Shown here piece by piece: positions 1 through 64,000 of a stretch of DNA of 64,000 bases. Below the pieces are notes generated by a model, which ran no database searches, was not told the origin of the DNA, and saw nothing but the letters and a program-made list of their open reading frames with translations. This DNA comes from Clostridia bacterium (GTDB lineage Bacteria > Bacillota > Clostridia > Oscillospirales > CAG-382). Numbering within the stretch: position 1 is the first letter of the stretch; every line of letters starts with the position of its first letter. The translations under genes and the position numbers were made by a program. The stretch is taken from positions 26,072 through 90,071 of the forward strand of contig JAFQHL010000045.1 of the NCBI GenBank assembly GCA_017397955.1, read 5' to 3'.

Positions 1-69
1 GTTCTTGCCATATAACAATCCGTTCCGCTTAATAAAATTTTACTTATTCATAATAGCACCTTTAAGGGT

Positions 70-897
70 TTAAGTCAACAAAAAATACGCACAAATGCCC
101 ATAAACACACTTTGAAACAGCTTTGCACATACACAAGGGGCAACACTAAGCTCGTCGCCGCAAAGGGCGGCGGTCTGGCAAAGTATGCTTATGCCGGAAA
201 ACCCCAATAAAAACGCCGCCTCCACCAAACTTTTGCAGTTGCTTATACCTGCGCTAATCTCCAAAAAGCCTCCTATGGCTTTTGGCAACATTTCTGCCAT
301 ACACCCAAAAAATACAACGCAACCGCAAATAACCACGGCAGACGCGGCACTACTTGCCAAAACGGCACTAAAGGGCTTGGCGTTTATCATAACCACCGGT
401 AGTATTTGTCTGTTGTTTTTTTCAAGCATCAGGGGTTTAAATATTAAAGCGGTAATCACGGCTGTTACCACCGTCAATACCGCCAACCGTGTTGCTGCGG
501 CTTTGCCCAGAAGTTCGCCCCCAAAACTGATTATAAAGGAAAGCGAGGGTGTGCAGGAAAAACAGCACAAATATTCCCCCTGCCTTTTGCTTATCCCGCC
601 GCCGCGGTAAAGCTCCAAGGCGGTTAACGGTCCCAAGGGTACTCCGCCGAATAGCCCTAAAAGCAACACCGCTGCTTCCGTTCCCCAACGCGGAAACAGG
701 GCACATAGCTTTGCCGGCCCAGCTCCCTGTGCTATCAATGTCCCCAGCACCGAAAAAACGAACAGCGCAGGCACAACCCGCTGTCCGCACAGCAAAAGAT
801 AATGCCTGCTGTTTTCTGCAACACTGTGGCTGTTAATAAGACAAAATACAAATACCGCGGCAGCGGCGGCAGGCATAAGCTTTTTTATAAATCCCAT
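70..897 (-). CDS. polytopic integral membrane protein, YlbJ / nucleoside-recognition (Gate) domain-like
   Basis: 275-aa ORF, hydrophobic throughout with several TM-like segments. It lies next to the yqfC/yqfD sporulation genes. Family assignment is by eye only. Confidence 0.4.
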   Translation of the reverse strand: MGFIKKLMPAAAAAVFVFCLINSHSVAENSRHYLLLCGQRVVPALFVFSVLGTLIAQGAGPAKLCALFPRWGTEAAVLLLGLFGGVPLGPLTALELYRGGGISKRQGEYLCCFSCTPSLSFIISFGGELLGKAAATRLAVLTVVTAVITALIFKPLMLEKNNRQILPVVMINAKPFSAVLASSAASAVVICGCVVFFGCMAEMLPKAIGGFLEISAGISNCKSLVEAAFLLGFSGISILCQTAALCGDELSVAPCVCAKLFQSVFMGICAYFLLT

Positions 898-979
898 ACA
901 ATCACCAAAAAATTATACGGTTTTTGCCGCATTTTAAGAACCGATACCGCATATCAATTTCCATAGAGGTGATTATAGC

Positions 980-1201
980 TTGCAGGATAATATGTTTACT
1001 GCCCCTTCCTTTGAACTGCACGGAAGACGGCTGTTGCAGGCGCAGGGGGTAATGACTCTTGTGGAATACAGCAAAGAGCAGGTTATTATGCTGTGCCGAA
1101 GCAGTCGCATACGAATCCGCGGTACGGATTTGCAGGTGGCAATGCTTTCCCAAAACCGCGCAGTAATAACAGGGCTTATAAACGGGTTGGAGTTTTTTTA
1201 A
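980..1201 (+). CDS. yqfC: YabP-family sporulation protein (YqfC-like)
   Basis: 73-aa ORF with a YabP-like pattern (RGTDLQVAMLSQNRAVITGLINGLEF). It sits directly upstream of yqfD, as in the conserved yqfC-yqfD pair. Confidence 0.65.
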   Translation: MQDNMFTAPSFELHGRRLLQAQGVMTLVEYSKEQVIMLCRSSRIRIRGTDLQVAMLSQNRAVITGLINGLEFF

Positions 1202-1215
1202 ATGGCGGTGTTTTT

Positions 1216-2403
1216 ATGTATGGTTTTATACGCTTAATAACGGGCTATATTAAATTGCATTTAAGCGGTGAAAACGTTTTGCAGGCAGTTGGCGAAATGG
1301 CGGAGGAGGGCTTTGTTCTAAGCCGTTTTACCCCCGTGGAGGACGGATATACCGCCGTTTATTCCGTGTTTGGCGCGGATGCTTTGATAAAACGCTTTAA
1401 TTCCCTAGGCGTGGATGTAAGGATTAACGGCAAGGGCGGGTTGCCTTTCCGTTGTATCGGATATATGCATCGCGGCGGGCTTTGGATAGGGCTTGTCTTA
1501 GCGTTGCTTATTGTTTTCAGCTCTACCCGCGTACTGTGGGATGTGCGACCGGAATGTGACGGGGAGTTTGACAAAGCAGCTGTTATAGCAGACCTTAAGA
1601 AGCTGGGTGTGTTCAGCGGTGCGCCTTTGTACGACATAAATGTTTACGAGGCGGAGCAACGCTTTTTGATAGAAAACAGTTTGTATTCCGATATCGCAAT
1701 AAACATACAGGGTACCGTGGCAACGGTAAAACTGCGTCTTAGGACGGATGCAGAGCACAAAACCGAAGATGTAAGCCCCTGCGATATTGTTGCAAAGGAG
1801 GCAGGGGTTATTCATAAGATAACCTCTACAAAAGGGGAGCCCGCCGTGGCAAAGGGCAACACCGTTGCAGAGGGCGATATACTTATAAACGGGCTTGTAA
1901 CAGGTAAACACGGCGGGGAGTATCTGTACCACGCGGCGGGTAGCGTGCAGGCAATGGTTTACAGGGAGCATACGGTTATAATTCCCCTTAAAACCACCGA
2001 AAAAAAGTATACGGGCAACACGGAAACAAAAACACTGTTTACGGTACTGGGAAAAAACATCCCTCTGTACAGGGAAGAACGCACAAGCTATACTTATGCA
2101 GACGTTATTGCCCACACGGAAACTGTAAAGCTTGCGGGTATGGTATTACCTGCGGGAAAGCAAACCCTGACATATAAGGAATACAAACTTGTGCCCGTGG
2201 AAATAAGCGTAGATGCCGCAAAGGAAAAAGCACTTGCCTCCTTTAACGCATATCTGGAGAGGGCGGTAGACGGTGAAGTGCAAAACACACAAACCGACTG
2301 CATTTACAGCAAGGAGCTTAACGCTGTTGTTCTTTCCGGCAGAGCGGAAGTGATAACGGAAATAGGGATCCCCAAAGCAATAAGCCCCAATGAAAGCAGA
2401 TGA
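1216..2403 (+). CDS. yqfD: stage IV sporulation protein YqfD
   Basis: The in-frame ATG at 1216 (MYGFIRLITGYIKLHLSGENV) is preferred over the track start at 1093, which would overlap yqfC. 395 aa with a single central TM segment (GLWIGLVLALLIVFSS), typical of YqfD. Confidence 0.7.
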   Translation: MYGFIRLITGYIKLHLSGENVLQAVGEMAEEGFVLSRFTPVEDGYTAVYSVFGADALIKRFNSLGVDVRINGKGGLPFRCIGYMHRGGLWIGLVLALLIVFSSTRVLWDVRPECDGEFDKAAVIADLKKLGVFSGAPLYDINVYEAEQRFLIENSLYSDIAINIQGTVATVKLRLRTDAEHKTEDVSPCDIVAKEAGVIHKITSTKGEPAVAKGNTVAEGDILINGLVTGKHGGEYLYHAAGSVQAMVYREHTVIIPLKTTEKKYTGNTETKTLFTVLGKNIPLYREERTSYTYADVIAHTETVKLAGMVLPAGKQTLTYKEYKLVPVEISVDAAKEKALASFNAYLERAVDGEVQNTQTDCIYSKELNAVVLSGRAEVITEIGIPKAISPNESR

Positions 2404-2438
2404 TACATAGAGTCTTCTATGTGACTCACCTAAAAACA

Positions 2439-2467
2439 GCCCATACCCGTAAATTAAGGGTATGGGC
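2439..2467. terminator. bidirectional intrinsic terminator between convergent yqfD and the dockerin protein gene
   Basis: GCCCATACCC / GGGTATGGGC 10-bp stem with a 9-nt loop. An A-run precedes it and a T-run follows. Confidence 0.6.
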
Positions 2468-2500
2468 TTTAAAGCTTATTATTATGTGTAAATCTTTGGC

Positions 2501-3445
2501 TTAGTCATTTATATCAATATATTCAGCAGAGCACCAGCCGTAAACATAATTGCCGTTTTCGTCTGCACCCCAGCACTGTACCCAGCCGTTTTCGCCTGTA
2601 CGGTCGGTTACTATTATGGAAGTACCGTTTAAAAATGCGGATTTTTTTGCATAGCTTGTTGAGGGGCCCGTACGCACATTAAGCCTTGTGCCGCCGCAGT
2701 TTATCACGGCAGAATATCCGCAGCCCACTTCAAATTCTGCAGTTTTGCCCATATACATAAGTTTTACCCTGTGTACACCTGCTTCTCCGCTGTATCCGCT
2801 TACTGAATATCCGCTAAGCTCCTCGGTACTGCCGTTTGCGTAAACCGCGTTAAGCTTAAGCCCCGTAAGAGACAGGGTTTGCCCTATTCTGTAGTTCCGC
2901 TTGCTTGGCAATCTTGCAAGCTGAAGTTCGCTTATTTGTGGCTGTTCTACATTTACGGTAAAAGAAATAAGCCTGCCGTAACTTGAAACGGTTATTATCT
3001 TTGTACCCGCTGTACCGCTAAAACCGCTATGGGTGTATTTGTCTGTCAGGCGGGTTTGCCCATTGGTATATGTAACGGAAAGCTTAAAGCCTTCCATACT
3101 AAACGCCTCGCCTACTTTGTACTTAAGCTTGTGGGGTGGTGAAAGAATATTAAGGTGCGATATGGCACTGGCGGGCAGTTTCTTTTCCCTTCCGCTTGCA
3201 TACCGCAGTATCTGTGTGGCATCGCCTACGGTAATCCTGCCGTCACCGTCAATATCCGCAACGGACTTTTGCGCTTGGGTAAAATTACCGCCTGCGGCAA
3301 CATAGTTAAACACAAGCTCCCCGTCTGTTCTGTCAACAATACCGTCGCCGTTTACGTCGCCTTTTTGGTGGGCATGGGCAGAAAAAGGCACAAGCACGGC
3401 AAACGCCAATACAAAAGCCATAGCCTTGTTAAAAGCCTTTTTCAT
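2501..3445 (-). CDS. secreted dockerin-containing protein with two Ig-like repeats and a C-terminal SH3b-like domain
   Basis: Signal peptide MKKAFNKAMAFVLAFAVLVPFSAHA. Duplicated Ca-binding dockerin segments (DVNGDGIVDRTD, DIDGDGRITVGD). Two internal repeats (KYKVGEAFSMEGFKLSVTYTNGQT / NYRIGQTLSLTGLKLNAVYANGST). SH3b-like C-terminus (LNVRTGPSTSY...GWVQCW). Start moved to ATG 3445 (M21 of the track ORF). Confidence 0.6.
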   Translation of the reverse strand: MKKAFNKAMAFVLAFAVLVPFSAHAHQKGDVNGDGIVDRTDGELVFNYVAAGGNFTQAQKSVADIDGDGRITVGDATQILRYASGREKKLPASAISHLNILSPPHKLKYKVGEAFSMEGFKLSVTYTNGQTRLTDKYTHSGFSGTAGTKIITVSSYGRLISFTVNVEQPQISELQLARLPSKRNYRIGQTLSLTGLKLNAVYANGSTEELSGYSVSGYSGEAGVHRVKLMYMGKTAEFEVGCGYSAVINCGGTRLNVRTGPSTSYAKKSAFLNGTSIIVTDRTGENGWVQCWGADENGNYVYGWCSAEYIDIND

Positions 3446-3452
3446 ATCCTTT

Positions 3453-4157
3453 TTACCCCCTGTTTCCCATCTCGTGCAACGCCGCCAATGCATCACCCAA
3501 GCCACCTACCGCATCAATAAGCCCTTCTGCAACGGCACCCGCGCCGTCAAGGACCGTTCCTATATCTGTGGTCATCTCATCCGTAGACAGCATAAGCTGT
3601 TTTATGCGCTCTGCCTTGGCACCGCTGTTTTTCACAATGAAATCTATAATCCTGTCCTGCATACGCTCAAAATATGCAAAACTTTGCGGCACACCTATAA
3701 CCAACCCCGTTGTCCTTACGGGATGTAAGGTCATGGTTGCGGTTGGCACAATAAAAGAGCGTTTTGCCGCCACCGCTAAGGGCACACCTATTGAATGACC
3801 GCCGCCCAGTATCAAGGATACCGTGGGCTTTTTCATCCCCGCAATCAGTTCTGCAATGGCAAGCCCCGCCTCTACATCGCCTCCAATGGTGTTTATAAGC
3901 ACCAAAAGCCCTTTAACCGCGGGGCTTTCCTCGGCGGCAACAAGTGTGGGTATGCATTGTTCGTACTTGGTGGATTTTGCACCTGCAGGTGCCTCACAGT
4001 GTCCTTCTATCTGTCCTGCTATTATCAGGGCGTGTATCAAAGTTCCGCCGCTTTCCATGGTAACACTGCCGTATTCACCTGCCCTGTCTGCTGCGCGCTC
4101 CGGTGCGGCAGGCGGTACACCTGCATCGTCTTTTTCGTTACGGTACATATAAGCCAC
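3453..4157 (-). CDS. tepA: ClpP-family protease-like protein TepA (translocation-enhancing protein)
   Basis: 234 aa. The ClpP/TepA-like core reads LLVLINTIGGDVEAGLAIAELIAGMKKPTVSLILGGGHSIGVPLAVAA...ATMTLHPVR. Confidence 0.65.
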   Translation of the reverse strand: MAYMYRNEKDDAGVPPAAPERAADRAGEYGSVTMESGGTLIHALIIAGQIEGHCEAPAGAKSTKYEQCIPTLVAAEESPAVKGLLVLINTIGGDVEAGLAIAELIAGMKKPTVSLILGGGHSIGVPLAVAAKRSFIVPTATMTLHPVRTTGLVIGVPQSFAYFERMQDRIIDFIVKNSGAKAERIKQLMLSTDEMTTDIGTVLDGAGAVAEGLIDAVGGLGDALAALHEMGNRG

Positions 4158-4276
4158 TCCTTTTTATAATAAAAGCCTTTGACTTATTATTACCGCTTTT
4201 CGTTATTCTAACACAAAATCTTGCCGTTTTCAAGCATCTGCCCTAAAATCCTTGTTGGACAAAAACGGGACATTTT

Positions 4277-4305
4277 TTGACAACACACCTCTTTCATGAT
4301 ATAAT
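4277..4305 (+). promoter_or_regulatory. consensus sigma-A promoter (TTGACA-17 nt-TATAAT with TG at -15/-14)
   Basis: TTGACA at 4277-4282, a 17-nt spacer, TATAAT at 4300-4305 and TG at 4297-4298. A GGAGG RBS and the ATG at 4344 follow. Confidence 0.7.
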
Positions 4306-4343
4306 GATAACGTAAGAGGGTAATATTTTAAAATGGAGGAAAA

Positions 4344-5135
4344 ATGAAAACCATTATTATTACCGTAAAAGAAAAAATAGCTACGGCACAAGAGGATGCT
4401 TTTATCGTATGCGGCAACAGCGATATTAAGGCATCCTTTGTTTTTGACGGCGATTGGGATGATGTAGGTACCAAAACTGCGGTTTTTATATGCTCTGACG
4501 GTACTGCATATTATGTAGAGATGGTAGATGACTGCTGCAGCGTGCCCGTGCTTCGTGGTACGTCGTATGTAAAGGTGGGGGTTATATCTTCCGCTGTAGT
4601 TACCAGCACTTCTGCACTTATACCCTGTAAGCCTGCCGTTACCGATGATGCGGAAAATCAAGGAACCATAGGTCAAGACCAATATGAAACTCTTTGCGGC
4701 ATAATTGATAACCGCTTTCCCAAGGGCGGTACACAGGGGGATATCCTTGTAAAACAAAGCGGTGCCGATTACGACACCGGTTGGGAAAGCTCTGCTGACT
4801 ACTGCAAAAAGAATGAGGTGTACACTAAAAACGAGACGATACAATTGCTGTTAAGCAGAGAGCTGAAGCGCGAGATGATTACGCAAGCTTCGGGGCAAGT
4901 TCAGGTGGAGGACAACGCAGACTTTCTGTTAAACGGTGTTAGCTCTTTGTTTTTCATGTGTGATGAATCTTCTAAGTGCAACATTATGCTTACAACCGCT
5001 TCGGAAGGTGACGTATCTGTGACATTCGAGGGCCTTACGGCATACAGCGGTCCGGACCCTGCGGATATGGGTAACGGTGAAACTTGGGAGTTCGACATTC
5101 TTCATGGCAGGTGTATAGGAAGGAAGTGGGCGTGA
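4344..5135 (+). CDS. phage tail-fibre / receptor-binding-like protein
   Basis: 263-aa ORF containing GGTQGDILVKQSGADYDTGWES, a motif I recognise from Firmicute phage tail-fibre proteins. It lies upstream of a lysis cassette. Confidence 0.4.
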   Translation: MKTIIITVKEKIATAQEDAFIVCGNSDIKASFVFDGDWDDVGTKTAVFICSDGTAYYVEMVDDCCSVPVLRGTSYVKVGVISSAVVTSTSALIPCKPAVTDDAENQGTIGQDQYETLCGIIDNRFPKGGTQGDILVKQSGADYDTGWESSADYCKKNEVYTKNETIQLLLSRELKREMITQASGQVQVEDNADFLLNGVSSLFFMCDESSKCNIMLTTASEGDVSVTFEGLTAYSGPDPADMGNGETWEFDILHGRCIGRKWA

Positions 5136-5136
5136 T

Positions 5137-5712
5137 ATGAGCTTGCGACGCAGACTGCTTATGCAGGACTATAGCTTGCCGCAGGCGTATACGGAGCTAA
5201 ACTTTATTAGCTTTGACGGCAACGGCTATTGTCTAACGGATTACTTAATCAAATCCGACGACAGGGTTGAATACCGTTCCAGAGCATCAAAGCTTGTAGA
5301 TAACGGGCTGTTCGGTGTGAATTCCACTGCAGGGGAAAGCTTTTATATTTTTTACGATGGCAGAAACGTTGTGGCGGCACACGGCGAAACAAGTGCTACC
5401 TCAAGTAATTGCATAGTATACACCCCGCGTGATTATATATATCAAAACAGTATGCTTTACGAAGCGGGTAACAACAAAATCACTGCCTTTTCAACTGCTG
5501 CATTCAAAAGCAAACAGCCTATGTATATAGGCGCAATCAACAACGGCGGCACACCCGACTATCCTTTTAACGGTACGGTGTATTATTTTAGGATATACAA
5601 CAACAGCGGTAAACTTTTAAGAAGCTATGTGCCTTGCACAAGAAACAGCGACGGTAAAGCAGGTTTGTTTGAGCTGGTATATCAAAAATTCTGCCCCATA
5701 TTACCTTTATAG
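5137..5712 (+). CDS. phage tail-fibre distal-domain-like hypothetical protein
   Basis: 191 aa, starting 1 nt after the previous stop. The pattern (LPQAYTELNFISFDGNGYCLTDY...FRIYNNSGKLLRSYVPC...GLFELV) resembles jelly-roll tail-fibre tip proteins of gut Firmicute phages. Called by eye only. Confidence 0.35.
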   Translation: MSLRRRLLMQDYSLPQAYTELNFISFDGNGYCLTDYLIKSDDRVEYRSRASKLVDNGLFGVNSTAGESFYIFYDGRNVVAAHGETSATSSNCIVYTPRDYIYQNSMLYEAGNNKITAFSTAAFKSKQPMYIGAINNGGTPDYPFNGTVYYFRIYNNSGKLLRSYVPCTRNSDGKAGLFELVYQKFCPILPL

Positions 5713-5726
5713 GAGGTGAATGGCTT

Positions 5727-6176
5727 TTGAAGAATGAAACGATAAAAACAACGGCCGCTTGTGTTTTTGCAATACTTGGCAGTGTAACCAAACGGCTTGC
5801 TTTGCCCTTTTGCGCCCTTTGCGTTTTAATGGCGGCTGATTATTTTACGGGCCTTATAAAAAGCAAGCAAAACGGCACGGTTTGTTCCCGCACGGGGCTT
5901 AAAGGTATACTCAAAAAGTTGGGATATGTAGCCGCGGTAATAGCGGCGGCGGGCGTGGATTATACGGTGTATTTTGTTTCCGACAGTCTTGGAGAAGGGT
6001 TTGGATTCAAGCCTGTATTTATGCTTTTGCTTATTTTTTGGCTTATCATTAACGAAAGCATAAGCATTCTGGAAAACCTAAGTGCTATGGGTGTGCCCAT
6101 GCCCGACTTTTTGCTTAAAGCTGCAAAAAGCCTTAAGGTAAATGTTGTGAAAAAAGGGGAGAGCAAGGATGAATAA
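5727..6176 (+). CDS. phage holin (holin family 4 / TcdE-like)
   Basis: 149 aa with 3-4 TM segments. Conserved WLIINESISILENLSAMGVPMP motif. TTG start 10 nt after an AGGAGG RBS. Paralogue of 43957-44448. Confidence 0.8.
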   Translation: MKNETIKTTAACVFAILGSVTKRLALPFCALCVLMAADYFTGLIKSKQNGTVCSRTGLKGILKKLGYVAAVIAAAGVDYTVYFVSDSLGEGFGFKPVFMLLLIFWLIINESISILENLSAMGVPMPDFLLKAAKSLKVNVVKKGESKDE

Positions 6177-6927
6177 AAAAACGCATCGCATATATTTATC
6201 GCCCGCAAATCATTATAAGCAATATGCTGTGGCGGGATTTACGGAAAAAGAGCAAATGGATAAGCTGGCGGTATTGCTTGTAAAAGAACTGGAAAAATAC
6301 GAAGGTGCAGAGCCTGTCCTTACAAATATATACGATATTGATAGAAGCTATACGGGCAGACCTGAGGAGGCACAGCGACTAAACTGTGATATTTATGTGG
6401 CACTTCACAGTAATGGTGGCGGTGGCAAAGGAGCTTGCGTGTTTTATCATCCTAAATTTGAGCTTTCCAAAAAGCTTGCTTTGTCGATGGTAAAAGAGCT
6501 TAACGCAATATGCCCCATCAAGAGTAATAGAGCCGTACAGCCCGCTATCTATCCTTGGAGCTATAACGAATGGAATTTCGGAGAGCTGAGGGAGCCTGCA
6601 GGCAATGGAATTGCACCTGTGCTTATCGAGCATGAGTTTCACGACACCGTTGAAGGTGCAACGTGGCTTATCCAAAACATAAAACAAATAGCAAAGGCAG
6701 ATGCTACAGCAATAGCAAACGCCCTTAACCTTAAACGAAAACCTATGCTTGGTGACATAAATGGTGATGGGGAAGTTAACAGCCTTGATGCGGTAGCAAT
6801 ACTGCGTTGCGATGCAGGAATAGTTCAGCTTGACGAAACACAAAAAGCCACCGCCGATATAAACGGCGATGGCAAGGTAAATAGCCTTGATGCTGTGGCG
6901 ATATTAAAGATGGATGCCCTAAAATAA
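6169..6927 (+). CDS. N-acetylmuramoyl-L-alanine amidase endolysin with C-terminal dockerin repeats
   Basis: 252 aa. Amidase_3-like core (IYLSPANH...DIYVALHSNGGGGKGACVFYH...LIEHEFHD), then two dockerin segments (DINGDGEVNSLDAVAILRCDAG, DINGDGKVNSLDAVAILKMDA). The start overlaps the holin stop. Confidence 0.8.
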   Translation: MNKKTHRIYLSPANHYKQYAVAGFTEKEQMDKLAVLLVKELEKYEGAEPVLTNIYDIDRSYTGRPEEAQRLNCDIYVALHSNGGGGKGACVFYHPKFELSKKLALSMVKELNAICPIKSNRAVQPAIYPWSYNEWNFGELREPAGNGIAPVLIEHEFHDTVEGATWLIQNIKQIAKADATAIANALNLKRKPMLGDINGDGEVNSLDAVAILRCDAGIVQLDETQKATADINGDGKVNSLDAVAILKMDALK

Positions 6928-6946
6928 CGAGATAACAAGTAAGGAA

Positions 6947-6979
6947 AAAGCCCCAAGACCTTATCGTTCTTGGGGCTTT
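6947..6979. terminator. hairpin terminator abutting the tRNA-fragment core
   Basis: AAAGCCCCAAGA / TCTTGGGGCTTT 12-bp stem with an 8-9-nt loop. Confidence 0.6.
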
Positions 6980-7001
6980 GGAGCTGGTAGTGGGATTTGA
7001 A
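6979..7001. repeat. att core copy 1 (attL of the intact prophage, right end of the remnant)
   Basis: TGGAGCTGGTAGTGGGATTTGAA is identical to 45491-45513, which is the 3' end of tRNA-Thr read on the minus strand. The two copies diverge immediately after the 23-mer. Confidence 0.85.
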
Positions 7002-7104
7002 TAATACTCTTTTTGTTTTTTGCGTAAAAATAGCGCATTTTCATACGTTTCTGTTTCTCGTTTAGCAAAAATTGTACAACTATATTTGCCGTTTTAATAA
7101 CGTA

Positions 7105-7128
7105 TAAAGGGTAAAATAAAGGGTAAAA
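7105..7128 (+). repeat. tandem 12-nt direct repeat TAAAGGGTAAAA x2 (candidate integrase arm-type site)
   Basis: Two perfect tandem copies. The same TAAAGGGTA motif with the same 12-nt spacing recurs at 45413-45436, near the other prophage end. Confidence 0.5.
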
Positions 7129-7180
7129 CTTGAATAATAGATTTTCGTGTTTGGCTGTAGATGATACAACTATTACAAAA

Positions 7181-7744
7181 TCAACTGTTGCTCTGGTTTG
7201 CTAAAGCGTTCAATTCCTCCCACTTTTGAAAAATTCTTTTCAAGTGGTAATTTGTGACTTCCTTTTTAATTTGTAATAGTGTTTTGTTTAGTTTGTAGTC
7301 AGGGATTATATCAGCGTTTTTACAGATGTCGTATATAGAATTTGCTTTTAAATTTGATGAACAAAAACAATTGTGATCCTCAAGTGAGCATTTTATGCAT
7401 TTTATGAAGTCTAATGATAAATTTTTATATTGAGCCAACGCAGGAGAACTGCCTCTTTTTGTTTCAAACTTTGCAATCAAGTTGGAACATATAATGTTAA
7501 CATCACATTTGCATTTTAAGAACAGCCGGGTCCCCTCGTTGAAACTCGTCGTTTCTGAACGTATTATTGTATCATTAAATATAGATATAATTTCTTTTAG
7601 CTTCTCAAAAGTAGTAACAACGAAATATTTGTTCTTGTTTAGTTTCTTTATCAGTGGTGGAATATACTTGATCGCTAATGGTGTTATAGCAATAATCAAA
7701 CACAGCAAATTATATAAGGTGAAAGTTTGCCCACTGGTTTCCAT
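7181..7744 (-). CDS. hypothetical membrane-anchored Cys-rich protein (prophage cargo)
   Basis: Start taken at M11 (AGGAG RBS 8 nt upstream). N-terminal TM helix (FTLYNLLCLIIAITPLAIKYIPPLI) followed by a Cys-rich soluble part. Lies in the AT-rich segment. No family recognised. Confidence 0.5.
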   Translation of the reverse strand: METSGQTFTLYNLLCLIIAITPLAIKYIPPLIKKLNKNKYFVVTTFEKLKEIISIFNDTIIRSETTSFNEGTRLFLKCKCDVNIICSNLIAKFETKRGSSPALAQYKNLSLDFIKCIKCSLEDHNCFCSSNLKANSIYDICKNADIIPDYKLNKTLLQIKKEVTNYHLKRIFQKWEELNALANQSNS

Positions 7745-8149
7745 AAAAACATCTCCTGTTAACGATTTTGGCAATATAACGCTTGTCTATAATATTGCAT
7801 ATGTCGTTTCAAATGTCAATAATTTTTTTCGCATTTCAAGAATTTTGTTGAAACGTTTCCTTTTATGCTGTGCTGTGCAAAAAAATGTTTTTTTGTGTAA
7901 AATAATTAAATTGCGTTATGTAAGTGGTGTTAATAACATCTCTTGCGTATACAGGAGCTATGGTACATAAAAATAATTAAAGATAATATGATATAGAGAG
8001 CATTTGGTAAAAGTTAATAGTGAATATTATGAAAAAAACGCAAAACATCATACATTTGAAAAGGAGATTATATGAAGATACTTGAATTGTTCATAAAATC
8101 GTGTTATACTACACATGGAAGGATACACGGAAAGAAAGGAGAGGTTTCA

Positions 8150-8590
8150 ATGAATGCAATTAGTTTATCGAATTATGTTATTATTCAATTTGAAAACAAA
8201 GGAGTTCCTATTACCAATTTGAAGTTGCAAAAAGTGATCTATTACATTCAAGGGTATTTTTATAGGCAATTTAACAGACCTGCATTTTTAGAAGAAATAT
8301 ATAATTGGCAATATGGTCCCGTTGTCCCCGAAGTGTATTATGAGTATAATACCAACGGTTCATCTGCTTTGAAGCCTCAATTATCATGCACGGACTTTTC
8401 AATTGAAGAATGTGAAAAAAAGCTAGTATACTCTATAGTAGAAAAATGTTCTGACATTTCCACTTCAAATTTGGTCTCTATGACACATTCAGAAAACCCA
8501 TGGAAAAACTCTAATCCTGGCGGTATTATCAGCAAAAAGAGCATCGAATTGTTTTTTAAATTTAATGATCCGTTGAGGATAAAAGCATGA
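8150..8590 (+). CDS. Panacea (DUF4065 / SocA / GepA-like) domain protein, putative PanA antitoxin
   Basis: Core motif NLKLQKVIYYIQGYFYRQFNRPAFLEEIYNWQYGPVVPEVY. ATG 8150 follows an AAGGAGAG RBS and gives a typical family N-terminus. The track start at 8072 is an alternative. Confidence 0.7.
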   Translation: MNAISLSNYVIIQFENKGVPITNLKLQKVIYYIQGYFYRQFNRPAFLEEIYNWQYGPVVPEVYYEYNTNGSSALKPQLSCTDFSIEECEKKLVYSIVEKCSDISTSNLVSMTHSENPWKNSNPGGIISKKSIELFFKFNDPLRIKA

Positions 8591-9354
8591 CTGTCTTAAT
8601 AACACTTTTGAATGAAATAGTAACGGATATTGATTTTCATGGGGCTATTGAAGATAGCGATGAAGAGAATGTGCGGATAAAAGCAGATGCTTACTTTAAA
8701 CGGTTTAAAGAGGTATACGAGAGTATTGGCAGGCATAGATATTCAGATGTTTCAAAATATATCGATACCTTGCAACAAGATGCCGTTGATTCGCTTCGTG
8801 AAGGCCTTGACGAAATAATTCGTGTTGCCAAAGATAATCAGTATTGTGATGACCAAGAAGACCCCACCAACAATGTTTGTTTTATGAAAGTCGCCAAACT
8901 GTATGACCATGTAGAGCTTGAATCCATAAGATACACAAGTATAAAGAAAATACAATGTGTGGCCGATGCAAATAGCAAACATGAAGAGGAAGTAATTAAG
9001 TTGTTTGACGATGCTGAAAAAGCAGTTAGTGAAGCCCACGAGCAAGCAAAGCATTTATCACAGCAACTTATCTCCATACTCGGTATATTTGCCGGTATTA
9101 TTGTGACTTTTTCGTTTGCGACAGCCACAGTTGGTGAGACAATTGCTAATTTGGCTAAGAACGATGTTGTGTATCTAGGATTTGTGATAGCTGTATTAGG
9201 TACGGTGTTTATAAATGTGTTGGCAATTTTATTTTCTTTCGTAGCCAAATTGTCAGGGCATAAATTATCTAAACCTTTTCCTTGGGTAGTATATATTGTT
9301 GGCAATTTGGTGACCGTTGTTATGGCAATAGCTTTATTCTCTAAAATGAGTTAA
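8587..9354 (+). CDS. uncharacterised protein with a helical N-terminal region and three C-terminal TM helices; putative membrane-acting toxin/effector partner
   Basis: ATGA start/stop overlap with the Panacea gene. 255 aa. C-terminal hydrophobic helices ISILGIFAGIIVTFSFATA, VVYLGFVIAVLGTVFINVLAILFSFV and WVVYIVGNLVTVVMAIALF. The N-terminal domain could not be assigned. Confidence 0.5.
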   Translation: MTVLITLLNEIVTDIDFHGAIEDSDEENVRIKADAYFKRFKEVYESIGRHRYSDVSKYIDTLQQDAVDSLREGLDEIIRVAKDNQYCDDQEDPTNNVCFMKVAKLYDHVELESIRYTSIKKIQCVADANSKHEEEVIKLFDDAEKAVSEAHEQAKHLSQQLISILGIFAGIIVTFSFATATVGETIANLAKNDVVYLGFVIAVLGTVFINVLAILFSFVAKLSGHKLSKPFPWVVYIVGNLVTVVMAIALFSKMS

Positions 9355-9401
9355 GTAAACTTGTGTGGCTCTATAATTTATTGAGGTCGGTTTGTAAAAT
9401 T

Positions 9402-9438
9402 AAAAACGTTGAATTCGTGAAAAGGTTCAACGTTTTTT
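9402..9438. terminator. bidirectional intrinsic terminator between the cargo operon and int
   Basis: AAAAACGTTGAA / TTCAACGTTTTT 12-bp stem with A/T runs on both sides. Confidence 0.65.
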
Positions 9439-9480
9439 CTTGGTGATTATGTAATTTGTACCATGTAAAACGTGGATTCT

Positions 9481-10629
9481 TTATCCGTACAAATTGGATA
9501 TATATAAATCCATTCGTTTGGCGCTTTCTTGTTTCATTTCCTCGGTAATGTGTCCGTATACATCAAGCGTAAATGCCGCAGAATGATGCCCCATGTTTTC
9601 CTGTACTGTTTTTATATCATCGCCGGCAACTAAAGAGGCGACCGCATAACTGTGGCGAAGGTCGTGCAATCGCTTTTCAGGTAGCCCCATCTTGGCAACG
9701 ATGCGTTTGTAGTTGTGGTAAAGCGTATTAGGGGGAATATACTTCCCGAACTCATTCGTAAAAACAAGGTTGTCTACATCTATAGGTTCCCATAGCTCGG
9801 CGGCAACGGTCTTTTCTATGATTTGTTTGCGCTTTTCTTCGGCAAGTGCCTGCATAACCAACGCTGCAGGTGTTATGGTTCGGGTCTTGTTGTTCTTAAG
9901 CGGTGCAAAGTAACGGGTGGTTCCACGCTTCTGCAATTGATGCTTAACTAAGATTTGCCCTTTTTCAAAGTCTACGCAGTCCCAGGTAAGCCCCAACAGT
10001 TCACCTTCCCTCATACCGGTGAACAAGGCTACAATGTATAACCGTTCGTATTTATGTCCCTTTATTGCCAGCAGGAATTCTTTTATCTGCTTGCTGTCTA
10101 AAGGCTTTATCTCTGCCTTAGGTGCTTTAGGCAAGCTAACATTGTCTGCAGGGTTAGTGCGTATATACCCAATGGCGACCGCTTGCTTTAATGCACTGTG
10201 CAGTATGCCGTTCAGGTTCTTTATGGACTTAGGGGAGAGGGAGTCTAATTTTTGATTATAAAACCTCTGCACCATCGGTACCGTCAAAGCCGTTAGTTTT
10301 ACTTTGCCAAGCCCCGGCTTGAGGTGTACGCGTATGTTTATTTCGTAGGCTCTTCGGGTGTAAGGCTTAATGCTGTTGTTGTATTCAGCAAGCCAAACAT
10401 CAAGCCATTCACCTACCGTAATGTCACAAGGGTCTTTGTATATCCCTTCATCCAGCTCGGTACTGACCTTGGCAAGCTTTTTGCGCACCTCCGCTTGCGT
10501 TTTGCCGTATATGGACCGCTGCACTTGCTTACCTGTCCCCGGGTCACGCCCTACGGTATACCGTGCTTCCCAGGTTCCGTCTGCGCGTTGACGGATGCTG
10601 CCTGCGCCCTGCGCTGCTCTTTTTGCCAT
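9481..10629 (-). CDS. int: phage tyrosine integrase with N-terminal arm-binding domain
   Basis: Start at M19 (AAGGAGG RBS). The N-terminus GSIRQRADGTWEARYTVGRDPGTGKQVQRSIYGKTQAEVRKKL looks like an AP2-like arm-binding domain. The C-terminal catalytic region reads HDLRHSYAVASLVAG...GHHSAAFTLDVYGH. Confidence 0.9.
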   Translation of the reverse strand: MAKRAAQGAGSIRQRADGTWEARYTVGRDPGTGKQVQRSIYGKTQAEVRKKLAKVSTELDEGIYKDPCDITVGEWLDVWLAEYNNSIKPYTRRAYEINIRVHLKPGLGKVKLTALTVPMVQRFYNQKLDSLSPKSIKNLNGILHSALKQAVAIGYIRTNPADNVSLPKAPKAEIKPLDSKQIKEFLLAIKGHKYERLYIVALFTGMREGELLGLTWDCVDFEKGQILVKHQLQKRGTTRYFAPLKNNKTRTITPAALVMQALAEEKRKQIIEKTVAAELWEPIDVDNLVFTNEFGKYIPPNTLYHNYKRIVAKMGLPEKRLHDLRHSYAVASLVAGDDIKTVQENMGHHSAAFTLDVYGHITEEMKQESAKRMDLYISNLYG

Positions 10630-10722
10630 AATAACCTCCTTAAAACTGTTGACTTTTAGAAGGAGGTAGTGTAAAATAGACACACGACCCCCTAAGTGTT
10701 TCTCGATGCTTTTGTGGTCCTT

Positions 10723-10750
10723 GCCCTACGGTGTTGCCGCACCGTAGGGC
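10723..10750 (+). terminator. hairpin with T-run on the plus strand, between int and the zinc-ribbon gene
   Basis: GCCCTACGGTG / CACCGTAGGGC stem followed by TTTTCTT. The orientation is odd because both neighbouring genes are on the minus strand, so its role is uncertain. Confidence 0.35.
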
Positions 10751-10775
10751 TTTTCTTATTAATTTTTTGCCATTG

Positions 10776-11195
10776 CTATTTGGTAAATTTAAAATCTGTT
10801 TCTGCTTTCTCTAAGCGGTTCTTATCAGAGAGAGCTTCTGAAAATTTAATTTTGTCAGTCTTGGTGTTTAACATAAGACCTATGGTATTTATTCGATCAA
10901 ATAATGCATACATCACGAAAGAGCTAAATACTAATAGCGCAGCGCTTAACAAAAAGGAAATGAATAAGATGGTTTTGCTTGAACTTGCTGCACTTAATAT
11001 AAAAATTACGCTTATTATGCCTTCCAACATTCCTAAAACTGCGAATACCCAAGGTAATTTGCTGGGTTTGTAAAAAGTGTAAGAGTCTTCTCTTGGGTGA
11101 CAGATATTGTGCGCAATTGTGCAACCGCAATTAGGACAAAAAACGGCTTTGTCTGATACATCGTGGTTACATTCGGGGCATTTAATTAGAGCCAT
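10776..11195 (-). CDS. zinc-ribbon membrane protein (candidate superinfection-exclusion / lysogeny-expressed moron)
   Basis: Start at M10 (GGGAGG RBS 5 nt upstream). Begins MALIKCPECNHDVSDKAVFCPNCGC, followed by two TM helices. Located 13 nt downstream of the repressor stop on the same strand. Confidence 0.55.
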   Translation of the reverse strand: MALIKCPECNHDVSDKAVFCPNCGCTIAHNICHPREDSYTFYKPSKLPWVFAVLGMLEGIISVIFILSAASSSKTILFISFLLSAALLVFSSFVMYALFDRINTIGLMLNTKTDKIKFSEALSDKNRLEKAETDFKFTK

Positions 11196-11208
11196 AAAAA
11201 CCTCCCAC

Positions 11209-11874
11209 TTATCTAACATCACTTTGAAAGGCTATAGCCCTTCCTAATATTTTAACTTCGTTCAATTCATCGCCCATATATACCAAGGGCGGGTATTTTG
11301 TGTTTTCGGCTACGAGGAGGAGCTTGCCCTGCTCGGGGTAGAAGAAAACACGCTTAAGCAGTGCATCATCGCCAATGATTACGGCGGCAACTGTACCGTT
11401 CTCTACCACATCGCATTTTTCTATAAATACAATATCACCGTCATAAATACGGGCGTTTATCATACTGTCGCCTTTAGCTTTAAGGCAAAAGTCAGCTTTT
11501 ACATTAACGCCTGCTGCCACATAGGATTGTCTGTCCTCCGAGGCAAATACCGGCTCTCCGCAGGATATCTCACCGAGGAGAGGGATGTTTTTTACTGTTA
11601 TTGGCATGATGCCAAAGCTTTCTTCTGATAATCTTGTCTTTGGAACATCATATCCCATAAGCCAAACTTCCGGAACATCAAGAGCCAAACTCAAAAGAGA
11701 CAGTTTGAACTGCCCGGGAGTAACTTTACCCGAAACATATTGGCTTAGGTCATTTTTGTTAAGTTTTGTGCCTGCACTCTTAAAGTGGGGTTCTGCAAGC
11801 CTTAGTATATCTGTTTGTTTTAATCCTCGTTCGTGCATCAGTTGTTTTAGTCGCTCGGAAGTAGTAGTTTTCAT
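11209..11874 (-). CDS. CI/LexA-like phage repressor (XRE HTH + S24 peptidase)
   Basis: N-terminal HTH (ERLKQLMHERGLKQTDILRLAEP). The C-terminal S24 domain contains GDSM (Ser nucleophile), a Lys in LLKRV, and a candidate A-G self-cleavage site (VAAGVN). Start taken at M16. Confidence 0.85.
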   Translation of the reverse strand: MKTTTSERLKQLMHERGLKQTDILRLAEPHFKSAGTKLNKNDLSQYVSGKVTPGQFKLSLLSLALDVPEVWLMGYDVPKTRLSEESFGIMPITVKNIPLLGEISCGEPVFASEDRQSYVAAGVNVKADFCLKAKGDSMINARIYDGDIVFIEKCDVVENGTVAAVIIGDDALLKRVFFYPEQGKLLLVAENTKYPPLVYMGDELNEVKILGRAIAFQSDVR

Positions 11875-11911
11875 AGTATATACCGCTCCTTTGTTTGCAT
11901 TATAACGCATT

Positions 11912-12021
11912 TTGAACAAAAGTTCAAGAGGAAAAAGAAAAATAATTCAATTTTTTTGAACTTTAAGTATTGACAAACTCAAAAAAACATGATATTGTAA
12001 AAATGTTCAAAGTCGTTGAAC
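11912..12021. promoter_or_regulatory. genetic-switch region with TTGAAC/GTTCAA operator-like sites
   Basis: TTGAAC-AAAA-GTTCAA at 11912-11927, a TTGAAC half-site at 11956-11961, and GTTCAA-AGTCG-TTGAAC at 12005-12021. All lie between the divergent repressor and cro-like genes. Confidence 0.55.
11970..11998 (+). promoter_or_regulatory. early rightward promoter (TTGACA-17 nt-TATTGT, TG-extended)
   Basis: TTGACA at 11970-11975, TG at 11990-11991, TATTGT at 11993-11998. Flanked by the operator-like sites. Confidence 0.6.
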
Positions 12022-12039
12022 TTAAAAGGAGGTGGAAAT

Positions 12040-12264
12040 ATGTTTTATAATTACGACAAACTCAAGGGTCGAATCAAAGAAAAATTCGGAACGAACAGAG
12101 CCTTTGCGGCTGCAGTTGGGCGCAGTGAGCGTTCTGTGTCTCTTAAGCTTAACAGTTTGGTCCCCTGGACACAAACTGAGATAGAGGCTTCTTGTGAGGC
12201 GCTCGATATTCCCTATACAGATATATCTGCATATTTTTTTGCAAAGCAAGTTCAAAGACATTGA
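12040..12264 (+). CDS. Cro-like / DUF739-type small HTH regulator
   Basis: 74 aa beginning at ATG 12040, after an AAAAGGAGGTGG RBS. Sequence MFYNYDKLKGRIKEKFGTNRAFAAAVGRSERSVSLKLN. Divergent from the repressor. Confidence 0.6.
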   Translation: MFYNYDKLKGRIKEKFGTNRAFAAAVGRSERSVSLKLNSLVPWTQTEIEASCEALDIPYTDISAYFFAKQVQRH

Positions 12265-12342
12265 ACAAATCAAGGGGTTACCGATGCCAGAAAAAACGCC
12301 TTTGCCGAATATGCTCAAAGGCTATACAGGAGGTGATGCAGT

Positions 12343-12702
12343 ATGGACAGAATCAACATAGCAATACTTGAGCCGGGCAAAGCGCCACGGCAAGCAAAGG
12401 TGTTAAACACGCCCGAGGAGATACAGAAGCTTGTGGGCGGGTATGTGGAAGAAACTACCGTGGCAGAAGACCTTGTGGTGCTGAGCCGCAGTGACAGTTG
12501 GTTTTATGACCTTAAAGCCTGCTGTGAGATATGCGGTGACGTTTTCTTCGGCACGGTTATCCTCTGCGGAAAGCAAAAAGGTGCATATAGCGATTTACCC
12601 GTAACTTGGGATGAGCTGAAGGAGCTGTTTCCACAGTTATGGAATGAAAAAGAGGAAAGGAAGGACAAAGTATGGAAGACTTTGAAGAACTTAAAGGTAT
12701 GA
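12343..12702 (+). CDS. DUF3846-like hypothetical protein
   Basis: 119 aa. The N-terminus (INIAILEPGKAPRQAKVLNTPEEIQKLVGG) resembles the DUF3846 family seen in mobile elements. Called by eye only. Confidence 0.35.
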   Translation: MDRINIAILEPGKAPRQAKVLNTPEEIQKLVGGYVEETTVAEDLVVLSRSDSWFYDLKACCEICGDVFFGTVILCGKQKGAYSDLPVTWDELKELFPQLWNEKEERKDKVWKTLKNLKV

Positions 12703-13013
12703 TAAAACGGCTTAGCTCAGAAGTTAACGACCTTAAGAAGCAAATGGGCACGGCAACGCTTGACCGAATGCTTGATGCACACGGTCTTGTAGCTATGGGG
12801 ATCCCCCGTGCGGCTGTGTATAACCTGTTCAACCGCGCGGACTTCCCTACGATACGGATAGGACGGCGTTTGTTTGTTCGTAGCTCTAAGCTTTACGAGT
12901 TCCTTGACACCAAGGGCGACCAAATAGATATAGGCGCCCCCGAAGATTTAGAAGAAAAAAAGGAACGGCTAAGCGCACTTAGCCGCCGAGGAAAGGAAGG
13001 TATACAACTATGA
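12672..13013 (+). CDS. excisionase-family / HTH_17-like DNA-binding protein
   Basis: 113 aa. MGIPRAAVYNLFNRADFPTIRIGRRLFVRSSKLYEFLD resembles an excisionase-type winged helix. Confidence 0.45.
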   Translation: MEDFEELKGMIKRLSSEVNDLKKQMGTATLDRMLDAHGLVAMGIPRAAVYNLFNRADFPTIRIGRRLFVRSSKLYEFLDTKGDQIDIGAPEDLEEKKERLSALSRRGKEGIQL

Positions 13014-13228
13014 GAGAGAAAGAATACACAAAGCAGCAGGTTATAGAAGGGCTTAAGTCTTGTTCTAACATCGGTAAAGGGTGCATGACCTGTCCCTTTG
13101 AGTCGGAAGGCAGCGGCAACTGCTTACCGGAGCTGTGCGCACAAGCGTATAGAGTGCTTACCGAAGAAAGTAGGGCAAGCGACCAAGAGAAACACGAAGA
13201 ACAAGAAGGAGAGGGCGAATATGTTTAG
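13010..13228 (+). CDS. small Cys-rich hypothetical protein (family A)
   Basis: 72 aa. VIEGLKSCSNIGKGCMTCPFESEGSGNCLPE is paralogous to the N-terminus of ORF 17894-18232. Confidence 0.45.
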   Translation: MREKEYTKQQVIEGLKSCSNIGKGCMTCPFESEGSGNCLPELCAQAYRVLTEESRASDQEKHEEQEGEGEYV

Positions 13229-13640
13229 GGTGTGCGATTTTTGCGGCGCCAACCTTGACCCCGGCGAACGGTGCGACTGCGAAAAAGTTGATGTTGAGTG
13301 GGCACGGACAAGCTACCGTCAAGCCAAGGACCCGGAGGAGCAGGTAAAGATACTTGCAGACCTGTACCTGGTATCTAAGGAGACCATAAAAAAAGTCCTC
13401 GGAGATTTGTACGGCACTGTCCAAAAGCAGAAGCGAATATCAAAAAAAGAAAACAACGCCGAAAAACGGGCGCGCCTGCAAGCGTTACTTATAAGCGATA
13501 TCGCTTGCGGAATGACCGTAAGAGAAGCCGCAGAACACAGAGGGGTGCCATATAACATAGCATCCAACTATACCCGAGAGTTCAGAAAAGAGCTTAAGAA
13601 GGTAAAGGTACGCCACGATTTATTGGAAGAGCTTGCATAA
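13221..13640 (+). CDS. zinc-ribbon + C-terminal HTH protein
   Basis: Start at ATG 13221 after an AGGAGAGGG RBS. MFRVCDFCGANLDPGERCDC, followed by an HTH-like segment (MTVREAAEHRGVPYNIASNYTREF). Confidence 0.45.
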   Translation: MFRVCDFCGANLDPGERCDCEKVDVEWARTSYRQAKDPEEQVKILADLYLVSKETIKKVLGDLYGTVQKQKRISKKENNAEKRARLQALLISDIACGMTVREAAEHRGVPYNIASNYTREFRKELKKVKVRHDLLEELA

Positions 13641-13650
13641 GGAGGCTTGT

Positions 13651-13812
13651 ATGGAAGCAATGACTATAGCGTTAATATATTTCAGCTTTTTTGCGGTGCC
13701 GTTGATGTTGGTGACCGCAGTAGAGTACATAATATGCAAGTTTTTCCCGCATTTGGAACTGTGGATTGAACGCAAAATTATAGGAGAGCCCCACGGAAAT
13801 GCAAAAAAATAA
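13651..13812 (+). CDS. small (53 aa) single-TM protein, not in the ORF track
   Basis: AAGGAGG RBS 5 nt upstream of ATG 13651. Sequence MEAMTIALIYFSFFAVPLMLVTAVEYIICKFF... Confidence 0.4.
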   Translation: MEAMTIALIYFSFFAVPLMLVTAVEYIICKFFPHLELWIERKIIGEPHGNAKK

Positions 13813-13850
13813 GGGCTGTTCGAAAGGAGCGAACAACCCGAGGTGATGAC

Positions 13851-13908
13851 GACTTTTTGCCGCCACTTAACCGTACAACCAATTATAACACGGTAGCGGC
13901 AAAAAGTC
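13851..13908. repeat. 13-bp perfect inverted repeat (GACTTTTTGCCGC / GCGGCAAAAAGTC) with an inner ACCGT/ACGGT stem
   Basis: Read directly in the non-coding gap at 13813-14008, upstream of the replication genes. Confidence 0.6.
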
Positions 13909-14008
13909 AAGTAGTGAAGCGGATTTTCGCTTCGTTTGCGGCCTTGTAGTGTATAGTATTAAATCAACGAAAAATGGGGCCGGCAAAAACTTAAAGGAGA
14001 TACCGTGT

Positions 14009-14431
14009 ATGGATAATTATAATTCTCGCGCTGAAAGGTCATGTCACTGTCAGAGTCCTGTCGGGTTCTTTGCAGAAACCTTAGCGGCCGTGCGTGAACA
14101 AATAGAGGTTGGCAGTATGCCGCCGCAGGATAAAGCTTTGGCGTCAGAGATAGCCCTTATAATAACAGAGCTTATACTCCTTTCGCCGGAAAGCGATGTA
14201 AGCATAGGGCGTGATAAGCTTTCGGCATCTTTGGTAACCGAAATATATAAGAGGCTTAACGGAGATCATGTTCGGGCGGTGATACACCGTTTCCGAAAAG
14301 CAAACTATAAGATAACGCACACTAAGGCGTACTTGCGCACGGCGTTATACAACAGCGTTTTTGAGCTTGAAGCGCAAACGGAAAACGAAGTCGCCGTAGA
14401 TATGCCGTATCTGTATGAGGGAGGGGCGTAA
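14009..14431 (+). CDS. hypothetical protein, replication-module accessory
   Basis: Start at ATG 14009 after an AAAGGAGA RBS. Its stop abuts the Rep start (TAAATG). Confidence 0.4.
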   Translation: MDNYNSRAERSCHCQSPVGFFAETLAAVREQIEVGSMPPQDKALASEIALIITELILLSPESDVSIGRDKLSASLVTEIYKRLNGDHVRAVIHRFRKANYKITHTKAYLRTALYNSVFELEAQTENEVAVDMPYLYEGGA

Positions 14432-15355
14432 ATGATAAGAGAAAAGCGCACCTTTTCGGGTCCGTTGTTAGAGGCGGATTTTTACCCCGTGTTTGAAGAC
14501 GGCAGAAAGATGCCTGCCCGTGCGCCCAAGACAAAACCCTCCACGGCAGAACAGGAGAAATATAACCACACAATGGCGTTAAAGAAGCTGATACGGCTTA
14601 TCAATGCTAACTTTGACACAACGGATTACTTTATGCACCCTACATACGAGGCGCATTTAGCACCACAGGATGAGAAGTCGGCACGGCGGGACATAGTAAA
14701 CTATATGCGCCGTGTTAAGGCAAGACGCGATAAAGAAGCAATACAGCTGGAAGAAGGCTTAAGTGAGCTGAAGGAGAGGGCGGAAAAGAACCCCGGCAGC
14801 AAATTTATCAATAACGCCATAAAGGGGTTCGAGTCAAAGCTTGCAAAACTGCGCCAACCTTTAAAATACGCTTACCGAATTGAAAAGCAGATATACAAGA
14901 CCGGTGTACGCAAAGGGCGTGTCAATTGGCATTTTCACCTTTTTATTACAGGAGGGCTTTCCGCCCGTTTGCTTGAAGATATGTGGCCCAAGGGCATACG
15001 CGTCAACTGCAACAACTACAGGCCCGATAAGTTTGGTCCGGGCGCTGCCGCCAGCTATATGTGCAAGGAAGCTGTGGGAGCGGCACGGTTCAGCTATTCC
15101 CGCAACCTGGAAAAGCCTGTGGAAAAAGTGAAGACAGGCAGGGTAAGCAAAGGTTTTGTGTGCAAAATGGCAACTCAGCGTGTTGATGATAGAGAGTACT
15201 GGAAAAAGCGGTACAAAGGTTACCGCTTCGTACGCTGTTACAGCAGATATAACGAATATAACGGGCATTGGTATGTGTCGGTAGTAATGTACCGCACGGA
15301 AGACTTACCGCCTCAATGGGATGTGCCCGACTGGATTACGGAGGACGGAGCTTAA
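14432..15355 (+). CDS. HUH-type rolling-circle replication initiator (Rep)
   Basis: The three RCR motifs occur in order: I DYFMHPTY, II NWHFHLFITGG (HUH), III AASYMCKE (YxxK). Confidence 0.55.
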   Translation: MIREKRTFSGPLLEADFYPVFEDGRKMPARAPKTKPSTAEQEKYNHTMALKKLIRLINANFDTTDYFMHPTYEAHLAPQDEKSARRDIVNYMRRVKARRDKEAIQLEEGLSELKERAEKNPGSKFINNAIKGFESKLAKLRQPLKYAYRIEKQIYKTGVRKGRVNWHFHLFITGGLSARLLEDMWPKGIRVNCNNYRPDKFGPGAAASYMCKEAVGAARFSYSRNLEKPVEKVKTGRVSKGFVCKMATQRVDDREYWKKRYKGYRFVRCYSRYNEYNGHWYVSVVMYRTEDLPPQWDVPDWITEDGA

Positions 15356-15356
15356 T

Positions 15357-15920
15357 ATGACAAAGCTTAATGCAGCATATATGGGATACCGCAACCGTGA
15401 GGCAGGTGCAGTGTTTGAAGACCTTATACAGACTGCCTTAGGGTGGTACGAAGCCAAGGGCATTGCAAAGGTGGAGAAAACGCCTGAGCCTATGCGGCCG
15501 CTGAGTAAGCCTAACGGGAGAGGGCAGTTTCTTGCCTGTTTTACAAAGCAAGCCCAGGCGGATTATACGGGGACGATGCGGGACGGCCGCTCGGTGCGCT
15601 TTGAAGCCAAACAAACCGATACCGAAAAGGTTGCTTACAGCCGTCTTACCAAAACACAGCAGGATGACTTAGATGCACATCAAAAATTAGGTGCGCTGTG
15701 CTTTGTGCTTTTGTGCTTCAGTATCGACCGCTTCTACCGTATCCCTTGGGGCATTTGGAAAGATATGAAAAAGATTTTCGGGCACATGCATGTTACCGAA
15801 GCCGAGATAAGTAATTACCGTGTTCCCTTTGATAACGGTATAATACGGATTTTCGGTCCAGCTAAGGTGTCAAGTAATGAAAATAACTCTTCAATAAAAT
15901 CAGAAAGGACAGAAAAATGA
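15357..15920 (+). CDS. recU: RecU-type Holliday junction resolvase
   Basis: The pattern ADYTGTMRDGRSVRFEAKQT...LTKTQQDDLDAHQKLGALCFVLLCF...FYRIPW matches the RecU catalytic core. Start at ATG 15357. Confidence 0.65.
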   Translation: MTKLNAAYMGYRNREAGAVFEDLIQTALGWYEAKGIAKVEKTPEPMRPLSKPNGRGQFLACFTKQAQADYTGTMRDGRSVRFEAKQTDTEKVAYSRLTKTQQDDLDAHQKLGALCFVLLCFSIDRFYRIPWGIWKDMKKIFGHMHVTEAEISNYRVPFDNGIIRIFGPAKVSSNENNSSIKSERTEK

Positions 15921-17265
15921 ACAGCAGCAATCTTGTATACATATCAGTGGAGGAGCTATATCCTCATCCCGACAACCCACGAAAGGAGCTTGGAGAACTT
16001 ACCGAGCTTGCGGAAAGCATTAAGTCTAAAGGTGTTATGCAGAACTTGACCGTGGTGCCTCGCTCAGAGGGCGGCTACACGGTTATTATCGCCACAGGAG
16101 AAGCGCGGCGGCTAAGGTCGCAGGGCTTGAGCGGGTGCCGTGCGTTGTAGTGGAAATGTCAGAGCGTGAGCAGGTGGCGACAATGCTGCTTGAAAATATG
16201 CAGCGTGTGGATCTTACTGCCTATGAGCAAGCGCAGGGCTTTCAAATGATGATGAACCTGGGCGAGAGTGTTGAAAGCATTTCCGAAAAGACGGGATTTT
16301 CTCGAAGCACGGTAAAACGCAGACTAAAAATGGCTGAGCTGGATGCGGAAACCTTGCGGCAAGTATCGGCACAGCGCCAACTCTCTATTGGTGACTTCGA
16401 CAAAATAGCGCAAATCGAGGATGTCGGCAAGCGTAATGAGCTTTTGCATGATATCGGCACGAATAATTTTGAGCAATCATTTACACGTGCGCTAAAACAG
16501 CAGAAGATAGCCCGTGCAATGCCTTTTGTAAAGAATGCAATAAAAGCTTTGAAGGGAAAGAAAATTGAGCGCCACGAGACCTACGATGGAAAATACACAA
16601 AAATTCTTGAAGTGAAGCTTGAGGACTTCAAGGATGGGGATACACTAAAAATCCCCAAAAAAGACCAGGGACAAAAACTCTTTTATTATCTTGATGAAAG
16701 CTGGGGCGAGCTGAAGGTATACATACTTGCACCAAAGGCGTCGCCGGTTAAACGGTCCAAAGAAGAACTTGAAAAGGAGAAGCGCATCAAGGAGGCACAT
16801 GCTACCCTTGAGGCTCTTACAGCCGAGGCGTACGAGCTTCGTTACAAGTTCGTAAAGGAATTAAAGCTGACAAAGGCTAACGAGGGTGCGATCAGAGAGG
16901 GCGCTGTTGTAGCTTTATTGGCAGAGCAGAACTTTTATAACAGCAATTTAAACAAGCGCGAGATATACGTGAATAATATAGGCGTCGAAGGAATTGAGAC
17001 CGTTTATGACAGCAACATTTTGTTCGAGAAAGCGTTGACGGCCTATCGTATGAACCCAAAGCACACTTTGCCTTCGATTATTTACGTTTCCTTTGGGGAT
17101 ACGAATACCGAGCGCTTCTACACAAAGTGGAAAAGCGAGTATCCGCAGCATAAAGAAAACAAACGACTTTCTCAGCTTTATGCGTGGCTTATATCCTGTG
17201 GCTACGAGATGAGCGACGATGAGCGAATGCTGATGGACGGTACCCACCCGATATTCAAAAAATGA
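15917..17265 (+). pseudogene. ParB-like nuclease-domain protein split by a 1-nt frame change near 16088-16093
   Basis: ORF 15917-16150 carries the ParB N-terminus (VEELYPHPDNPRKEL...GVMQNLTVVP...YTVII). The adjacent frame, open from 16030, continues with HRRSAAAKVAGLERVPCVVVEMSEREQ and runs to 17265. Confidence 0.6.
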
Positions 17266-17309
17266 GCACAGCGCACAATGTTGAACCAGTGATTAAAAGA
17301 GAAAACATA

Positions 17310-17897
17310 ATGAGCAAAGCAGTTTTGATAAGCATACAGCCCAAATGGTGCAAACTTATTTTCAAATTTTTAGGGTGGGACAATGGTAGACCGCTTTACA
17401 AAAAGCGTTTAGACTTGCGAAAGTCAAAGCCTGATTGTAATATACCTTTCAAAGCTTACATCTATTGCCCGAAGGATAATACCGACCGTGTTCCGTCAAG
17501 AATATGGTGGAAAGCAGATAAAACAGGCTTTCAACACATTTTGAACGGCAAAGTCATAGGCGAATTTGTGTGTGATTACATTTTAAGCCATTGTGAAATG
17601 GCAAACGCTGATATGGCGGAACAAATGTCTTGTGTTTCACGAGAGGACATTCTGAAATATTCAAACGGCAAAGAAGTTTTTGGGTGGCATATATCCGACC
17701 TTGTAATCTACGACAAGCCGAAGGAGCTCAGAGAATTTTACAGAAAATGTGAAGCGGATAAGTGCGAAGGGTGTGAACACCTTAAATATCAGCACATCAA
17801 CGCAAATGAGCTGGATTACGATTGCGAATTTTTGAACTATAATATTCCAATAACAAGACCGCCGCAAAGTTGGTGTTATGTGGAGGTGATAGCATGA
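17310..17897 (+). CDS. ASCH (PUA-like) domain protein
   Basis: MSKAVLISIQPKWCKLIF...VIGEFVCDYI...GWHISDLVIYDKPKELREF matches the ASCH pattern. An alternative ATGA-coupled start exists at 17262. Confidence 0.55.
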   Translation: MSKAVLISIQPKWCKLIFKFLGWDNGRPLYKKRLDLRKSKPDCNIPFKAYIYCPKDNTDRVPSRIWWKADKTGFQHILNGKVIGEFVCDYILSHCEMANADMAEQMSCVSREDILKYSNGKEVFGWHISDLVIYDKPKELREFYRKCEADKCEGCEHLKYQHINANELDYDCEFLNYNIPITRPPQSWCYVEVIA

Positions 17898-18232
17898 CAG
17901 ATAAAGAGATTATTAAGGCTTTAGAACTTTGTATCGAGGGTGGCGATGGTTCCTGTACAATTTGCCCTTATGCTAACACACCGAATTGCTATGACGAAAG
18001 CGGAAAAGATATCCTTGACCTTATCAAACGCCAAAGGGCAGAGATTGAGAGGTTATTGCAAAAAACGCAACAACCACAAATCGGAACAACAAAAGAGCTT
18101 AAGGTAATAAAGCTTGTTGAAACCGAATATGAGAAGGCGAAGAATCTTGAATATATCCGCAACCCTCTTGCTTATGCCTTGCATAAAGTTTGGAAAATGG
18201 TGGATGCAGAGAAAGGAAGATGGGAAGAATGA
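17894..18232 (+). CDS. small Cys-rich hypothetical protein (family A)
   Basis: ATGA overlap with the upstream gene. EIIKALELCIEGGDGSCTICPYANTPNCYDE is paralogous to 13010-13228. Confidence 0.5.
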   Translation: MTDKEIIKALELCIEGGDGSCTICPYANTPNCYDESGKDILDLIKRQRAEIERLLQKTQQPQIGTTKELKVIKLVETEYEKAKNLEYIRNPLAYALHKVWKMVDAEKGRWEE

Positions 18233-18441
18233 TTGAGATTAAATGTTCAAAGGCACAATTTGACAGGATAATGACGAATTTATCAACTTGCGGTTGTCTA
18301 TCTAAAAGTAATGGCTTGGCGGTTTGTGTTTTGGGGAAATCGCAATATACGTGTCCTGCTATTAATGGCAAAAATCCTCAATTAACTTGTACAGAATGTT
18401 TACGCAAAAATATTATGAGAAAGGAAGATGAGGGGAAATGA
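18229..18441 (+). CDS. small Cys-rich hypothetical protein
   Basis: 70 aa from the ATGA-coupled ATG at 18229. Contains seven Cys residues. Confidence 0.4.
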   Translation: MIEIKCSKAQFDRIMTNLSTCGCLSKSNGLAVCVLGKSQYTCPAINGKNPQLTCTECLRKNIMRKEDEGK

Positions 18442-18752
18442 AAGAACGCAGTAAACATATGATGTGTTGTGGTTGTGGTTTTGTTGTATTGGCGGAAAAT
18501 ATGTTTATAAAAGAATATAAAAACACGGCAATTTGTCTGTGTAAAAAGTGTGCCAAAGATTTAAGCAATGAAATACAGCAACATTACAAGGTTGAAATTG
18601 TAAGATGCAAAGATTGTGTTTTGAAATTCGAATCAAATGACGGATATGTTTATTGTCACCATACAGGAATGCCGATAAAGCAAAACGGATATTGCGATTG
18701 GGGAACAAAAGGCATTAACGCCCACCCAACCGAGAAAGGCGGTGTTGAATAA
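18438..18752 (+). CDS. small Cys-rich hypothetical protein (family B, VRCKDC...YCDWG)
   Basis: ATGA overlap with the upstream gene. Contains VEIVRCKDCV...NGYCDWGTKG. Confidence 0.5.
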   Translation: MKERSKHMMCCGCGFVVLAENMFIKEYKNTAICLCKKCAKDLSNEIQQHYKVEIVRCKDCVLKFESNDGYVYCHHTGMPIKQNGYCDWGTKGINAHPTEKGGVE

Positions 18753-18940
18753 TGCCTAAAATGTGTAATGGGTGCGAATTTTTGAATATTGATGAATATG
18801 AGCAAGATTTAATTAAAGCAAAGTGTGGCAATCACCCTCCGCACATTTGCAAGAAATACAACAAACGAGTTACACACTTTCCGTATAGTGAGCCTTATAT
18901 TCACCCTTGCGAAGAATGTGAGAAAGGCGGTGAGGGGTGA
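18752..18940 (+). CDS. small Cys-rich hypothetical protein
   Basis: 62 aa with a TAATG overlap. Contains CNGCEF...CEECEKGGEG. Confidence 0.4.
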   Translation: MPKMCNGCEFLNIDEYEQDLIKAKCGNHPPHICKKYNKRVTHFPYSEPYIHPCEECEKGGEG

Positions 18941-19245
18941 TGGGTGAATATATTGAGCGTGAAGCTGTGTTGACACTTATACAGAAGTTGTTCCATAACA
19001 CACGAGTTGACGGAGAAGAACAGATTGGCGTTTTGAAATGTCATCGTATAATTCGTGAACATCCCACCGCCGATGTTGCGGAAGTGGTAAGGTGTAAAGA
19101 TTGCGAGCATTATTCGTTGGCTATGCTCAAATGCTGTCTTCCGTCAGATGATGAACATTCTTTTGATAATTATGCACCGCATATTTGGCAACCAAATGAT
19201 TTTTGTAGTTACGGCACACCAAAAGAAAGAGGTGGGGAGAAGTGA
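18940..19245 (+). CDS. small Cys-rich hypothetical protein (family B)
   Basis: Contains PTADVAEVVRCKDCEHY...NDFCSYGTPKERGGEK. TGATG overlap with the upstream gene. Confidence 0.5.
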   Translation: MGEYIEREAVLTLIQKLFHNTRVDGEEQIGVLKCHRIIREHPTADVAEVVRCKDCEHYSLAMLKCCLPSDDEHSFDNYAPHIWQPNDFCSYGTPKERGGEK

Positions 19246-19484
19246 AAAGGCAAAGAATTGACAAATGTCCTCATTGTAATTCCGATTGGGGTGTTTTTGT
19301 AAAAATGGATTTGATAAATGTACCGAAAAACCTCAATTTTGACGGAACAGATGCTTATAATGGCGAAATGTATGACAATGCGGAGAAAATCATCGAAAAA
19401 CCTACTGTGTATTGTCAAAAATGCGGTAAAGCGATATGCCGATGGGATACGTTTTGTGCATCGAATGACATTATACCATTTTGA
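19242..19484 (+). CDS. zinc-ribbon hypothetical protein
   Basis: GTG start overlapping the previous stop (GTGA). Contains CPHC...CQKC. Confidence 0.4.
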   Translation: MKRQRIDKCPHCNSDWGVFVKMDLINVPKNLNFDGTDAYNGEMYDNAEKIIEKPTVYCQKCGKAICRWDTFCASNDIIPF

Positions 19485-19500
19485 TTAAGGCGGTGATTAA

Positions 19501-19722
19501 GTGGAAAACACAGAAACAAATTTTGACAAATTAAAGGAAATGAAACTGAAAGATGTTTTTGAATTTCTTGGCTTTGAAAAAGATGTGCAACAAAACGTAT
19601 TTTTGAATGTTTTTCAGCTTATAAATTGCCGATATTGTCCTGCACAAAAAGATTGTTCAAGCGGAGAAATCTGTCAAAAAACACAAAAGAATTGGCTTGA
19701 AAAGGGTGGTGCGAATGGCTGA
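19501..19722 (+). CDS. small Cys-rich hypothetical protein
   Basis: GTG start after an AAGGCGGTG RBS. 73 aa. Confidence 0.35.
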   Translation: MENTETNFDKLKEMKLKDVFEFLGFEKDVQQNVFLNVFQLINCRYCPAQKDCSSGEICQKTQKNWLEKGGANG

Positions 19723-19996
19723 TAAGTATGTAAAACTCAATGACATTATAGATACCCTTGAAAACGAATGGGGTTATGAGGGTATGCGTGAGGATTTAGA
19801 GAAGCTACCCACCGCCGATGTCGTGGAAGTGGTTAGGTGTGAGGATTGTATGTATTTTGAGATAGATGTAGAAGATGAGCTTGGACTGTGTAAATGTGGA
19901 TATATGGCAGTTAGTTATGACGGCGAGTTATACCCGCGGAGAAACGATTTTTGCAGTTACGGAGAAAGGAGTACTGATGAAAATAAAACAAGTTGA
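19715..19996 (+). CDS. small Cys-rich hypothetical protein (family B)
   Basis: Contains PTADVVEVVRCEDCMYF...NDFCSYGERS. ATG 19715 follows a GGGTGGTG RBS. Confidence 0.5.
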   Translation: MADKYVKLNDIIDTLENEWGYEGMREDLEKLPTADVVEVVRCEDCMYFEIDVEDELGLCKCGYMAVSYDGELYPRRNDFCSYGERSTDENKTS

Positions 19997-20543
19997 GTCT
20001 TTGTTGAAGGCGGCAAAGCATATAGAGCTGTTTACGGAGAGGGGCTGTCAATGGCTTGGTGACGGGATGGCGTTCTATCCTGTTTACAACCTGCCCAAGC
20101 TGACACGGGAACATATATTCACCATCTTCGATGTACCCGAAGATAAACGCAACAAGTTTTTCTTTGGCGAACAGGATCCGCCCGCCCACATAGACCTTAA
20201 AGACTTTTCAGACCACGAAAGGCTTGTCAAGCGGTTTAGGCTGTCCTTTGTTATAGGCGGCCGCACGGTGGAGCTGATAGAAACCGATGTCGGGCTTGTA
20301 TGCCTCGACGGTAAATACCTTAAACCCTTTCAAGGTGAGCCCGAAGGCTTTGAGTTGTATGAGCGCATAAGCAGAAAGACAGGCGTGTACATAGCGGTAA
20401 AAACGGGACATTCTCTTGCAGGGGTAATAATGCCCTTACGAATTATCGGCAAAGAGTTTGTGCAAGAGCTTGAGCATATAGTAAACCTTGCCCGTTTTGC
20501 TTTGCCCGATACCGAAAGCGCGCAGTGTCAACTTTGCGAATAG
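19977..20543 (+). CDS. hypothetical protein
   Basis: ATG 19977 follows a GGAGAAAGGAG RBS. 188 aa. No family recognised. Confidence 0.4.
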   Translation: MKIKQVESLLKAAKHIELFTERGCQWLGDGMAFYPVYNLPKLTREHIFTIFDVPEDKRNKFFFGEQDPPAHIDLKDFSDHERLVKRFRLSFVIGGRTVELIETDVGLVCLDGKYLKPFQGEPEGFELYERISRKTGVYIAVKTGHSLAGVIMPLRIIGKEFVQELEHIVNLARFALPDTESAQCQLCE

Positions 20544-20556
20544 AAGGGAGAGGACA

Positions 20557-20964
20557 ATGGCAGATATAAATAAGTGCGTATTGGCGGGTCGGTTGGGTGC
20601 AGACCCCGAACTGAAACAAACGACAAACGGGAAAGCGGTTTGTAACTTCCGCATAGCGGTTACGCGTCCGAAAGCCAAAGGTGCTGAGTCTGCAGAGGCA
20701 GACTGGTTTGAAATAGTCACCTGGGACGGCATCGCCGAGCTGTCCGCCCGGCATCTTTCCAAGGGGCAAAAGATAACGGTTATCGGTTGCCTTCGCACTC
20801 GCACATGGACGGACACAAAAGGCGGTAAGCATAGAGAGGTAGAGCTGCACGCCGAACAGGTAGTGTTCATGAGCGCAAAACCGCCGCAGGCAAATCAATT
20901 CTCTGCCGGCAATACATCAGACAATTACGAGGAATTAGCCCCGGACGACGATTTACCGTTTTGA
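20557..20964 (+). CDS. ssb: single-stranded DNA-binding protein
   Basis: OB-fold N-terminus (NKCVLAGRLGADPELKQTTNGKAVCNFRIAV...WFEIVTWDG) and an acidic C-terminal tip (DDDLPF). Confidence 0.9.
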   Translation: MADINKCVLAGRLGADPELKQTTNGKAVCNFRIAVTRPKAKGAESAEADWFEIVTWDGIAELSARHLSKGQKITVIGCLRTRTWTDTKGGKHREVELHAEQVVFMSAKPPQANQFSAGNTSDNYEELAPDDDLPF

Positions 20965-20997
20965 TATCATGATATCGTTTTATGACAAGGAGGAAGT

Positions 20998-21393
20998 ATG
21001 ACAAACAAAGAGCTGTTGCAATATACCAAGATTTGCTTTTGCTTAAAGAAATACAAAGAGGAGCTAAAAAAGCTTGAAATAAAAAGCGCCGGTGCCTCCG
21101 CCGCAAAGCTGACGGGTATGCCTAAATCTTCAGTGTCTTGCAGTACCGTAGAAGCGGCATTGCTTAAGAAAGAGAGCTTGCAGGAAAGAATTAAACAACT
21201 TTCTGCTTTGAAAAAAACTATAGAAGCCTTTATATCTTCCATAGAAGACCCGCTATTAAGGCTTTGGGCGGAAGGCAGGTACAAAGAGGGCTTAAGCTGG
21301 ATAAAGGTGTCTGTTAAATATGGCAAAGGCAATAGTGCAAACACCGTAGCGCAAGCCGTTATCAGATACATAAACCGAAGCAACGCTTCTTAA
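20998..21393 (+). CDS. sigma-70 region-4-like late-gene regulator (DUF1492/ArpU-type)
   Basis: 131 aa. The C-terminal HTH-like segment reads LLRLWAEGRYKEGLSWIKVSVKYGKGNSANTVAQAVIRYI. Located directly upstream of the packaging genes. Confidence 0.5.
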   Translation: MTNKELLQYTKICFCLKKYKEELKKLEIKSAGASAAKLTGMPKSSVSCSTVEAALLKKESLQERIKQLSALKKTIEAFISSIEDPLLRLWAEGRYKEGLSWIKVSVKYGKGNSANTVAQAVIRYINRSNAS

Positions 21394-21613
21394 AACTTGT
21401 CATACTTGTCATAAAATCCGTGCTATAATGGTATTGTAGCAGACCGAGAAAAGCTGTTGCGGAGTGCATTTTTTGCACCCTGCGGCGGTTTTTGTTGGTT
21501 AAAAAGGTACTGTGACGAAGGGTATCTCCCTGCGGGCTCGATGACCCCGGGAGATCTCCAGTTTCAGGCTGAAAAATTAAGGCCGTTTCACTTCACAAAA
21601 AGGAGGGAGCAAG

Positions 21614-22225
21614 GTGTCCAAACAAACATCCACAAAGGTTAATCTCCAAAAGGCAGAAGCAGTGGCACAGTTTGTAGGACTTACTGCTCGCCGAATATAT
21701 CAGCTTACAGACGAAGGGATTTTATCAGCGATAGAAACTTCGGAAGGAAGGCGTTACGATTTTAACGAGACGGTACGCTCGTATATTAAATATTTGCAAG
21801 GAATTTCCGCCGGCAAGGAAGTTAACCTAAGCGAAGCGCAAGCAAAAAAGCGAAAAACCGAGGCTGAGATTAAATACCGTGTTGCTAAAGCTCGCAAGGC
21901 TGAGTTGGAACTTGAAGAACTTGAGGGTACAATGTACAGAGCTGATGATATAGCTGCCGTAATATCGGACTTAGTTTATTTTGTACGAGCGACAGCTCTC
22001 GCGCTTCCCGGCAGACTTGCAATAGATACCGCTGCCGCTCAAACGCCGTCGGAAGCTTCGGTTGTTATAAAGTCAGAAGTGGATAAGTTCTTGCAAGAGT
22101 TAACAAACTACGAATACACCCCCCAAAAATTTAAAGATAGACAAAACAGCCGCGGTATTGCTGTCACTGAAGCAGAGAATAAGGTAAAAGGCAAGGCAAA
22201 TAATGGGCGAAGAAAAACGCCTTAA
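21614..22225 (+). CDS. terS: terminase small subunit (Nu1-like, N-terminal HTH)
   Basis: GTG start after an AAAGGAGGGAG RBS. Contains VAQFVGLTARRIYQLTDEGIL. Its end overlaps the terL start. Confidence 0.7.
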   Translation: MSKQTSTKVNLQKAEAVAQFVGLTARRIYQLTDEGILSAIETSEGRRYDFNETVRSYIKYLQGISAGKEVNLSEAQAKKRKTEAEIKYRVAKARKAELELEELEGTMYRADDIAAVISDLVYFVRATALALPGRLAIDTAAAQTPSEASVVIKSEVDKFLQELTNYEYTPQKFKDRQNSRGIAVTEAENKVKGKANNGRRKTP

Positions 22226-24083
22226 CGCTTTAATAAAGCCGTTAGTATGCGGCTTTGCTCCGCCTGACGACATTACCGTATCACAGTGGGCTGATAAATA
22301 TCGCAAACTCTCTGCAGAAAGCGCAGCTGAACCGGGACAATGGCGTACTGAGAGGACGCCCTATCTTAGAGAACCTATGAACGCGTTTACCGATCCCCGT
22401 GTTGAGCGTATCGTGTTCGTGGCGGCTTCGCAGATAGGTAAGACGGAGCTTGAACTTAATATTATAGGCTATATTATTCATCAGGCGCCCGGCTCTATAC
22501 TCTATGTACACCCTTCGGTAGAGGACGCAAAAAAGTTTTCAAGGCAAAGAATTGCCCCAATGATAAGAGATTGCAAAGCGCTTCGTGATAAGTTATCAGA
22601 TGTTAAGACGAGAGATGGCGGTAATACTCTGTTGCAGAAGACTTTTCCCGGAGGCGTACTTACCGTAACGGGTAGCAACAGCGCATCCGCGCTTGCATCA
22701 ATTCCTGCAAAATATGTTATAGGCGACGAACGCGACCGCTGGGCAATTTCAGCAGGTACGGAGGGTGACCCTTGGTCTTTAGCCCAGGCAAGACAAGCTA
22801 CTTTTTACGACCGTAAAGCTGTGGAGGTATCTACTCCGACGATAAAGGGCGATTCAAACATAGAAAAGAGTTTTCGCAAGGGGACTCAAGAGCACTGGTG
22901 TCACGAATGTCCGCACTGTGGCGAATACTCGGAGATAGAATTTGACGATATAAAATTTACGCCTATATCAAGGACGGTAAAAGGAAAAAAAGAATATAGC
23001 ATACAGGGTGATGTACATTGGTGCTGTCCGGAATGCGGCGCCCTTGCAACGGAGAGCGAAATGCGCCGACAAAAGGCAAAATGGATAGCCGACAAACCCG
23101 AAGCATACGAAAACGGCATTAGGTCCTATTGGCTTAATGCTTTTTGTTCGCCGTGGACTTCGTGGACAAAGATAGTAATTAGCTTCCTTAACGCTCAAGA
23201 CGACCCCGAAGAACTTAAGGTTGTGTTTAACACCTTACTCGGAAAGCTGTGGGAGAATCGAGACAAAGTGCAAGATGAAGATGCAATGCTTGCAAGGCGT
23301 GAGACTTATCCCGCCGAATTGCCCGACGGCGTACTTTGTTTAACTTGTGGCGTTGATACACAGGACAATCGACTGGAATACGAAGTTGTAGGTTACGGTC
23401 ATTACGGTGAAAGTTGGGGAATAAAACGAGGCTTCATTATGGGGCGTCCCGATACAAAGGAAGTGTGGGGTAGGTTAGACGATGTTATCCAACATGTGTA
23501 TAGATACAAAGACGGACGCGGATTGCAAATTTCCATGACTTTAGTGGACTCGGGTGGTCATTTTACACAAGAAGTATACGAAAATTGTCGCGCACGCCAA
23601 GGCTTTCGCGTATTTGCGTGCAAAGGTAAAGGTGGAGAGGGTTATCCTTTCACCTCTCCGCCCTCAAAAGTCCCCATCAGAGAAAACAGAAATATTACTT
23701 GTTCTTTGTTTGTTCTCGGTGTTGATGCCGGTAAGGCTGCAATTATGGCAAATCTTCAAGTGCAGGAACCCGGTGCAAAATACTGTCATTTTCCTGTATC
23801 GGAAGAAGCAGGATATGACGCAAATTACTTTTCGGGGCTCTTATCAGAGCAAACCGTAGTAACAAATACAAAGAACGGTATTGCTTTAGTGTGGAAAAAA
23901 GTGCCGGGGCACAATCGAAATGAAGCTCTTGACTGTCGTAACTACGCTAATGCAGCAGTGCGAATTCTTAATCCTAATATGGACGCCCTTGAACAACGCT
24001 TAAAGGGCGTTATTACTTATACAACGACATCAACGCAACAAAGCGCATCAAGAAAGCGCCGTCGTGTTGAAGATGAATGGTAG
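22203..24083 (+). CDS. terL: terminase large subunit, lambda GpA family
   Basis: 626 aa. Contains VSQWADKYRKLSAESAAEPGQWRTERTPYLREPMNAF...VAASQIGKTE (Walker A-like). Confidence 0.9.
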   Translation: MGEEKRLNALIKPLVCGFAPPDDITVSQWADKYRKLSAESAAEPGQWRTERTPYLREPMNAFTDPRVERIVFVAASQIGKTELELNIIGYIIHQAPGSILYVHPSVEDAKKFSRQRIAPMIRDCKALRDKLSDVKTRDGGNTLLQKTFPGGVLTVTGSNSASALASIPAKYVIGDERDRWAISAGTEGDPWSLAQARQATFYDRKAVEVSTPTIKGDSNIEKSFRKGTQEHWCHECPHCGEYSEIEFDDIKFTPISRTVKGKKEYSIQGDVHWCCPECGALATESEMRRQKAKWIADKPEAYENGIRSYWLNAFCSPWTSWTKIVISFLNAQDDPEELKVVFNTLLGKLWENRDKVQDEDAMLARRETYPAELPDGVLCLTCGVDTQDNRLEYEVVGYGHYGESWGIKRGFIMGRPDTKEVWGRLDDVIQHVYRYKDGRGLQISMTLVDSGGHFTQEVYENCRARQGFRVFACKGKGGEGYPFTSPPSKVPIRENRNITCSLFVLGVDAGKAAIMANLQVQEPGAKYCHFPVSEEAGYDANYFSGLLSEQTVVTNTKNGIALVWKKVPGHNRNEALDCRNYANAAVRILNPNMDALEQRLKGVITYTTTSTQQSASRKRRRVEDEW

Positions 24084-24091
24084 GGATAATA

Positions 24092-24355
24092 ATGGATAAA
24101 ACAAAACTTCAACGGTTAAAAAAGCGTCTTGAGTTTAAGCAACGCTGTCTTGATGCAGCGAGGGAAGCTTATATATCGCTTCTGTCAGGACGCACACAAT
24201 CTTATACCATAGGCAACCGCAGCCTTACAAGATTAGATTTGGGAAAACTGAAAGATGAAATCGACGCTCTTGAAAAGGAAGTTGATTCTTTATCGGCTCA
24301 AATCAGTTCAGGTGCACCTCGCAAGACTGTAGGTGTTATTCTGCGTGATTATTAG
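24092..24355 (+). CDS. gpW-like head-tail joining protein
   Basis: 87 aa located between terL and the portal, as lambda W is. Contains AREAYISLLSGRTQSYTIGNRSLTRLDLGKLKDEIDALEKEV. Confidence 0.6.
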   Translation: MDKTKLQRLKKRLEFKQRCLDAAREAYISLLSGRTQSYTIGNRSLTRLDLGKLKDEIDALEKEVDSLSAQISSGAPRKTVGVILRDY

Positions 24356-24439
24356 GTTATACCGCCAATAGGCGTATAACGGCGGGAAGGAAGAGGCTTT
24401 AGGCTCCTTTTCCTCTTCCGTCCGCACAAGGAGGTAGTT

Positions 24440-26047
24440 ATGGCAAAAAGGATACACAAAACCACAACACAGCCTATGGCTCGTGCATCTCCTCGTGTAT
24501 TGATGTCAGGATACGGAGACGCAGGCGCCAGTTACAAACGCAGGGCGCTTAAAGGCTTTACTGCACGAAGCAGTTCGCCTAAAGAAGATATTGATTTTAA
24601 CAATCAGACCCTAAGGCAGCGCAGCAGAATGTTGGCAATGTCAACGCCTATTGCCAAATCGGCTATTAATACCAGTCGCACCAATGTTATAGGATTGGGT
24701 CTTAAGCTTAAGTCTGCAATAAACCATGATATTTTAGGGATGACTGCAGAGCAAGCGGTTGAATGGCAACGTCGTGTTGAGGCGGAGTTTGACTTATGGG
24801 CAAACGATAAGCGCGCATGCGATGCGACAGGGATGAATGACTTTTATGCTTTACAACAGTTGGCGTATTCTTCGTGGCTTGCAAGTGGCGATATATTTGC
24901 CATTATTAAGCGAAAAAAGCCTACGCTCTTTTATCCTTACAGCCTACGTATTCACCTTGTGGAAGCAGATAGAATACGAACACCGGGGATGGCAGGCTGG
25001 GGTGCATTTGGACGCGCAAAAAACGGGAATCGCATTTTTGACGGTGTTGAAGTTGACGACGACGGTGCGGTTGTAGCATATTACGTTTCAAATCAGCATC
25101 CATACGAGATAGGCGACAGCGCAGAAAAAACAGTACGCGTTGAAGCGTATGGCGCTAAAACCGGATTGCCGAATATTATACAGGTTATGGAGTCGGAACG
25201 ACCCGACCAATACAGGGGCGTGAGTTTTCTTGCGCCTGTTATTGAGCCGTTGTTGCAGCTTAGACGTTACACCGATACTGAGCTTACTGCCGCAAACATA
25301 GAGGCCAGCTTTGCGGCATTTGTAAAAACCAACGCTTCAACGGATTCAATGCCGTTTTCTGAGGTCGGTGCCGGTAATATGTACGGCGTACCGATAAACG
25401 AACCACAAACAAGTACATCTGAAAACGAATACGAGCTGTCACCCGGCGCTATTAACATTATGCAACCCGGAGAGGATGTGGTATTTGCCGACCCTAAACG
25501 TCCAAGCGGTGGTTTCAGCGCATTTGTAAACGCTGTATCCGCCCAAGTAGGTGCCGCCTTAGAAATACCTGCGGACTTGCTTCTTAAAGCTTTTAATTCA
25601 AGTTATTCCGCTGCAAGAGCAGCACTTATGGAAGCTTGGAAGTCATTCAAGATGCGTCGTCAGTGGTTTGTTAACGATTTTTGCAAGCCCATATATAAGG
25701 TGTGGCTTTCAGAAGCAATTGCTTTAGGCAGAATATCCGCTCCCGGCTTTTTCACAAACGCACTCATCCGTAATGCATATCTCGGTAGCGAGTGGGTGGG
25801 GCCTGCGCAAGGAATGCTTGACCCAACAAAAGAAATAAAAGCGGAAGTTGAAGCTATAAAGCACGGCTTCTCCACGCACGAAGCCAGCGCAGTAAGGATA
25901 AACGGCAGTCAGTGGCAAGACAATATAAAGCAGCTGGAGGTTGAATATAAGCAAATGCGTGAAGCAGGTATAGCAATAGAGGGCGAAAGTTCCCCTATTA
26001 TAATGGCAAATTCAGCAAAGGAGGATGATTTAGTTGTCGAAGGATAG
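24440..26047 (+). CDS. portal protein, lambda family
   Basis: 535 aa. Position and size fit a lambda gpB-like portal. Confidence 0.8.
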   Translation: MAKRIHKTTTQPMARASPRVLMSGYGDAGASYKRRALKGFTARSSSPKEDIDFNNQTLRQRSRMLAMSTPIAKSAINTSRTNVIGLGLKLKSAINHDILGMTAEQAVEWQRRVEAEFDLWANDKRACDATGMNDFYALQQLAYSSWLASGDIFAIIKRKKPTLFYPYSLRIHLVEADRIRTPGMAGWGAFGRAKNGNRIFDGVEVDDDGAVVAYYVSNQHPYEIGDSAEKTVRVEAYGAKTGLPNIIQVMESERPDQYRGVSFLAPVIEPLLQLRRYTDTELTAANIEASFAAFVKTNASTDSMPFSEVGAGNMYGVPINEPQTSTSENEYELSPGAINIMQPGEDVVFADPKRPSGGFSAFVNAVSAQVGAALEIPADLLLKAFNSSYSAARAALMEAWKSFKMRRQWFVNDFCKPIYKVWLSEAIALGRISAPGFFTNALIRNAYLGSEWVGPAQGMLDPTKEIKAEVEAIKHGFSTHEASAVRINGSQWQDNIKQLEVEYKQMREAGIAIEGESSPIIMANSAKEDDLVVEG

Positions 26048-27221
26048 GCAAAACAAAGACATAGTCCCCCTGTGTTGGAATATAACAAGTATATCCGACA
26101 CTGTAGGGGAAATAAGGCTATACGGTTCAATACAAGAACATCACCCTGTTGATTGGTGGACGGGTGAAAAGTTGCCCGGTATGTATATTACTCCCGAAGG
26201 ATTTTTGGAAGACCTTAAGGAAGTAGAGAACAAAGATACCATTATCATCAAAATCAATAGCAGAGGCGGCGACCTATATACGGGTATTGCTATTCACAAC
26301 GCTATAAAAGCGCTCGACGCAAAAATAACCGTTATAGTTGAAGGTATAGCCGCCAGTGCGGCAAGCATTATTATGTGTGCCGGTGATACAATAAAGGTTT
26401 ATCCCGGAAGTTTGGTAATGGTGCACGAGCCCATTTCCCGTTTCCAAGGTTATTATGATAGACACGACCTTGGCAAAGCGATAAAGATGTTTGAGGCGGA
26501 TATAGATGCTTCCGTGGCGATATATGCGGCAAAGACGGGTGTTGCCGAAGATAAGATTCGGACCATGATGCAAGAAGAAACTTGGATGGCCGGTCGCACT
26601 GCTTTAGATGAAGGCTTTGCAGATGAACTTATTGAGGATGATGAGGATGAAGGACCCCAAGCCAGTATAATAGGCGGAGATGTCCTTATGATAGCAGGTG
26701 TTAGGCACTCTATGGCAGGCTTACACCTTCCTGCAAATATGAAAATACCTAAAATTTCTGCGGAAGATTCCGCTGAAATGAATGAACACGGCGATAAAGC
26801 CGAAGACGAAGGAGGTAATCAAATGCCCAAAACCCTTGAAGAGCTCAGAGCGGAAAACCCCGAACTGTTGGCTCAGATCGAACAGAGCGCCGCAAACGAC
26901 GCGGTGCAAGCAGAGCGTGACCGTATGCAGGCTATTGAAGAGATAGCACATACTATCGGTGATGCCCAACTTGTTGCGGAAGCAAAGTACGGCAAGCCGT
27001 GTACCGCCGCAGATCTTGCACTTGCCGCGGCAAAAAAGCACGCCAAGGCTGGCAGTATGTTCCTTGCCAACGCTGCCGAAGATTTCAGCGCATCAGGAGC
27101 CGCAGAGATCAACGCTACAGGTGCAGGGAATTCAGAAGACAAGCCTGCTACCGCAGAACAACTTAGAGCGCAGGGCAGAGCCGATGCAAAGGCAATAGCC
27201 GGCGCCGGAAAGGAGGATTAA
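26034..27221 (+). CDS. ClpP/S49-type prohead protease fused to a C-terminal scaffold region
   Basis: TTG start after an AAGGAGG RBS. Protease core INSRGGDLYTGIAIHNAIKALDAKITVIVEGIAASAASIIMCAGD. The C-terminus is Ala/Glu-rich and helical. Confidence 0.8.
   Translation: MSKDRQNKDIVPLCWNITSISDTVGEIRLYGSIQEHHPVDWWTGEKLPGMYITPEGFLEDLKEVENKDTIIIKINSRGGDLYTGIAIHNAIKALDAKITVIVEGIAASAASIIMCAGDTIKVYPGSLVMVHEPISRFQGYYDRHDLGKAIKMFEADIDASVAIYAAKTGVAEDKIRTMMQEETWMAGRTALDEGFADELIEDDEDEGPQASIIGGDVLMIAGVRHSMAGLHLPANMKIPKISAEDSAEMNEHGDKAEDEGGNQMPKTLEELRAENPELLAQIEQSAANDAVQAERDRMQAIEEIAHTIGDAQLVAEAKYGKPCTAADLALAAAKKHAKAGSMFLANAAEDFSASGAAEINATGAGNSEDKPATAEQLRAQGRADAKAIAGAGKED
26823..27221 (+). CDS. candidate nested scaffold protein (in-frame internal start, lambda C/Nu3-like)
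   Basis: AAGGAGG lies 7 nt upstream of an in-frame ATG at 26823 (MPKTLEELRAENPELLAQIEQ...). Confidence 0.45.
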   Translation: MPKTLEELRAENPELLAQIEQSAANDAVQAERDRMQAIEEIAHTIGDAQLVAEAKYGKPCTAADLALAAAKKHAKAGSMFLANAAEDFSASGAAEINATGAGNSEDKPATAEQLRAQGRADAKAIAGAGKED

Positions 27222-27225
27222 CCAA

Positions 27226-27606
27226 ATGAGCAAAAACGGACTTCTTGGCAAAATGGAATACGATGGTCTTATAGCAGGTCTTGAGCCTGCTACCATTGTA
27301 GGTACAGGTATAATTCTTGGCGGAGAGGGCGATACCGAATACAAACGCGGTACAGTCTTTGCAAAGAACGGTGACGGTATGCTTGTAATACTGGGCACAG
27401 AAGCCGGCGAAGGTGAACTTCTTGAAGCAAACTGTGTGTTAAGCGAAGACACGGTAGTGGATACAGAAGGCACTACCGCAAATGTGTATGTAGCAGGTTG
27501 TTTTGACCCTGATATGCTTATTGTAGCCGATGGCTACGAACTCACCGATACTGACAAAGAGGCATTGCGCACGCGCGGCATATATCTTTGCAACAAATTT
27601 GATTAA
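27226..27606 (+). CDS. head decoration protein (lambda gpD-like)
   Basis: 126 aa located between the protease and the major capsid protein. Gly-rich beta-type sequence. Confidence 0.6.
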   Translation: MSKNGLLGKMEYDGLIAGLEPATIVGTGIILGGEGDTEYKRGTVFAKNGDGMLVILGTEAGEGELLEANCVLSEDTVVDTEGTTANVYVAGCFDPDMLIVADGYELTDTDKEALRTRGIYLCNKFD

Positions 27607-27620
27607 AAGGAGGTAAATAA

Positions 27621-28685
27621 ATGCCCGGTTTAGATCTTTTTAACACATATTACATGGCGGGACTTGTTGAGAATTCTCCCAGACCTCGCAAATTTTTCCT
27701 TGATCGCTATTTCTCTGAAAGCGAAACTTTCACAACTGATAAAGTTTTGTTTGAGCACGAAGAGGGCGACCTTAACATAGTACCCTTTATCGCTGCAAGC
27801 GTAGGTGATATTCCTGTTGACAGAAACGGTTATTCTGTTTATGAGTTTGCTCCTCCTCTTATCGCACCTTCAAGACTTATCACTCTTGACGATCTTTCCA
27901 AGCGTGGCTTCGGCGAAGCAATATTTGGTGGTTCTACACCTGCAGAGCGTGCAAAGAAGCTTCATCAAAAAGACCTTGTAAATCTTTCCGACCGTATCAC
28001 TCGTCGTGAAGAACTTATGGCTGTTGAAACGATGATAAACAACGGTGTCGATGTACAAGAGTACATTGATGAAAAGACTGTAGGTAAGGTTATTCCTATC
28101 CGTTACTATGACACTGCCGCCGGCAATCCCGGTATCTATACCGTGTCGGGCGTATGGACAGGATACGACGCAATGTGTGCTGATATCGAAGCGATGTGCG
28201 ATAGTTTGGCAGAGAACGATCAGCCTGCTACTGATTTGGTAATCGGTACTGATGTGTGGGCTACTATGAGGCAGTTTGCCGAACTTAAAGAAATCCTTGA
28301 TAACAGACGCATTGATATGGGCTTTGTAAAGCCTGAAGAAGTTGCACCCGGTGTTACAAAAGTTGCAGAGCTTAACTTTGGTGGATATGTGCTGTCTGTC
28401 TTTGTGCCTAAAGAAAAGTACAGAGATGCAAGCGGCAACATTCAAAATGTATTCCCCACAAAAAGCGTGCTCGTTACTGCTCCTAATTGCGGTAAGCGAT
28501 ATTATGGTGCTGTAACTCAAATTCCTTATGGAAGCAGCATTCAGGAAACCGTTGAGGGCGAAAGAATTCCCAAGCTTGTTGTTGATCAAAACAAGGACAT
28601 CCGTAAACTCCGTGTAGCAAGCCGTCCTCTCACTGCGCCTAAGACTGCATCTCCTTGGAGATACGCCGCAAATGTAGTTAACTGA
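27621..28685 (+). CDS. major capsid protein, lambda gpE family
   Basis: 354 aa. The N-terminus MPGLDLFNTYYMAGLVENSPRPRKFFLDRYF is typical of the Phage_cap_E family. Confidence 0.8.
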   Translation: MPGLDLFNTYYMAGLVENSPRPRKFFLDRYFSESETFTTDKVLFEHEEGDLNIVPFIAASVGDIPVDRNGYSVYEFAPPLIAPSRLITLDDLSKRGFGEAIFGGSTPAERAKKLHQKDLVNLSDRITRREELMAVETMINNGVDVQEYIDEKTVGKVIPIRYYDTAAGNPGIYTVSGVWTGYDAMCADIEAMCDSLAENDQPATDLVIGTDVWATMRQFAELKEILDNRRIDMGFVKPEEVAPGVTKVAELNFGGYVLSVFVPKEKYRDASGNIQNVFPTKSVLVTAPNCGKRYYGAVTQIPYGSSIQETVEGERIPKLVVDQNKDIRKLRVASRPLTAPKTASPWRYAANVVN

Positions 28686-28708
28686 TAAAAAAGCAAAAGG
28701 AGCCCAAT

Positions 28709-29149
28709 ATGAAAAAAATAAAGATTATAAGCGGCACTTATGGGCATCGCTCAAAAGGCGCCGCTTTTGTTGAGCCTAAAACTCCATCAAGCCAGCCTTT
28801 TTATGTCTCCGACGAAGAGGCTGACCGCCTTATAAACCTCGGTGTTGCGGCAATAATCGGCAACGATATTGCCGATTCTCCCTACGATGAAGCTGAGCTA
28901 CACGAGGGCGAAACCGAGATGGTTCTCAAAGGTGTCGATGCTGCCAAACCGTTCATGCCTTCATACAGCGTTGAGAGCAAAGCTCAAGAACTTCGAGATA
29001 TCGGAAAAGATGTAGGTATAACCTTCCGTGTAGGCACAAGTAAAGAAGAGATGGTAAGACAACTTGATAACTATTTCGCTGCCGAAAGCGGAGAGGGTGA
29101 CGATGAAGATTGTGAGCTTTCTCTGACACCGTTGGGGCTTTCTGTATGA
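28709..29149 (+). CDS. hypothetical head-associated protein
   Basis: 146 aa. Called by position in the head module only. Confidence 0.35.
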   Translation: MKKIKIISGTYGHRSKGAAFVEPKTPSSQPFYVSDEEADRLINLGVAAIIGNDIADSPYDEAELHEGETEMVLKGVDAAKPFMPSYSVESKAQELRDIGKDVGITFRVGTSKEEMVRQLDNYFAAESGEGDDEDCELSLTPLGLSV

Positions 29150-29505
29150 GTTTTAAAGATGAAGTAGCGCGTGATATACACGCCGTTTTTCTTAACGACA
29201 AAGAGTTTGCTGATAGACATACACTAAGGTACAGCGGAAAAACATACGAGAATATCCCTGTAACGCTTGTCAAACAGCAAGAAAGGGAGAAAAACGCAGG
29301 TAATACAGAATCGTTGTACTCAGTTGACGCTACTGCTTATATTTCTGAAACAGACTTAGAGGGCGCAATTCTTGAACCGCGTCAGTATCTTGAAATTGAC
29401 GACGGCACAGCCCTTGGCAAACCGTTCTTCGTGCATTATCGTATTCTATCGGTTGATAACGCTATGGGTATGTATGTTGTTGAGCTGGAGGCTCTTGATG
29501 AATGA
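29146..29505 (+). CDS. head-tail connector-like hypothetical protein
   Basis: 119 aa, translationally coupled to its neighbour. Position is equivalent to lambda FII. Confidence 0.35.
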   Translation: MSFKDEVARDIHAVFLNDKEFADRHTLRYSGKTYENIPVTLVKQQEREKNAGNTESLYSVDATAYISETDLEGAILEPRQYLEIDDGTALGKPFFVHYRILSVDNAMGMYVVELEALDE

Positions 29506-30164
29506 GCGTGACAAGAAAGACAGGTACGGGGCTTGGAGCGGTAATAGATGGCGGTGATGCCATAGAAAGAGCAAGACTGCTTTTGTCGGGTATACCCGGC
29601 GGTGCAGAAAAAGCCGTTAAAGCAGCCGTGTCCCGTGCCGCAAGTAATCTCAAAGCCAATTCAAGCCGTGAGGTTAGGAAAGAATACGCTATCTCACATA
29701 AAGGACTTAGCACCGACAAAAATGTACGCATCACTGCATACGGTGGGGGGCTTGGTGCAGATGTCGTTTTTCGTGGGATGAAAATACCACTTGCGAAGTT
29801 TTCTATTTCTCCTAAAGTACCTACACTCGACAAAACGAAGCTAATCAGCGCTTTAATCAACGGAGCGTGGAAAAAGGTACATCCCGGCAAACCAGTCAAA
29901 GCCAGTATAAAAATAGGAGCGCCTGGGGTGACATCAAAGCGCGCTTTCGTTGCCCGTATGTCTAGTGGGCATCTTGGTATATTTGATCGCAAAGACCGCA
30001 AATCTGCGGCAATTACCGAGCGTTTTGGGCCGTCAATTCCCGAGATGCTTTCAAATGAGGATGTTAGAAATCACCTTGTTATAGAAGCAGGAAGGGTGTT
30101 TGAAAACCGTGTTGAGCATGAGATTACAAGAATTCTTACCACTCAAGGAGGGCGAAGTTTATGA
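29502..30164 (+). CDS. minor tail protein Z-like
   Basis: 220 aa. AEKAVKAAVSRAASNLKANSSREVRKEYAIS and the later basic segment resemble lambda gpZ. Called by eye only. Confidence 0.4.
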   Translation: MSVTRKTGTGLGAVIDGGDAIERARLLLSGIPGGAEKAVKAAVSRAASNLKANSSREVRKEYAISHKGLSTDKNVRITAYGGGLGADVVFRGMKIPLAKFSISPKVPTLDKTKLISALINGAWKKVHPGKPVKASIKIGAPGVTSKRAFVARMSSGHLGIFDRKDRKSAAITERFGPSIPEMLSNEDVRNHLVIEAGRVFENRVEHEITRILTTQGGRSL

Positions 30165-30652
30165 CTGTAACAAAGCTGCTCTGTGATTTGAAAACTTTTT
30201 GCGAGAGGCAAACAGCACATTTTCTGTATTGTGTACCGGTGCAAAAAGGAGACACGGAAGAAAAGTGTAGACCGCCCAATGTATTTAAGCAAAGAGTGCC
30301 ACACACGGATGAAGCGGAAAAATATTCACCGCTCATACTTGTGCAGTATCTTGGTGGAGGAACAAAGCAACCGCAAGGGCTTAGGGCTGAAACAACCGCA
30401 AAAATCCGAATTTCATTTTGTGTTTACGACCGAACAAGCGAAGAAGAAGGCAGTATGGCTCTTTTAACGCTTATGGATGCTGTTAAGCACTCACTTCTGC
30501 AACAAGTAATCATAGGCAAACAATTTAAGCTTGACCTCGAAACGGGCGTCGAGGATGAGGTTTATAACGAAAACACAGCCCCTTACTATATCGGTGAGCT
30601 GAACTGTGTTTTTAAACTTCCGCCCGTTGAAAGAGAGGTTTATTATGGCTAA
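30161..30652 (+). CDS. tail completion / terminator-like hypothetical protein
   Basis: 163 aa. Called by position only. Confidence 0.3.
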   Translation: MTVTKLLCDLKTFCERQTAHFLYCVPVQKGDTEEKCRPPNVFKQRVPHTDEAEKYSPLILVQYLGGGTKQPQGLRAETTAKIRISFCVYDRTSEEEGSMALLTLMDAVKHSLLQQVIIGKQFKLDLETGVEDEVYNENTAPYYIGELNCVFKLPPVEREVYYG

Positions 30653-30929
30653 AAAGACGAAGTTAACACCAACGGTATCATCATCCGTTGGTGTTTATGT
30701 TTACCTTGGTCCTACAATCCACGGGGTTATTCAAAACGGTACAATCTTTAAGGGAGCCTTTGAAGATGTTTGTAAAAGAAACTTAGACGCGATCAAGCGC
30801 TTTCCTGACATTAGAAGATTTATTGTTAAAGATACCGAGGTGTCAAAAGTTAAAGCGTCGCTTAAGGAAGGCGAAAACTTTTTAAGTAACGCTTACAAAA
30901 AGATTATTTCTCAAATTCAAGGAGGATAA
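30645..30929 (+). CDS. hypothetical structural-module protein
   Basis: ATG 30645 follows an AAAGAGAGG RBS. 94 aa. Confidence 0.35.
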   Translation: MAKKTKLTPTVSSSVGVYVYLGPTIHGVIQNGTIFKGAFEDVCKRNLDAIKRFPDIRRFIVKDTEVSKVKASLKEGENFLSNAYKKIISQIQGG

Positions 30930-30932
30930 ATT

Positions 30933-32369
30933 ATGTTGGAACACGGCATTAACGCCGTCAAAGACGGCACGAACTTTGCCGCCGTTACTTCTGCAAAGTC
31001 CGGCATCCCTTGCTTTATCGGCGCGTGGCCCTGCCACGCGGCACAAGGGTACATGGGCGAGCCTCAGCTGATACTTAACTATGATGAGGCAGTAAAGGTG
31101 GGCGGCTACAGCGACGAGTGGAGAAATGCAGACGGCACGCCTAAATGGAATTTGTGCCAGGCGATATACGCTCACTTTAGATTGGCAGGTATGAGCCCTG
31201 CTATATTTATCAATGTTTTTGACCCTGCAGTTAACAAGAAAATCGCATCACGCGAAAAATGTGCTGTTGTTGATCACCGCGTAGTGATAGCCGACGGCAT
31301 CAAAGATTCAAGCCTTGAGGTAGAAGTTGACGCCGAGGTTGCGAATACCCTTACAGAAGGTGTAGATTACGAAGCTTACTATGTAAACAGTGCTCTTACA
31401 ATAGAACTTATTGAAGGTAGTTCCGCCTACAACATAGCTTCGTTGACAATCAGCTATAACAAAGCGGATCTTACAAGCATTACTGCAGACACCATAGAAA
31501 CGGCAATCGAAAAGGTTGAACGATGCAAAAACCTTTTGGGTGTTGTCCCCGATCTTCTTTGTGCTCCCGGTTGGAGTCAAACTCCTGCTGTCGCCGCACT
31601 TCTTGCGGTTAAGGCGGCAAATATAAACGGGCTTTATAAAGCTAAGGCAGTAGTGGACCTTGACACCTCTGAAGATGCTGCAGATACATACGACAAAGTT
31701 GCGGCGTATAAGACCGAAAACGGTTACACCGACGATAATCAGATAGTATGTTGGCCGCTTTTAAAGGCAAACGGATATGTGTTTGATTATTCCGTCATTC
31801 TTTGCGGTGCAATAGCAGCTATCGATGAAAGCAATGATAACTGTCCTTATGAAAGCCCTTCCAACAAGTTAATCAGCATAAGCGGTGCTTGTAACGCCGC
31901 AAACAAAGACATTTCTCTTCCCGTTCCCGAAGCAAATATCGTATGCAACGCAGGTGTGGTTACAGCTCTTAATTTTAACGGTTGGAGAATTTGGGGCAAC
32001 TATACAGCTTGTTGGCCCACAGAAGCAGATGTAGCAAAACATTTTATATGCACATCTCGTGTACAGGATTGGATATGCAATAGCTTTATAAATGCGTTTT
32101 GGAGCTATATAGACAGACCCATGACGCGTGTGCTTATTGACGCTGTTGTAGATTCTTTCAACTTGTGGCTTGCAGGGCTCAGAAGTGCAGGCGCTCTTCA
32201 TGATGGCGAAATACGGTATGTTGCCGACAATAACAATACTTCGCAGCTTATTGGCGGGCGTTTTCGCCTGGATACACGCAGCGCGTCTCCCACGCCTGCA
32301 CAGCGCATAGATATGCATGCCGAATTTGATGTAGATATGCTTGTAAGTGCGCTTAACAACAATGCATAG
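30933..32369 (+). CDS. contractile tail sheath protein
   Basis: 478 aa. Size and position immediately before the tube protein fit a sheath. Confidence 0.75.
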   Translation: MLEHGINAVKDGTNFAAVTSAKSGIPCFIGAWPCHAAQGYMGEPQLILNYDEAVKVGGYSDEWRNADGTPKWNLCQAIYAHFRLAGMSPAIFINVFDPAVNKKIASREKCAVVDHRVVIADGIKDSSLEVEVDAEVANTLTEGVDYEAYYVNSALTIELIEGSSAYNIASLTISYNKADLTSITADTIETAIEKVERCKNLLGVVPDLLCAPGWSQTPAVAALLAVKAANINGLYKAKAVVDLDTSEDAADTYDKVAAYKTENGYTDDNQIVCWPLLKANGYVFDYSVILCGAIAAIDESNDNCPYESPSNKLISISGACNAANKDISLPVPEANIVCNAGVVTALNFNGWRIWGNYTACWPTEADVAKHFICTSRVQDWICNSFINAFWSYIDRPMTRVLIDAVVDSFNLWLAGLRSAGALHDGEIRYVADNNNTSQLIGGRFRLDTRSASPTPAQRIDMHAEFDVDMLVSALNNNA

Positions 32370-32380
32370 GAGGTACAGAA

Positions 32381-32890
32381 ATGCACGGAACTATTGATTT
32401 TGCCGTTTATGAAGACGGCAAAAACTTTCTCGGTATTGCAAAGGTAGGCTTACCCGATATCTCTTACAAAAAAATTACGGTAAACGGCGCAGGTATCCCC
32501 GGTGATGTGGATATTCCTGTTTTGGGTCATACCGACGCTATGACCATGACTATTGATTTTACCGATCACAGAGCGGAGCAAGAGCGTCTTGCGGAAATGC
32601 GTACACATGTGCTTGATTTGCGTGTAGCAAAAGAGTCTTACGATCATGTTGCTGGCGACATATCCGTAATTCCGCATAAGTATGTGGTTAAGGTAATTCC
32701 CGTTTCCAAAACTGGCGGAGAGGTAGCCCCTGCTTCTGCGCAAACAACCACTAATACATATTCCTGCCTCTATATGGCAGAGTATATAAACGGCAAGCTT
32801 GTAAGGAAATACGATCCGTTTGCATACGACCATGTTGATGCATCCGGCAGAAATGTTCTTGCGGCGGTTAAAAGCGCCCTTGGTAAGTAA
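32381..32890 (+). CDS. tail tube protein (P2 FII-like)
   Basis: 169 aa. Contains FAVYEDGKNFLGIAKVGLPDISYKKITVNGAGIPGDVDIPVLGHTDAMTMTIDF. Confidence 0.75.
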   Translation: MHGTIDFAVYEDGKNFLGIAKVGLPDISYKKITVNGAGIPGDVDIPVLGHTDAMTMTIDFTDHRAEQERLAEMRTHVLDLRVAKESYDHVAGDISVIPHKYVVKVIPVSKTGGEVAPASAQTTTNTYSCLYMAEYINGKLVRKYDPFAYDHVDASGRNVLAAVKSALGK

Positions 32891-32900
32891 CCAAATTACG

Positions 32901-32932
32901 ACCGTGCCGCCTGATAAGTTAGGCGGCACGGT
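32901..32932 (+). terminator. intrinsic terminator/attenuator after the tube gene
   Basis: ACCGTGCCGCCT / AGGCGGCACGGT 12-bp stem followed by TTTT. Confidence 0.6.
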
Positions 32933-32958
32933 TTTACAGAATCAGAAAGGAGCAAAAT

Positions 32959-33327
32959 ATGAACACAAACGAAAACATAGACATCAACGAGGAAGAGGTC
33001 ATTGCAGCAAAAATGGAAGCAAAAAACTCTCCTGATGTTTTTACAATAAACTTTAAGACGCCCATACCCTACAATGAAAAAGAATATGCTTCTCTCACCT
33101 TTGATTTTGGCTCTCTTACGGGTAATGATGACCTTGCAATCGAAGATGAGCTCGCTGCGCTTAATGTAATGCTTGTAACGCCTGCTTTTTCGGGGCATTA
33201 TCTTATCAGAATGGCGGCTAAAGCTTGCAAAGAGCCTATTGGCTGTGACTTTTTAAGGGCATTAAACCTAAAGGAGTATTCTAAAATCAGAAGTGCCGCA
33301 CGAAGTTTTTTGCTAAAAGCGGAATAA
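32959..33327 (+). CDS. tail assembly chaperone (P2 gpE / lambda gpG analogue)
   Basis: 122-aa acidic protein located between the tube and the tape measure. Confidence 0.65.
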   Translation: MNTNENIDINEEEVIAAKMEAKNSPDVFTINFKTPIPYNEKEYASLTFDFGSLTGNDDLAIEDELAALNVMLVTPAFSGHYLIRMAAKACKEPIGCDFLRALNLKEYSKIRSAARSFLLKAE

Positions 33328-33476
33328 CCGTAAGTGACGGTGGAAGGTGGTTGCGTAAAGCCTGCCTTGCTTTGGCAGAAGCCAACAATACCCCCGTGCC
33401 GTACTGGTTATCGCTGTCTTTTCGGAGCCTAAGGGCGTGGATAAACGCCCATAACGATTTTCACAAACGCAAATAA
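32959..33476 (+). CDS. -1 frameshift-extended tail chaperone (gpE+E' / gpGT analogue)
   Basis: Slippery heptamer T_TTT_TTG at 33306-33312 in the X_XXY_YYZ register. The -1 frame is open for 54 codons (AKSGITVSDGGRWLRKACLALAEANNTPVPYWLSLSFRSLRAWINAHNDFHKRK) up to TAA at 33474-33476. Confidence 0.6.
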
Positions 33477-33494
33477 TAAAAGGAGGGCTGCTAT

Positions 33495-36400
33495 ATGGCT
33501 ACAAGAAAAGAATATGAAATGTTATTTAAGCTTGGTGCTCAGTTAGGGCAAGATTTTAACGGAAGCTTTTCTCAAGCTCAAAAAATCCTTTCCCAAACGC
33601 AAAAAGAAATAGCAGCCCTTCAAAAGGTACAAAGTGATATCACAGCTTATTCAAAACAAAATCAGTCTATAGCAGACACTCAAAACAAACTTGAGATGTA
33701 TGAAAAGCAACTGAAGGCTGTTAAGGCTGAACTGGAAGCTTCGGGTGGTAGTAGTGCCGCCCTTGCAAGTAAAGAGGCGGACCTTGAATACAAAGTTAAA
33801 AGCACCGCTGCCTCCTTGCAACAAAAAAAGGACAAGCTTAACGAATTAGGTCAAGCCTTGGAAGACGCCGGTGTTGATACAAGCAAGCTTGCTGATGAAT
33901 CCAAAAAATTAAAAGACAAAGTAAATGAACTTAAGGATGCAGAAAACGTGGCGGGCGAAGAAGCCAAGGTTATGGGCGACAAATCGGAAAGTGCTTTTTC
34001 GCAAATGGGCGAAGCACTTATCGCCGCAGGCGTTGCCAAAGGGCTTAAGGAGATAGTTGATTATTACGCCGAATGCGCCGACGGAGCTGCTGCTTACGCA
34101 GATGAGATAGGTACTATGTCAGTACAGTACGGCATAGCTGCTAAAGATTTGCAGGCATATACATACGCTGCCGAATTACTTGATGTTGATGTTAACACTA
34201 TTACTTCTTCCCTTGCACGAAACACAAGAGCGATGTATAACGCTGCGGATGGCTCAGCTCAGTATGTAGAGGCGTATGACAAAATCGGCATATCCGTAAC
34301 AGATGCAAACGGCAATTTAAGAGATGCTCAGACAGTATATTGGGAGGCAATAGACGCGCTAAGCGCTATGACCAATGAAACCGAGCGTGACGGTATTGCC
34401 ATGACACTGTTAGGGCGCAACGCTATGGAGCTTAACACCCTTATCAAAGCCGGTTCGGGTGTAATGAATGAATATACCGCTATGGCTGAAGAAGCGGGGT
34501 ATATTATGTCGGAAGAGGTGCTTGAAACCCTTTGTGCCCTTGACGACCAAGAACAAATACAGCAAAAAAATCTGCAAGGTTTAAAAAATACAATCGGGGC
34601 TGCTGTTGCTCCTGAACTTATAAAGCTTAAACAAATTCAAAACGAAATGCTCGTGAGTGTTACAGAATTTGCCGCAGAAAACCCCGGCATTGTAAAAGGA
34701 GTCGTACTCATTGCGGGCGCTCTTAGTACGCTCTTGTCGGTATACACTGCTTATAAAGGTGCAAAAGTCGCTATTATCGCTCTCAGAAAGCTTAACAAGC
34801 TCCTAATTAAGGAAGAAACAGCAGCAAAGGTCGCTTCAACAACCGCAACCCAGGGTGCCACCGCAGCACAACACGGATTTAATGCGGCTATGAATGCGAA
34901 CCCTGTAGGAGTTTTTGCTGTGTCCTTAACTTCTCTTATCGGACTTTTTTCTGTTTTGAAAAATGAGACGAAAAGTGCTTCGTATGAATTACTAACGCTT
35001 TCTCGAGATTATGCAAAAGAGGTTAAAAACCTACAAGAAGAATCAAGGCAATTAAGCGATAGTTACGAGGAGTCAGTACTAAACTCGGAAGCTTCTGCCG
35101 ATGCAGCTTTAGCGTATTTAGATCGCCTTATGGAATTAGAGAAACAGGGCATAAAGACTGTTGAACAGCAAAAAGAGTACAATCAGCTGTTAGAACGAAT
35201 CAAGTCCATTATGCCTGATATAAACCTTCAAATAGATGAGCAAACCGGATTATACAAAGGCGGAGCAACTGCACTTGAAGATCAAATAAAAGCACAAAAA
35301 GAGCTAATAAAACTTGAAGCAATTAAAGATTATGCGGCGGGACTGGAAAAGCAAGCGGTAGAAACGCAGGCACAAACACAAAAAATAAGGGAAGAGCTGG
35401 AAGCGGCAAATAAATTATATCAAGAAATAGGCGGTGACGAAGCAAGAAAAAAAGAAAATAAGAATATGGCATCGTCCTATTCCGGTTTGTATGCTGCGCT
35501 TACTGCAGATGCAAATGATGCTTATTTAGCGGTTCTTTCTCTTGAAAAGAGTTTAGAGGAATCGGAAAAAACATATCAAGGAATTCAATCAGAGTTGGAT
35601 TGGCTTTGGGATGAATATTACGAGGGAGAGACAGCAACTTTAGGGCTTGAAGAGCGGACAAACTCACTAAACGATACCATTGAGGGTGCTGCAAAGACCT
35701 CTGCAGAAAACATACTTACCTTGGTAGAAGCTTACGAGGAGGCAAGAAGTGCAGCGGAAAGCAGTATAACAAGCCAATATAATCTTTGGGATACCGCTGC
35801 AACAGTTATTCCGAAAGACATCTCAGATATAAACACCGCCCTTGAAACACAAACGGCGTATTGGAGCAATTATACCACCGATCTGACAGACTTAAGAGAT
35901 AGCGCATCTCATATTGAAGGCTTGGAGGAAATAATAGCTACATTCGCCGACGGTAGCGAGGACAGTGTAAACACGATAGCTTCTCTTGCCAACGCTACCG
36001 ATGAAGAGCTGAACAATTTTGTTAAGAATTATCAGGTCTTAAAACAGTATCAAGCAGATGCCGCAAACGCTATTGCGGAAACTAAAAGTCCGCTTGAAAC
36101 CGCCATTGAAGAATTAAATCTCTCAGAAGAAGCCGAAAACGCAGGTCACGCAACTATCGAGGCATACATACAGGCAATAAGAGAAGGCACACCGGACGCC
36201 GAAGCGGCAGCATCTGAGTTGGCGGAGATTATAAAAGAATCTTTCCCGTCTGTGACAGTCCCGGGCGTAGGAACTTTTACAGTTCCTAAGTACAGCGCAG
36301 TAGCCCTTCCGGGATACGCAACCGGAACCGATTTTGCTGCCCGTGGTTGGGCACTTACAGGTGAAAACGGTCCGGAGCTTATATATTTCAACGGTGGAGA

Positions 36401-36614
36401 GACAGTTTATGATGCCAATGAAACCACCGATATCCTTAGACCTACAGGGGGGGATCATAGAGAAATACAACTTACTGTGGCACCTGTATTTCATGTTACA
36501 ACCACAGATAGTATTGACGATGCTCTTGAAAGATGTAATGAGCAAATAGTCCAAAATGTACTGGAAGCATTAAATGAAGCGGCGCTTGACAGCAGGAGAG
36601 GAGCTTATGCATGA
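33495..36614 (+). CDS. tape measure protein
   Basis: 1039 aa, coiled-coil-rich with central hydrophobic segments. Canonical position in the tail module. Confidence 0.85.
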   Translation: MATRKEYEMLFKLGAQLGQDFNGSFSQAQKILSQTQKEIAALQKVQSDITAYSKQNQSIADTQNKLEMYEKQLKAVKAELEASGGSSAALASKEADLEYKVKSTAASLQQKKDKLNELGQALEDAGVDTSKLADESKKLKDKVNELKDAENVAGEEAKVMGDKSESAFSQMGEALIAAGVAKGLKEIVDYYAECADGAAAYADEIGTMSVQYGIAAKDLQAYTYAAELLDVDVNTITSSLARNTRAMYNAADGSAQYVEAYDKIGISVTDANGNLRDAQTVYWEAIDALSAMTNETERDGIAMTLLGRNAMELNTLIKAGSGVMNEYTAMAEEAGYIMSEEVLETLCALDDQEQIQQKNLQGLKNTIGAAVAPELIKLKQIQNEMLVSVTEFAAENPGIVKGVVLIAGALSTLLSVYTAYKGAKVAIIALRKLNKLLIKEETAAKVASTTATQGATAAQHGFNAAMNANPVGVFAVSLTSLIGLFSVLKNETKSASYELLTLSRDYAKEVKNLQEESRQLSDSYEESVLNSEASADAALAYLDRLMELEKQGIKTVEQQKEYNQLLERIKSIMPDINLQIDEQTGLYKGGATALEDQIKAQKELIKLEAIKDYAAGLEKQAVETQAQTQKIREELEAANKLYQEIGGDEARKKENKNMASSYSGLYAALTADANDAYLAVLSLEKSLEESEKTYQGIQSELDWLWDEYYEGETATLGLEERTNSLNDTIEGAAKTSAENILTLVEAYEEARSAAESSITSQYNLWDTAATVIPKDISDINTALETQTAYWSNYTTDLTDLRDSASHIEGLEEIIATFADGSEDSVNTIASLANATDEELNNFVKNYQVLKQYQADAANAIAETKSPLETAIEELNLSEEAENAGHATIEAYIQAIREGTPDAEAAASELAEIIKESFPSVTVPGVGTFTVPKYSAVALPGYATGTDFAARGWALTGENGPELIYFNGGETVYDANETTDILRPTGGDHREIQLTVAPVFHVTTTDSIDDALERCNEQIVQNVLEALNEAALDSRRGAYA

Positions 36615-36823
36615 CGACATACACAACAAAGCAGGGGGATACATGGGATAGCATATCACATAATATCTTGGGCGATTGTAAATATACAAACTTGCTTATG
36701 GAAGCTAACACTCAATACTTAAACATTTGCATTTTTACATCCGACATTGTATTAGTGATTCCGGATATAGATAAGAACACTTTGGCGAACACTTTGCCGC
36801 CTTGGAAGAGGGTGTTGGGATGA
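36611..36823 (+). CDS. tail protein X (LysM-like)
   Basis: 70 aa. TYTTKQGDTWDSISHNILGD...LVIPDID matches the gpX/LysM pattern. Confidence 0.65.
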   Translation: MTTYTTKQGDTWDSISHNILGDCKYTNLLMEANTQYLNICIFTSDIVLVIPDIDKNTLANTLPPWKRVLG

Positions 36824-38559
36824 GCAACAAGGAACAAATACGCCGCGTTTCCGCCAAAGTGTTTTTCGATGGTGTTGATATAAGTGATGATATTGATAAA
36901 TATTTGCTTTCGCTTACATACACAGATAACGAATCGGGGGAAACTGATGACCTGCAAATAAAGCTTTGCGACAAAGATGATATATGGCTTAAAAGTTGGC
37001 TTAATAAGGCAATTTGGGCGGCATCCGCCTCATCGTACAGCGCTGTTGCATCTAAAAAAGAAACATCAGTATCCAATTTGTATAAGGTGTCTGCAAAAAC
37101 AGGAGCGGCGGTTCATAGCAGACCCGGAGTGTTGTACTATGTTTACGGTACCCTTCCGTATGGCACCGTAATTACTGTAAGCTCTATATCTGACGGATGG
37201 GCGAACTTTGTTTTTTCAGGCAAAAACGCCTATGTCAGAGCAAACCTGTTAACCTCTACTCAGGCATCTTATAACAGTTCTCCCCAAACATCTTACGATG
37301 CAGAGTGGCAAATAGGGGATGCCGTTATTGCCAACGGTGCTCCACACGAATCCAGCTACGGTTCAGGAAAGACAGGTGCTGTTGTTACCAATTACGAAAG
37401 CACGGTCACTTACTTAAACTTAAAGGCAGGTGTACCTTATCCTATTTGCGTTGGAAACATAGGGTGGTTTGCTGTGACCGATGTAAAACACCGCGGTTCG
37501 GCGTCCTCTCAAGCCGAGTATGACGGTGCATGTAAAGGTATGAAAATACAAGCCGTGCTTGTTCGTCATAATTGGACAGGTAACGGAGAAGACGAGGTGC
37601 TTGATTGTGGGAGTTTTGAACTTGACGGTGTAGGTGCATCGGGTCCTCCTTCTGCAATAAATATCAAAGCAACCTCCTTAACATATAACAGCAGCGCAAG
37701 GCAAACCAAGCACAGCAAGTCGTGGGAATCATATTATTTAAAAGGGATTGCAGAAGAAATAGCACAAAAAAACGGAATGACTTGTGTCTTTTGCACCGCT
37801 AAAAACCCTTTTTATGAGCGCGTGGAACAGTACAAAACCAGCGACATAGCTTTTCTTAACAAACTGTGTTCGGATGCAGGGTGTGCTTTGAAGTGCACCA
37901 ATAATATCATAGTTATATTTGACAGCGTTGCGGCTGCATCTTCCAAATCCATGGTAATAGACAGAAACAAACTTCCCAGTGATACTAAGTACAACCTTAC
38001 AACACAGCAAAATTCAGCATATACGAGCTGCAGAGTAAGTTATGTTACTCCTTCAGGTCAACTTATTGAAGCAACAGCGTATGTAGATGACTACGATGCT
38101 GAAAACGATAAGAATCAATGTTATGAAGTTTCACAAAAAGTTAGCAACACTGCGGAAGCCAAGGCTTTGGCAGCTACCACTCTTAAAAATGTCAATAAAT
38201 TCAGCATCAATATTAGCTTTACTTTCCCTTTTACGACCACATTGTTTGCGGGAAGTTGCGTTGAACTTGTTAATTACGGGTATTGGTCAGGTATATATGC
38301 TGTATCCCAAGCAAAGCACAGTATCGGCTCTTCTGCATCCACTACTCAGATTACACTGCGAAAGCTTACCGCATCTGAAATTGAAGAAAACGGAAAAACC
38401 ACATATAACGCCAATAAAAGTATAGAACAACTTGCACTTGAGGTTATTCGTGGAGAGTGGGGCACAGGGCAAGAGCGCAGACGCAGGCTGACGGAAGAAA
38501 ATTACGATTATAACGCCGTTCAAACTATGGTAAATCAGATATTAAGCAAGGGAGGATAA
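36820..38559 (+). CDS. late control D-like tail hub protein with inserted SH3b-like domain and C-terminal Cpl-7-type repeat
   Basis: ATGA-coupled start at 36820. gpD-like N-terminus (RVSAKVFFDGVDISDDIDKYLLSLTYTDNESGETDDLQIKL). SH3b-like segment at about 37081-37251. C-terminal IEQLALEVIRGEWGTGQERRRRLTEENYDYNAVQTMVNQIL. Confidence 0.65.
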   Translation: MSNKEQIRRVSAKVFFDGVDISDDIDKYLLSLTYTDNESGETDDLQIKLCDKDDIWLKSWLNKAIWAASASSYSAVASKKETSVSNLYKVSAKTGAAVHSRPGVLYYVYGTLPYGTVITVSSISDGWANFVFSGKNAYVRANLLTSTQASYNSSPQTSYDAEWQIGDAVIANGAPHESSYGSGKTGAVVTNYESTVTYLNLKAGVPYPICVGNIGWFAVTDVKHRGSASSQAEYDGACKGMKIQAVLVRHNWTGNGEDEVLDCGSFELDGVGASGPPSAINIKATSLTYNSSARQTKHSKSWESYYLKGIAEEIAQKNGMTCVFCTAKNPFYERVEQYKTSDIAFLNKLCSDAGCALKCTNNIIVIFDSVAAASSKSMVIDRNKLPSDTKYNLTTQQNSAYTSCRVSYVTPSGQLIEATAYVDDYDAENDKNQCYEVSQKVSNTAEAKALAATTLKNVNKFSINISFTFPFTTTLFAGSCVELVNYGYWSGIYAVSQAKHSIGSSASTTQITLRKLTASEIEENGKTTYNANKSIEQLALEVIRGEWGTGQERRRRLTEENYDYNAVQTMVNQILSKGG

Positions 38560-38561
38560 AT

Positions 38562-38780
38562 ATGGAAACGCTAAGAATCGGGACTGTGCAAAGCGTAGAT
38601 ATAACACAACGCACTGTAAGAGTCTTCTTTACAGATACTAAAATCGTTTCAGCTCCTTTAAAAGTTTTAAGGCATTGTGCAGACCTTTCGGATGCATGGT
38701 TGCCTAATGTAAATGATACAGTGCTTTGCTTATACAAAGAATCTTTTAACGGTGATGGATATGTCATAGGAGGTGTATGA
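38562..38780 (+). CDS. baseplate assembly V / spike N-terminal OB-like small protein
   Basis: 72 aa. Contains RIGTVQSVDITQRTVRVFF...LPNVNDTVLCLY. Confidence 0.45.
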   Translation: METLRIGTVQSVDITQRTVRVFFTDTKIVSAPLKVLRHCADLSDAWLPNVNDTVLCLYKESFNGDGYVIGGV

Positions 38781-39190
38781 TGAGCACCGGCAGAACAATA
38801 GGTTGTTTTGGTGATGTGGTTTTCAGCGTATCTGCCGAAGCTGTAAAAACCATTAGAAGTTTGTCCGTATCTCATTCCGCAAGCATTCAAAGCCATAAAC
38901 GCAGGTTACAGAAACCTTTACACGAATTCATCGCACCTGACGCAGATACTGCGTCATTTTCTTTGCGGTTATCGCAGTTCCTTGGCGTGACACCTAAAGA
39001 TGATTATGAGAAGCTGAAAAGTTATCTTTTGCAAGGCATACCAAAGCCTTTTGTTTTGGGTGAAAGTCGTGTGGGAGATAACATGTGGTATATATCAAAG
39101 CTAAAAAATATTACAGACCGTTTTAATATAAACGGTAATGCTGCTGATATTGATCTTTCGGTATCCCTAACAGAGTGTCCAAAGGAGTGA
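38777..39190 (+). CDS. phage tail protein, GpU-like
   Basis: 137 aa. Weak resemblance by eye to the P2 GpU family, supported by gene context. Confidence 0.35.
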   Translation: MMSTGRTIGCFGDVVFSVSAEAVKTIRSLSVSHSASIQSHKRRLQKPLHEFIAPDADTASFSLRLSQFLGVTPKDDYEKLKSYLLQGIPKPFVLGESRVGDNMWYISKLKNITDRFNINGNAADIDLSVSLTECPKE

Positions 39191-39194
39191 AAAA

Positions 39195-39500
39195 GTGAAA
39201 TACATTGTAAAAAGCAATGAACCTCCTAAGCTTACGCTTGTCGAGAGCAATGAGGTGAATTCAATACTCCAAAATGTGTATATAATTCTAAATTCATACA
39301 AAGGTACAGTCCCTATGTATCGTGACTTTGGGATAAATGCCGCGTACAAGGACAGGCCTATGTCAGCGGCTAAAGCTTTGTTGGTTGCTGACATCACAGA
39401 AGTAATAGAAAAATTCGAACCGAGGGTGAAGACTGCTACGGTAATATTCACCGCAGACGATGCAGAAACTTTAGTAGCACAAGTGGAGGTGACCGTATGA
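39195..39500 (+). CDS. baseplate wedge protein, GPW/gp25 family
   Basis: 101 aa. Contains ILQNVYIILNSYKGTVPMYRDFGIN. Confidence 0.65.
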   Translation: MKYIVKSNEPPKLTLVESNEVNSILQNVYIILNSYKGTVPMYRDFGINAAYKDRPMSAAKALLVADITEVIEKFEPRVKTATVIFTADDAETLVAQVEVTV

Positions 39501-40861
39501 CCGAAAATTACAGATTTGTATCTACAGATGTAGAATCAGTATTAACTGAGTTACTGGAATCCTATAAAAAAGAAACAGGACATACCGTGCGTCCTGCAGA
39601 CCCTGAAATGCTGTTTATAAGATGGTTGGCAAACTGCATTGTTCAGGAGAGGATAATGCAAAATTTTGTTGGAAACCAAAACATTCCCAGTCGTGCTGTA
39701 GGTGAGAATTTAGACGCCCTTGGGGAAACGATATACAACCTAAAACGACCCGTTGCCCAACGGGCAAAATGCACTATGAGGTTTTATATCCAGACTCAGG
39801 GAACGGCTACGATTATTCCGGCCGGAACAAAAGTAACGGATAGCGGCGGCGCTCTCTTTTGGCAAACAACTGCAGATGCTGTTATCAATATGTGGTCTGA
39901 ATACAGTGATGTGATGGTCCAATGTCTAAGTGCTGGAGACGCAGGGAACGGATACGCCCCGGGACAAATTAACAAGCTCGTAGATGTAGATAATATTCCT
40001 CGCTTTTTGCGTTGTGAAAATATCGACACCAGTTATGGCGGTTCAGAAATTGCCACAGACAGTGAATATTTTGAGCTTATGAAAAACTCTCTTGATTCCT
40101 ATAGCGTGGCAGGTCCTTCGGGAGCGTATGAATATTGGGCTAAAACCGCATCGACAGACATAGCAGATGTCAAAGCGGTACAGCCCAAAGAATTACTTAA
40201 AACAAAATTGCCGCTCTATACGCGTCAAGATAAAAGATATGCTTTTTTAGGCGGAGACCAATTGTTGAAAGACAGTCTTGTTGTGCGCCAAAAAGGAAGC
40301 ACGGATATAGCAGCTCCCAATTTTGAATACACGGTGAATTACCAAGACGGACTTTTGACTATAGAAGTTTTGGATGGAATTCAGTCGGATGAAATTGATG
40401 TTGAGATAGAACGCCTTAAAGCGTGCTGTGTCAATATATACGCTTTGATGAAAGACGGAACACCGGCGACGGAGGCGATAAAAGACGAAATATACAAAGC
40501 TTGCAATGCTGATTTCGTTAGACCGCTAACGGATTATGTAGCATGCGCCGACCCCGTTGTGGTACCTTATAACATCTCTCTACACTATTACATACCCGAT
40601 GATACAGTAGATAGTGCAAAAAATATTGAGGTGGCTGTAAACGAAGCGGTTGATAATTATATAGCGTGGCAGTCGGCTAAAATGGGACGCGATATAAATC
40701 CGTCCGAACTGTACAAACGGATTATGCAAGCTGGTGTAAAGCGTGTGGAAATTGAGGCGCCTGCCTTTACTTCTTTGCAAAGCGGCAAAAACAACACAGT
40801 GCCTCAGGTAGCTTTGGTTGGAACAATCAATGTTGTAAACAGAGGTGTGGAAGATGAATAA
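39497..40861 (+). CDS. baseplate J-like protein
   Basis: 454 aa, located after the gp25-like gene and coupled to it. Confidence 0.7.
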   Translation: MTENYRFVSTDVESVLTELLESYKKETGHTVRPADPEMLFIRWLANCIVQERIMQNFVGNQNIPSRAVGENLDALGETIYNLKRPVAQRAKCTMRFYIQTQGTATIIPAGTKVTDSGGALFWQTTADAVINMWSEYSDVMVQCLSAGDAGNGYAPGQINKLVDVDNIPRFLRCENIDTSYGGSEIATDSEYFELMKNSLDSYSVAGPSGAYEYWAKTASTDIADVKAVQPKELLKTKLPLYTRQDKRYAFLGGDQLLKDSLVVRQKGSTDIAAPNFEYTVNYQDGLLTIEVLDGIQSDEIDVEIERLKACCVNIYALMKDGTPATEAIKDEIYKACNADFVRPLTDYVACADPVVVPYNISLHYYIPDDTVDSAKNIEVAVNEAVDNYIAWQSAKMGRDINPSELYKRIMQAGVKRVEIEAPAFTSLQSGKNNTVPQVALVGTINVVNRGVEDE

Positions 40862-41426
40862 AGCTTACGAGTCCACATCATTGCTACAACTGCTTCCCGA
40901 TGTCTTAATGGCAGATGAATCTGTAAGAGCATTAGCTGTGGCAACCGCTGATGAAAACGCAAAAAATTTTGTTAATACCAAAAATTTACAGGTTTTTACA
41001 AGGATAACCGAACTTGAACAGCCTTTGTTGGACATTCTTGCATCGGACTTTAAAGTGGATTGGTATCTCCCCGATGCAGATGTACGCGCAAAACGCGCTC
41101 TAATTAAATTGTGCTTTTTTGTGCATAAAACATTGGGGACTAAGGCGGCAATGTTAAGAGCGCTTACAGGCCTTTGCCCGGGTACGGAGCTGAAAGAGTG
41201 GTTTGAGTACGATGGTTTACCCGGACATTTTAAGGTGCTGTTTGATATAACAAATCAAACAACACCTGTAAATTATGCAACATTAAAACATTTAATAGAA
41301 ATTTTCAAACCTAAAAGGTCGATTCTTGATGAGAGTTACGCAGTTTACAATTTGCAGATGTTAAATTTGGGTAGTACCATTTTGTCTTGCACAAAAGAAA
41401 TAACATTAATATGTGAAAGGAGCTAA
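40854..41426 (+). CDS. tail protein I (P2 gpI-like)
   Basis: Contains LLQLLPDVLMADESVRAL...LLDILASDFKVDWY...AKRALIKLCFFVHKTLGTKAAM. Confidence 0.6.
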   Translation: MNKAYESTSLLQLLPDVLMADESVRALAVATADENAKNFVNTKNLQVFTRITELEQPLLDILASDFKVDWYLPDADVRAKRALIKLCFFVHKTLGTKAAMLRALTGLCPGTELKEWFEYDGLPGHFKVLFDITNQTTPVNYATLKHLIEIFKPKRSILDESYAVYNLQMLNLGSTILSCTKEITLICERS

Positions 41427-41431
41427 TTATT

Positions 41432-42295
41432 ATGAGTTTTCCTGCACTTGAATTGACGGAGAATGGAAAAAGACTCTTGTCAAATGCTTTGGTAGGTCAA
41501 AAATTAAATTTTTCAAAAATTGCAATAGGTTCAGGAGTTATGTCTGAGGATGCAAAAAAACTTACAGAACTTGTTGTATTAGAAAAAGATATACCAATAA
41601 GCGGCATGCAAGCTGAATTGGGTACTGCACGCTTGTTGGCGACATTGGATAATACGGAAACAACAGAGGGCTTTTGGTGGCGAGAAATAGGTATTTACGC
41701 AAATGATGAGAACGGCGAAGTGTTGTATGCATACGCTAACGCAGGAGAATACGCTGAATATATTCCGGCGTATACAAGCGCATCCTTTGTCAGAACCACC
41801 ATAACAGTAAATGTAATGGTCGGTAATGCTGAAAATGTAACCGCAAGCATTGCCGATTATGCGGGATACATAACCTTTTCAGATTTTCAACAGCACTTAT
41901 CGTCGGCTAATCCCCATAATGTTACCGCTGCAGATGTTGGGCTAAGAGTTACAAACGAAGGCATTTTACAGTACCTTAATAATGGTGTTTGGCGTTCGGT
42001 AGCTACCTCTCCCAGCATTCATCTTTATATGAGCGACCATTCGGAATTTGAATCTGTTTCCGTATCTCTTTATAATACTTATGTGGACGAAGGAATGGAT
42101 GACACTACATTCATAGAAACCATAGAAAAACCCGTAATAGACGGAGCCGCAAGTGTAAGGTTTTTTGTACCCCAATTAGGCGTGTATCGTGTAGTAATAA
42201 CATGTAATTATAAGGTTGAAGGTGAGGCGCCTTTTGTAGTAAAGAAAAACGTTGTAGTAGATGATGCTATGTCGTATAGCGAACAAATGACTTGA
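41432..42295 (+). CDS. tail-collar fibre protein (DUF3751-like N-terminus)
   Basis: Contains ELTENGKRLLSNALVGQKLNFSKIAIGSG...WWREIGIYANDENGEVLYAYAN. Confidence 0.65.
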   Translation: MSFPALELTENGKRLLSNALVGQKLNFSKIAIGSGVMSEDAKKLTELVVLEKDIPISGMQAELGTARLLATLDNTETTEGFWWREIGIYANDENGEVLYAYANAGEYAEYIPAYTSASFVRTTITVNVMVGNAENVTASIADYAGYITFSDFQQHLSSANPHNVTAADVGLRVTNEGILQYLNNGVWRSVATSPSIHLYMSDHSEFESVSVSLYNTYVDEGMDDTTFIETIEKPVIDGAASVRFFVPQLGVYRVVITCNYKVEGEAPFVVKKNVVVDDAMSYSEQMT

Positions 42296-42309
42296 ATATG
42301 GAGGATAGT

Positions 42310-42585
42310 ATGGCACAGCAAGTAAAAAGAGTTGAATTGGAAGGAAGTATAACACAAGTCATTTTTCCAAATCAATGCGGAAGATACCTTGTAAAGAACT
42401 TTTCTGACGAAGATATTTATGTATCGTTCGAGGAATCGGTAGAGTTTAATACAAGCATTAAGATAACCGCCGGCATGGCGCAGGTGTGCATCATAAACGA
42501 GCGCAACGGCTCCGGGCAAGAAAAAGCCAATTGTATTTACATAAGCGGAACCGGGGAAGTAGAGGTACAGCAGTTATGGTGGTAA
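42310..42585 (+). CDS. hypothetical tail-fibre-associated protein
   Basis: ATG 42310 follows a GGAGGA RBS. 91 aa. Confidence 0.35.
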   Translation: MAQQVKRVELEGSITQVIFPNQCGRYLVKNFSDEDIYVSFEESVEFNTSIKITAGMAQVCIINERNGSGQEKANCIYISGTGEVEVQQLWW

Positions 42586-43484
42586 ACGATAACAGTTATG
42601 TCTTTCCCGTTATTAACGACAGCGGCGGTAGCCATGTTAAAAATCGCAATGTTTTACAACTTCTATACACCGAGGGCGCAGAGATAACGGCGGAGGATTG
42701 GGGAAGTGCTAATATCATCACGAATAATAATGCAGACAGTGCTGAAATGCAAGCTGTGTCGTTCCGTGGCACTTTATGCAAAAGTATTGTATTTCCCGAT
42801 TCGCAAATTAAACCCGTTTCACTTTGGGACAACAAAAACTTAGAGTATTACGATAGTGGAAATGGTATGTATTCCCGTGGCTATTTTGACCAGTCCAATC
42901 AAGGGCACACGCTTTTTAAGGGATGCTCTGCCTTAAAAACACTTTGGATGGGTGAAGATTTTTTGCCATTCGGTACAAATGCTTTTCAGAATTGTTCATC
43001 CTTAAAAGAAATACACTATCGTGGGACATTAGATAAATGGGCTGAAATACGAAGTTCGGGAAAAGGCACGAACCGACCGTTTTCAGCAAGTGGCGGTGGT
43101 AGTTTTTATTTGGGAGATAGCACCGAGCCGTTGACCGAAATAAATTTAACTACAGCCAAAACAATAATGGGCGGCGCTTTTGCCTCTTTCGCCGATGTCG
43201 AAAAAGCTATTATAGGTGAAACCGTGGAAACCATACAAGACCAATGTTTCGTATCTTGTGCAAAGTTAAAAGTTGTTATCTTAAAGGGTGATACAGTAAA
43301 AACATTGTCAAATGCGAATACCTTTAACTACACACCAATATACAACGACACAGGCACTATATACATTCAGCCTCTAACTGTTGACGAAGCCACGCTTGTG
43401 GCAGAATACAAGGCGGCAACGAATTGGAGCGCATTCGCAAATATCAAACCCTTTAGCGAATACACGGGAGGTGCTGAACAATGA
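42576..43484 (+). CDS. BspA-type leucine-rich-repeat (LRR_5) protein, putative receptor-binding tail component
   Basis: ATG 42576. Repeats such as LFKGCSALKTLWMGEDFLPFGTNAFQNCSSLKEIHY and IMGGAFASFADVEKAIIGETVETIQDQCFVSCAKLKVVIL. Confidence 0.55.
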   Translation: MVVNDNSYVFPVINDSGGSHVKNRNVLQLLYTEGAEITAEDWGSANIITNNNADSAEMQAVSFRGTLCKSIVFPDSQIKPVSLWDNKNLEYYDSGNGMYSRGYFDQSNQGHTLFKGCSALKTLWMGEDFLPFGTNAFQNCSSLKEIHYRGTLDKWAEIRSSGKGTNRPFSASGGGSFYLGDSTEPLTEINLTTAKTIMGGAFASFADVEKAIIGETVETIQDQCFVSCAKLKVVILKGDTVKTLSNANTFNYTPIYNDTGTIYIQPLTVDEATLVAEYKAATNWSAFANIKPFSEYTGGAEQ

Positions 43485-43783
43485 CATATCAAGAACGAAT
43501 TGAGCAGTTAAAGCAAGAATATGATATTGTCGCAGACGAAGCGGACGGCACTTTGCACACTATGACTATTCAGCGAAAATCGGACGGAAGCGTATACGCG
43601 TTCACTATTTCTGAGCTTTACACTATAGCCCGTGACGGTGCTGAGTATGACGAAGCTATTGACCCTTTAGACAGTCGTAGAGTTTACACGGAAACGGCAA
43701 ATCTTAAGGCAGGCGTTGAAGATGATGAAGCAACTGAAGCTGATTATCTTGCCGCTCTTGCAAAGTTAGGGGTGAGCGAATGA
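43481..43783 (+). CDS. hypothetical acidic protein
   Basis: 100 aa, coupled to both neighbouring genes. Confidence 0.35.
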   Translation: MTYQERIEQLKQEYDIVADEADGTLHTMTIQRKSDGSVYAFTISELYTIARDGAEYDEAIDPLDSRRVYTETANLKAGVEDDEATEADYLAALAKLGVSE

Positions 43784-43941
43784 AAAAAGCGGAGCTAAAC
43801 AAAAAGACCGAGACTGTAATAAGCGAAGCCAAAGAAGCTTTGCAAACAGTGTATGATGCTTTGAATTCGGGTCAGCAGAAGAAGGTTTTAAAAGACGAAG
43901 CCGTAAAGGTCTTGTTCGACCGTTACGGCGTTGAATACTAA
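43780..43941 (+). CDS. small (53 aa) hypothetical protein, not in the ORF track
   Basis: ATGA overlap with the upstream stop. Sequence MKKAELNKKTETVISEAKEALQTVYDALNSGQQKKVLKDEAVKVLFDRYGVEY. Confidence 0.4.
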   Translation: MKKAELNKKTETVISEAKEALQTVYDALNSGQQKKVLKDEAVKVLFDRYGVEY

Positions 43942-43956
43942 AAGGGAGTGCATAGT

Positions 43957-44448
43957 ATGAAAACAAATCTTACAAAATTTACACTTTCGGTGGCATTTGC
44001 CTCCATAGGCAGTATGTGCAAGGAGCTTGCGGTTCCGTTTGTTGTGCTGTGCGTATTGATGCTTGCCGATTACATTACCGGCATGGTTAAAAGTTGGCAG
44101 TTGGGCACTTTGTGTTCTCGCACCGGTATAAAAGGCTTTATAAAAAAACTTTGCTACGGGCTCGCGGTTGTAGCGGCAATAGGCATTGACTATGTAATAG
44201 TAATAGCATCCTCAAAACTTGGCTACGATATCGGCATACAGCCTTTCTTTGGCTGGCTTTGCACTGCTTGGCTTATTATTAACGAATGCATCAGCATACT
44301 CGAAAATTTAAGTGCTATGGGTGTACCTATGCCGGCCTTTCTTGTAAAGGCGGCAAAGAAACTTAAGAATAACGTAGAAAGCGCAGCTGATAACGCAAAA
44401 GAAAGCGACGAAAACAAGGAGAGGGAAAATGAAAACAAAAGACTATAA
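43957..44448 (+). CDS. phage holin (holin family 4 / TcdE-like)
   Basis: ATG 43957 follows an AAAGGGAG RBS. Contains WLIINECISILENLSAMGVPMP. Paralogue of 5727-6176. Confidence 0.8.
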   Translation: MKTNLTKFTLSVAFASIGSMCKELAVPFVVLCVLMLADYITGMVKSWQLGTLCSRTGIKGFIKKLCYGLAVVAAIGIDYVIVIASSKLGYDIGIQPFFGWLCTAWLIINECISILENLSAMGVPMPAFLVKAAKKLKNNVESAADNAKESDENKERENENKRL

Positions 44449-45187
44449 AATATACATATCGCCTGCAAACCATTACAAGCAGTACGCTATACCCGGTTAT
44501 AACGAAAAGCAGCAAATGGACCTGCTTGCACCTAAGCTTGTAGAAGCTTTAAAAAAATACGAGGGCGTTACACCCATACCCGCCACTGTGTTTGCGCTCA
44601 GCCGTGATTACCAGGGCAGGCCGGAAGAAGCCCAAAAAATGGGATGTGATATCTACACAGCACTTCATAGCAACGGCGGCGGCGGCAAAGGTGCTTGCCT
44701 TTACTATCACCCAAAATACGAGCTTTCCAAAAAGCTTGCTCTCAGTATTGTTGCCGAGCTTAACGCAATATGCCCCATCAAGAGTAATAGAGCCGTACAG
44801 CCCGCTATTTATCCTTGGAGTTATAATGAATGGAATTTTGGCGAAGTGAGGGAGCCGGCGAACAAAGGTATTGTACCGGTGCTTATAGAACACGAATTTC
44901 ACGACACCGTTGAAGGCGCACAGTGGATAATAGACAACCTGGACGCAATTGCCGAAGCGGACGCCCGTGCCATCGCCGCTGCTTTAGGCCTTAAGCTTAA
45001 AGAAGTGCCCGGCGATGTAAACGGGGATGGTGAAGCAAACAGCCTCGACGCGGCGCAGATTCTCAAGCAAGACGCAGGGCTTGCATCTTTCACAGAAGAG
45101 CAACTTGCCGCCGCCGATGTAAACGGCGACGGCATGGTAAACAGCCTCGACGCCGCACAGATACTCAAGCACGACGCTGGGCTTTAA
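44429..45187 (+). CDS. N-acetylmuramoyl-L-alanine amidase endolysin with C-terminal dockerin repeats
   Basis: 252 aa, collinear with 6169-6927. Dockerin segments DVNGDGEANSLDAAQILKQDAG and DVNGDGMVNSLDAAQILKHDAG. Confidence 0.8.
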   Translation: MKTKDYKIYISPANHYKQYAIPGYNEKQQMDLLAPKLVEALKKYEGVTPIPATVFALSRDYQGRPEEAQKMGCDIYTALHSNGGGGKGACLYYHPKYELSKKLALSIVAELNAICPIKSNRAVQPAIYPWSYNEWNFGEVREPANKGIVPVLIEHEFHDTVEGAQWIIDNLDAIAEADARAIAAALGLKLKEVPGDVNGDGEANSLDAAQILKQDAGLASFTEEQLAAADVNGDGMVNSLDAAQILKHDAGL

Positions 45188-45207
45188 AAGTTAGAGAAGT
45201 TATACAT

Positions 45208-45247
45208 AATGAGGAGTTATACAAACAATGTTGTGTAATTCCTCATT
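45208..45247 (+). terminator. imperfect 17-bp hairpin after the endolysin gene
   Basis: AATGAGGAGTTATACAA / TTGTGTAATTCCTCATT with two mismatches, followed by a T-rich tract. Confidence 0.5.
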
Positions 45248-45329
45248 ATTTTATCGGTTTCTCCTAAAACGAATATACTGGTCGAAACCATGGGCGGTTA
45301 GCCCCCGATAAATGCGACCGAAAAAGAAT

Positions 45330-45364
45330 CCCCCATCATAGGTTGTTATAACCTATGATGGGGG
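45330..45364 (+). terminator. perfect 15-bp hairpin plus T-tract
   Basis: CCCCCATCATAGGTT-GTTAT-AACCTATGATGGGGG followed by TATTTTG. Confidence 0.55.
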
Positions 45365-45412
45365 TATTTTGTGTTAATAAACAGTGGATAGGTCAATTAC
45401 ACATTTGGAATG

Positions 45413-45436
45413 TAAAGGGTATGCTAAAGGGTAAAA
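45413..45436 (+). repeat. TAAAGGGTA direct repeats with 12-nt spacing (candidate integrase arm-type site)
   Basis: TAAAGGGTAtgcTAAAGGGTAAAA has the same motif, spacing and orientation as 7105-7128. Confidence 0.5.
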
Positions 45437-45452
45437 GTTAATTTGGATATAA

Positions 45453-45489
45453 AAAAGACCGCTTAAATCAAGTGTTTAAGCGGTCTTTT
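45453..45489. terminator. bidirectional hairpin abutting the tRNA 3' end (phage-supplied tRNA terminator)
   Basis: AAAAGACCGCTTAAA / TTTAAGCGGTCTTTT 15-bp stem with A/T runs on both sides. Confidence 0.65.
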
Positions 45490-45490
45490 C

Positions 45491-45513
45491 TGGAGCTGGT
45501 AGTGGGATTTGAA
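45491..45513. repeat. att core copy 2 (attR), identical to 6979-7001
   Basis: An exact 23-nt match that forms the T-arm and acceptor 3' end of the tRNA. Confidence 0.85.
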
Positions 45514-45565
45514 CCCACGGCCTATTGATTACGAATCAATTGCGCTACCCCTGCGCCATACCAGC
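45491..45565 (-). tRNA. tRNA-Thr (anticodon CGU)
   Basis: The reverse complement folds as a cloverleaf: acceptor GCTGGTA/TACCAGC, D stem GCGC/GCGC, anticodon stem ATTGA/TCAAT with loop TTCGTAA, T stem GTGGG/CCCAC with loop TTCAAAT. CCA is encoded. Confidence 0.9.
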
Positions 45566-45686
45566 ATCTAAAAACCAAGGCAGTATGCCAATTTTTAAAA
45601 GTTGACGTTTTGATTGTGGGCAAGTTAAGCTGTTGATTACGCCCGTTAATCAGTGAAAAAATCAAGTGTGCCAACGTCCAAAGCGA

Positions 45687-45716
45687 ATTATAACACAGCT
45701 ACTCTGTTTTTGTCAA
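45687..45716 (-). promoter_or_regulatory. near-consensus promoter on the minus strand upstream of the tRNA
   Basis: On the minus strand: TTGACA (45716-45711), an 18-nt spacer, TG, then TATAAT (45692-45687). This implies a leader of about 115 nt before the tRNA. Confidence 0.45.
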
Positions 45717-45793
45717 GCCTTTATTTTTATCTTTGCACACAGTAAAAGCCGCCGCGGCATATTATGTAACATAATTCGTTATTGGAGGGAGTT

Positions 45794-46651
45794 ATGTCTA
45801 CTAATAAAATTGCAGTTATCGGTGGTGACCGCAGACAAGGAGTTATAGCCGCCGCCTATGCCAAAGAAGGGTGGGAGTGTGCCGTTTACGCTTTAGAGGG
45901 TGTGGAAACAGGCGGCGCCACCAAAAGCACAGAGCTTGCGGGTGCTTTAAGTGATGCCGCCGTCGTAGTGCTTCCCTTGCCCGTAAGCCGCGACGGAAAA
46001 TATGTAAACGCCCCTGCCGCAGAGGACGCCCCAAAGCTTGCGGAAATAGAAGCCCTATGTCCGCCCGAAGCTTTGATTTTGGGCGGTATGATAAAAACCG
46101 ACAATTTCCCAACCCACAAAGTGCGTGACTATTATGCAGGCGAGGAGCTAAAGCTTTATAATACTTTACCCACTGCGGAGGGGGCGTTGGCAATCGCTAT
46201 GAACGAGCTTCCCACTACGATTCACGGCACAAAGACTCTTGTAATGGGCTTTGGCAGAGTGGGCAAAGCACTTGGCTTTCTGCTTCGCGGTTTCGGTGCA
46301 GATATATGGATAGCTACTCGTAGCGGAACAGAACGCGCCGTGTGCGAGATTATGGGCTTTAAAACCGTGGAATACCAACAGCTTTCGGGGCTTCTTCCCG
46401 AAATTGAGCTGATATTCAATACAGTGCCCAAAATTATTCTGGACAGCGCATTGCTTGAAAAAATAGGTGACGATGTGCCTGTAATAGACTTGGCAACCCA
46501 CCCCGGCGGCGTAGATGCGGTTGCCGCCAAAAAGCTTGGCAAAAAGCTTATTTGGGCACTGTCTTTGCCGGGGAAAGTAGCCCCCGTTACCGCAGGCGAA
46601 TACATTAAAAAGGCTATAGACAGTATTATGAAGGAGGAGGGGATATTATGA
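45794..46651 (+). CDS. spoVFA: dipicolinate synthase subunit A
   Basis: ATG 45794 follows a GGAGGGAG RBS. Rossmann-type N-terminus (KIAVIGGDRRQ) and a second nucleotide-binding fold (LVMGFGRVGKA). Paired with spoVFB. Confidence 0.8.
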   Translation: MSTNKIAVIGGDRRQGVIAAAYAKEGWECAVYALEGVETGGATKSTELAGALSDAAVVVLPLPVSRDGKYVNAPAAEDAPKLAEIEALCPPEALILGGMIKTDNFPTHKVRDYYAGEELKLYNTLPTAEGALAIAMNELPTTIHGTKTLVMGFGRVGKALGFLLRGFGADIWIATRSGTERAVCEIMGFKTVEYQQLSGLLPEIELIFNTVPKIILDSALLEKIGDDVPVIDLATHPGGVDAVAAKKLGKKLIWALSLPGKVAPVTAGEYIKKAIDSIMKEEGIL

Positions 46652-47211
46652 TAGCTTTTGCATTTTGCGGCTCTTTTTGCACCCACAAAAACGCGGTGGA
46701 GCAATTGCAGGAGCTGGTGTTTTCCGGTTATGAAGTCCTGCCCGTGTTTTCGGAGAAGGTACAGCAAACCGACACCCGTTTCGGCAAAGCGCGGGATTTG
46801 ATACAGGAGGTAGAGGGCATTTGCGGCAGGGCAGGGGTGAAAACCGTTGCCGATGCGGAAAAGCAGATAACAAGCGGCGGCATAGAATGTGTTATAGTGG
46901 CTCCCTGTACGGGCAACACCTTGGCAAAAACGGCGCTTGGTATAACCGACGGCGTTGTAACAATGACGGTAAAAGCTCATCTGCGCAATAAAAAGCCCGT
47001 GCTTATAGCCTTTGCCTCCAACGATGCACTAAGCGGCAACCTAAAAAATATAGCGGCAATGCTGGAAAAAAAGAATGTGTATTTTGTGCCCCTCAGGCAG
47101 GACGACCCCGTTAAAAAGCCAAGCTCCTTGGTCTGTGATTGGGAAAAGCTCCCCGCCGCATTGGAGGCGGCGGTGCAGGGCAAACAGCTACACCCGCTGA
47201 TAGTTGTGTAA
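46648..47211 (+). CDS. spoVFB: dipicolinate synthase subunit B (flavoprotein)
   Basis: 187 aa, ATGA-coupled. Contains MIAFAFCGSFCTH...IVAPCTGNTLAKTALGITD. Confidence 0.8.
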   Translation: MIAFAFCGSFCTHKNAVEQLQELVFSGYEVLPVFSEKVQQTDTRFGKARDLIQEVEGICGRAGVKTVADAEKQITSGGIECVIVAPCTGNTLAKTALGITDGVVTMTVKAHLRNKKPVLIAFASNDALSGNLKNIAAMLEKKNVYFVPLRQDDPVKKPSSLVCDWEKLPAALEAAVQGKQLHPLIVV

Positions 47212-47230
47212 TTTCGCATTTATAATAAGT

Positions 47231-47259
47231 TTAAGGGAAGCCGATTTGGCTTCCCTTAA
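47231..47259. terminator. bidirectional hairpin between convergent spoVFB and the XRE gene
   Basis: TTAAGGGAAGCC-GATTT-GGCTTCCCTTAA. Confidence 0.65.
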
Positions 47260-47273
47260 CTGTATGTCTGATA

Positions 47274-47519
47274 CTATATGTCGTCTCCTTCGCCGCACAA
47301 CCAATCCATGGATACTCCCAAAGCGTTTGCCAACACTTTAAGCTCTGCATCGCAAACATGGCGCTGATTCTTTTCAATGCGGGATATGATAAGCGGAGTC
47401 ATATCCATGCCCATAAACTGTATCTTTCTTGCAAGGTCGTCCTGGGTCATAGGCGGCTTTTGTAAGGCACGCCCCAGTCTTACGCGATCTGCACAAATAT
47501 TGCCTTTAATTAAAAACAT
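47274..47519 (-). CDS. XRE-family HTH transcriptional regulator
   Basis: Start at M26 (AAGGTGG RBS). Contains RLGRALQKPPMTQDDLARKIQFMGMDMTPLIISRIEKNQR. Confidence 0.7.
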   Translation of the reverse strand: MFLIKGNICADRVRLGRALQKPPMTQDDLARKIQFMGMDMTPLIISRIEKNQRHVCDAELKVLANALGVSMDWLCGEGDDI

Positions 47520-47707
47520 ACTTTTTGCCACCTTGCACTCCCCCGATTTATACAGTTCTATAGAATTTGTATCTCTGGTATTGATTTTATCCAAAGTTTA
47601 GATATAATACTGAACAGATTAGATACAAAATATCTTGTTTAGATGTTGAGGTGCGTTTTTTTGGTTTGTACTTTTATTGGGCACAGGGATGCATCAAAAG
47701 ATATGAA

Positions 47708-47732
47708 AAGGGAAGCCGATATGGCTTCCCTT
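47708..47732 (-). terminator. gdhA terminator, near-identical to the hairpin at 47231-47259
   Basis: AAGGGAAGCC-GATAT-GGCTTCCCTT. Confidence 0.6.
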
Positions 47733-47789
47733 CATTTAAATCATCAATAATGTGATTTTTGCGTTCTGCTGAAATTTTACCTTTCAGAA

Positions 47790-49148
<1,359 letters not shown>

Positions 49149-49176
49149 TTAAAAATATATGGAAAACTATTGATAT

Positions 49177-50340
49177 TTATTTGGAACCGTTATAGGTACT
49201 CCAATCAATATAAGGCTCAGGGTTAACCTCTACACCGTCTTGCATTACGCCAAAGTGCAGATGAGGACCCGTAACTCTGCCCGTGGTACCAATAAGCGCA
49301 ACGGGCTGACCTTTTAAAACAATATCGCCGACAGAAACCAAGGATTTACTGCAATGGGCGTAAAGGGTAGAAAGACCGTCACCGTGGTCTATAACCACCT
49401 TAAGTCCGTAGCCGCTGTGCCAGTCGGAGAACACAACCACGCCGTCTGCCGCCGCGTTTATCTCGTGCCCGTAGCAGTTGCCTACATGGGCGATAATATC
49501 AATACCGTTGTGAAAATTGCCGCCAAACAGTGAACGCGGTCCGTACCAGGAAGAAACTCTGCCATCGTAGGGGATGGTAAACTTTTCATCGACAGCCATC
49601 AGCGAAGCACTGTTTTCGCTGCCTTCCCAAACCACTGCATCAACAGGCTCAGCCACAATAACGGCGTTTTGCAAAACTTTTTCCGTAAGCATGCCGTTAA
49701 CGTACGTAAGACCGTAAGCTTCGCGCAGAATGCCCTCCTTACCCTCTATAACCGTAACGGATTCACCAACGGCAAGCGCATCAGTCTTAGTGGTGTTGGT
49801 TTTATACTCAATCCCTTGGTCCAGATACTCGGATGCGGTTGTAAGCAATTCAAGCTTGGTAGAAATTGCGTTACCGTAAATATCCGCAAGCTTAAAATTG
49901 TAAACACTGCCGACTTCACCAAGCAGTTCCTTAAGCCCATCGGTGTTGGTAAAAGCTGTTTTGTCATAATCACCCTTAACAAAACGGACGTCGTTTTTAA
50001 GGCTGTGCAACCCGTCGGGCGCACCGTAAACATCGACAAGTGCTGCGGTAATGTCGTCTATTGCCTTTTTTGCGCCCTCAATATTATCAAGTGCCGCCAC
50101 AAAAGCATCGTCCACATAAACGCCGTAACCCGCCTTTTGCTGTTCTTTAGCTGAAGAATCCGCAACCGCAGATTGCTCCTCAGAAAGTTCTGCTTTTTCA
50201 CCACCGCCGCAAGCGGTAACAAAACAAAGCACAGCAAGCAAAGCAAGCACCACAGCCGTTAAGCGCTGTCGATACGCTTTAATAAATGCTTCCAAAATAC
50301 AAAAACTCTCCAATTTAATTACAAAAATAATACAACACAA
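49177..50340 (-). CDS. M23-family peptidoglycan DD-endopeptidase with lipoprotein-type signal and G5-like domain
   Basis: Signal LLAVLCFVTACGG. M23 core HNGIDI...GYGLKVVIDHGDGLSTLYAHCS...GTTGRVTGPHLHFGV. The true start may be TTG at 50295 (GGAGAG RBS). Confidence 0.8.
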   Translation of the reverse strand: MCCIIFVIKLESFCILEAFIKAYRQRLTAVVLALLAVLCFVTACGGGEKAELSEEQSAVADSSAKEQQKAGYGVYVDDAFVAALDNIEGAKKAIDDITAALVDVYGAPDGLHSLKNDVRFVKGDYDKTAFTNTDGLKELLGEVGSVYNFKLADIYGNAISTKLELLTTASEYLDQGIEYKTNTTKTDALAVGESVTVIEGKEGILREAYGLTYVNGMLTEKVLQNAVIVAEPVDAVVWEGSENSASLMAVDEKFTIPYDGRVSSWYGPRSLFGGNFHNGIDIIAHVGNCYGHEINAAADGVVVFSDWHSGYGLKVVIDHGDGLSTLYAHCSKSLVSVGDIVLKGQPVALIGTTGRVTGPHLHFGVMQDGVEVNPEPYIDWSTYNGSK

Positions 50341-50438
50341 AAATGAACAATGTGTTACAAACAGTGTAATTTTTTATGTATATCAGCTTTTGTTTCGTGG
50401 TTTCCCGGCTAATAATGCAGGAAAATTTAAAAAAACTG

Positions 50439-50467
50439 TTGCAAGACGGAGATAAAAGTATTATAAT
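50439..50467 (+). promoter_or_regulatory. ilvE promoter (TTGCAA-17 nt-TATAAT)
   Basis: TTGCAA at 50439-50444 and TATAAT at 50462-50467. Confidence 0.55.
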
Positions 50468-50507
50468 TAACCCGATATTGGATTAAATGTTTAAGGAGAA
50501 TGTGTTT

Positions 50508-51569
50508 ATGAACATTACAATTACACGTACCACTACACCAAAAGCTAAGCCCGATTGGAACAAGCTTGGCTTCGGTAAGCATTTTACAGACCATATGTTT
50601 CTTATGGACTACAATAAGGAACAGGGTTGGCATGACCCTCGTATAGTTCCTTTTGCAAATATTTCTCTCTCTCCCGCTTGCGCGGTTTTCCATTACGCGC
50701 AGGAAATGTTTGAGGGTATGAAGGCTTATAAGTCTCCCGACGGCAGAAACCTTCTTTTCCGCCCTATGAAGAACATAGAGCGTATGAATAATACTAACGA
50801 AAGACTTTGTATTCCTCAGGTTGATCCCGAATTTACCCTTAAGGCTATTAAAGAGCTCATTAAGGTTGACGAGGATTGGATTCCCGTTGATGACGGCAAA
50901 TCCCTTTACATCCGCCCCTTTATCATAGCGACCGACCCCTTCCTCGGTGTACATCCCTCCGCAAGCTATTTGTTCTGCATAATACTTTCCCCCGTTGGTG
51001 CATACTATGCAGAAGGTATGAACCCTGTTAAAATATATGTAGAAGATGAATATGTACGCGCTGTTAAGGGCGGTACAGGTTTTGCAAAGACAGGCGGTAA
51101 CTATGCGGCTTCCCTCCGCGCACAGGAAAAGGCTGAAAAGCTTGGCTATACTCAGGTTTTGTGGCTTGATGGTATTCATCATGAATATATTGACGAAGTT
51201 GGCGCAATGAACGTGTTCTTCCTTATCGACGGTGAGCTTATCACGCCTCAGCTGGAAGGTAACATCCTCCCCGGCGTTACCAGAGATTCTGTTATAAATC
51301 TTGCACGCTCCATGGGCGTTAAGGTCAGCGAAAGAAGGCTTTCCATTAAGGAAGTTGTTGCGGCAGCAGAAGCAGGCAAACTTGAAGAAGCGTTTGGCAG
51401 CGGTACCGCAGCAGTTATCTCTCCTATGGGTGAGCTTAATGTTGAAGGCAAGAAGATAGTTATCAACGAAGGCAAAATCGGCGCGCTCTCTCAGAAGCTT
51501 TACGATACCCTTACAGGAATCCAGTGGGGTAAGATTAAAGACGAATTCGGATGGAGCGTAGAAATCTAA
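50508..51569 (+). CDS. ilvE: branched-chain amino acid aminotransferase
   Basis: ATG 50508 follows an AAGGAG RBS. Contains LGFGKHFTDHMF...YAQEMFEGMKAY...GGTGFAKTGGNYAASL. Confidence 0.9.
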   Translation: MNITITRTTTPKAKPDWNKLGFGKHFTDHMFLMDYNKEQGWHDPRIVPFANISLSPACAVFHYAQEMFEGMKAYKSPDGRNLLFRPMKNIERMNNTNERLCIPQVDPEFTLKAIKELIKVDEDWIPVDDGKSLYIRPFIIATDPFLGVHPSASYLFCIILSPVGAYYAEGMNPVKIYVEDEYVRAVKGGTGFAKTGGNYAASLRAQEKAEKLGYTQVLWLDGIHHEYIDEVGAMNVFFLIDGELITPQLEGNILPGVTRDSVINLARSMGVKVSERRLSIKEVVAAAEAGKLEEAFGSGTAAVISPMGELNVEGKKIVINEGKIGALSQKLYDTLTGIQWGKIKDEFGWSVEI

Positions 51570-51586
51570 ACAGTTATAATGTTTAC

Positions 51587-51608
51587 AGGGGCGATAATTT
51601 TCGCCCCT
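51587..51608. repeat. 22-nt hairpin AGGGGCGATAATTTTCGCCCCT, copy 1
   Basis: Identical to 51831-51852. Located directly after the ilvE stop, with no T-run. Confidence 0.7.
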
Positions 51609-51830
51609 CAAGCTGATGACAAACCTTGTCATCAGCTTGGCAGACTGCTGAGAAAGAGTGCAGACGAAACGAACCGAGGCGAGAACTGTACTGAGTACTG
51701 TGAGCCGAGGTTCGTTTTGAACGAAAAATATGAAAACATACAAAAATTTCGGGGAAATTTTCCCCGAAATTTTCACTTTATCGTAACCGTATTTTCTTTT
51801 TTCGTGTTCTGTGCCTTTGTCAGCGGTCTG

Positions 51831-51852
51831 AGGGGCGATAATTTTCGCCCCT
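51831..51852 (+). terminator. 22-nt hairpin copy 2, followed by a T-run
   Basis: AGGGGCGATAATTTTCGCCCCT followed by CTTTTT. Confidence 0.65.
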
Positions 51853-51898
51853 CTTTTTCATCGTTATATACATTTAGTGTAAAAAAGCAAAAAAACTA

Positions 51899-51927
51899 TT
51901 GACACAGCGGTATTTTTGTGTTACACT
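51899..51927 (+). promoter_or_regulatory. rplU operon promoter (TTGACA-17 nt-TACACT), followed by a leader of about 90 nt (possible L21 leader)
   Basis: TTGACA at 51899-51904 and TACACT at 51922-51927. The leader assignment rests only on position upstream of rplU. Confidence 0.5.
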
Positions 51928-52019
51928 TGCTAGTGCCGCGTGTAGTGGGCTTTTTAAGTGTGCCGTTTTTCAGCACCGCCCTCGGACAGCGAGACATAAA
52001 AGAAAGGTAGGTGCTTTTC

Positions 52020-52325
52020 GTGTTTGCAATTATTGAAACAGGCGGGAAGCAGTACAAAGTCAGCGAAGGCGACATCATCTATGTTGAAAAGCTTGACATT
52101 GAAGAAGGCGCAACCTATACCTTCGACAAGGTACTTGCATTTTCCGGCGCAAATGGTTTCGTAGCAGGTACTCCCACAGTAGCTTGCAAGGTTACCGCTA
52201 ACGTTGTTAAGAACGGCAAGGGTAAGAAACTTCACATTATGCGCTACAAGTCCAAGAAGAACGAAAAGAAGCGTATTGGTCACAGACAGCCTTATACAAA
52301 GCTTCAGATAGTTTCCATAGCATAA
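52020..52325 (+). CDS. rplU: 50S ribosomal protein L21
   Basis: GTG 52020 gives [14 protein letters not shown], the canonical L21 N-terminus. An AAAGGTAGG RBS lies upstream. Confidence 0.9.
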
Positions 52326-52329
52326 GTTT

Positions 52330-52641
52330 ATGGTAACGGCGTCATTTTTCAGGCGCGGTGCGGAATACACCGGCTTTAAGGTACAGGGGCACGCAGGTTA
52401 TGCACCCGCGGGTCAGGATATAGTCTGTGCCGCTGTCAGCGCAATGACAATGCTGACGGTTAATTTAATCGAAAACGCTTTCGGTATAAAGTCGTCGGTA
52501 ACGGTTGACGAAAAAAAGGGCATAATACAGCTTTCCGTAAAGGAAGCAAGCCCCACCGCAAGCAATATTATCGGTGCTTTCAAGCAAGAGCTTGTGGCAT
52601 TGTCGGTAGACTATCCGCAAAATATTCTTGTAAAGGAGTAG
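52330..52641 (+). CDS. prp: ribosomal-processing cysteine protease Prp
   Basis: 103 aa located between rplU and rpmA. Contains [20 protein letters not shown]. Confidence 0.85.
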
Positions 52642-52646
52642 TTGAA

Positions 52647-52937
52647 ATGCTTAGAATATCCATACAGTTTTTTGCACATAAAAAGGGCGTTGGTTCCACT
52701 AAGAACGGCAGAGATTCCGAGTCTAAGCGTCTTGGCGCTAAGAGAGCAGACGGTCAGTTCGTTCTCGCAGGCAACATTCTTGTTCGTCAGCGCGGCACCA
52801 AAATCCACCCCGGCACAAACGTAGGCATCGGCAAGGACGATACACTTTTCGCTTTGTCTGACGGCGTTGTTAAGTTTGAGCCTATGAAGAACGGCAGGAA
52901 AAAGGTTAGCATTTACGCTGAAGCTGCCGCAAAATAG
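52647..52937 (+). CDS. rpmA: 50S ribosomal protein L27 (with cleavable N-terminal extension)
   Basis: MLRISIQFF precedes [21 protein letters not shown]. Confidence 0.95.
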
Positions 52938-53045
52938 CAATTTAAACGGTAAAAGGAGTTTATCGGGCTTGTTAAACATACCCCGACTAAGCTCCTTTTG
53001 TTTTTTTGTCGGCATATATTACCCAAAGTTTGGAGGTTTTGCCCT

Positions 53046-54311
53046 ATGATAGATAAAGTCGCAATAACAATAAAAGCGGGCAAGGGCGGCGACGGAGCCG
53101 TTTCCTTCCGCAGAGAAAAATATGTTGCCAAAGGCGGTCCCGACGGCGGCGACGGCGGCAAAGGCGGCAATGTGGTGTTTGTGGTTGATGAAGGTACAAA
53201 TACTCTGCTTGACTATAAAAACCGTCGCAAGTTTAAAGCGCCCGACGGTGACAACGGTCAGGGCAGGAAGTTTGCGGGCAAAAGCGGCTCTGATTTGCAC
53301 CTTCCCGTGCCCAGAGGTACTGTAATAAAGGATACCAATACAGGCAAGGTTATCCATGATATGTCCGACGGTCAGCCTTATATTGCTGCGAAGGGCGGCA
53401 GAGGCGGTTGGGGCAACACTCATTTTGCCACCGCCACAAGACAGGCACCTCGCTTTGCAAAGAACGGCTACGAGGGCGAGTACAAAGAGCTGACTCTTGA
53501 GCTGAAGATGCTTGCGGATGTTGGCTTGGCAGGCTTTCCCAACGTGGGCAAGTCCACCCTTCTTTCAAAGATTTCTGCGGCAAACCCCAAGGTGGCAAAC
53601 TACCATTTCACCACCCTTGCGCCTAATCTGGGCGTTGTGCGTATATATGAAAAAGATTTTGTGGTAGCGGATATTCCCGGTCTTATCGAGGGCGCGTCCG
53701 AGGGATTGGGACTCGGTCACGATTTTTTGAGGCATATCGACCGTTGCAGGCTGATATTGCATATATTTGACCTTTCCGCCTCCGAGCGTGAAGATCCGCT
53801 GGAGGATATAAAAAAGATAAACGCAGAGCTGAAGAAATACAGTCCCGACCTTGCTACACGCCCTCAGATACTTGTGGGCAACAAGATAGATACGGGCTAT
53901 GATAAGGAAACGCTCACCAAAATAAAACGGTATGCAAGCCGCAAAGGGCAAAAGCTGTTTTTGATGTCGGGTCTGACAGGGCAGGGGATAGATGAGTTGA
54001 TGCGCTATGTTTCCGAACTGCTTGAGACCTTGCCGCCGCTTACTACCTATGAGAGCGAGATTACCGAAGAGGCGGAAATAGATTACACCGACCGAAGTGT
54101 TGATATTAAGATAGAAGACGGTGTTTACCATGTGGAAGGCGAATGGATTAAGCGCGTTTGCGGCGGCGTAAACTTTGACGACCGCGAATCCCTTATGTTC
54201 TTCCAGCGCGTGCTTAAAAACAGCGGCGTTATTGAAGCCCTTGAAAAAGCAGGCATTCAGGATGGCGACACCGTAGAGATATACGGCATAGAATTTGACT
54301 TTGTAATTTAA
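53046..54311 (+). CDS. obg: GTPase Obg/CgtA
   Basis: ATG 53046. Contains [28 protein letters not shown] and [10 protein letters not shown], plus a C-terminal TGS-like domain. Confidence 0.95.
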
Positions 54312-54324
54312 GGGGGAATATAAT

Positions 54325-56583
54325 ATGAATTTGATAAATAAGGGCTATTATTACGGCGGCAGAATATACGCCAACAAGGAAGAAGTTACAGCCGCAACAG
54401 GTCTTTCTGCAGAAAACGCAGAACAAAACACCCTATCCTACCGCATACTCAGTGACCATAACAAAGGAAACGAGGACAAGCTTAGAATAAGCTTTGACGC
54501 CATGGCTTCCCACGATATAACCTATGTGGGCATAATCCAGACAGCAAGAGCAGGCGGGCTTGAAAAGTTCCCCGTTCCCTATGTGCTTACAAACTGCCAC
54601 AACAGCCTTTGTGCTGTTGGCGGCACTATAAACGAGGATGACCATGTTTTCGGTCTCAGCGCGGCTAAAAAGTACGGCGGCATCTTTGTACCTGCCCATA
54701 TCGCCGTTATACATCAGTATATGCGTGAATGCTTTGCCGCCCCCGGCAAGATGATTCTGGGCTCTGACAGCCACACCCGTTACGGTGCACTCGGCTGTAT
54801 GGCAATCGGTGAAGGCGGCCCCGAGCTTGTAAAACAGCTGCTTTGCCGCACCTACGATATCGACCGCCCCGAAAAGGTTGCGGTTGTTCTTTCCGGCAGT
54901 CCGCGCCACGGCGTAGGCCCTCAGGATATAGCACTTGCAATAATCGGCAAGGTTTTTAAAAACGGATTTGTAAAGAACAAGGTAATGGAATTTGTAGGCG
55001 ACGGTATTGCTTCTCTCAGCGTTGATTACCGTAACGGTATTGATGTTATGACTACCGAGACCACCTGCCTTTCCACCGTTTGGGAAACAGACGGTAAGGT
55101 TAAAGAATACCTTGCAAAGCACGGCAGAGCAGACCAGTATAAAGAGCTGAAGATAGAAAAACCCGCATACTATGACGGAATAATAGACCTTGACCTCTCC
55201 ACGGTAGAGCCTATGATAGCTTTGCCCTTCCATCCCGCTAATGTTTACAGCATTAAGGAGCTCAACGCTAACCCTGCAGATATCCTCAGAGAAAGCGAAA
55301 AGAGCGCGGAAGAGCTGTTTGGCGGCAGAGTTAAATTCAGCCTTACCGATAAGCTGGTAGACGGCAAGCTTAATGTACAGCAGGGCGTTATCGCAGGCTG
55401 TGCAGGCGGCATCTATGAAAATATTTGGGCGGCTTCCCAAATCCTCAAGGGTGCCAATACGGGCAGCGGTGCGTTCTCCCTTTCCGTTTACCCGGCAAGC
55501 CAGCCCGTGTACTTTGAGATGATGCGCTCCGGTGCACTTAAGACCTTGGCAGAATGTGGCGCGGTTATAAAGACCGCATTCTGCGGTCCTTGCTTCGGTG
55601 CAGGCGACGTACCCGCAAACGGCGCACTCAGCATACGTCACAGCACCCGTAACTTCCCCAACCGCGAGGGTAGCAAGCCCGGCGAAGGTCAAATTTCCTC
55701 CGTTGCACTTATGGATGCACGCTCCATTGCGGCAAGCGCAAAGATGGGCGGCGTGCTCACCTCCGCAAGCGATGTTGATTACGATGACAATGTACCGGAA
55801 TATAATTACGATGATTCTGCTTACGCAAGCCGCGTTTATGCAGGCTTTGGCAAGGCGGATTCCGCAAGCGATTTGGTTTACGGTCCCAATATTGCGGATT
55901 GGCCCAAGATAGAAGCACTTCCTGAAGATATGCTTTACAAGGTAGCGGCTTATATTACAGACCCCGTTACCACCACCGATGAGCTTATCCCTTCAGGTGA
56001 GACTTCCTCTTATCGCTCCAACCCTGAGAGACTTTCTCAGTTTGCTCTTTCCAGAAAAGTTCCCGAATATGTGGGCAGAGCAAAGGAAATCCGTACAGCC
56101 GAAAAGGCAAGACTTGCAGGCGACGACCCTGTAAAGGTACTTGACGAGCTTGGCGCAGTATATGCGGCGGCAGAAAAAGCAGGTCTTGCACTTGATAAAG
56201 TCGCTACAGGCATAGCAAGCCTTGTATACGCCAACAAGCCCGGCGACGGCTCTGCAAGAGAGCAGGCGGCATCCTGCCAGCGTGTTCTTGGCGGCGGAGC
56301 CAATATTGCTGTTGAATACGCTACCAAGCGTTACAGAAGCAACCTTATCAACTGGGGTATGGTTCCTTTTACCACCGACCGTGCAGAAGATTTTGCCTGC
56401 GGTGATTATATACTGGTTAAAGGTATCCGCAGTGCCATTGATGCAGAGGATAAGGAGATAAAGGCTTATGTAATAAAGGGCGGCATCGTTACCGAAACCA
56501 CCCTTAAATTACCTGCACTTACCCTTGATGAAAAGCGTATAATTCTTGAGGGTTGCCTTATCAACTACTACCGCAAGTATTAA
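54325..56583 (+). CDS. aconitase-family hydratase
   Basis: 752 aa. Contains GSDSHTRYG and FCGPCFG (Fe-S ligand motifs). The exact substrate cannot be determined from the sequence. Confidence 0.7.
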
Positions 56584-57512
56584 GCAAAATAGCTTTCCAC
56601 CAGCTTGTCACATTCAGCAGGGGAGTATCGCCAATAGTCGATATGCCCCTGCTTGATAAAGTAATTCATGGGCAGTGGCTGTCCTTCTGAGGGATAAGTG
56701 TCTATTATAACCAGCTTAACCTTCATTTTGTCCTTGATAATGCTTTTTATATAAACTGCGGCGCTTTTTCCAACCTCTGCGCCCTCGCGGTATTCGGCAA
56801 GTCCTGCAAGGTTTGGCGTAAGCTCTACAAATACGCCGTAGCTTTCAATGCTGCGTATAATCCCCGCGGCAGTCTGCCCTGCACAGTAAAGCTGTGCATT
56901 CTCCTGCCAAGTGCCAAGCAGCTCGCGGTGTGATAGGCTAATACGTCCGCTTTCGCTGTCCACGGCTTTTACAACAACACGTATGTCTTGCCCTGTATAC
57001 ATTCTGTCTTTTGGATGGGCGATGCGCGATACGGATAGAGTGTCTATGGGCAGTAGGGATACAATACCACAGCTTACGTCTGCAAAGGCACCGAAGGATT
57101 CAAGGTGCGTAACCCTTGCGGGTATAACGTCACCCGGCATAAGCTTGTCAATATATGCAAGCATCGCTTCCAGTTGTGCCAAGCGGCGTGAAAGTATCAG
57201 ACGCAGTTCATTACCGTCGTGCCGTAATTCTATAATTTTAAAGCAAACGGGCTTACCAACGCGGCTGATTATGGCAATATCCTTGGGGCGTTCCCCCTCA
57301 CGCATATAAACACATTCGCTGTGGGGAATAATACCTGTGTATTTGCCTACACGCACGTGTAAATTACGCTCGCTGTCGCAAAGGATGCAAACCCCTTCCA
57401 GTATGGTTCCGTCGATAAATGCTCTTTCCAAGCCTTCGGCGTTGGCAGTAGCAATCCTGTTTGCGGTGCTGTTTACAATCTGTCCTTCAGGCAGATATAA
57501 ATTCTGTTTCAT
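56580..57512 (-). CDS. S1 RNA-binding domain protein
   Basis: 310 aa with repeated S1-like OB segments ([40 protein letters not shown]). Confidence 0.75.
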
Positions 57513-57596
57513 AACTTATGCTTTCCTTTCCTTTTTGTTTCATTTTTATGTACAAACATTAAGGGGTAGAACTAATAATATTGATAGGAGAAAAAT

Positions 57597-58664
57597 ATGC
57601 TTAACAAACTTGCGGAGATAGAAAAGAAATTTGAAGGCTTGGAAGAAAGCCTTTCCGACCCCGCCGTTGTCAGCAATATAGATAATTATACCGCTATAAT
57701 GAAGGAGTATAAATCTCTTGAAGAAGTGGTTACCAAGTACCGTGAGTACAAGGCGGCGCAAACCGCGTTTGAGGAAGCTGAGGAGATGATGTCCGACAGT
57801 GACCCTGAAATGAAAGAGCTGGCACAGGAAGAATACGCCGTTAACAAAGAAGCTATGGAGCGCATAACGGAAGAACTTCGCATTCTTCTTCTGCCCAAGG
57901 ACCCTAACGATGACAAGAACGTTATTATAGAAATACGCTCCGGCGCAGGCGGAGAGGAAGCGGCGCTTTTTGCGGGCGTGCTTTATCGTATGTATACCAT
58001 GTATGCGGAAGCCTCCGGCTTTAAGTGTGAGCTTGTAAACGCCAACGAAACGGAGCTTGGCGGCTTTAAGGAAGTGTCATTTATGGTAGAAGGTGCGGGT
58101 GCCTACAGTCGTTTCAAATTTGAAAGCGGTGTTCACCGTGTACAGCGTGTGCCCGAAACGGAAAGTCAGGGCAGAATACAGACTTCTACCGCCACCGTTG
58201 CCGTGCTTCCCGAAACCGAAGATGTTGACTTCCAGCTCAATATGGACGAGCTTGAGATTACCCGTCACCGCAGTGCAGGTGCAGGCGGTCAGCACGTTAA
58301 CAAGACAGAGTCGGCAATACGTATAATCCATATTCCTACGGGCATAGTTGTTGACTGCCAAGATGAGCGTAGCCAGATAAAGAACAAGGACAAGGCGCTT
58401 AAGGTAATGAAGTCTCGCCTTTACGATATGGAACAGCGTAAGAAGGCGGAAAGCCTTGCAAGCGAGCGTCAGTCACAAATAGGTACGGGTGACCGCAGCG
58501 AGCGCATACGCACCTATAATTATCCGCAGGGTAGAGTTACCGACCATAGAATAGGTATGACCATTTACTCCCTGGAAAACTTTGTAAACGGCAGAATAGA
58601 CGAAATGGTTGATGCTCTTATTACCGCAGACAGAGCAGAAAAGCTTAAAGCGGGCGAACAGTAA
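57597..58664 (+). CDS. prfA: peptide chain release factor 1
   Basis: 355 aa. GGQ motif (SAGAGGQHVNKTESA) and a PxT-type tripeptide (VPETES). Confidence 0.95.
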   Translation: MLNKLAEIEKKFEGLEESLSDPAVVSNIDNYTAIMKEYKSLEEVVTKYREYKAAQTAFEEAEEMMSDSDPEMKELAQEEYAVNKEAMERITEELRILLLPKDPNDDKNVIIEIRSGAGGEEAALFAGVLYRMYTMYAEASGFKCELVNANETELGGFKEVSFMVEGAGAYSRFKFESGVHRVQRVPETESQGRIQTSTATVAVLPETEDVDFQLNMDELEITRHRSAGAGGQHVNKTESAIRIIHIPTGIVVDCQDERSQIKNKDKALKVMKSRLYDMEQRKKAESLASERQSQIGTGDRSERIRTYNYPQGRVTDHRIGMTIYSLENFVNGRIDEMVDALITADRAEKLKAGEQ

Positions 58665-58676
58665 AGGAGATATGTT

Positions 58677-59810
58677 ATGGCAGTAAAAAACTTTAACAGT
58701 AAGGCAATAGACGACGCTATAGCCATAGAACTTGAAAACCGCACATTCCCCGGTGCATCCCTTGCCATCGGCGATAAAGACGGGGTGTTCTACAAGGCGC
58801 ATTACGGCGCCGCATCTCTGTTTAACGACGATAATCCCTGCTTTGACAAGGAGCCTAAGGAGTTTACGGGTGATTACATACCCGTAACCGAAAACACCCT
58901 TTATGATATGGCTTCCTGCACAAAGATTTTGTCCACCACTATGGTTGCATTCCGTATGATAGATATGGGCAAGATCGCACTGTATGACAGCATAAGTCGC
59001 TTCATCTCCGTGCCTGAGGATAAGAAAGATATAGAAATCCGTCATCTGCTTACCCACACCAGCGGTATTCGTGCACATTTTCTGTTGGAAAACGATGGAA
59101 GAGCACCCTCTGAGGCGGCGCAGATAGTTTTGGATATGCCGCTTTCCACACCTACCGGCACAAAGGTAGAGTATACCTGTATGGGTTATATCTTGCTTGG
59201 TAAGATACTGGAAAGAGTTGGCGGCAAACCGCTTGACGTGCTGGCAGACGAGCTTGTGTTTAAGCCTTTGGGTATGACAAATACCTGCTACCGTCCTCTT
59301 GATAAGGGCTATACAGATATCGCCGTAACCGAGTACTGCGAAAGATTAAAGGCATACAAAAAGGGCATAGTACATGACGAAAACGCTTGCTTCCTTGAGG
59401 GGATAAGTGCAAACGCAGGCATCTTTTCTACCGTAGATGACTGTGCAAAGTTTGCAACAATGCTTGCCCGTAACGGTATGACCGATAACGGCGTTTTTAT
59501 TTCACCTTCTCTTATGAATCTGGCAAAGACCGACCTTACCACCGCCGTACCCGGAGAGGGTAGGGGGCTTGGTTTTGTTGTTAAGCGCACCAATACCCTA
59601 AGCGCAATGGGCGATCTTTTCCCCGGCGGCTCCTTTGGTCATAACGGCTACACAGGTACATCTATATATGTTCACGGCGATAACGGTATGTTTGCCGTAC
59701 TTCTTACAAATCGCGTGCACTTCACCCGTAATTCCGACCGTCTTATGCGGTTCCGCCGTGTTTTCCATAATCTTGCCACGGCAGAATACGAAAAAGCTTT
59801 GCTTAAATAG
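58677..59810 (+). CDS. serine hydrolase, beta-lactamase (class C / PBP4*-like) family
   Basis: 377 aa. Contains the S-x-x-K motif (MASCTKIL) and a later HTSG segment. Confidence 0.75.
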   Translation: MAVKNFNSKAIDDAIAIELENRTFPGASLAIGDKDGVFYKAHYGAASLFNDDNPCFDKEPKEFTGDYIPVTENTLYDMASCTKILSTTMVAFRMIDMGKIALYDSISRFISVPEDKKDIEIRHLLTHTSGIRAHFLLENDGRAPSEAAQIVLDMPLSTPTGTKVEYTCMGYILLGKILERVGGKPLDVLADELVFKPLGMTNTCYRPLDKGYTDIAVTEYCERLKAYKKGIVHDENACFLEGISANAGIFSTVDDCAKFATMLARNGMTDNGVFISPSLMNLAKTDLTTAVPGEGRGLGFVVKRTNTLSAMGDLFPGGSFGHNGYTGTSIYVHGDNGMFAVLLTNRVHFTRNSDRLMRFRRVFHNLATAEYEKALLK

Positions 59811-59811
59811 C

Positions 59812-60759
59812 TTATTGGCATTTGCGGCGCGCCTTGGGTATAACAAGGTGCAGCTCGTAAAAGTCACCAAGATCGTTGTCGGTGCGCTCTACCTCAAAGC
59901 CTGCGGCAGCGGCAAGACCTATGGCTTTTTCCACGCTGTTCATAAAAAATCTTATGTCACTAAGTGCGCTTACCGTTCGTCGGTGAGCGCATTTTTGTAC
60001 CTGCTTTACGGCTCCGTTAAGATAGGCATCAACTTGCTTTTCGCATTCCGTATGGCTCCACCCGTGCGCTTCTGCGCTTTTTAACAGCTTAAGTCGCGCC
60101 GTTGCGTTTTCTATCCTCAAGAATACGCGGCACAGTCTTTCTGAAAAATTGCAATCAATAATAATTCTTCGTTCTTCATCGCTAAACCTCAAAAGTCTTA
60201 GCTTGTTGGCAACGGTGGATTGCCGCATCCCTAAGCTTTCCGCCAGCTCCGTTTGGTTAAGTCCGCAAACAATCATTATGTTTTGCATTGCCCCCGCTTG
60301 TTCAAAAAAGCTAAGGTCACAGCGATATATGTTTTCTGCTAAGGCGATTTTTGCGCTGTCTCCCGCGGTGGCATTCATTATGATACAGGGTAGCTTGTCC
60401 AACCCAGCCCGTTTAGCCGCCCTAAAACGCCGCTCTCCCGCTATTATTTCGTATGTTGCCTCCGCCTTTACAATTTGACCGTTGATTGATACTGTTGGTA
60501 CATCTTCCCTAAGTCGCACGCAAAGCGGTTGCAGTACCCCGTTGGTTTTAATGCTGTGTGCCAGGCTATCAATTTCTTCTTCCGAAAAATACTTGCGCGG
60601 TTGCAATGGATTTGCCGTAAGCTTGTTTATGGGGATATAGCTTAAGGACGGTAAAATCGGCTTTTTCAACCCTAATTTTTCTGCAATATTCAATATGCTT
60701 CCCTCCTTTGTTGTTGCTTTTATCAATATTACCATTTTTTGGCTGTCGAAAAGGCGCAA
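59812..60759 (-). CDS. ParB/Spo0J/Noc-family DNA-binding protein
   Basis: Contains LQPRKYFSEEEIDSLAHSIKTNGVLQPLCVR...YEIIAGERRFRAAKRAGLDKLPCII. The exact start is uncertain. Confidence 0.75.
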   Translation of the reverse strand: MRLFDSQKMVILIKATTKEGSILNIAEKLGLKKPILPSLSYIPINKLTANPLQPRKYFSEEEIDSLAHSIKTNGVLQPLCVRLREDVPTVSINGQIVKAEATYEIIAGERRFRAAKRAGLDKLPCIIMNATAGDSAKIALAENIYRCDLSFFEQAGAMQNIMIVCGLNQTELAESLGMRQSTVANKLRLLRFSDEERRIIIDCNFSERLCRVFLRIENATARLKLLKSAEAHGWSHTECEKQVDAYLNGAVKQVQKCAHRRTVSALSDIRFFMNSVEKAIGLAAAAGFEVERTDNDLGDFYELHLVIPKARRKCQ

Positions 60760-60785
60760 AGTCTGACAAATAAAAAAATAAACGA

Positions 60786-60819
60786 AGTCGTTTTTGACTT
60801 CGTTTATTTACTTAAATAT
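60786..60819 (-). terminator. intrinsic terminator after the histidine kinase gene
   Basis: AAATAAACGAAGTC / GACTTCGTTTATTT 14-bp stem with a T-run on the minus strand. Confidence 0.6.
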
Positions 60820-62303
60820 TAAATGTAAAAACTAAAGACAGAGCCTTCACCAAGTACGCTTTCTACGTTAACAGTACCTCCGTGTGCTTCTACAATAACC
60901 TTTACCATAGGAAGCCCCAAGCCCATACTGCCGTTATTGTCTGCCGTCCTTGCTCCATCTACTCGGTAAAACCTGTTCCAAATATGCTTAATGTCTTCGG
61001 AAGAAATGCCTATGCCATCGTCCTTAACCTTGCAAAGGACGTGCCCGCCTTCTTTTTCTTCTATGCTTACAAAAACATTGCCGCCTTCTTTGCCGTATTT
61101 AATAGCATTGCTTACAAGGTTTATAAACACACGCATTATCTGGGTTTGGTCGGCGCGTACAAAAACGGCGTTTTCTGTCTCCAAAACAAGACTTATGCTT
61201 TTTGCTCTTGCTTCAAACTCTTTTTCTGCCAGTACCATCTCTGCCAGCTCTCTAATGTCAAATCTTTCTTTTTCCAATACCTCAATCTTGTTGTCGGCAC
61301 GTGCAAGATTTAAAAGTTCAGCCAGCAATTTGTTCATTTTTTTGCTCTGCCTGTTAATGCTGTTTAGTGCTTCTACCCTGTCTTCCCGTGTTGCCTTGGA
61401 GTCAAGTGCAAATTCACTTTGCGCCATAATAACCGCTACAGGTGTTCTAAGCTCATGAGAAGCATCGGTTGTAAACTGTTTCTCCTTTTCAAAATTGGCT
61501 TCTATTGCATCAAGCATTCCATTGAAGGTAGAAGCCAGGGTGCTTATCTCGTCTTTGCCGTTGCCCATATTAAGCCTTTGAGATAAGTCGTTGCTTGAGG
61601 CTATAGTTGCCGCCGCCTCTGTAATCTTTAATACGGGTTTAAAGGCACGTTTTGTTACAAAATAGCTTAGCACCGTCGCTATCAGAATAACAAAGGGGAT
61701 TTGTATTAAGACAAGACGTGTGGTGTTGTATGCCGCGGTACGGGTGTCGGAAGCATCTACGGCACCGCAAACCCATACACCCTTATTGCTTATTATTGGA
61801 TCGTCCACAAAACGCACAAAAATATAGTGTCCGTTTTGTGCAAATACCTCATCTGTTTTCCATTCGGTATTAAATTCCAAGACTGCGGGTAATGCACCTT
61901 CTGTTAAATTTTCTGAATTGGTAGTCGTTTCTGTTGACAAATCAGATACTATATACAGATTAACACCGCGGTTTTCGTATTTCACGTCCGTGGGGTATAT
62001 AAGTGTGTATTTATGCGGTCCCTTGCCTCTGTCAGGCGCGTTCTCAGGCGGCTCTTGCAATTCCGGCTGTTTTCCGTGCCCGCCGCCGTAAGGTGGCTCT
62101 TTATCCGGGGGTATGGTATCATCGGCTTCAAAATAGAATTTGTCGTAAAGGCTGTTAACCTCTTCACGCAGGGTGTCTTTAAGCTGATGCACGGATGAGG
62201 TGCGAGCAAAATTGACGGTAATCATCATCATTGCTACGGCAAAAGCAGAAAGGATACACGCTATGTACAGGGTTATCTTCAATTTTATGCTAAAGTGTTT
62301 CAT
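60819..62303 (-). CDS. sensor histidine kinase
   Basis: 494 aa. Two TM segments, HAMP-like region, H-box (FTTDASHELRTPV), and N/G boxes (NLVSNAIKYG, GLGLPMV). Confidence 0.9.
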   Translation of the reverse strand: MKHFSIKLKITLYIACILSAFAVAMMMITVNFARTSSVHQLKDTLREEVNSLYDKFYFEADDTIPPDKEPPYGGGHGKQPELQEPPENAPDRGKGPHKYTLIYPTDVKYENRGVNLYIVSDLSTETTTNSENLTEGALPAVLEFNTEWKTDEVFAQNGHYIFVRFVDDPIISNKGVWVCGAVDASDTRTAAYNTTRLVLIQIPFVILIATVLSYFVTKRAFKPVLKITEAAATIASSNDLSQRLNMGNGKDEISTLASTFNGMLDAIEANFEKEKQFTTDASHELRTPVAVIMAQSEFALDSKATREDRVEALNSINRQSKKMNKLLAELLNLARADNKIEVLEKERFDIRELAEMVLAEKEFEARAKSISLVLETENAVFVRADQTQIMRVFINLVSNAIKYGKEGGNVFVSIEEKEGGHVLCKVKDDGIGISSEDIKHIWNRFYRVDGARTADNNGSMGLGLPMVKVIVEAHGGTVNVESVLGEGSVFSFYI

Positions 62304-62977
62304 AAAGTGTCGTCCTTAATAATATATCCAACGCCGCGTATGGTTTGTATAAGCTTTGCAGCGTTGTCACCGTCTATCTTTTTCCTTAAATAACTAATAT
62401 AAACGTCTATAACGTTACTACCGCCCTCATAATCATAGTTCCATATATGCTCTTCAATTTTTTCTCTGGAAAGCACATTGCCCTTGTTTTTAACTAAAAA
62501 TTCAAGTATTGAAAACTCTTTGGAGGATAAGCTTATTTCTTTGCCGCCGCGGGTAACGCTGTGGGTATTTATGTTAATTACAAGGTCGCCCACCGTCAGT
62601 ACGTTTGTGGCAATTCCACCTTTTCTTCTGGTTATGGCGTGCAGTCTTGCAATCAGCTCATCCAAAGAAAATGGCTTTATCAAATAGTCGTCGGCACCGG
62701 CATTAAGACCTTCCACGCGGTCGCTTACCGCATCTTTGGCAGTCAAAAGTAAAACAGGCGTGTTAATATTACGCTCTCTCATCCATGTAAGCACATTAAG
62801 ACCGGAAACCTTCGGCATCATAATATCTAAAACTACCGCATCGTATTCCGCAAAGGAAAGATAATCAATTGCCGATTCACCATCATAACAGCTGTCAACA
62901 GAAAAATTTTCCACAGATAACCTACGGCTTACAACCGCGTTTAAATCCTTTTCGTCATCGGCAACAAGTATTCGCAT
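62300..62977 (-). CDS. OmpR-family response regulator
   Basis: Start at MRILVADDE (RBS spacing favours 62977). Receiver domain plus a winged-helix C-terminus (IQTIRGVGYII). Confidence 0.9.
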   Translation of the reverse strand: MRILVADDEKDLNAVVSRRLSVENFSVDSCYDGESAIDYLSFAEYDAVVLDIMMPKVSGLNVLTWMRERNINTPVLLLTAKDAVSDRVEGLNAGADDYLIKPFSLDELIARLHAITRRKGGIATNVLTVGDLVININTHSVTRGGKEISLSSKEFSILEFLVKNKGNVLSREKIEEHIWNYDYEGGSNVIDVYISYLRKKIDGDNAAKLIQTIRGVGYIIKDDTL

Positions 62978-63075
62978 AAGCATTGCCTCCTTTCCCTTTT
63001 ATTAGAATATAGCAGTCCATTGTTAACACAAAATGAAAGCCCCTGATTTTTTTCATAAAAAGCAGGAGCTTTATC

Positions 63076-63984
63076 TCAGTTAAAAAACATTTTCTTTGCT
63101 CTTACCGCAAGCCCTTTGTCAAACATTGCTGTTTCACCAAAGGCAATAAACCCGTTTTTGTCGTAAACTCTAAGCAAAAGTCCTTCGCTTTCTAAGGCAA
63201 TTTCCTGCATTTTAATCTTCTTGCAGTAAATTTCGCAACCGTTTTTAAATAATTTGGAATAAAACTCAGGCAACACAATCTTTGGATACTCCGCAAAAAC
63301 GGTTTCTACGGGAATAAGCAACGCAGAAAGAGCTTCCGGACTCATTATCTCAAGTTCTTCGGTGGTATGTGCGTTTTCTATGCGGTAATCGCCCACACGC
63401 CGCCTTTCAAGGGAGCACATACACGCCCCACAACCAAGCTTTTCGCCTATGTCTTCGCATAAGGTACGTATATAGGTGCCCTTAGAGCAGTCAACCTCTA
63501 TGTAAAAAACACCGTCTTTTTCGCTGGGCAACACGGAATATATATTAACCTTACGCGCTTTGCGTTCCACCTCTATGCCCTTGCGTGCAAGGTCAACCAG
63601 CTTAACACCGCCAACCTTTAGGGCAGAGTACATAGGAGGCACCTGCATATTTTCACCGACAAAGCTATTTGCCGCTTCAGAAAAAGCATCAAAGTCAGGC
63701 AGTTCACCGTCAAATTCTTTAATAACCGTACCTGTTGTATCACCGCTGTCCGTACAAACACCCAGCTTTACGCCTGCAAAATAGCTTTTGTCGTGGTCTT
63801 GCATATACTCGCAAGCCTTAACGGCGCGCCCTATAAGTACGGGTAAAACACCTGTTGCCATAGGGTCAAGAGTCCCCGCGTGTCCTACGGTTTTAATTCC
63901 GTATATTCGCCGCACAATATTAACAATCCTATGACTGCTTACGCCTGCGGGCTTGTTTATAATTAGTATACCGCTTACATCCAT
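63076..63984 (-). CDS. truB: tRNA pseudouridine(55) synthase
   Basis: 302 aa. Contains GILIINKPAGVSSH and HAGTLDPMATGVLPVLIGRA. Confidence 0.95.
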   Translation of the reverse strand: MDVSGILIINKPAGVSSHRIVNIVRRIYGIKTVGHAGTLDPMATGVLPVLIGRAVKACEYMQDHDKSYFAGVKLGVCTDSGDTTGTVIKEFDGELPDFDAFSEAANSFVGENMQVPPMYSALKVGGVKLVDLARKGIEVERKARKVNIYSVLPSEKDGVFYIEVDCSKGTYIRTLCEDIGEKLGCGACMCSLERRRVGDYRIENAHTTEELEIMSPEALSALLIPVETVFAEYPKIVLPEFYSKLFKNGCEIYCKKIKMQEIALESEGLLLRVYDKNGFIAFGETAMFDKGLAVRAKKMFFN

Positions 63985-64000
63985 AATACTATAATTTACC

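Follow-up and report, generated by a model that had tools for sequence, protein, structure and literature searches.

Two overlapping genes carried by a prophage in the window (the whole stretch of 64,000 nucleotides analysed here) probably form a PanAT type II toxin–antitoxin operon, in which a stand-alone Panacea antitoxin, PanA, is followed by a divergent membrane toxin of the T4 cluster, PanT, that would act as does its validated relative from Helicobacter (Kurata et al., 2022; PMC8832971; see also below). The pair, otherwise one of "hypothetical proteins", is now placed in a published and experimentally anchored class of toxin–antitoxin systems, and it reveals no new kind of system. The features discussed below are the following (window coordinates):

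6979-7001, left prophage end: attL core, TGGAGCTGGTAGTGGGATTTGAA, a 23-bp direct repeat of attR
8062..8066, plus strand: Shine-Dalgarno sequence AGGAG, 5 nt upstream of the long-form panA ATG
8072..8590, plus strand: panA, putative stand-alone Panacea (DUF4065) antitoxin, 172 aa
8137..8152, plus strand: internal AGGAG (8137-8141) and ATG (8150-8152), conserved
8575..8590, plus strand: coupling signal, GAGGA (8575-8579) inside the 3′ end of panA, then ATGA
8587..9354, plus strand: panT, candidate T4-type membrane toxin, 255 aa
8587..9066, plus strand: acidic helical cytoplasmic domain of PanT, aa 1-160
9067..9135, plus strand: TM1, aa 161-183
9175..9246, plus strand: TM2, aa 197-220
9286..9342, plus strand: TM3, aa 234-252
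9402-9445, no strand assigned: 14-bp hairpin flanked by an A run and a T run, between panT and the convergent int
9481-10683, minus strand: integrase gene int (PF00589)
43948-44448: prophage holin gene (PF05105)
45491-45513: attR, at the 3′ end of tRNA-Thr
45491-45565, minus strand: tRNA-Thr(cgt)

Prophage setting and layout of the operon

The prophage looks complete; its attL is an exact copy of positions 45491-45513 over all 23 bp (BLAST, E 4.7e-5), and panA and panT occupy the moron slot between attL and int. This segment had been described as AT-rich from inspection of the letters, and the composition bears this out, with a GC content of 0.327 (32.7%) over the attL–int island (7002-9480) as against 0.441 (44.1%) in the remaining prophage and 0.46 in the flanks. 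Both the moron slot and the foreign composition of the island are in keeping with a module selected for abortive infection or superinfection exclusion, in which PanA would sense the phage and release PanT, which would collapse the membrane potential before the invader finishes its cycle; we regard this role as a serious possibility, short of probable (see also below).

On the circular genome of the phage, the two genes come right after those for holin and endolysin, with attP in between, and two relatives (L014 and L017) are likewise found after a lysis cassette. This position would suit an accessory of lysis timing, that is, a pinholin-like depolariser and its inhibitor, used in the lytic cycle and not in the lysogen. 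Pinholins depolarise the membrane without large pores, which the activity of the T4 toxin resembles (see below), and the two conserved starts of panA recall the dual starts of holin/antiholin genes. However, the prophage already encodes a holin of its own, of canonical type (PF05105), as well as an amidase, attP separates the pair from the lysis genes, from which it also differs in base composition, neither protein matched a holin family in Pfam or PHROGs, and many relatives are distant from lysis genes or outside phages; a function in lysis timing is very improbable.

The hairpin between panT and int is plausibly a bidirectional terminator. A consensus terminator scan missed it because only three pairs of the stem are G-C, the rest being A-U or G-U, and because the T run lies partly inside the stem. 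A promoter scan returned 21 promoter-like sites for 12.5 ± 3.1 expected and is uninformative in such AT-rich DNA, and a repeat scan of the region upstream of the module gave no convincing operator. An ORF at 7181-7774 was considered as a third component and dismissed, being missing from every other PanAT locus; it had no homologues in Pfam, PADLOC, PHROGs, NCBIfam or the other libraries searched.

The DUF4065 core that the sequence-only reading had attributed to the upstream gene was recovered by an HMM search with PF13274 (E 9.8e-18; 65.6 bits for a gathering cut-off of 25.7; E 1.4e-17 in a second scan), and the protein carries the GPV motif, as WQYGPVVPEVY, and matches phrog_1281. The gene had been drawn at 8150-8590; the stop end stands, but the start is most likely ATG 8072, and the extra 26 N-terminal residues (MKILELFIKSCY...) are kept as protein in homologues. 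The internal ATG at 8150-8152 may be a second start, giving a PanA of 146 aa formed by the core only, and an internal Shine-Dalgarno sequence with an ATG or TTG is likewise present in loci L007, L008 and L009. In the AlphaFold2 model (pLDDT 87.7, pTM 0.84), an N-terminal helix (residues 2-21) and a flexible basic linker precede the Panacea core (about 29-165). The helix shows only moderate amphipathicity, with a muH of 0.5-0.7 that does not exceed the values in other parts of PanA, and for this reason a membrane anchor is not claimed. Neither a Foldseek search of the PDB with the model nor a profile search of PDB sequences gave a match. PanA has no DNA-binding domain that would account for autoregulation, a point that counts against the toxin–antitoxin reading.

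The overlap between the stop of panA and the start of panT, also claimed before, is seen directly in the letters: the TGA of the former and the ATG of the latter share ATGA at 8587-8590, with GAGGA 7 nt upstream of the panT ATG, and the overlap is retained in loci L007-L010 and L013. Such a classical type II operon layout, with translational coupling, would also befit an addiction element, in which loss or deletion of the prophage end removes a labile PanA, the persisting PanT kills and the prophage is thus kept. PanAT pairs near transposons and prophages have been suggested as possible addiction modules (Kurata et al., PMC8832971). However, other PanAs neutralise their toxins independently of ClpXP or Lon, so that a labile antitoxin is not established, and degraded copies of the module (see below) indicate that a lineage can survive its loss. 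We consider a role in addiction rather unlikely.

PanT and its relationship to the T4 cluster

An acidic helical region followed by three C-terminal hydrophobic helices had been recognized in the product of the downstream gene, and the AlphaFold2 model, the charge and the hydropathy agree on this arrangement. Residues 1-160 (net charge -15, pI 4.7) form helices throughout in the model, with a pLDDT >90 across residues 1-110; this domain lacks a signal sequence, and the positive-inside rule is obeyed by the basic loop at 221-233. A long helix (residues 93-187) continues from the N-terminal domain into TM1, where the best-conserved stretch of the family, LISILGIFAGIIVTFSF, is located, and a conserved basic cytoplasmic loop, KLSGHKLSK, directly follows TM2. 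Two motifs of the family, RHRYS (aa 49-53) and KLYDHVELE (aa 104-112), lie in the N-terminal domain, and Arg49, His50, Asp107 and His108 are invariant.

PanT matched phrog_5763 (E 2.4e-18) and had no significant match in Pfam, NCBIfam or PADLOC. Three sub-threshold candidates were rejected: DUF2207_C, which is Pfam noise (E 0.043), and the NCBIfam equivalogs for L-idonate 5-dehydrogenase (E 0.001; 17.9 bits for a cut-off of 469) and for the DUF1249 family. The CvpA/colicin V production family was also set aside, the Pfam scan having given only the sub-threshold DUF2207_C; one homologue (P0021) is called CvpA in its NCBI name, which we deem a mis-naming. A Foldseek search of the PDB with the PanT model came back empty at E<=0.001, and the rows for CorA, Cog2p and designed bundles are helical-bundle noise; in BFVD, Foldseek found only uncharacterised phage proteins (best E 1.3e-3); a profile search of PDB sequences found nothing.

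The effector had been taken for the product of an unassignable, uncharacterised membrane-protein family, a view that has to be given up: PanT is a distant yet clear homologue of the PanT cluster T4 (PMC8832971, Dataset S1). A tblastn search against phages identified a prophage of Helicobacter rodentium ATCC 700285 (E 4e-15), in which the toxin gene overlaps an upstream PF13274 gene by 20 nt. This pair is WP_084310206.1/WP_026943962.1, as confirmed by exact cluster look-up of the accession, and its entry in Dataset S1 (PMC8832971) reads "T4, A|T, -20"; the H. rodentium toxin and WP_104731349.1, from H. rappini, are both in cluster T4 (Kurata et al., 2022; PMC8832971). BLASTP with PanT retrieved the two proteins at E 5e-22 and E 2.5e-17, respectively, and hhalign of the PanT family against the H. 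rodentium protein gave a probability of 99.35% (E 6e-21) over 187 columns. An HMM derived solely from proteins related to the H. rodentium toxin scored PanT at 123.9 bits, whereas 400 shuffled sequences reached at most 4.5 bits. The motifs RHxYS, KLxDHIxLE and ILGIF are common to the PanT family and the H. rodentium toxin, and the T4 architecture, a helical N-terminal region with C-terminal transmembrane helices, is found in PanT both in the AlphaFold2 model and by hydropathy. PanT is no more than 25-27% identical to the verified T4 members.

The T4 member with a phenotype is PanT(Hel. sp.), WP_095295403.1, a toxin that its own PanA neutralises; it stops all three macromolecular syntheses and causes strong depolarisation without uptake of SYTOX Green or the formation of large pores (PMC8832971). 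The link of the present protein to WP_095295403.1 rests on the clustering made by the authors of that study together with the homology to the two other T4 members. A protein of our set, P0116, was considered as the validated toxin itself and discarded, as it comes from an unrelated MAG, and toxFtsL(D9) was discarded as a relative because this toxin, the other large one of the membrane type that is paired with PanA, is GAF domain-based; the T4 accessions are absent from the text of the NetFlax supplement.

A benign PanT, acting in its own host as a channel, a transporter accessory or a surface-exclusion factor, with the Panacea protein as its regulator or chaperone, has also to be weighed. A T4 member from a phage region of Clostridioides difficile, WP_074138355.1, was non-toxic in Escherichia coli, eight PanTs were non-toxic in the same study (PMC8832971), and a large, well-folded and highly conserved cytoplasmic domain with four invariant residues would suit a regulated function. 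However, the single T4 member for which a phenotype has been seen is a potent toxin, which acts by depolarisation and which PanA neutralises, the strict pairing with PanA in very distant relatives (see below) is the signature of a toxin unable to stand alone, and the one PanA-less copy is 5′-truncated. We hold it doubtful that PanT is benign.

The family is large. PanT has 45 close homologues, and a profile search returned 1778 representative clusters (at 50% identity) at E<=1e-3 and 913 at E<=1e-10, nearly all of 240-350 aa and aligned over most of their length. Among 136 distant representatives, KLxDHxxL was present in 132, an ILGIF-like motif in 110 and an RHxYS-like motif in 107, and the first transmembrane segment begins at residue 157 (median). 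Thus, the T4 toxin family, at about 1800 clusters, greatly exceeds the published list, and none of Pfam, NCBIfam and PADLOC has a model of it; the three motifs and the topology could seed one.

Conservation of the pair and its neighbourhoods

A test of whether the two genes are neighbours in other genomes had been suggested, and its outcome is positive. Among the relative loci sampled, 17 distinct ones have a toxin gene of full length and DNA upstream of it, and in every one of these a Panacea (PF13274) gene immediately precedes the toxin gene (a PanA gene is directly upstream in L007-L010, L012-L019, L021, L022 and L025-L033), and the antitoxin-first order and the two-gene neighbourhood, the criterion used by FlaGs, recur across divergent genomes. 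Moreover, the identities of PanA and PanT co-vary (Mantel rho 0.64), none of 2000 permutations reaching the observed value. The pair is more than a chance association; PanT has 45 close homologues and 1778 representative clusters (see above). Of the earlier view of a toxin–antitoxin or abortive-infection pair with a new membrane effector, the conserved and co-inherited module of toxin–antitoxin type stands and the novelty of the effector family does not.

The flanks of the relative loci are unrelated to each other and include the lysis end of phages, the region before the terminase (L025-L027), the side of an S24 repressor (L028-L030) and, in L031-L033, chromosomal metabolic genes; in L008 the pair adjoins an IS200-like transposase ORF, a neighbour that would fit an addiction element. 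Two degraded copies, one pseudogenised (L012) and one truncated at its 5′ end (L011), the latter being the sole copy without PanA, are those that speak against addiction. The relatives in accessory positions of phages and prophages (L014, L017, L025-L027 and L028-L030) favour a role in abortive infection, and those amid chromosomal metabolic genes count against it. Panacea has been hypothesised to be a sensor, and RosmerTA, whose toxin depolarises the membrane, defends against phages (PMC10440598). However, neither protein matched PADLOC-DB v2 (0 families at E<=0.1), and no report of anti-phage activity by any PanAT pair was found in the literature searched.

Proposed mechanism and comparison with known systems

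The steps proposed here for the PanAT operon are modelled on PanT(Hel. sp.), the validated relative, and on the architecture of the two proteins. PanT would be inserted via its three transmembrane helices with the N terminus in the cytoplasm and the C terminus outside, and it probably oligomerises via the long stalk helix entering TM1. Free PanT would let the membrane potential dissipate by way of a small path for ions, not a large pore, and the loss of the potential would shut down transcription, translation and replication. PanA would bind directly to the cytoplasmic part of PanT and keep it inactive, as do other stand-alone Panacea antitoxins, and loss or inactivation of PanA would release the toxin. 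That a stand-alone Panacea protein neutralises another membrane PanT by contacting the region ahead of its transmembrane segments is known from mutagenesis (PMC10440598). The most likely roles of the operon would be prophage-borne abortive infection or superinfection exclusion, or else the stabilisation of the element.

A bolder reading, which we think unlikely to be correct, has the T4 PanTs as a very large family of gated small-ion channels clamped by PanA, with two PanA isoforms, made from the two conserved starts, in Clostridia. The RHxYS and KLxDHxxLE domain would control a pore formed by the ILGIF segment of TM1 via a CorA-like stalk helix, and the long PanA N-terminal helix would place PanA at the membrane or at the toxin. 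Were it true, prophage-encoded abortive infection would have a tunable trigger.

The closest known system is PanA-PanT(Hel. sp.) of Helicobacter sp. 13S00482-2 (WP_095295401.1/WP_095295403.1), in which the gene for a stand-alone Panacea antitoxin also comes first and that for the toxin is adjacent or overlapping (PMC8832971). The two toxins are alike in their size of about 250-300 aa, their helical or coiled-coil cytoplasmic N-terminal region and their C-terminal transmembrane helices. Among the differences, the Clostridia subfamily is compact (254-255 aa) and has exactly three transmembrane helices; its PanA has an N-terminal helix of 26 aa, which is conserved, and an internal second start, neither of which is present in the epsilonproteobacterial PanAs; and the pair described here is prophage cargo, whereas the validated pair is classed as "NotPhage" (PMC8832971). 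A three-helix representative of 255 aa, from a prophage of gut or rumen Clostridia, is well suited to a study of how Panacea silences a depolariser. In PanA-PanT(D11/T12) of Bartonella choladocola (formerly B. apis) and in PanT(Esc. col., T3), a membrane toxin is likewise neutralised directly by a stand-alone Panacea protein, and in that group the contact site is the cytoplasmic segment ahead of the transmembrane region (PMC10440598). These toxins, unlike T4, are small peptides that form large, SYTOX-positive pores (PMC8832971), and no search related either of them to the present PanT in sequence.

The antitoxin of SocA-SocB, a type VI system of Caulobacter, shares the Panacea/SocA domain (PF13274) with PanA. 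There, SocA serves ClpXP as the adaptor for a toxin that binds DnaN. An identification of the pair with SocAB was rejected: PanA scored 64.1 bits with the NCBIfam SocA equivalog NF047745, for a cut-off of 190, and its partner is a protein with three transmembrane helices.

Finally, PanT and the CorA-type channels are alike in gross architecture, with a cytoplasmic N-terminal domain and a stalk helix continuous with TM1, which is a functional analogy at most. A CorA channel was rejected for PanT, with non-significant Foldseek E values of 0.3-0.7, a TM-score of about 0.2, no GMN motif and three transmembrane helices, not two. CorA rows head the Foldseek PDB list, and one T4 member bears the CDD label "MIT_CorA-like" in the published table (PMC8832971, Dataset S1).

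A Panacea gene coupled to a membrane-protein gene beside int

The window carries a complete-looking prophage whose extent (~6979-45513) follows from its ends: the 3'-terminal 23 bp of a tRNA-Thr gene (45491-45513) are repeated exactly at 6979-7001 (E 4.7e-5), the copies representing attR and attL, respectively. Genes for a gpA-type large terminase, a lambda-family portal, major capsid protein E and a tape measure protein lie to the right of the repressor. The landmarks are:

9481-10683, minus strand: integrase (int), PF00589 and SAM-like domains, left end of the prophage
11209-11919: S24 repressor, left end of the prophage
43948-44448: holin of the resident prophage
44429-45187: amidase-dockerin endolysin of the resident prophage
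45491-45565, minus strand: tRNA-Thr(cgt)

Between the integrase and the repressor, at 10776-11222 (minus strand), a gene that overlaps the end of the repressor gene encodes a small zinc-ribbon protein with hydrophobic C-terminal segments.

The segment between attL and int, described as AT-rich in the sequence-only reading, is indeed a 2.5-kb island of 32.7% GC, as compared to 44.1% for the rest of the prophage and 46% for the flanks. It encodes three ORFs, an orphan (7181-7774, minus strand), ORF1 (panA; 8072-8590) and ORF2 (panT; 8587-9354), and a hairpin of 14 bp, with runs of A and T, lies 3' of ORF2 and faces the convergent int gene. The orphan product (197 aa, one N-terminal TM helix) had no match in Pfam, PHROGs, PADLOC, NCBIfam or a phage tblastn search. 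It was found only in copies of the same prophage (L001, L003-L006), and was rejected as part of the PanAT unit because it is missing from every other PanAT locus.

A PF13274 search bore out the Panacea (DUF4065) identity proposed for ORF1 (E ~1e-17; 65 bits, with the gathering threshold at 25.7); the conserved GPV motif is present, and AlphaFold2 modelled the protein with confidence (pLDDT 87.7, pTM 0.84). ORF1 matched no solved structure by sequence or by fold, in agreement with the literature, in which Panacea has no solved relative. Its start, previously placed at 8150, is most probably the ATG at 8072, since the additional 26 N-terminal residues (MKILELFIKSCY...) are conserved at the protein level in homologues with 45-74% identity and a Shine-Dalgarno AGGAG precedes this ATG (8062-8074). 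An internal AGGAG and ATG (8137-8152) are also conserved in loci L007-L009, so that panA has two Shine-Dalgarno and start pairs, both conserved there, for products of 172 and 146 aa; two isoforms of the antitoxin are thus possible. Public gene calls are divided between these two lengths.

The TGA of ORF1 shares positions 8587-8590 with the ATG of ORF2, which is the ATGA overlap originally reported, with GAGGA 7 nt ahead of the ORF2 start codon. The AlphaFold2 model and hydropathy also confirmed the described layout of the 255-aa product, an acidic helical region followed by three hydrophobic helices (residues 161-183, 197-220 and 234-252). Residues 1-160 are entirely helical (net charge -15, pI 4.7), with pLDDT >90 for residues 1-110, and a long helix (residues 93-187) runs into the first hydrophobic helix. 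Because a basic loop, KLSGHKLSK, separates TM2 from TM3 and a signal peptide is absent, we infer from the positive-inside rule that the N terminus is inside and the C terminus outside. The stalk-into-TM1 architecture and weak Foldseek rows suggest an analogy to CorA-like channels, which fails as homology.

Homology of ORF2 to the T4 toxins

Nothing significant was found for ORF2 in Pfam, NCBIfam or PADLOC; it matches phrog_5763 (unknown function; E 2.4e-18). A word-indexed search returned 45 close homologues, all of ~254 aa, from Clostridia, Lachnospiraceae and Oscillospiraceae MAGs and metagenomes. One homologue of 59% identity (P0021, MBE6598559.1; L009 6001-6765) is named 'CvpA family protein' by NCBI, a name for which the Pfam scan of ORF2 gives no support. 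An exhaustive profile search extended the family to 1778 representative clusters at E<=1e-3 (913 at E<=1e-10), nearly all of 240-350 aa and matched over most of their length. Three motifs recur among 136 distant representatives, whose first TM helix has its median start at residue 157:

KLxDHxxL(E): 132/136
RHxYS-like: 107/136
ILGIF-like, at the start of TM1: 110/136

Among GenBank phages, tblastn with ORF2 matched a prophage of Helicobacter rodentium ATCC 700285 (E 4e-15), which encodes a 144-aa PF13274 protein and a 294-aa protein from genes overlapping by 20 nt. This pair (WP_084310206.1/WP_026943962.1) is listed by Kurata et al. 2022, in their Dataset S1, under toxin cluster T4, with order A|T and spacing -20 (PMC8832971). 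An exact-sequence cluster look-up confirmed the toxin accession and turned up another T4 protein on that list, H. rappini WP_104731349.1. The effector had been regarded as unassignable and its family as uncharacterised; this view no longer stands, since ORF2 is homologous to both T4 members (BLASTP E 5e-22 and 2.5e-17, respectively). In hhalign, the ORF2 family aligned with the H. rodentium toxin over 187 columns (99.35%, E 6e-21). In the reverse direction, an HMM whose training set was limited to 112 relatives of the H. rodentium toxin scored ORF2 at 123.9 bits, against 4.5 bits for the best of 400 composition-matched shuffles, and six proteins (P0116, P0117, P0146, P0153, P0163, P0164) were common to both searches. 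Homology to T4 is solid in both directions.

Pairing of panA and panT across loci

Whether the two genes are neighbours in other genomes had been proposed as a check. In every sampled relative whose toxin gene is full-length and has DNA ahead of it, the gene directly upstream encodes a PF13274 protein (L007-L010, L012-L019, the H. rodentium prophage, a Mu-like relative and the loci named next). The pair precedes the terminase in a Peptostreptococcus phage region, sits beside an S24 repressor in a Campylobacter concisus prophage and, in a chromosomal relative, lies among metabolic genes; as the flanking genes are unrelated between loci, panA and panT travel as one unit. Pairwise identities of PanA and PanT co-vary (Spearman 0.64; reached by 0/2000 Mantel permutations). 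The sole copy without PanA is L011, with a 5'-truncated toxin gene.

Decay is seen at two loci: in L011 (3492-4121), residues 76-254 of PanT are joined to a new N terminus and panA is not upstream, and in L012 (4297-5441) both genes are frameshifted. Where the window's PanA has a short helix, a distant PanA that partners a T4-like toxin (L014, 5204-5872) has a strongly hydrophobic, TM-like N-terminal segment (MLMYKIGIIILNFYVIICIIHLL), which hints at membrane tethering of some PanAs in this clade.

Proposed action and role

The domain identities, the operon layout with its translational coupling, the conservation of the pairing and the homology to the T4 superfamily mark the pair as a newly recognised, divergent PanAT with a putative T4-type toxin; the kind of system is already known. 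Cluster T4 includes PanT(Hel. sp.) (WP_095295403.1), which is toxic in E. coli, is neutralised by its cognate PanA, and blocks transcription, translation and replication at once; it strongly depolarises the membrane without SYTOX Green uptake, unlike the other two validated membrane PanTs, which form large pores (PMC8832971). The T4 protein encoded in a phage region of C. difficile, however, showed no toxicity in E. coli (PMC8832971). ORF2 shares the architecture of PanT(Hel. sp.), in which C-terminal TM helices follow an N-terminal coiled-coil-like region (PMC8832971). Direct neutralisation by a stand-alone Panacea domain, through binding to the cytoplasmic segment before the TM region, is described for a different membrane PanT and is supported by Y56A and H120E mutants (PMC10440598). 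Neutralisation by other PanAs did not require ClpXP or Lon. In the action we propose, PanT would insert N-in and oligomerise; PanA would bind its acidic cytoplasmic domain or stalk, keeping the toxin inactive, and PanT free of PanA would conduct small ions and collapse the proton-motive force.

Genomic context favours a moron with a role in defence or competition; the pair may act in abortive infection or exclusion, in prophage addiction, or in both. Against an anti-phage role, neither protein matches any PADLOC model, and no report of anti-phage activity by a PanAT pair was found in the literature searched. Control of lysis timing is unlikely, because the prophage already has its own holin and endolysin, from which the pair differs in base composition. 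The modest additions made here are the size of the unannotated T4 superfamily with its three motifs, a compact three-TM Clostridia PanT subfamily and, in the PanA that goes with it, a conserved N-terminal helix and two start sites.

Remains of a second, related prophage lie left of attL (4344-6927), with two tail-fibre-like ORFs, a holin (PF05105) and an amidase-dockerin endolysin; the DNA at 6038-6893 is 68.7% identical to the resident holin/endolysin region (44268-45153), implying that one tRNA-Thr attachment site was used in succession. Both endolysins (6169-6927 and 44429-45187) join an Amidase_3 catalytic domain to a C-terminal type I dockerin (PF00404, E ~1e-13), an unusual choice of endolysin targeting module.

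Follow-up and report, generated by a model that had tools for sequence, protein, structure and literature searches.

Two genes in the window, the whole 64,000 nucleotide stretch of DNA that was analyzed, encode amidases of the phage lysin type that end in a type-I dockerin. With a rough probability of 0.6, we propose that the wall-binding domain of these lysins was replaced by a dockerin that comes from, or co-evolves with, the main dockerin subtype of the host, and that this dockerin docks the lysin on cohesins at the cell surface. The estimate extends, jointly with the replacement of the wall-binding domain, to the prediction that both genes encode N-acetylmuramoyl-L-alanine amidases that are made in the cytoplasm and depend on a holin. 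To our knowledge, all wall-binding modules of endolysins recognize wall carbohydrates or peptidoglycan. A modular endolysin whose wall-binding module has given way to one that docks on a protein would probably represent an unusual targeting mode.

The two lysins and their domains were assigned with Pfam, and lysin 2 also with PHROG, AlphaFold2, Foldseek and the PDB:
44429..45187, + strand: lysin 2, prophage endolysin of 252 aa, Amidase_3 and type-I dockerin
nt 44492-44977, + strand: Amidase_3 of lysin 2, residues 22-183
nt 45008-45163, + strand: Dockerin_1 of lysin 2, residues 194-245
6169..6927, + strand: lysin 1, 252 aa, Amidase_3 (residues 22-184) and Dockerin_1
nt 6748-6903, + strand: dockerin of lysin 1, residues 194-245

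An earlier note on this DNA had claimed that both open reading frames end in a duplicated dockerin and not in SH3b, LysM, CW_7 or choline-binding repeats, and profile searches bear this out. Dockerin_1 (PF00404) matched lysin 2 with 51.2 bits and lysin 1 with 52.4 bits (gathering cut-off 22.9), while neither lysin matched an SH3, LysM, CW_7, SPOR or choline-binding profile in Pfam at E ≤ 0.1. The amidase assignment of the note was likewise confirmed, as the Amidase_3 profile scored above its cut-off of 27 in both proteins, with 45.3 bits in lysin 1 and a marginal 27.9 bits in lysin 2. The marginal score is supported by the match of lysin 2 to PHROG endolysin families 435/2742, by the 70% identity of the two lysins in a gap-free pairwise alignment, and by the AlphaFold2 model of lysin 2 with its Foldseek matches.

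The dockerin consists of duplicated segments of ~22 residues, and its halves, DVNGDGEANSLDAAQILKQDAGL and DVNGDGMVNSLDAAQILKHDAGL, are identical at 20/23 positions. The D-x-N-x-D-G-x-x-x-x-x-D Ca2+ loop is complete in both halves (D196/N198/D200/D207 and D230/N232/D234/D241), and its residues are invariant or nearly so in 27 homologues with identities down to 55%. Six residues of the amidase (H15, E26, H80, E139, E154 and E156) are invariant in the 27 homologues and probably map to the Zn site. The 62-aa tail alone matches the solved dockerins 1OHZ_B (E 9.5e-6), 2CCL_B and 2Y3N_B. In the AlphaFold2 model of lysin 2 (mean pLDDT 88, pTM 0.79) the dockerin, with pLDDT ~81-94, forms three helices at 205-215, 223-229 and 239-249. 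Foldseek superposed the modelled N-terminal half on a series of Amidase_3 structures (E 1e-9 to 1e-7), among them CwlV, CD27L and PlyPSA with E 1e-8 to 1e-7. Both lysins lack a signal peptide, and their N-termini, MKTKDYKIYISPANH and MNKKTHRIYLSPANH, have no hydrophobic segment.

Lysin 2 lies at the end of an intact prophage, which is delimited by a direct repeat and a tRNA gene:
6979..7001, no strand assigned: attL, 23-bp direct repeat TGGAGCTGGTAGTGGGATTTGAA (exact repeat search)
7002..45490, + strand: intact prophage of ~38.5 kb (PHROG and Pfam assignments, GC profile)
9481-10683, - strand: tyrosine integrase (PHROG/Pfam)
36802..38559, + strand: tail hub protein ending in a CW_7 peptidoglycan-binding repeat (Pfam CW_7, 61 bits; PHROG tail protein)
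43948..44448, + strand: prophage holin, Phage_holin_4_1 (Pfam, 100 bits)
45491..45565, - strand: tRNA-Thr(CGT), with the attR copy of the 23-bp repeat as its 3' end (45491-45513)

Between the att repeats the genes are ordered as low-GC cargo with a SocA/Panacea protein, tyrosine integrase, large terminase, portal, prohead protease, major capsid protein, tail sheath, tape measure, the hub ending in CW_7, baseplate, tail fibre, an LRR_5 protein, holin and lysin 2. This gene order makes lysin 2 the endolysin of a myovirus-like prophage that is apparently complete. Its start is overlapped for 20 nt by the 3' end of the prophage holin, and it shows all three contextual marks of an endolysin, namely a holin neighbour, a place in the phage lysis region and the lack of a signal peptide. 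Since the hub protein carries CW_7, a conventional wall-binding module is used elsewhere in the same phage.

The catalytic fold is shared with CD27L of phiCD27 (3QAY), PlyPSA of Listeria phage PSA (1XOV) and the enzymatically active domain of phiCD111 (9JZO); against catalytic-domain-only chains, Foldseek gave a probability of 1.0 and a target TM-score of 0.70-0.76. Like the lysins described here, Gram-positive Amidase_3 endolysins have two domains, lack a signal peptide and follow a holin at the end of the late operon. Their C-termini bind wall polymers or oligomerize, whereas here the C-terminus is a type-I dockerin. The known ligands of type-I dockerins are protein cohesin modules. Dockerins are EF-hand-like modules that fold on binding Ca2+.

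Proteins of ~250 aa that join Amidase_3 to Dockerin_1 formed >70 clusters with 53-92% identity in a search of 5.8 billion proteins. The next relatives (P0076-P0082, 38-45% identity over the catalytic domain) are of the same size and have SPOR in place of the dockerin. Because SPOR stands at the same position in these nearest dockerin-less relatives, the slot taken by the dockerin is that of the wall-binding domain. Within the genus, 11/12 other genomes have the fusion at full length, and it was found in none of 108 genomes from 14 other genera of the family. By their titles, the MAGs come from animal guts (goat, sheep, rabbit and others) and represent uncultured Oscillospiraceae or Clostridia. 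Another genus of the family has a different lineage of amidase joined to dockerin.

Dockerins also stand at the C-terminus of at least three further Amidase_3 lineages. The first (P0084-88) has the same dockerin subtype as the lysins, and its member P0087 lies between phage portal and prohead-protease genes. A second lineage (P0097, P0116) has a different subtype, and a third (P0102, P0106, P0108) has yet another. That four independent amidase lineages bear different dockerin types suggests that subtypes have been swapped.

Purifying selection acts on both the dockerin and the amidase domain. In the four least saturated pairs dN/dS was 0.07-0.15 for the dockerin and 0.08-0.11 for the amidase. 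Lysin 2 and L036 gave 0.11 for the amidase and 0.12 for the dockerin, and a pair of orthologues of lysin 1 (L040 and L041) gave 0.09 and 0.15, respectively.

Deposited phage sequences were also searched. IMG/VR scans with lysin 2, the family alignment and two other dockerin-lysin lineages returned catalytic domains only and no dockerin-bearing lysin, and tblastn found no full-length lysin match in 50,697 deposited phage records. Three tblastn matches to the dockerin only were rejected as lysins; they lie in LRR, CotH-like and Ig-repeat proteins with signal peptides, on faecal contigs whose label as 'phage' is unverified. The literature, of which subscription journals were incompletely covered, yielded no account of a dockerin on a phage endolysin.

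From a secreted host protein with a dockerin in the window, the earlier note had concluded that the host probably displays cohesins. The protein is the following:
2501..3445, - strand: host secreted protein with signal peptide, Dockerin_1 (44 bits), 2 x Big_3 and SH3_3 (Pfam)
The dockerin is present as claimed and belongs to a different subtype than those of the lysins. The host genome (1.9 Mb, 70 contigs, 91% complete) yielded 94 Dockerin_1 matches and, in agreement with the note, 5 Cohesin matches at or above the Pfam cut-off. With an HMM of our own about 92 host dockerin ORFs were detected, and the 91 that were long enough for alignment could be sorted by sequence into clear groups. Both lysins belong to the largest, which has ~49 ORFs and the motif NSLDAAQ[IV]L[KR]xDA[GQ]LI in both halves.

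The lysin 2 dockerin has a mean identity of 65% (up to 76%) to 47 host dockerins of the 'NSLDAAQILKxDAGLI' type, compared with 61% within the main group and 31% between lysin 2 and the other 42 dockerins. The lysin dockerins are typical of the main subtype also at the helix positions that normally contact cohesins. Both are by these comparisons members of the predominant subtype of the host, where a subtype match means sequence resemblance, from which cohesin-dockerin specificity is not readable here. The lysin dockerins are closest to dockerins of their own host or its close kin (top identities of ~72-75% versus 60-66% for distant congeners), and the same holds in both directions. This resemblance is consistent with tracking of the host repertoire and is confounded by shared ancestry.

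Cohesins were found in 11/11 lysin-bearing genomes. Co-occurrence was nevertheless rejected as evidence for docking and carries no weight, since 100/121 genomes of the family (83%) have cohesins.

The proteins that carry main-group dockerins are diverse. The ten best-scoring carriers include purple-acid-phosphatase-like, NAGPA-like, lectin, BspA-type LRR and GDSL lipase proteins, as well as an ORF with Amidase_2 whose 1269 aa were counted from stop to stop. In three of the ten the dockerin is the only recognized domain, and none is a glycoside hydrolase. Taken together, the host dockerins look like a system for general display at the surface. Dockerins of another subtype are borne by two secreted host Amidase_3 proteins with signal peptides. 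As judged by domain content, the host itself docks peptidoglycan amidases through dockerins, namely these two secreted Amidase_3 proteins and the Amidase_2 protein.

The host system resembles the amylosome of Ruminococcus bromii (PMC4611034), which likewise belongs to a small-genome member of the Oscillospirales with many non-cellulase dockerins and small cohesin-dockerin adaptors. It differs in the lack of a glycoside hydrolase among the ten profiled carriers, and the amylosome has no described phage involvement. Wall-cutting enzymes joined to cohesin or dockerin modules are already known from Oscillospirales gut bacteria as secreted host proteins. Scaffoldin ScaK of R. champanellensis carries a GH25 lysozyme (Morais et al. 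2016; PMC6780208), and dockerin-lysozyme and D-Ala-D-Ala carboxypeptidase ORFs were found in a rumen metagenome (PMC6487960). Unlike the lysins, these ruminococcal hydrolases are secreted, belong to other catalytic families, have no holin or prophage, and are read as weapons against competitors. Of the properties of cellulosome or amylosome subunits, the lysins have cohesins in the same genome and a dockerin that matches the repertoire. They are not filed as canonical subunits because the N-terminal Sec signal peptide is absent.

The dockerin thus lies in the wall-binding slot, is under selection, is of the host subtype and has been recruited repeatedly, and docking on a cohesin after release by the holin would best explain these observations. 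After the holin opens the membrane, the lysin would meet extracellular Ca2+ and its dockerin would fold. The folded dockerin could then plug into a cohesin module that is exposed on the surface of the cell. Docking would concentrate the amidase at the wall of the lysing cell and would also keep the lysin on debris, as the high-affinity wall-binding domains of other Gram-positive lysins do; its purpose may be targeting, retention on debris or both. We infer cohesin binding, the identity of the partner, the dependence on Ca2+ and the benefit to the phage. Because the dockerin is of the host's own subtype, the lysins are probably aimed at, or held on, the cell surface via a host protein. The earlier note had suggested such targeting or retention through cohesin and dockerin, and this reading is partly supported by the sequence comparisons; the computational tests by which the note proposed to refute it were run, and none did.

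The candidate partners would be the five host proteins with cohesins. Two of them (C61:5104-5904 and C15:1614-2477) are small and adaptor-like with a cohesin and a dockerin, and two (C49:244-1833 and C62:28117-31980) are larger multidomain proteins. The fifth, C24 (C24:667-1539), is a candidate of 291 aa that combines a signal peptide and a probable cohesin with an acidic linker rich in Ser and Glu and, at the C-terminus, a transmembrane anchor. It is conserved in the genus, where its orthologues share this layout. The C24 cohesin is marginal, with 23.5 bits and Pfam matches in 2/4 orthologues, and a profile search of the PDB returned only non-significant cohesin matches (E 0.25 and 0.69). An AlphaFold2 model of C24 made from 4 sequences had a pLDDT of 46.6 and was unusable for a fold search.

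Some considerations count against docking. Canonical dockerin proteins are secreted by Sec, whereas the lysins lack a signal peptide. Free cohesins may already be occupied by the ~50 competing host dockerin proteins. Furthermore, the catalytic domain of the lysin may need no targeting module.

Lysin 1 has a different genetic context than lysin 2. It closes a cassette of four genes (4344-6927), made up of a 263-aa ORF, a 191-aa ORF, a holin and lysin 1, and lies just outside attL:
4344..5712, + strand: two cassette ORFs of unassigned function (263 aa, 191 aa), conserved upstream of the holin in other species
5727..6176, + strand: cassette holin, Phage_holin_4_1 (Pfam), 56% identical to the prophage holin

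The start of lysin 1 slightly overlaps the cassette holin. The two upstream ORFs had no informative Pfam or PHROG match and no paralogue in the prophage or the genome. At least five other species have MAGs (L040, L041, L045, L047, L048) in which a ClpP-like gene, the cassette, tRNA-Thr and dpaA-dpaB follow each other in this order, although L047 and L048 show holin and lysin only; L042 and L050 have a rearranged version. This recurrence across species marks the cassette as an old phage-derived module that is kept genus-wide, and the present prophage integrated beside it. Lysin 1 has a holin neighbour and no signal peptide, yet it sits in a conserved chromosomal cassette and not in an intact prophage. 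The earlier note had called both enzymes endolysins, which stands for lysin 2 in its intact prophage and needs amendment for lysin 1.

For lysin 1 only, we wondered whether the cassette might be a domesticated phage lysis module that serves the host, in mother-cell lysis at the end of sporulation or in programmed autolysis, and no decaying remnant. Its ORFs are intact at the same place, between the ClpP-like gene and tRNA-Thr/dpaA/dpaB, in at least five other species, and dN/dS is about 0.1-0.15 between the cassette orthologues of L040 and L041. The neighbours are the sporulation genes YqfD and DpaA/DpaB, but the site is also a phage att site, and the adjacency may be coincidence. CwlC-type sporulation amidases of Bacillus subtilis combine Amidase_3 with SPOR, which binds denuded glycan strands, lack a signal peptide and have a role in mother-cell lysis. 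Exactly this architecture is found in the nearest dockerin-less relatives (P0076-P0082), and lysin 1 lies among sporulation genes. The lysins differ from the CwlC type in having a dockerin for SPOR and a gene coupled to a holin. SPOR is absent from both lysins and was found nowhere in this 91%-complete genome, and its absence from the genome is compatible with a dockerin-bearing enzyme in host service. Against such service, ClpP and DpaB on the flanks evolve more slowly than the genes of the cassette. On balance we consider domestication of the cassette unlikely, at perhaps one chance in a few.

A further alternative, which applies to both lysins, is that the dockerin binds no cohesin. It could instead be a Ca2+-dependent fold or switch or a stabilizing tail, which would be unfolded in the low Ca2+ of the cytoplasm and fold only outside the cell, or a direct binder of a wall polymer. 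The folding of dockerins on Ca2+ and the synthesis of the lysin in the cytoplasm without a signal peptide fit this reading, and dockerin-like modules occur in many non-cellulosomal proteins, where they take part in processes unrelated to classical cellulosome function (PMC6487960). However, the lysin dockerins are not divergent and are typical of the main host subtype even at the cohesin-contact helix positions. A pure Ca2+ switch need not track the host subtype, and other lysin lineages bear different dockerin subtypes. We therefore regard a dockerin without a cohesin partner as improbable.

Least probable of all is that cohesin is bound but the benefit comes after lysis, with released lysin loading onto scaffolds of neighbours or of the lysogen population as an attack enzyme (a 'lyticome'), as dockerin-linked lysozyme and peptidase modules are interpreted in ruminococci and rumen metagenomes (PMC6403190, PMC6487960, PMC6780208) and as the secreted Amidase_3 and Amidase_2 proteins with dockerins in the host would allow, since the lack of a signal peptide and the translational coupling to a holin at the prophage end are the classic endolysin arrangement and killing of cells with matching cohesins would remove potential hosts of the phage or kin of the lysogen.

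Docking of the lysins on surface cohesins, the preferred reading, can be extended to the genus, tentatively and with slightly less than even odds. Cohesin and dockerin would then be a general surface hold for peptidoglycan hydrolases, from which phages captured a host dockerin. The cohesin receptor, possibly the membrane-anchored one, would set the site of the lysin, and the site could be reprogrammed by swapping the dockerin subtype. If docking is true, the aiming of a lysin through a protein-protein interaction of high affinity and Ca2+ dependence would be a new targeting principle, and phages would exploit the cellulosome or amylosome display machinery of gut Oscillospirales. Lysin specificity would be a protein-protein lock that subtype swaps can reprogram, and lysins against uncultured gut anaerobes could be engineered through the dockerin as an orthogonal handle that can be swapped.

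The two lysin genes may also have recombined with each other. Metagenome scaffold L082, which could be an assembly chimera, carries a hybrid lysin gene at a site that is otherwise free of prophage. The 5' part of the gene resembles lysin 1 and the 3' part resembles lysin 2, with the crossover within a 53-bp run that is identical between both lysin genes.

Lysin 1 lies outside attL of the prophage, in a short cassette of its own.

Window 4344-6927: four-gene cassette of a 263-aa ORF, a 191-aa ORF, a holin and the dockerin-lysin.

This cassette is syntenic in at least five other species of the genus (L040, L041, L045, L047 and L048, the last two showing only holin and lysin; also L042 and L050, which are rearranged), flanked by a ClpP-like gene on one side and tRNA-Thr/dpaA/dpaB on the other. 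Its ORFs are intact across the syntenic species, with a dN/dS of about 0.1. The cassette resembles a lysis module of phage origin that the host has kept and may have domesticated. Sporulation genes surround it.

The two window lysin genes were compared with a third gene on L082, a metagenome scaffold that lacks the prophage and comes from a close relative at strain level, 98-99% identical.

Window 6169-6927: lysin 1.
Window 44429-45187: lysin 2, last gene of the prophage.
L082 1663-2421: hybrid lysin gene.

The 5' part of the hybrid is identical to lysin 1 and the 3' part matches lysin 2 save for one mismatch, the crossover falling within a 53-bp run common to both genes. Either the 38-kb prophage was deleted by recombination, or the scaffold is chimeric through misassembly.

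Dockerins occur on other proteins of the host genome, and one conserved protein is a possible partner.

C57:75681-78120 and C57:78418-79903: a pair of Amidase_3 proteins, both secreted, whose dockerins are not of the lysins' subtype.
C54:3206-7012: ORF of 1269 aa, counted from stop to stop, that combines Amidase_2 with a dockerin of the lysins' subtype.
C24:667-1539, minus strand: conserved protein of about 300 aa, with orthologues in L084-L086.

The first three show that dockerins are also carried by the host's own wall hydrolases. The C24 protein carries a signal peptide and what is probably a divergent cohesin, together with an acidic linker rich in Ser/Glu and, at the C-terminus, a transmembrane anchor lacking an LPXTG motif. 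Pfam support for the cohesin was marginal and the AlphaFold2 model gave no usable fold; the protein is a candidate membrane-anchored docking site.

Further features were recorded in the prophage and in L054, a locus of another phage lineage.

Window 36802-38559: tail hub protein with a C-terminal CW_7 peptidoglycan-binding repeat.
Window 7002-9400: low-GC (~37%) cargo stretch between attL and integrase.
Window 8072-8590: SocA/Panacea-domain protein within the cargo, with a 255-aa ORF after it.
Window 42486-43484 and L054 8814-9908: BspA-type LRR_5 proteins adjoining lysis genes.
L054 8001-8801: Amidase_3 plus dockerin gene.

Because the tail hub protein ends in CW_7, the phage has a conventional wall-binding module on the virion and a dockerin on the endolysin. 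The cargo could represent either a toxin-antitoxin system or a module for defence. An LRR_5 gene beside the lysis genes is common to this prophage and the unrelated L054 phage, and LRR_5 is found together with a dockerin in host surface proteins (e.g. C15:18580-20421). The L054 lysin gene is flanked by portal and prohead-protease genes, an odd place for an endolysin.
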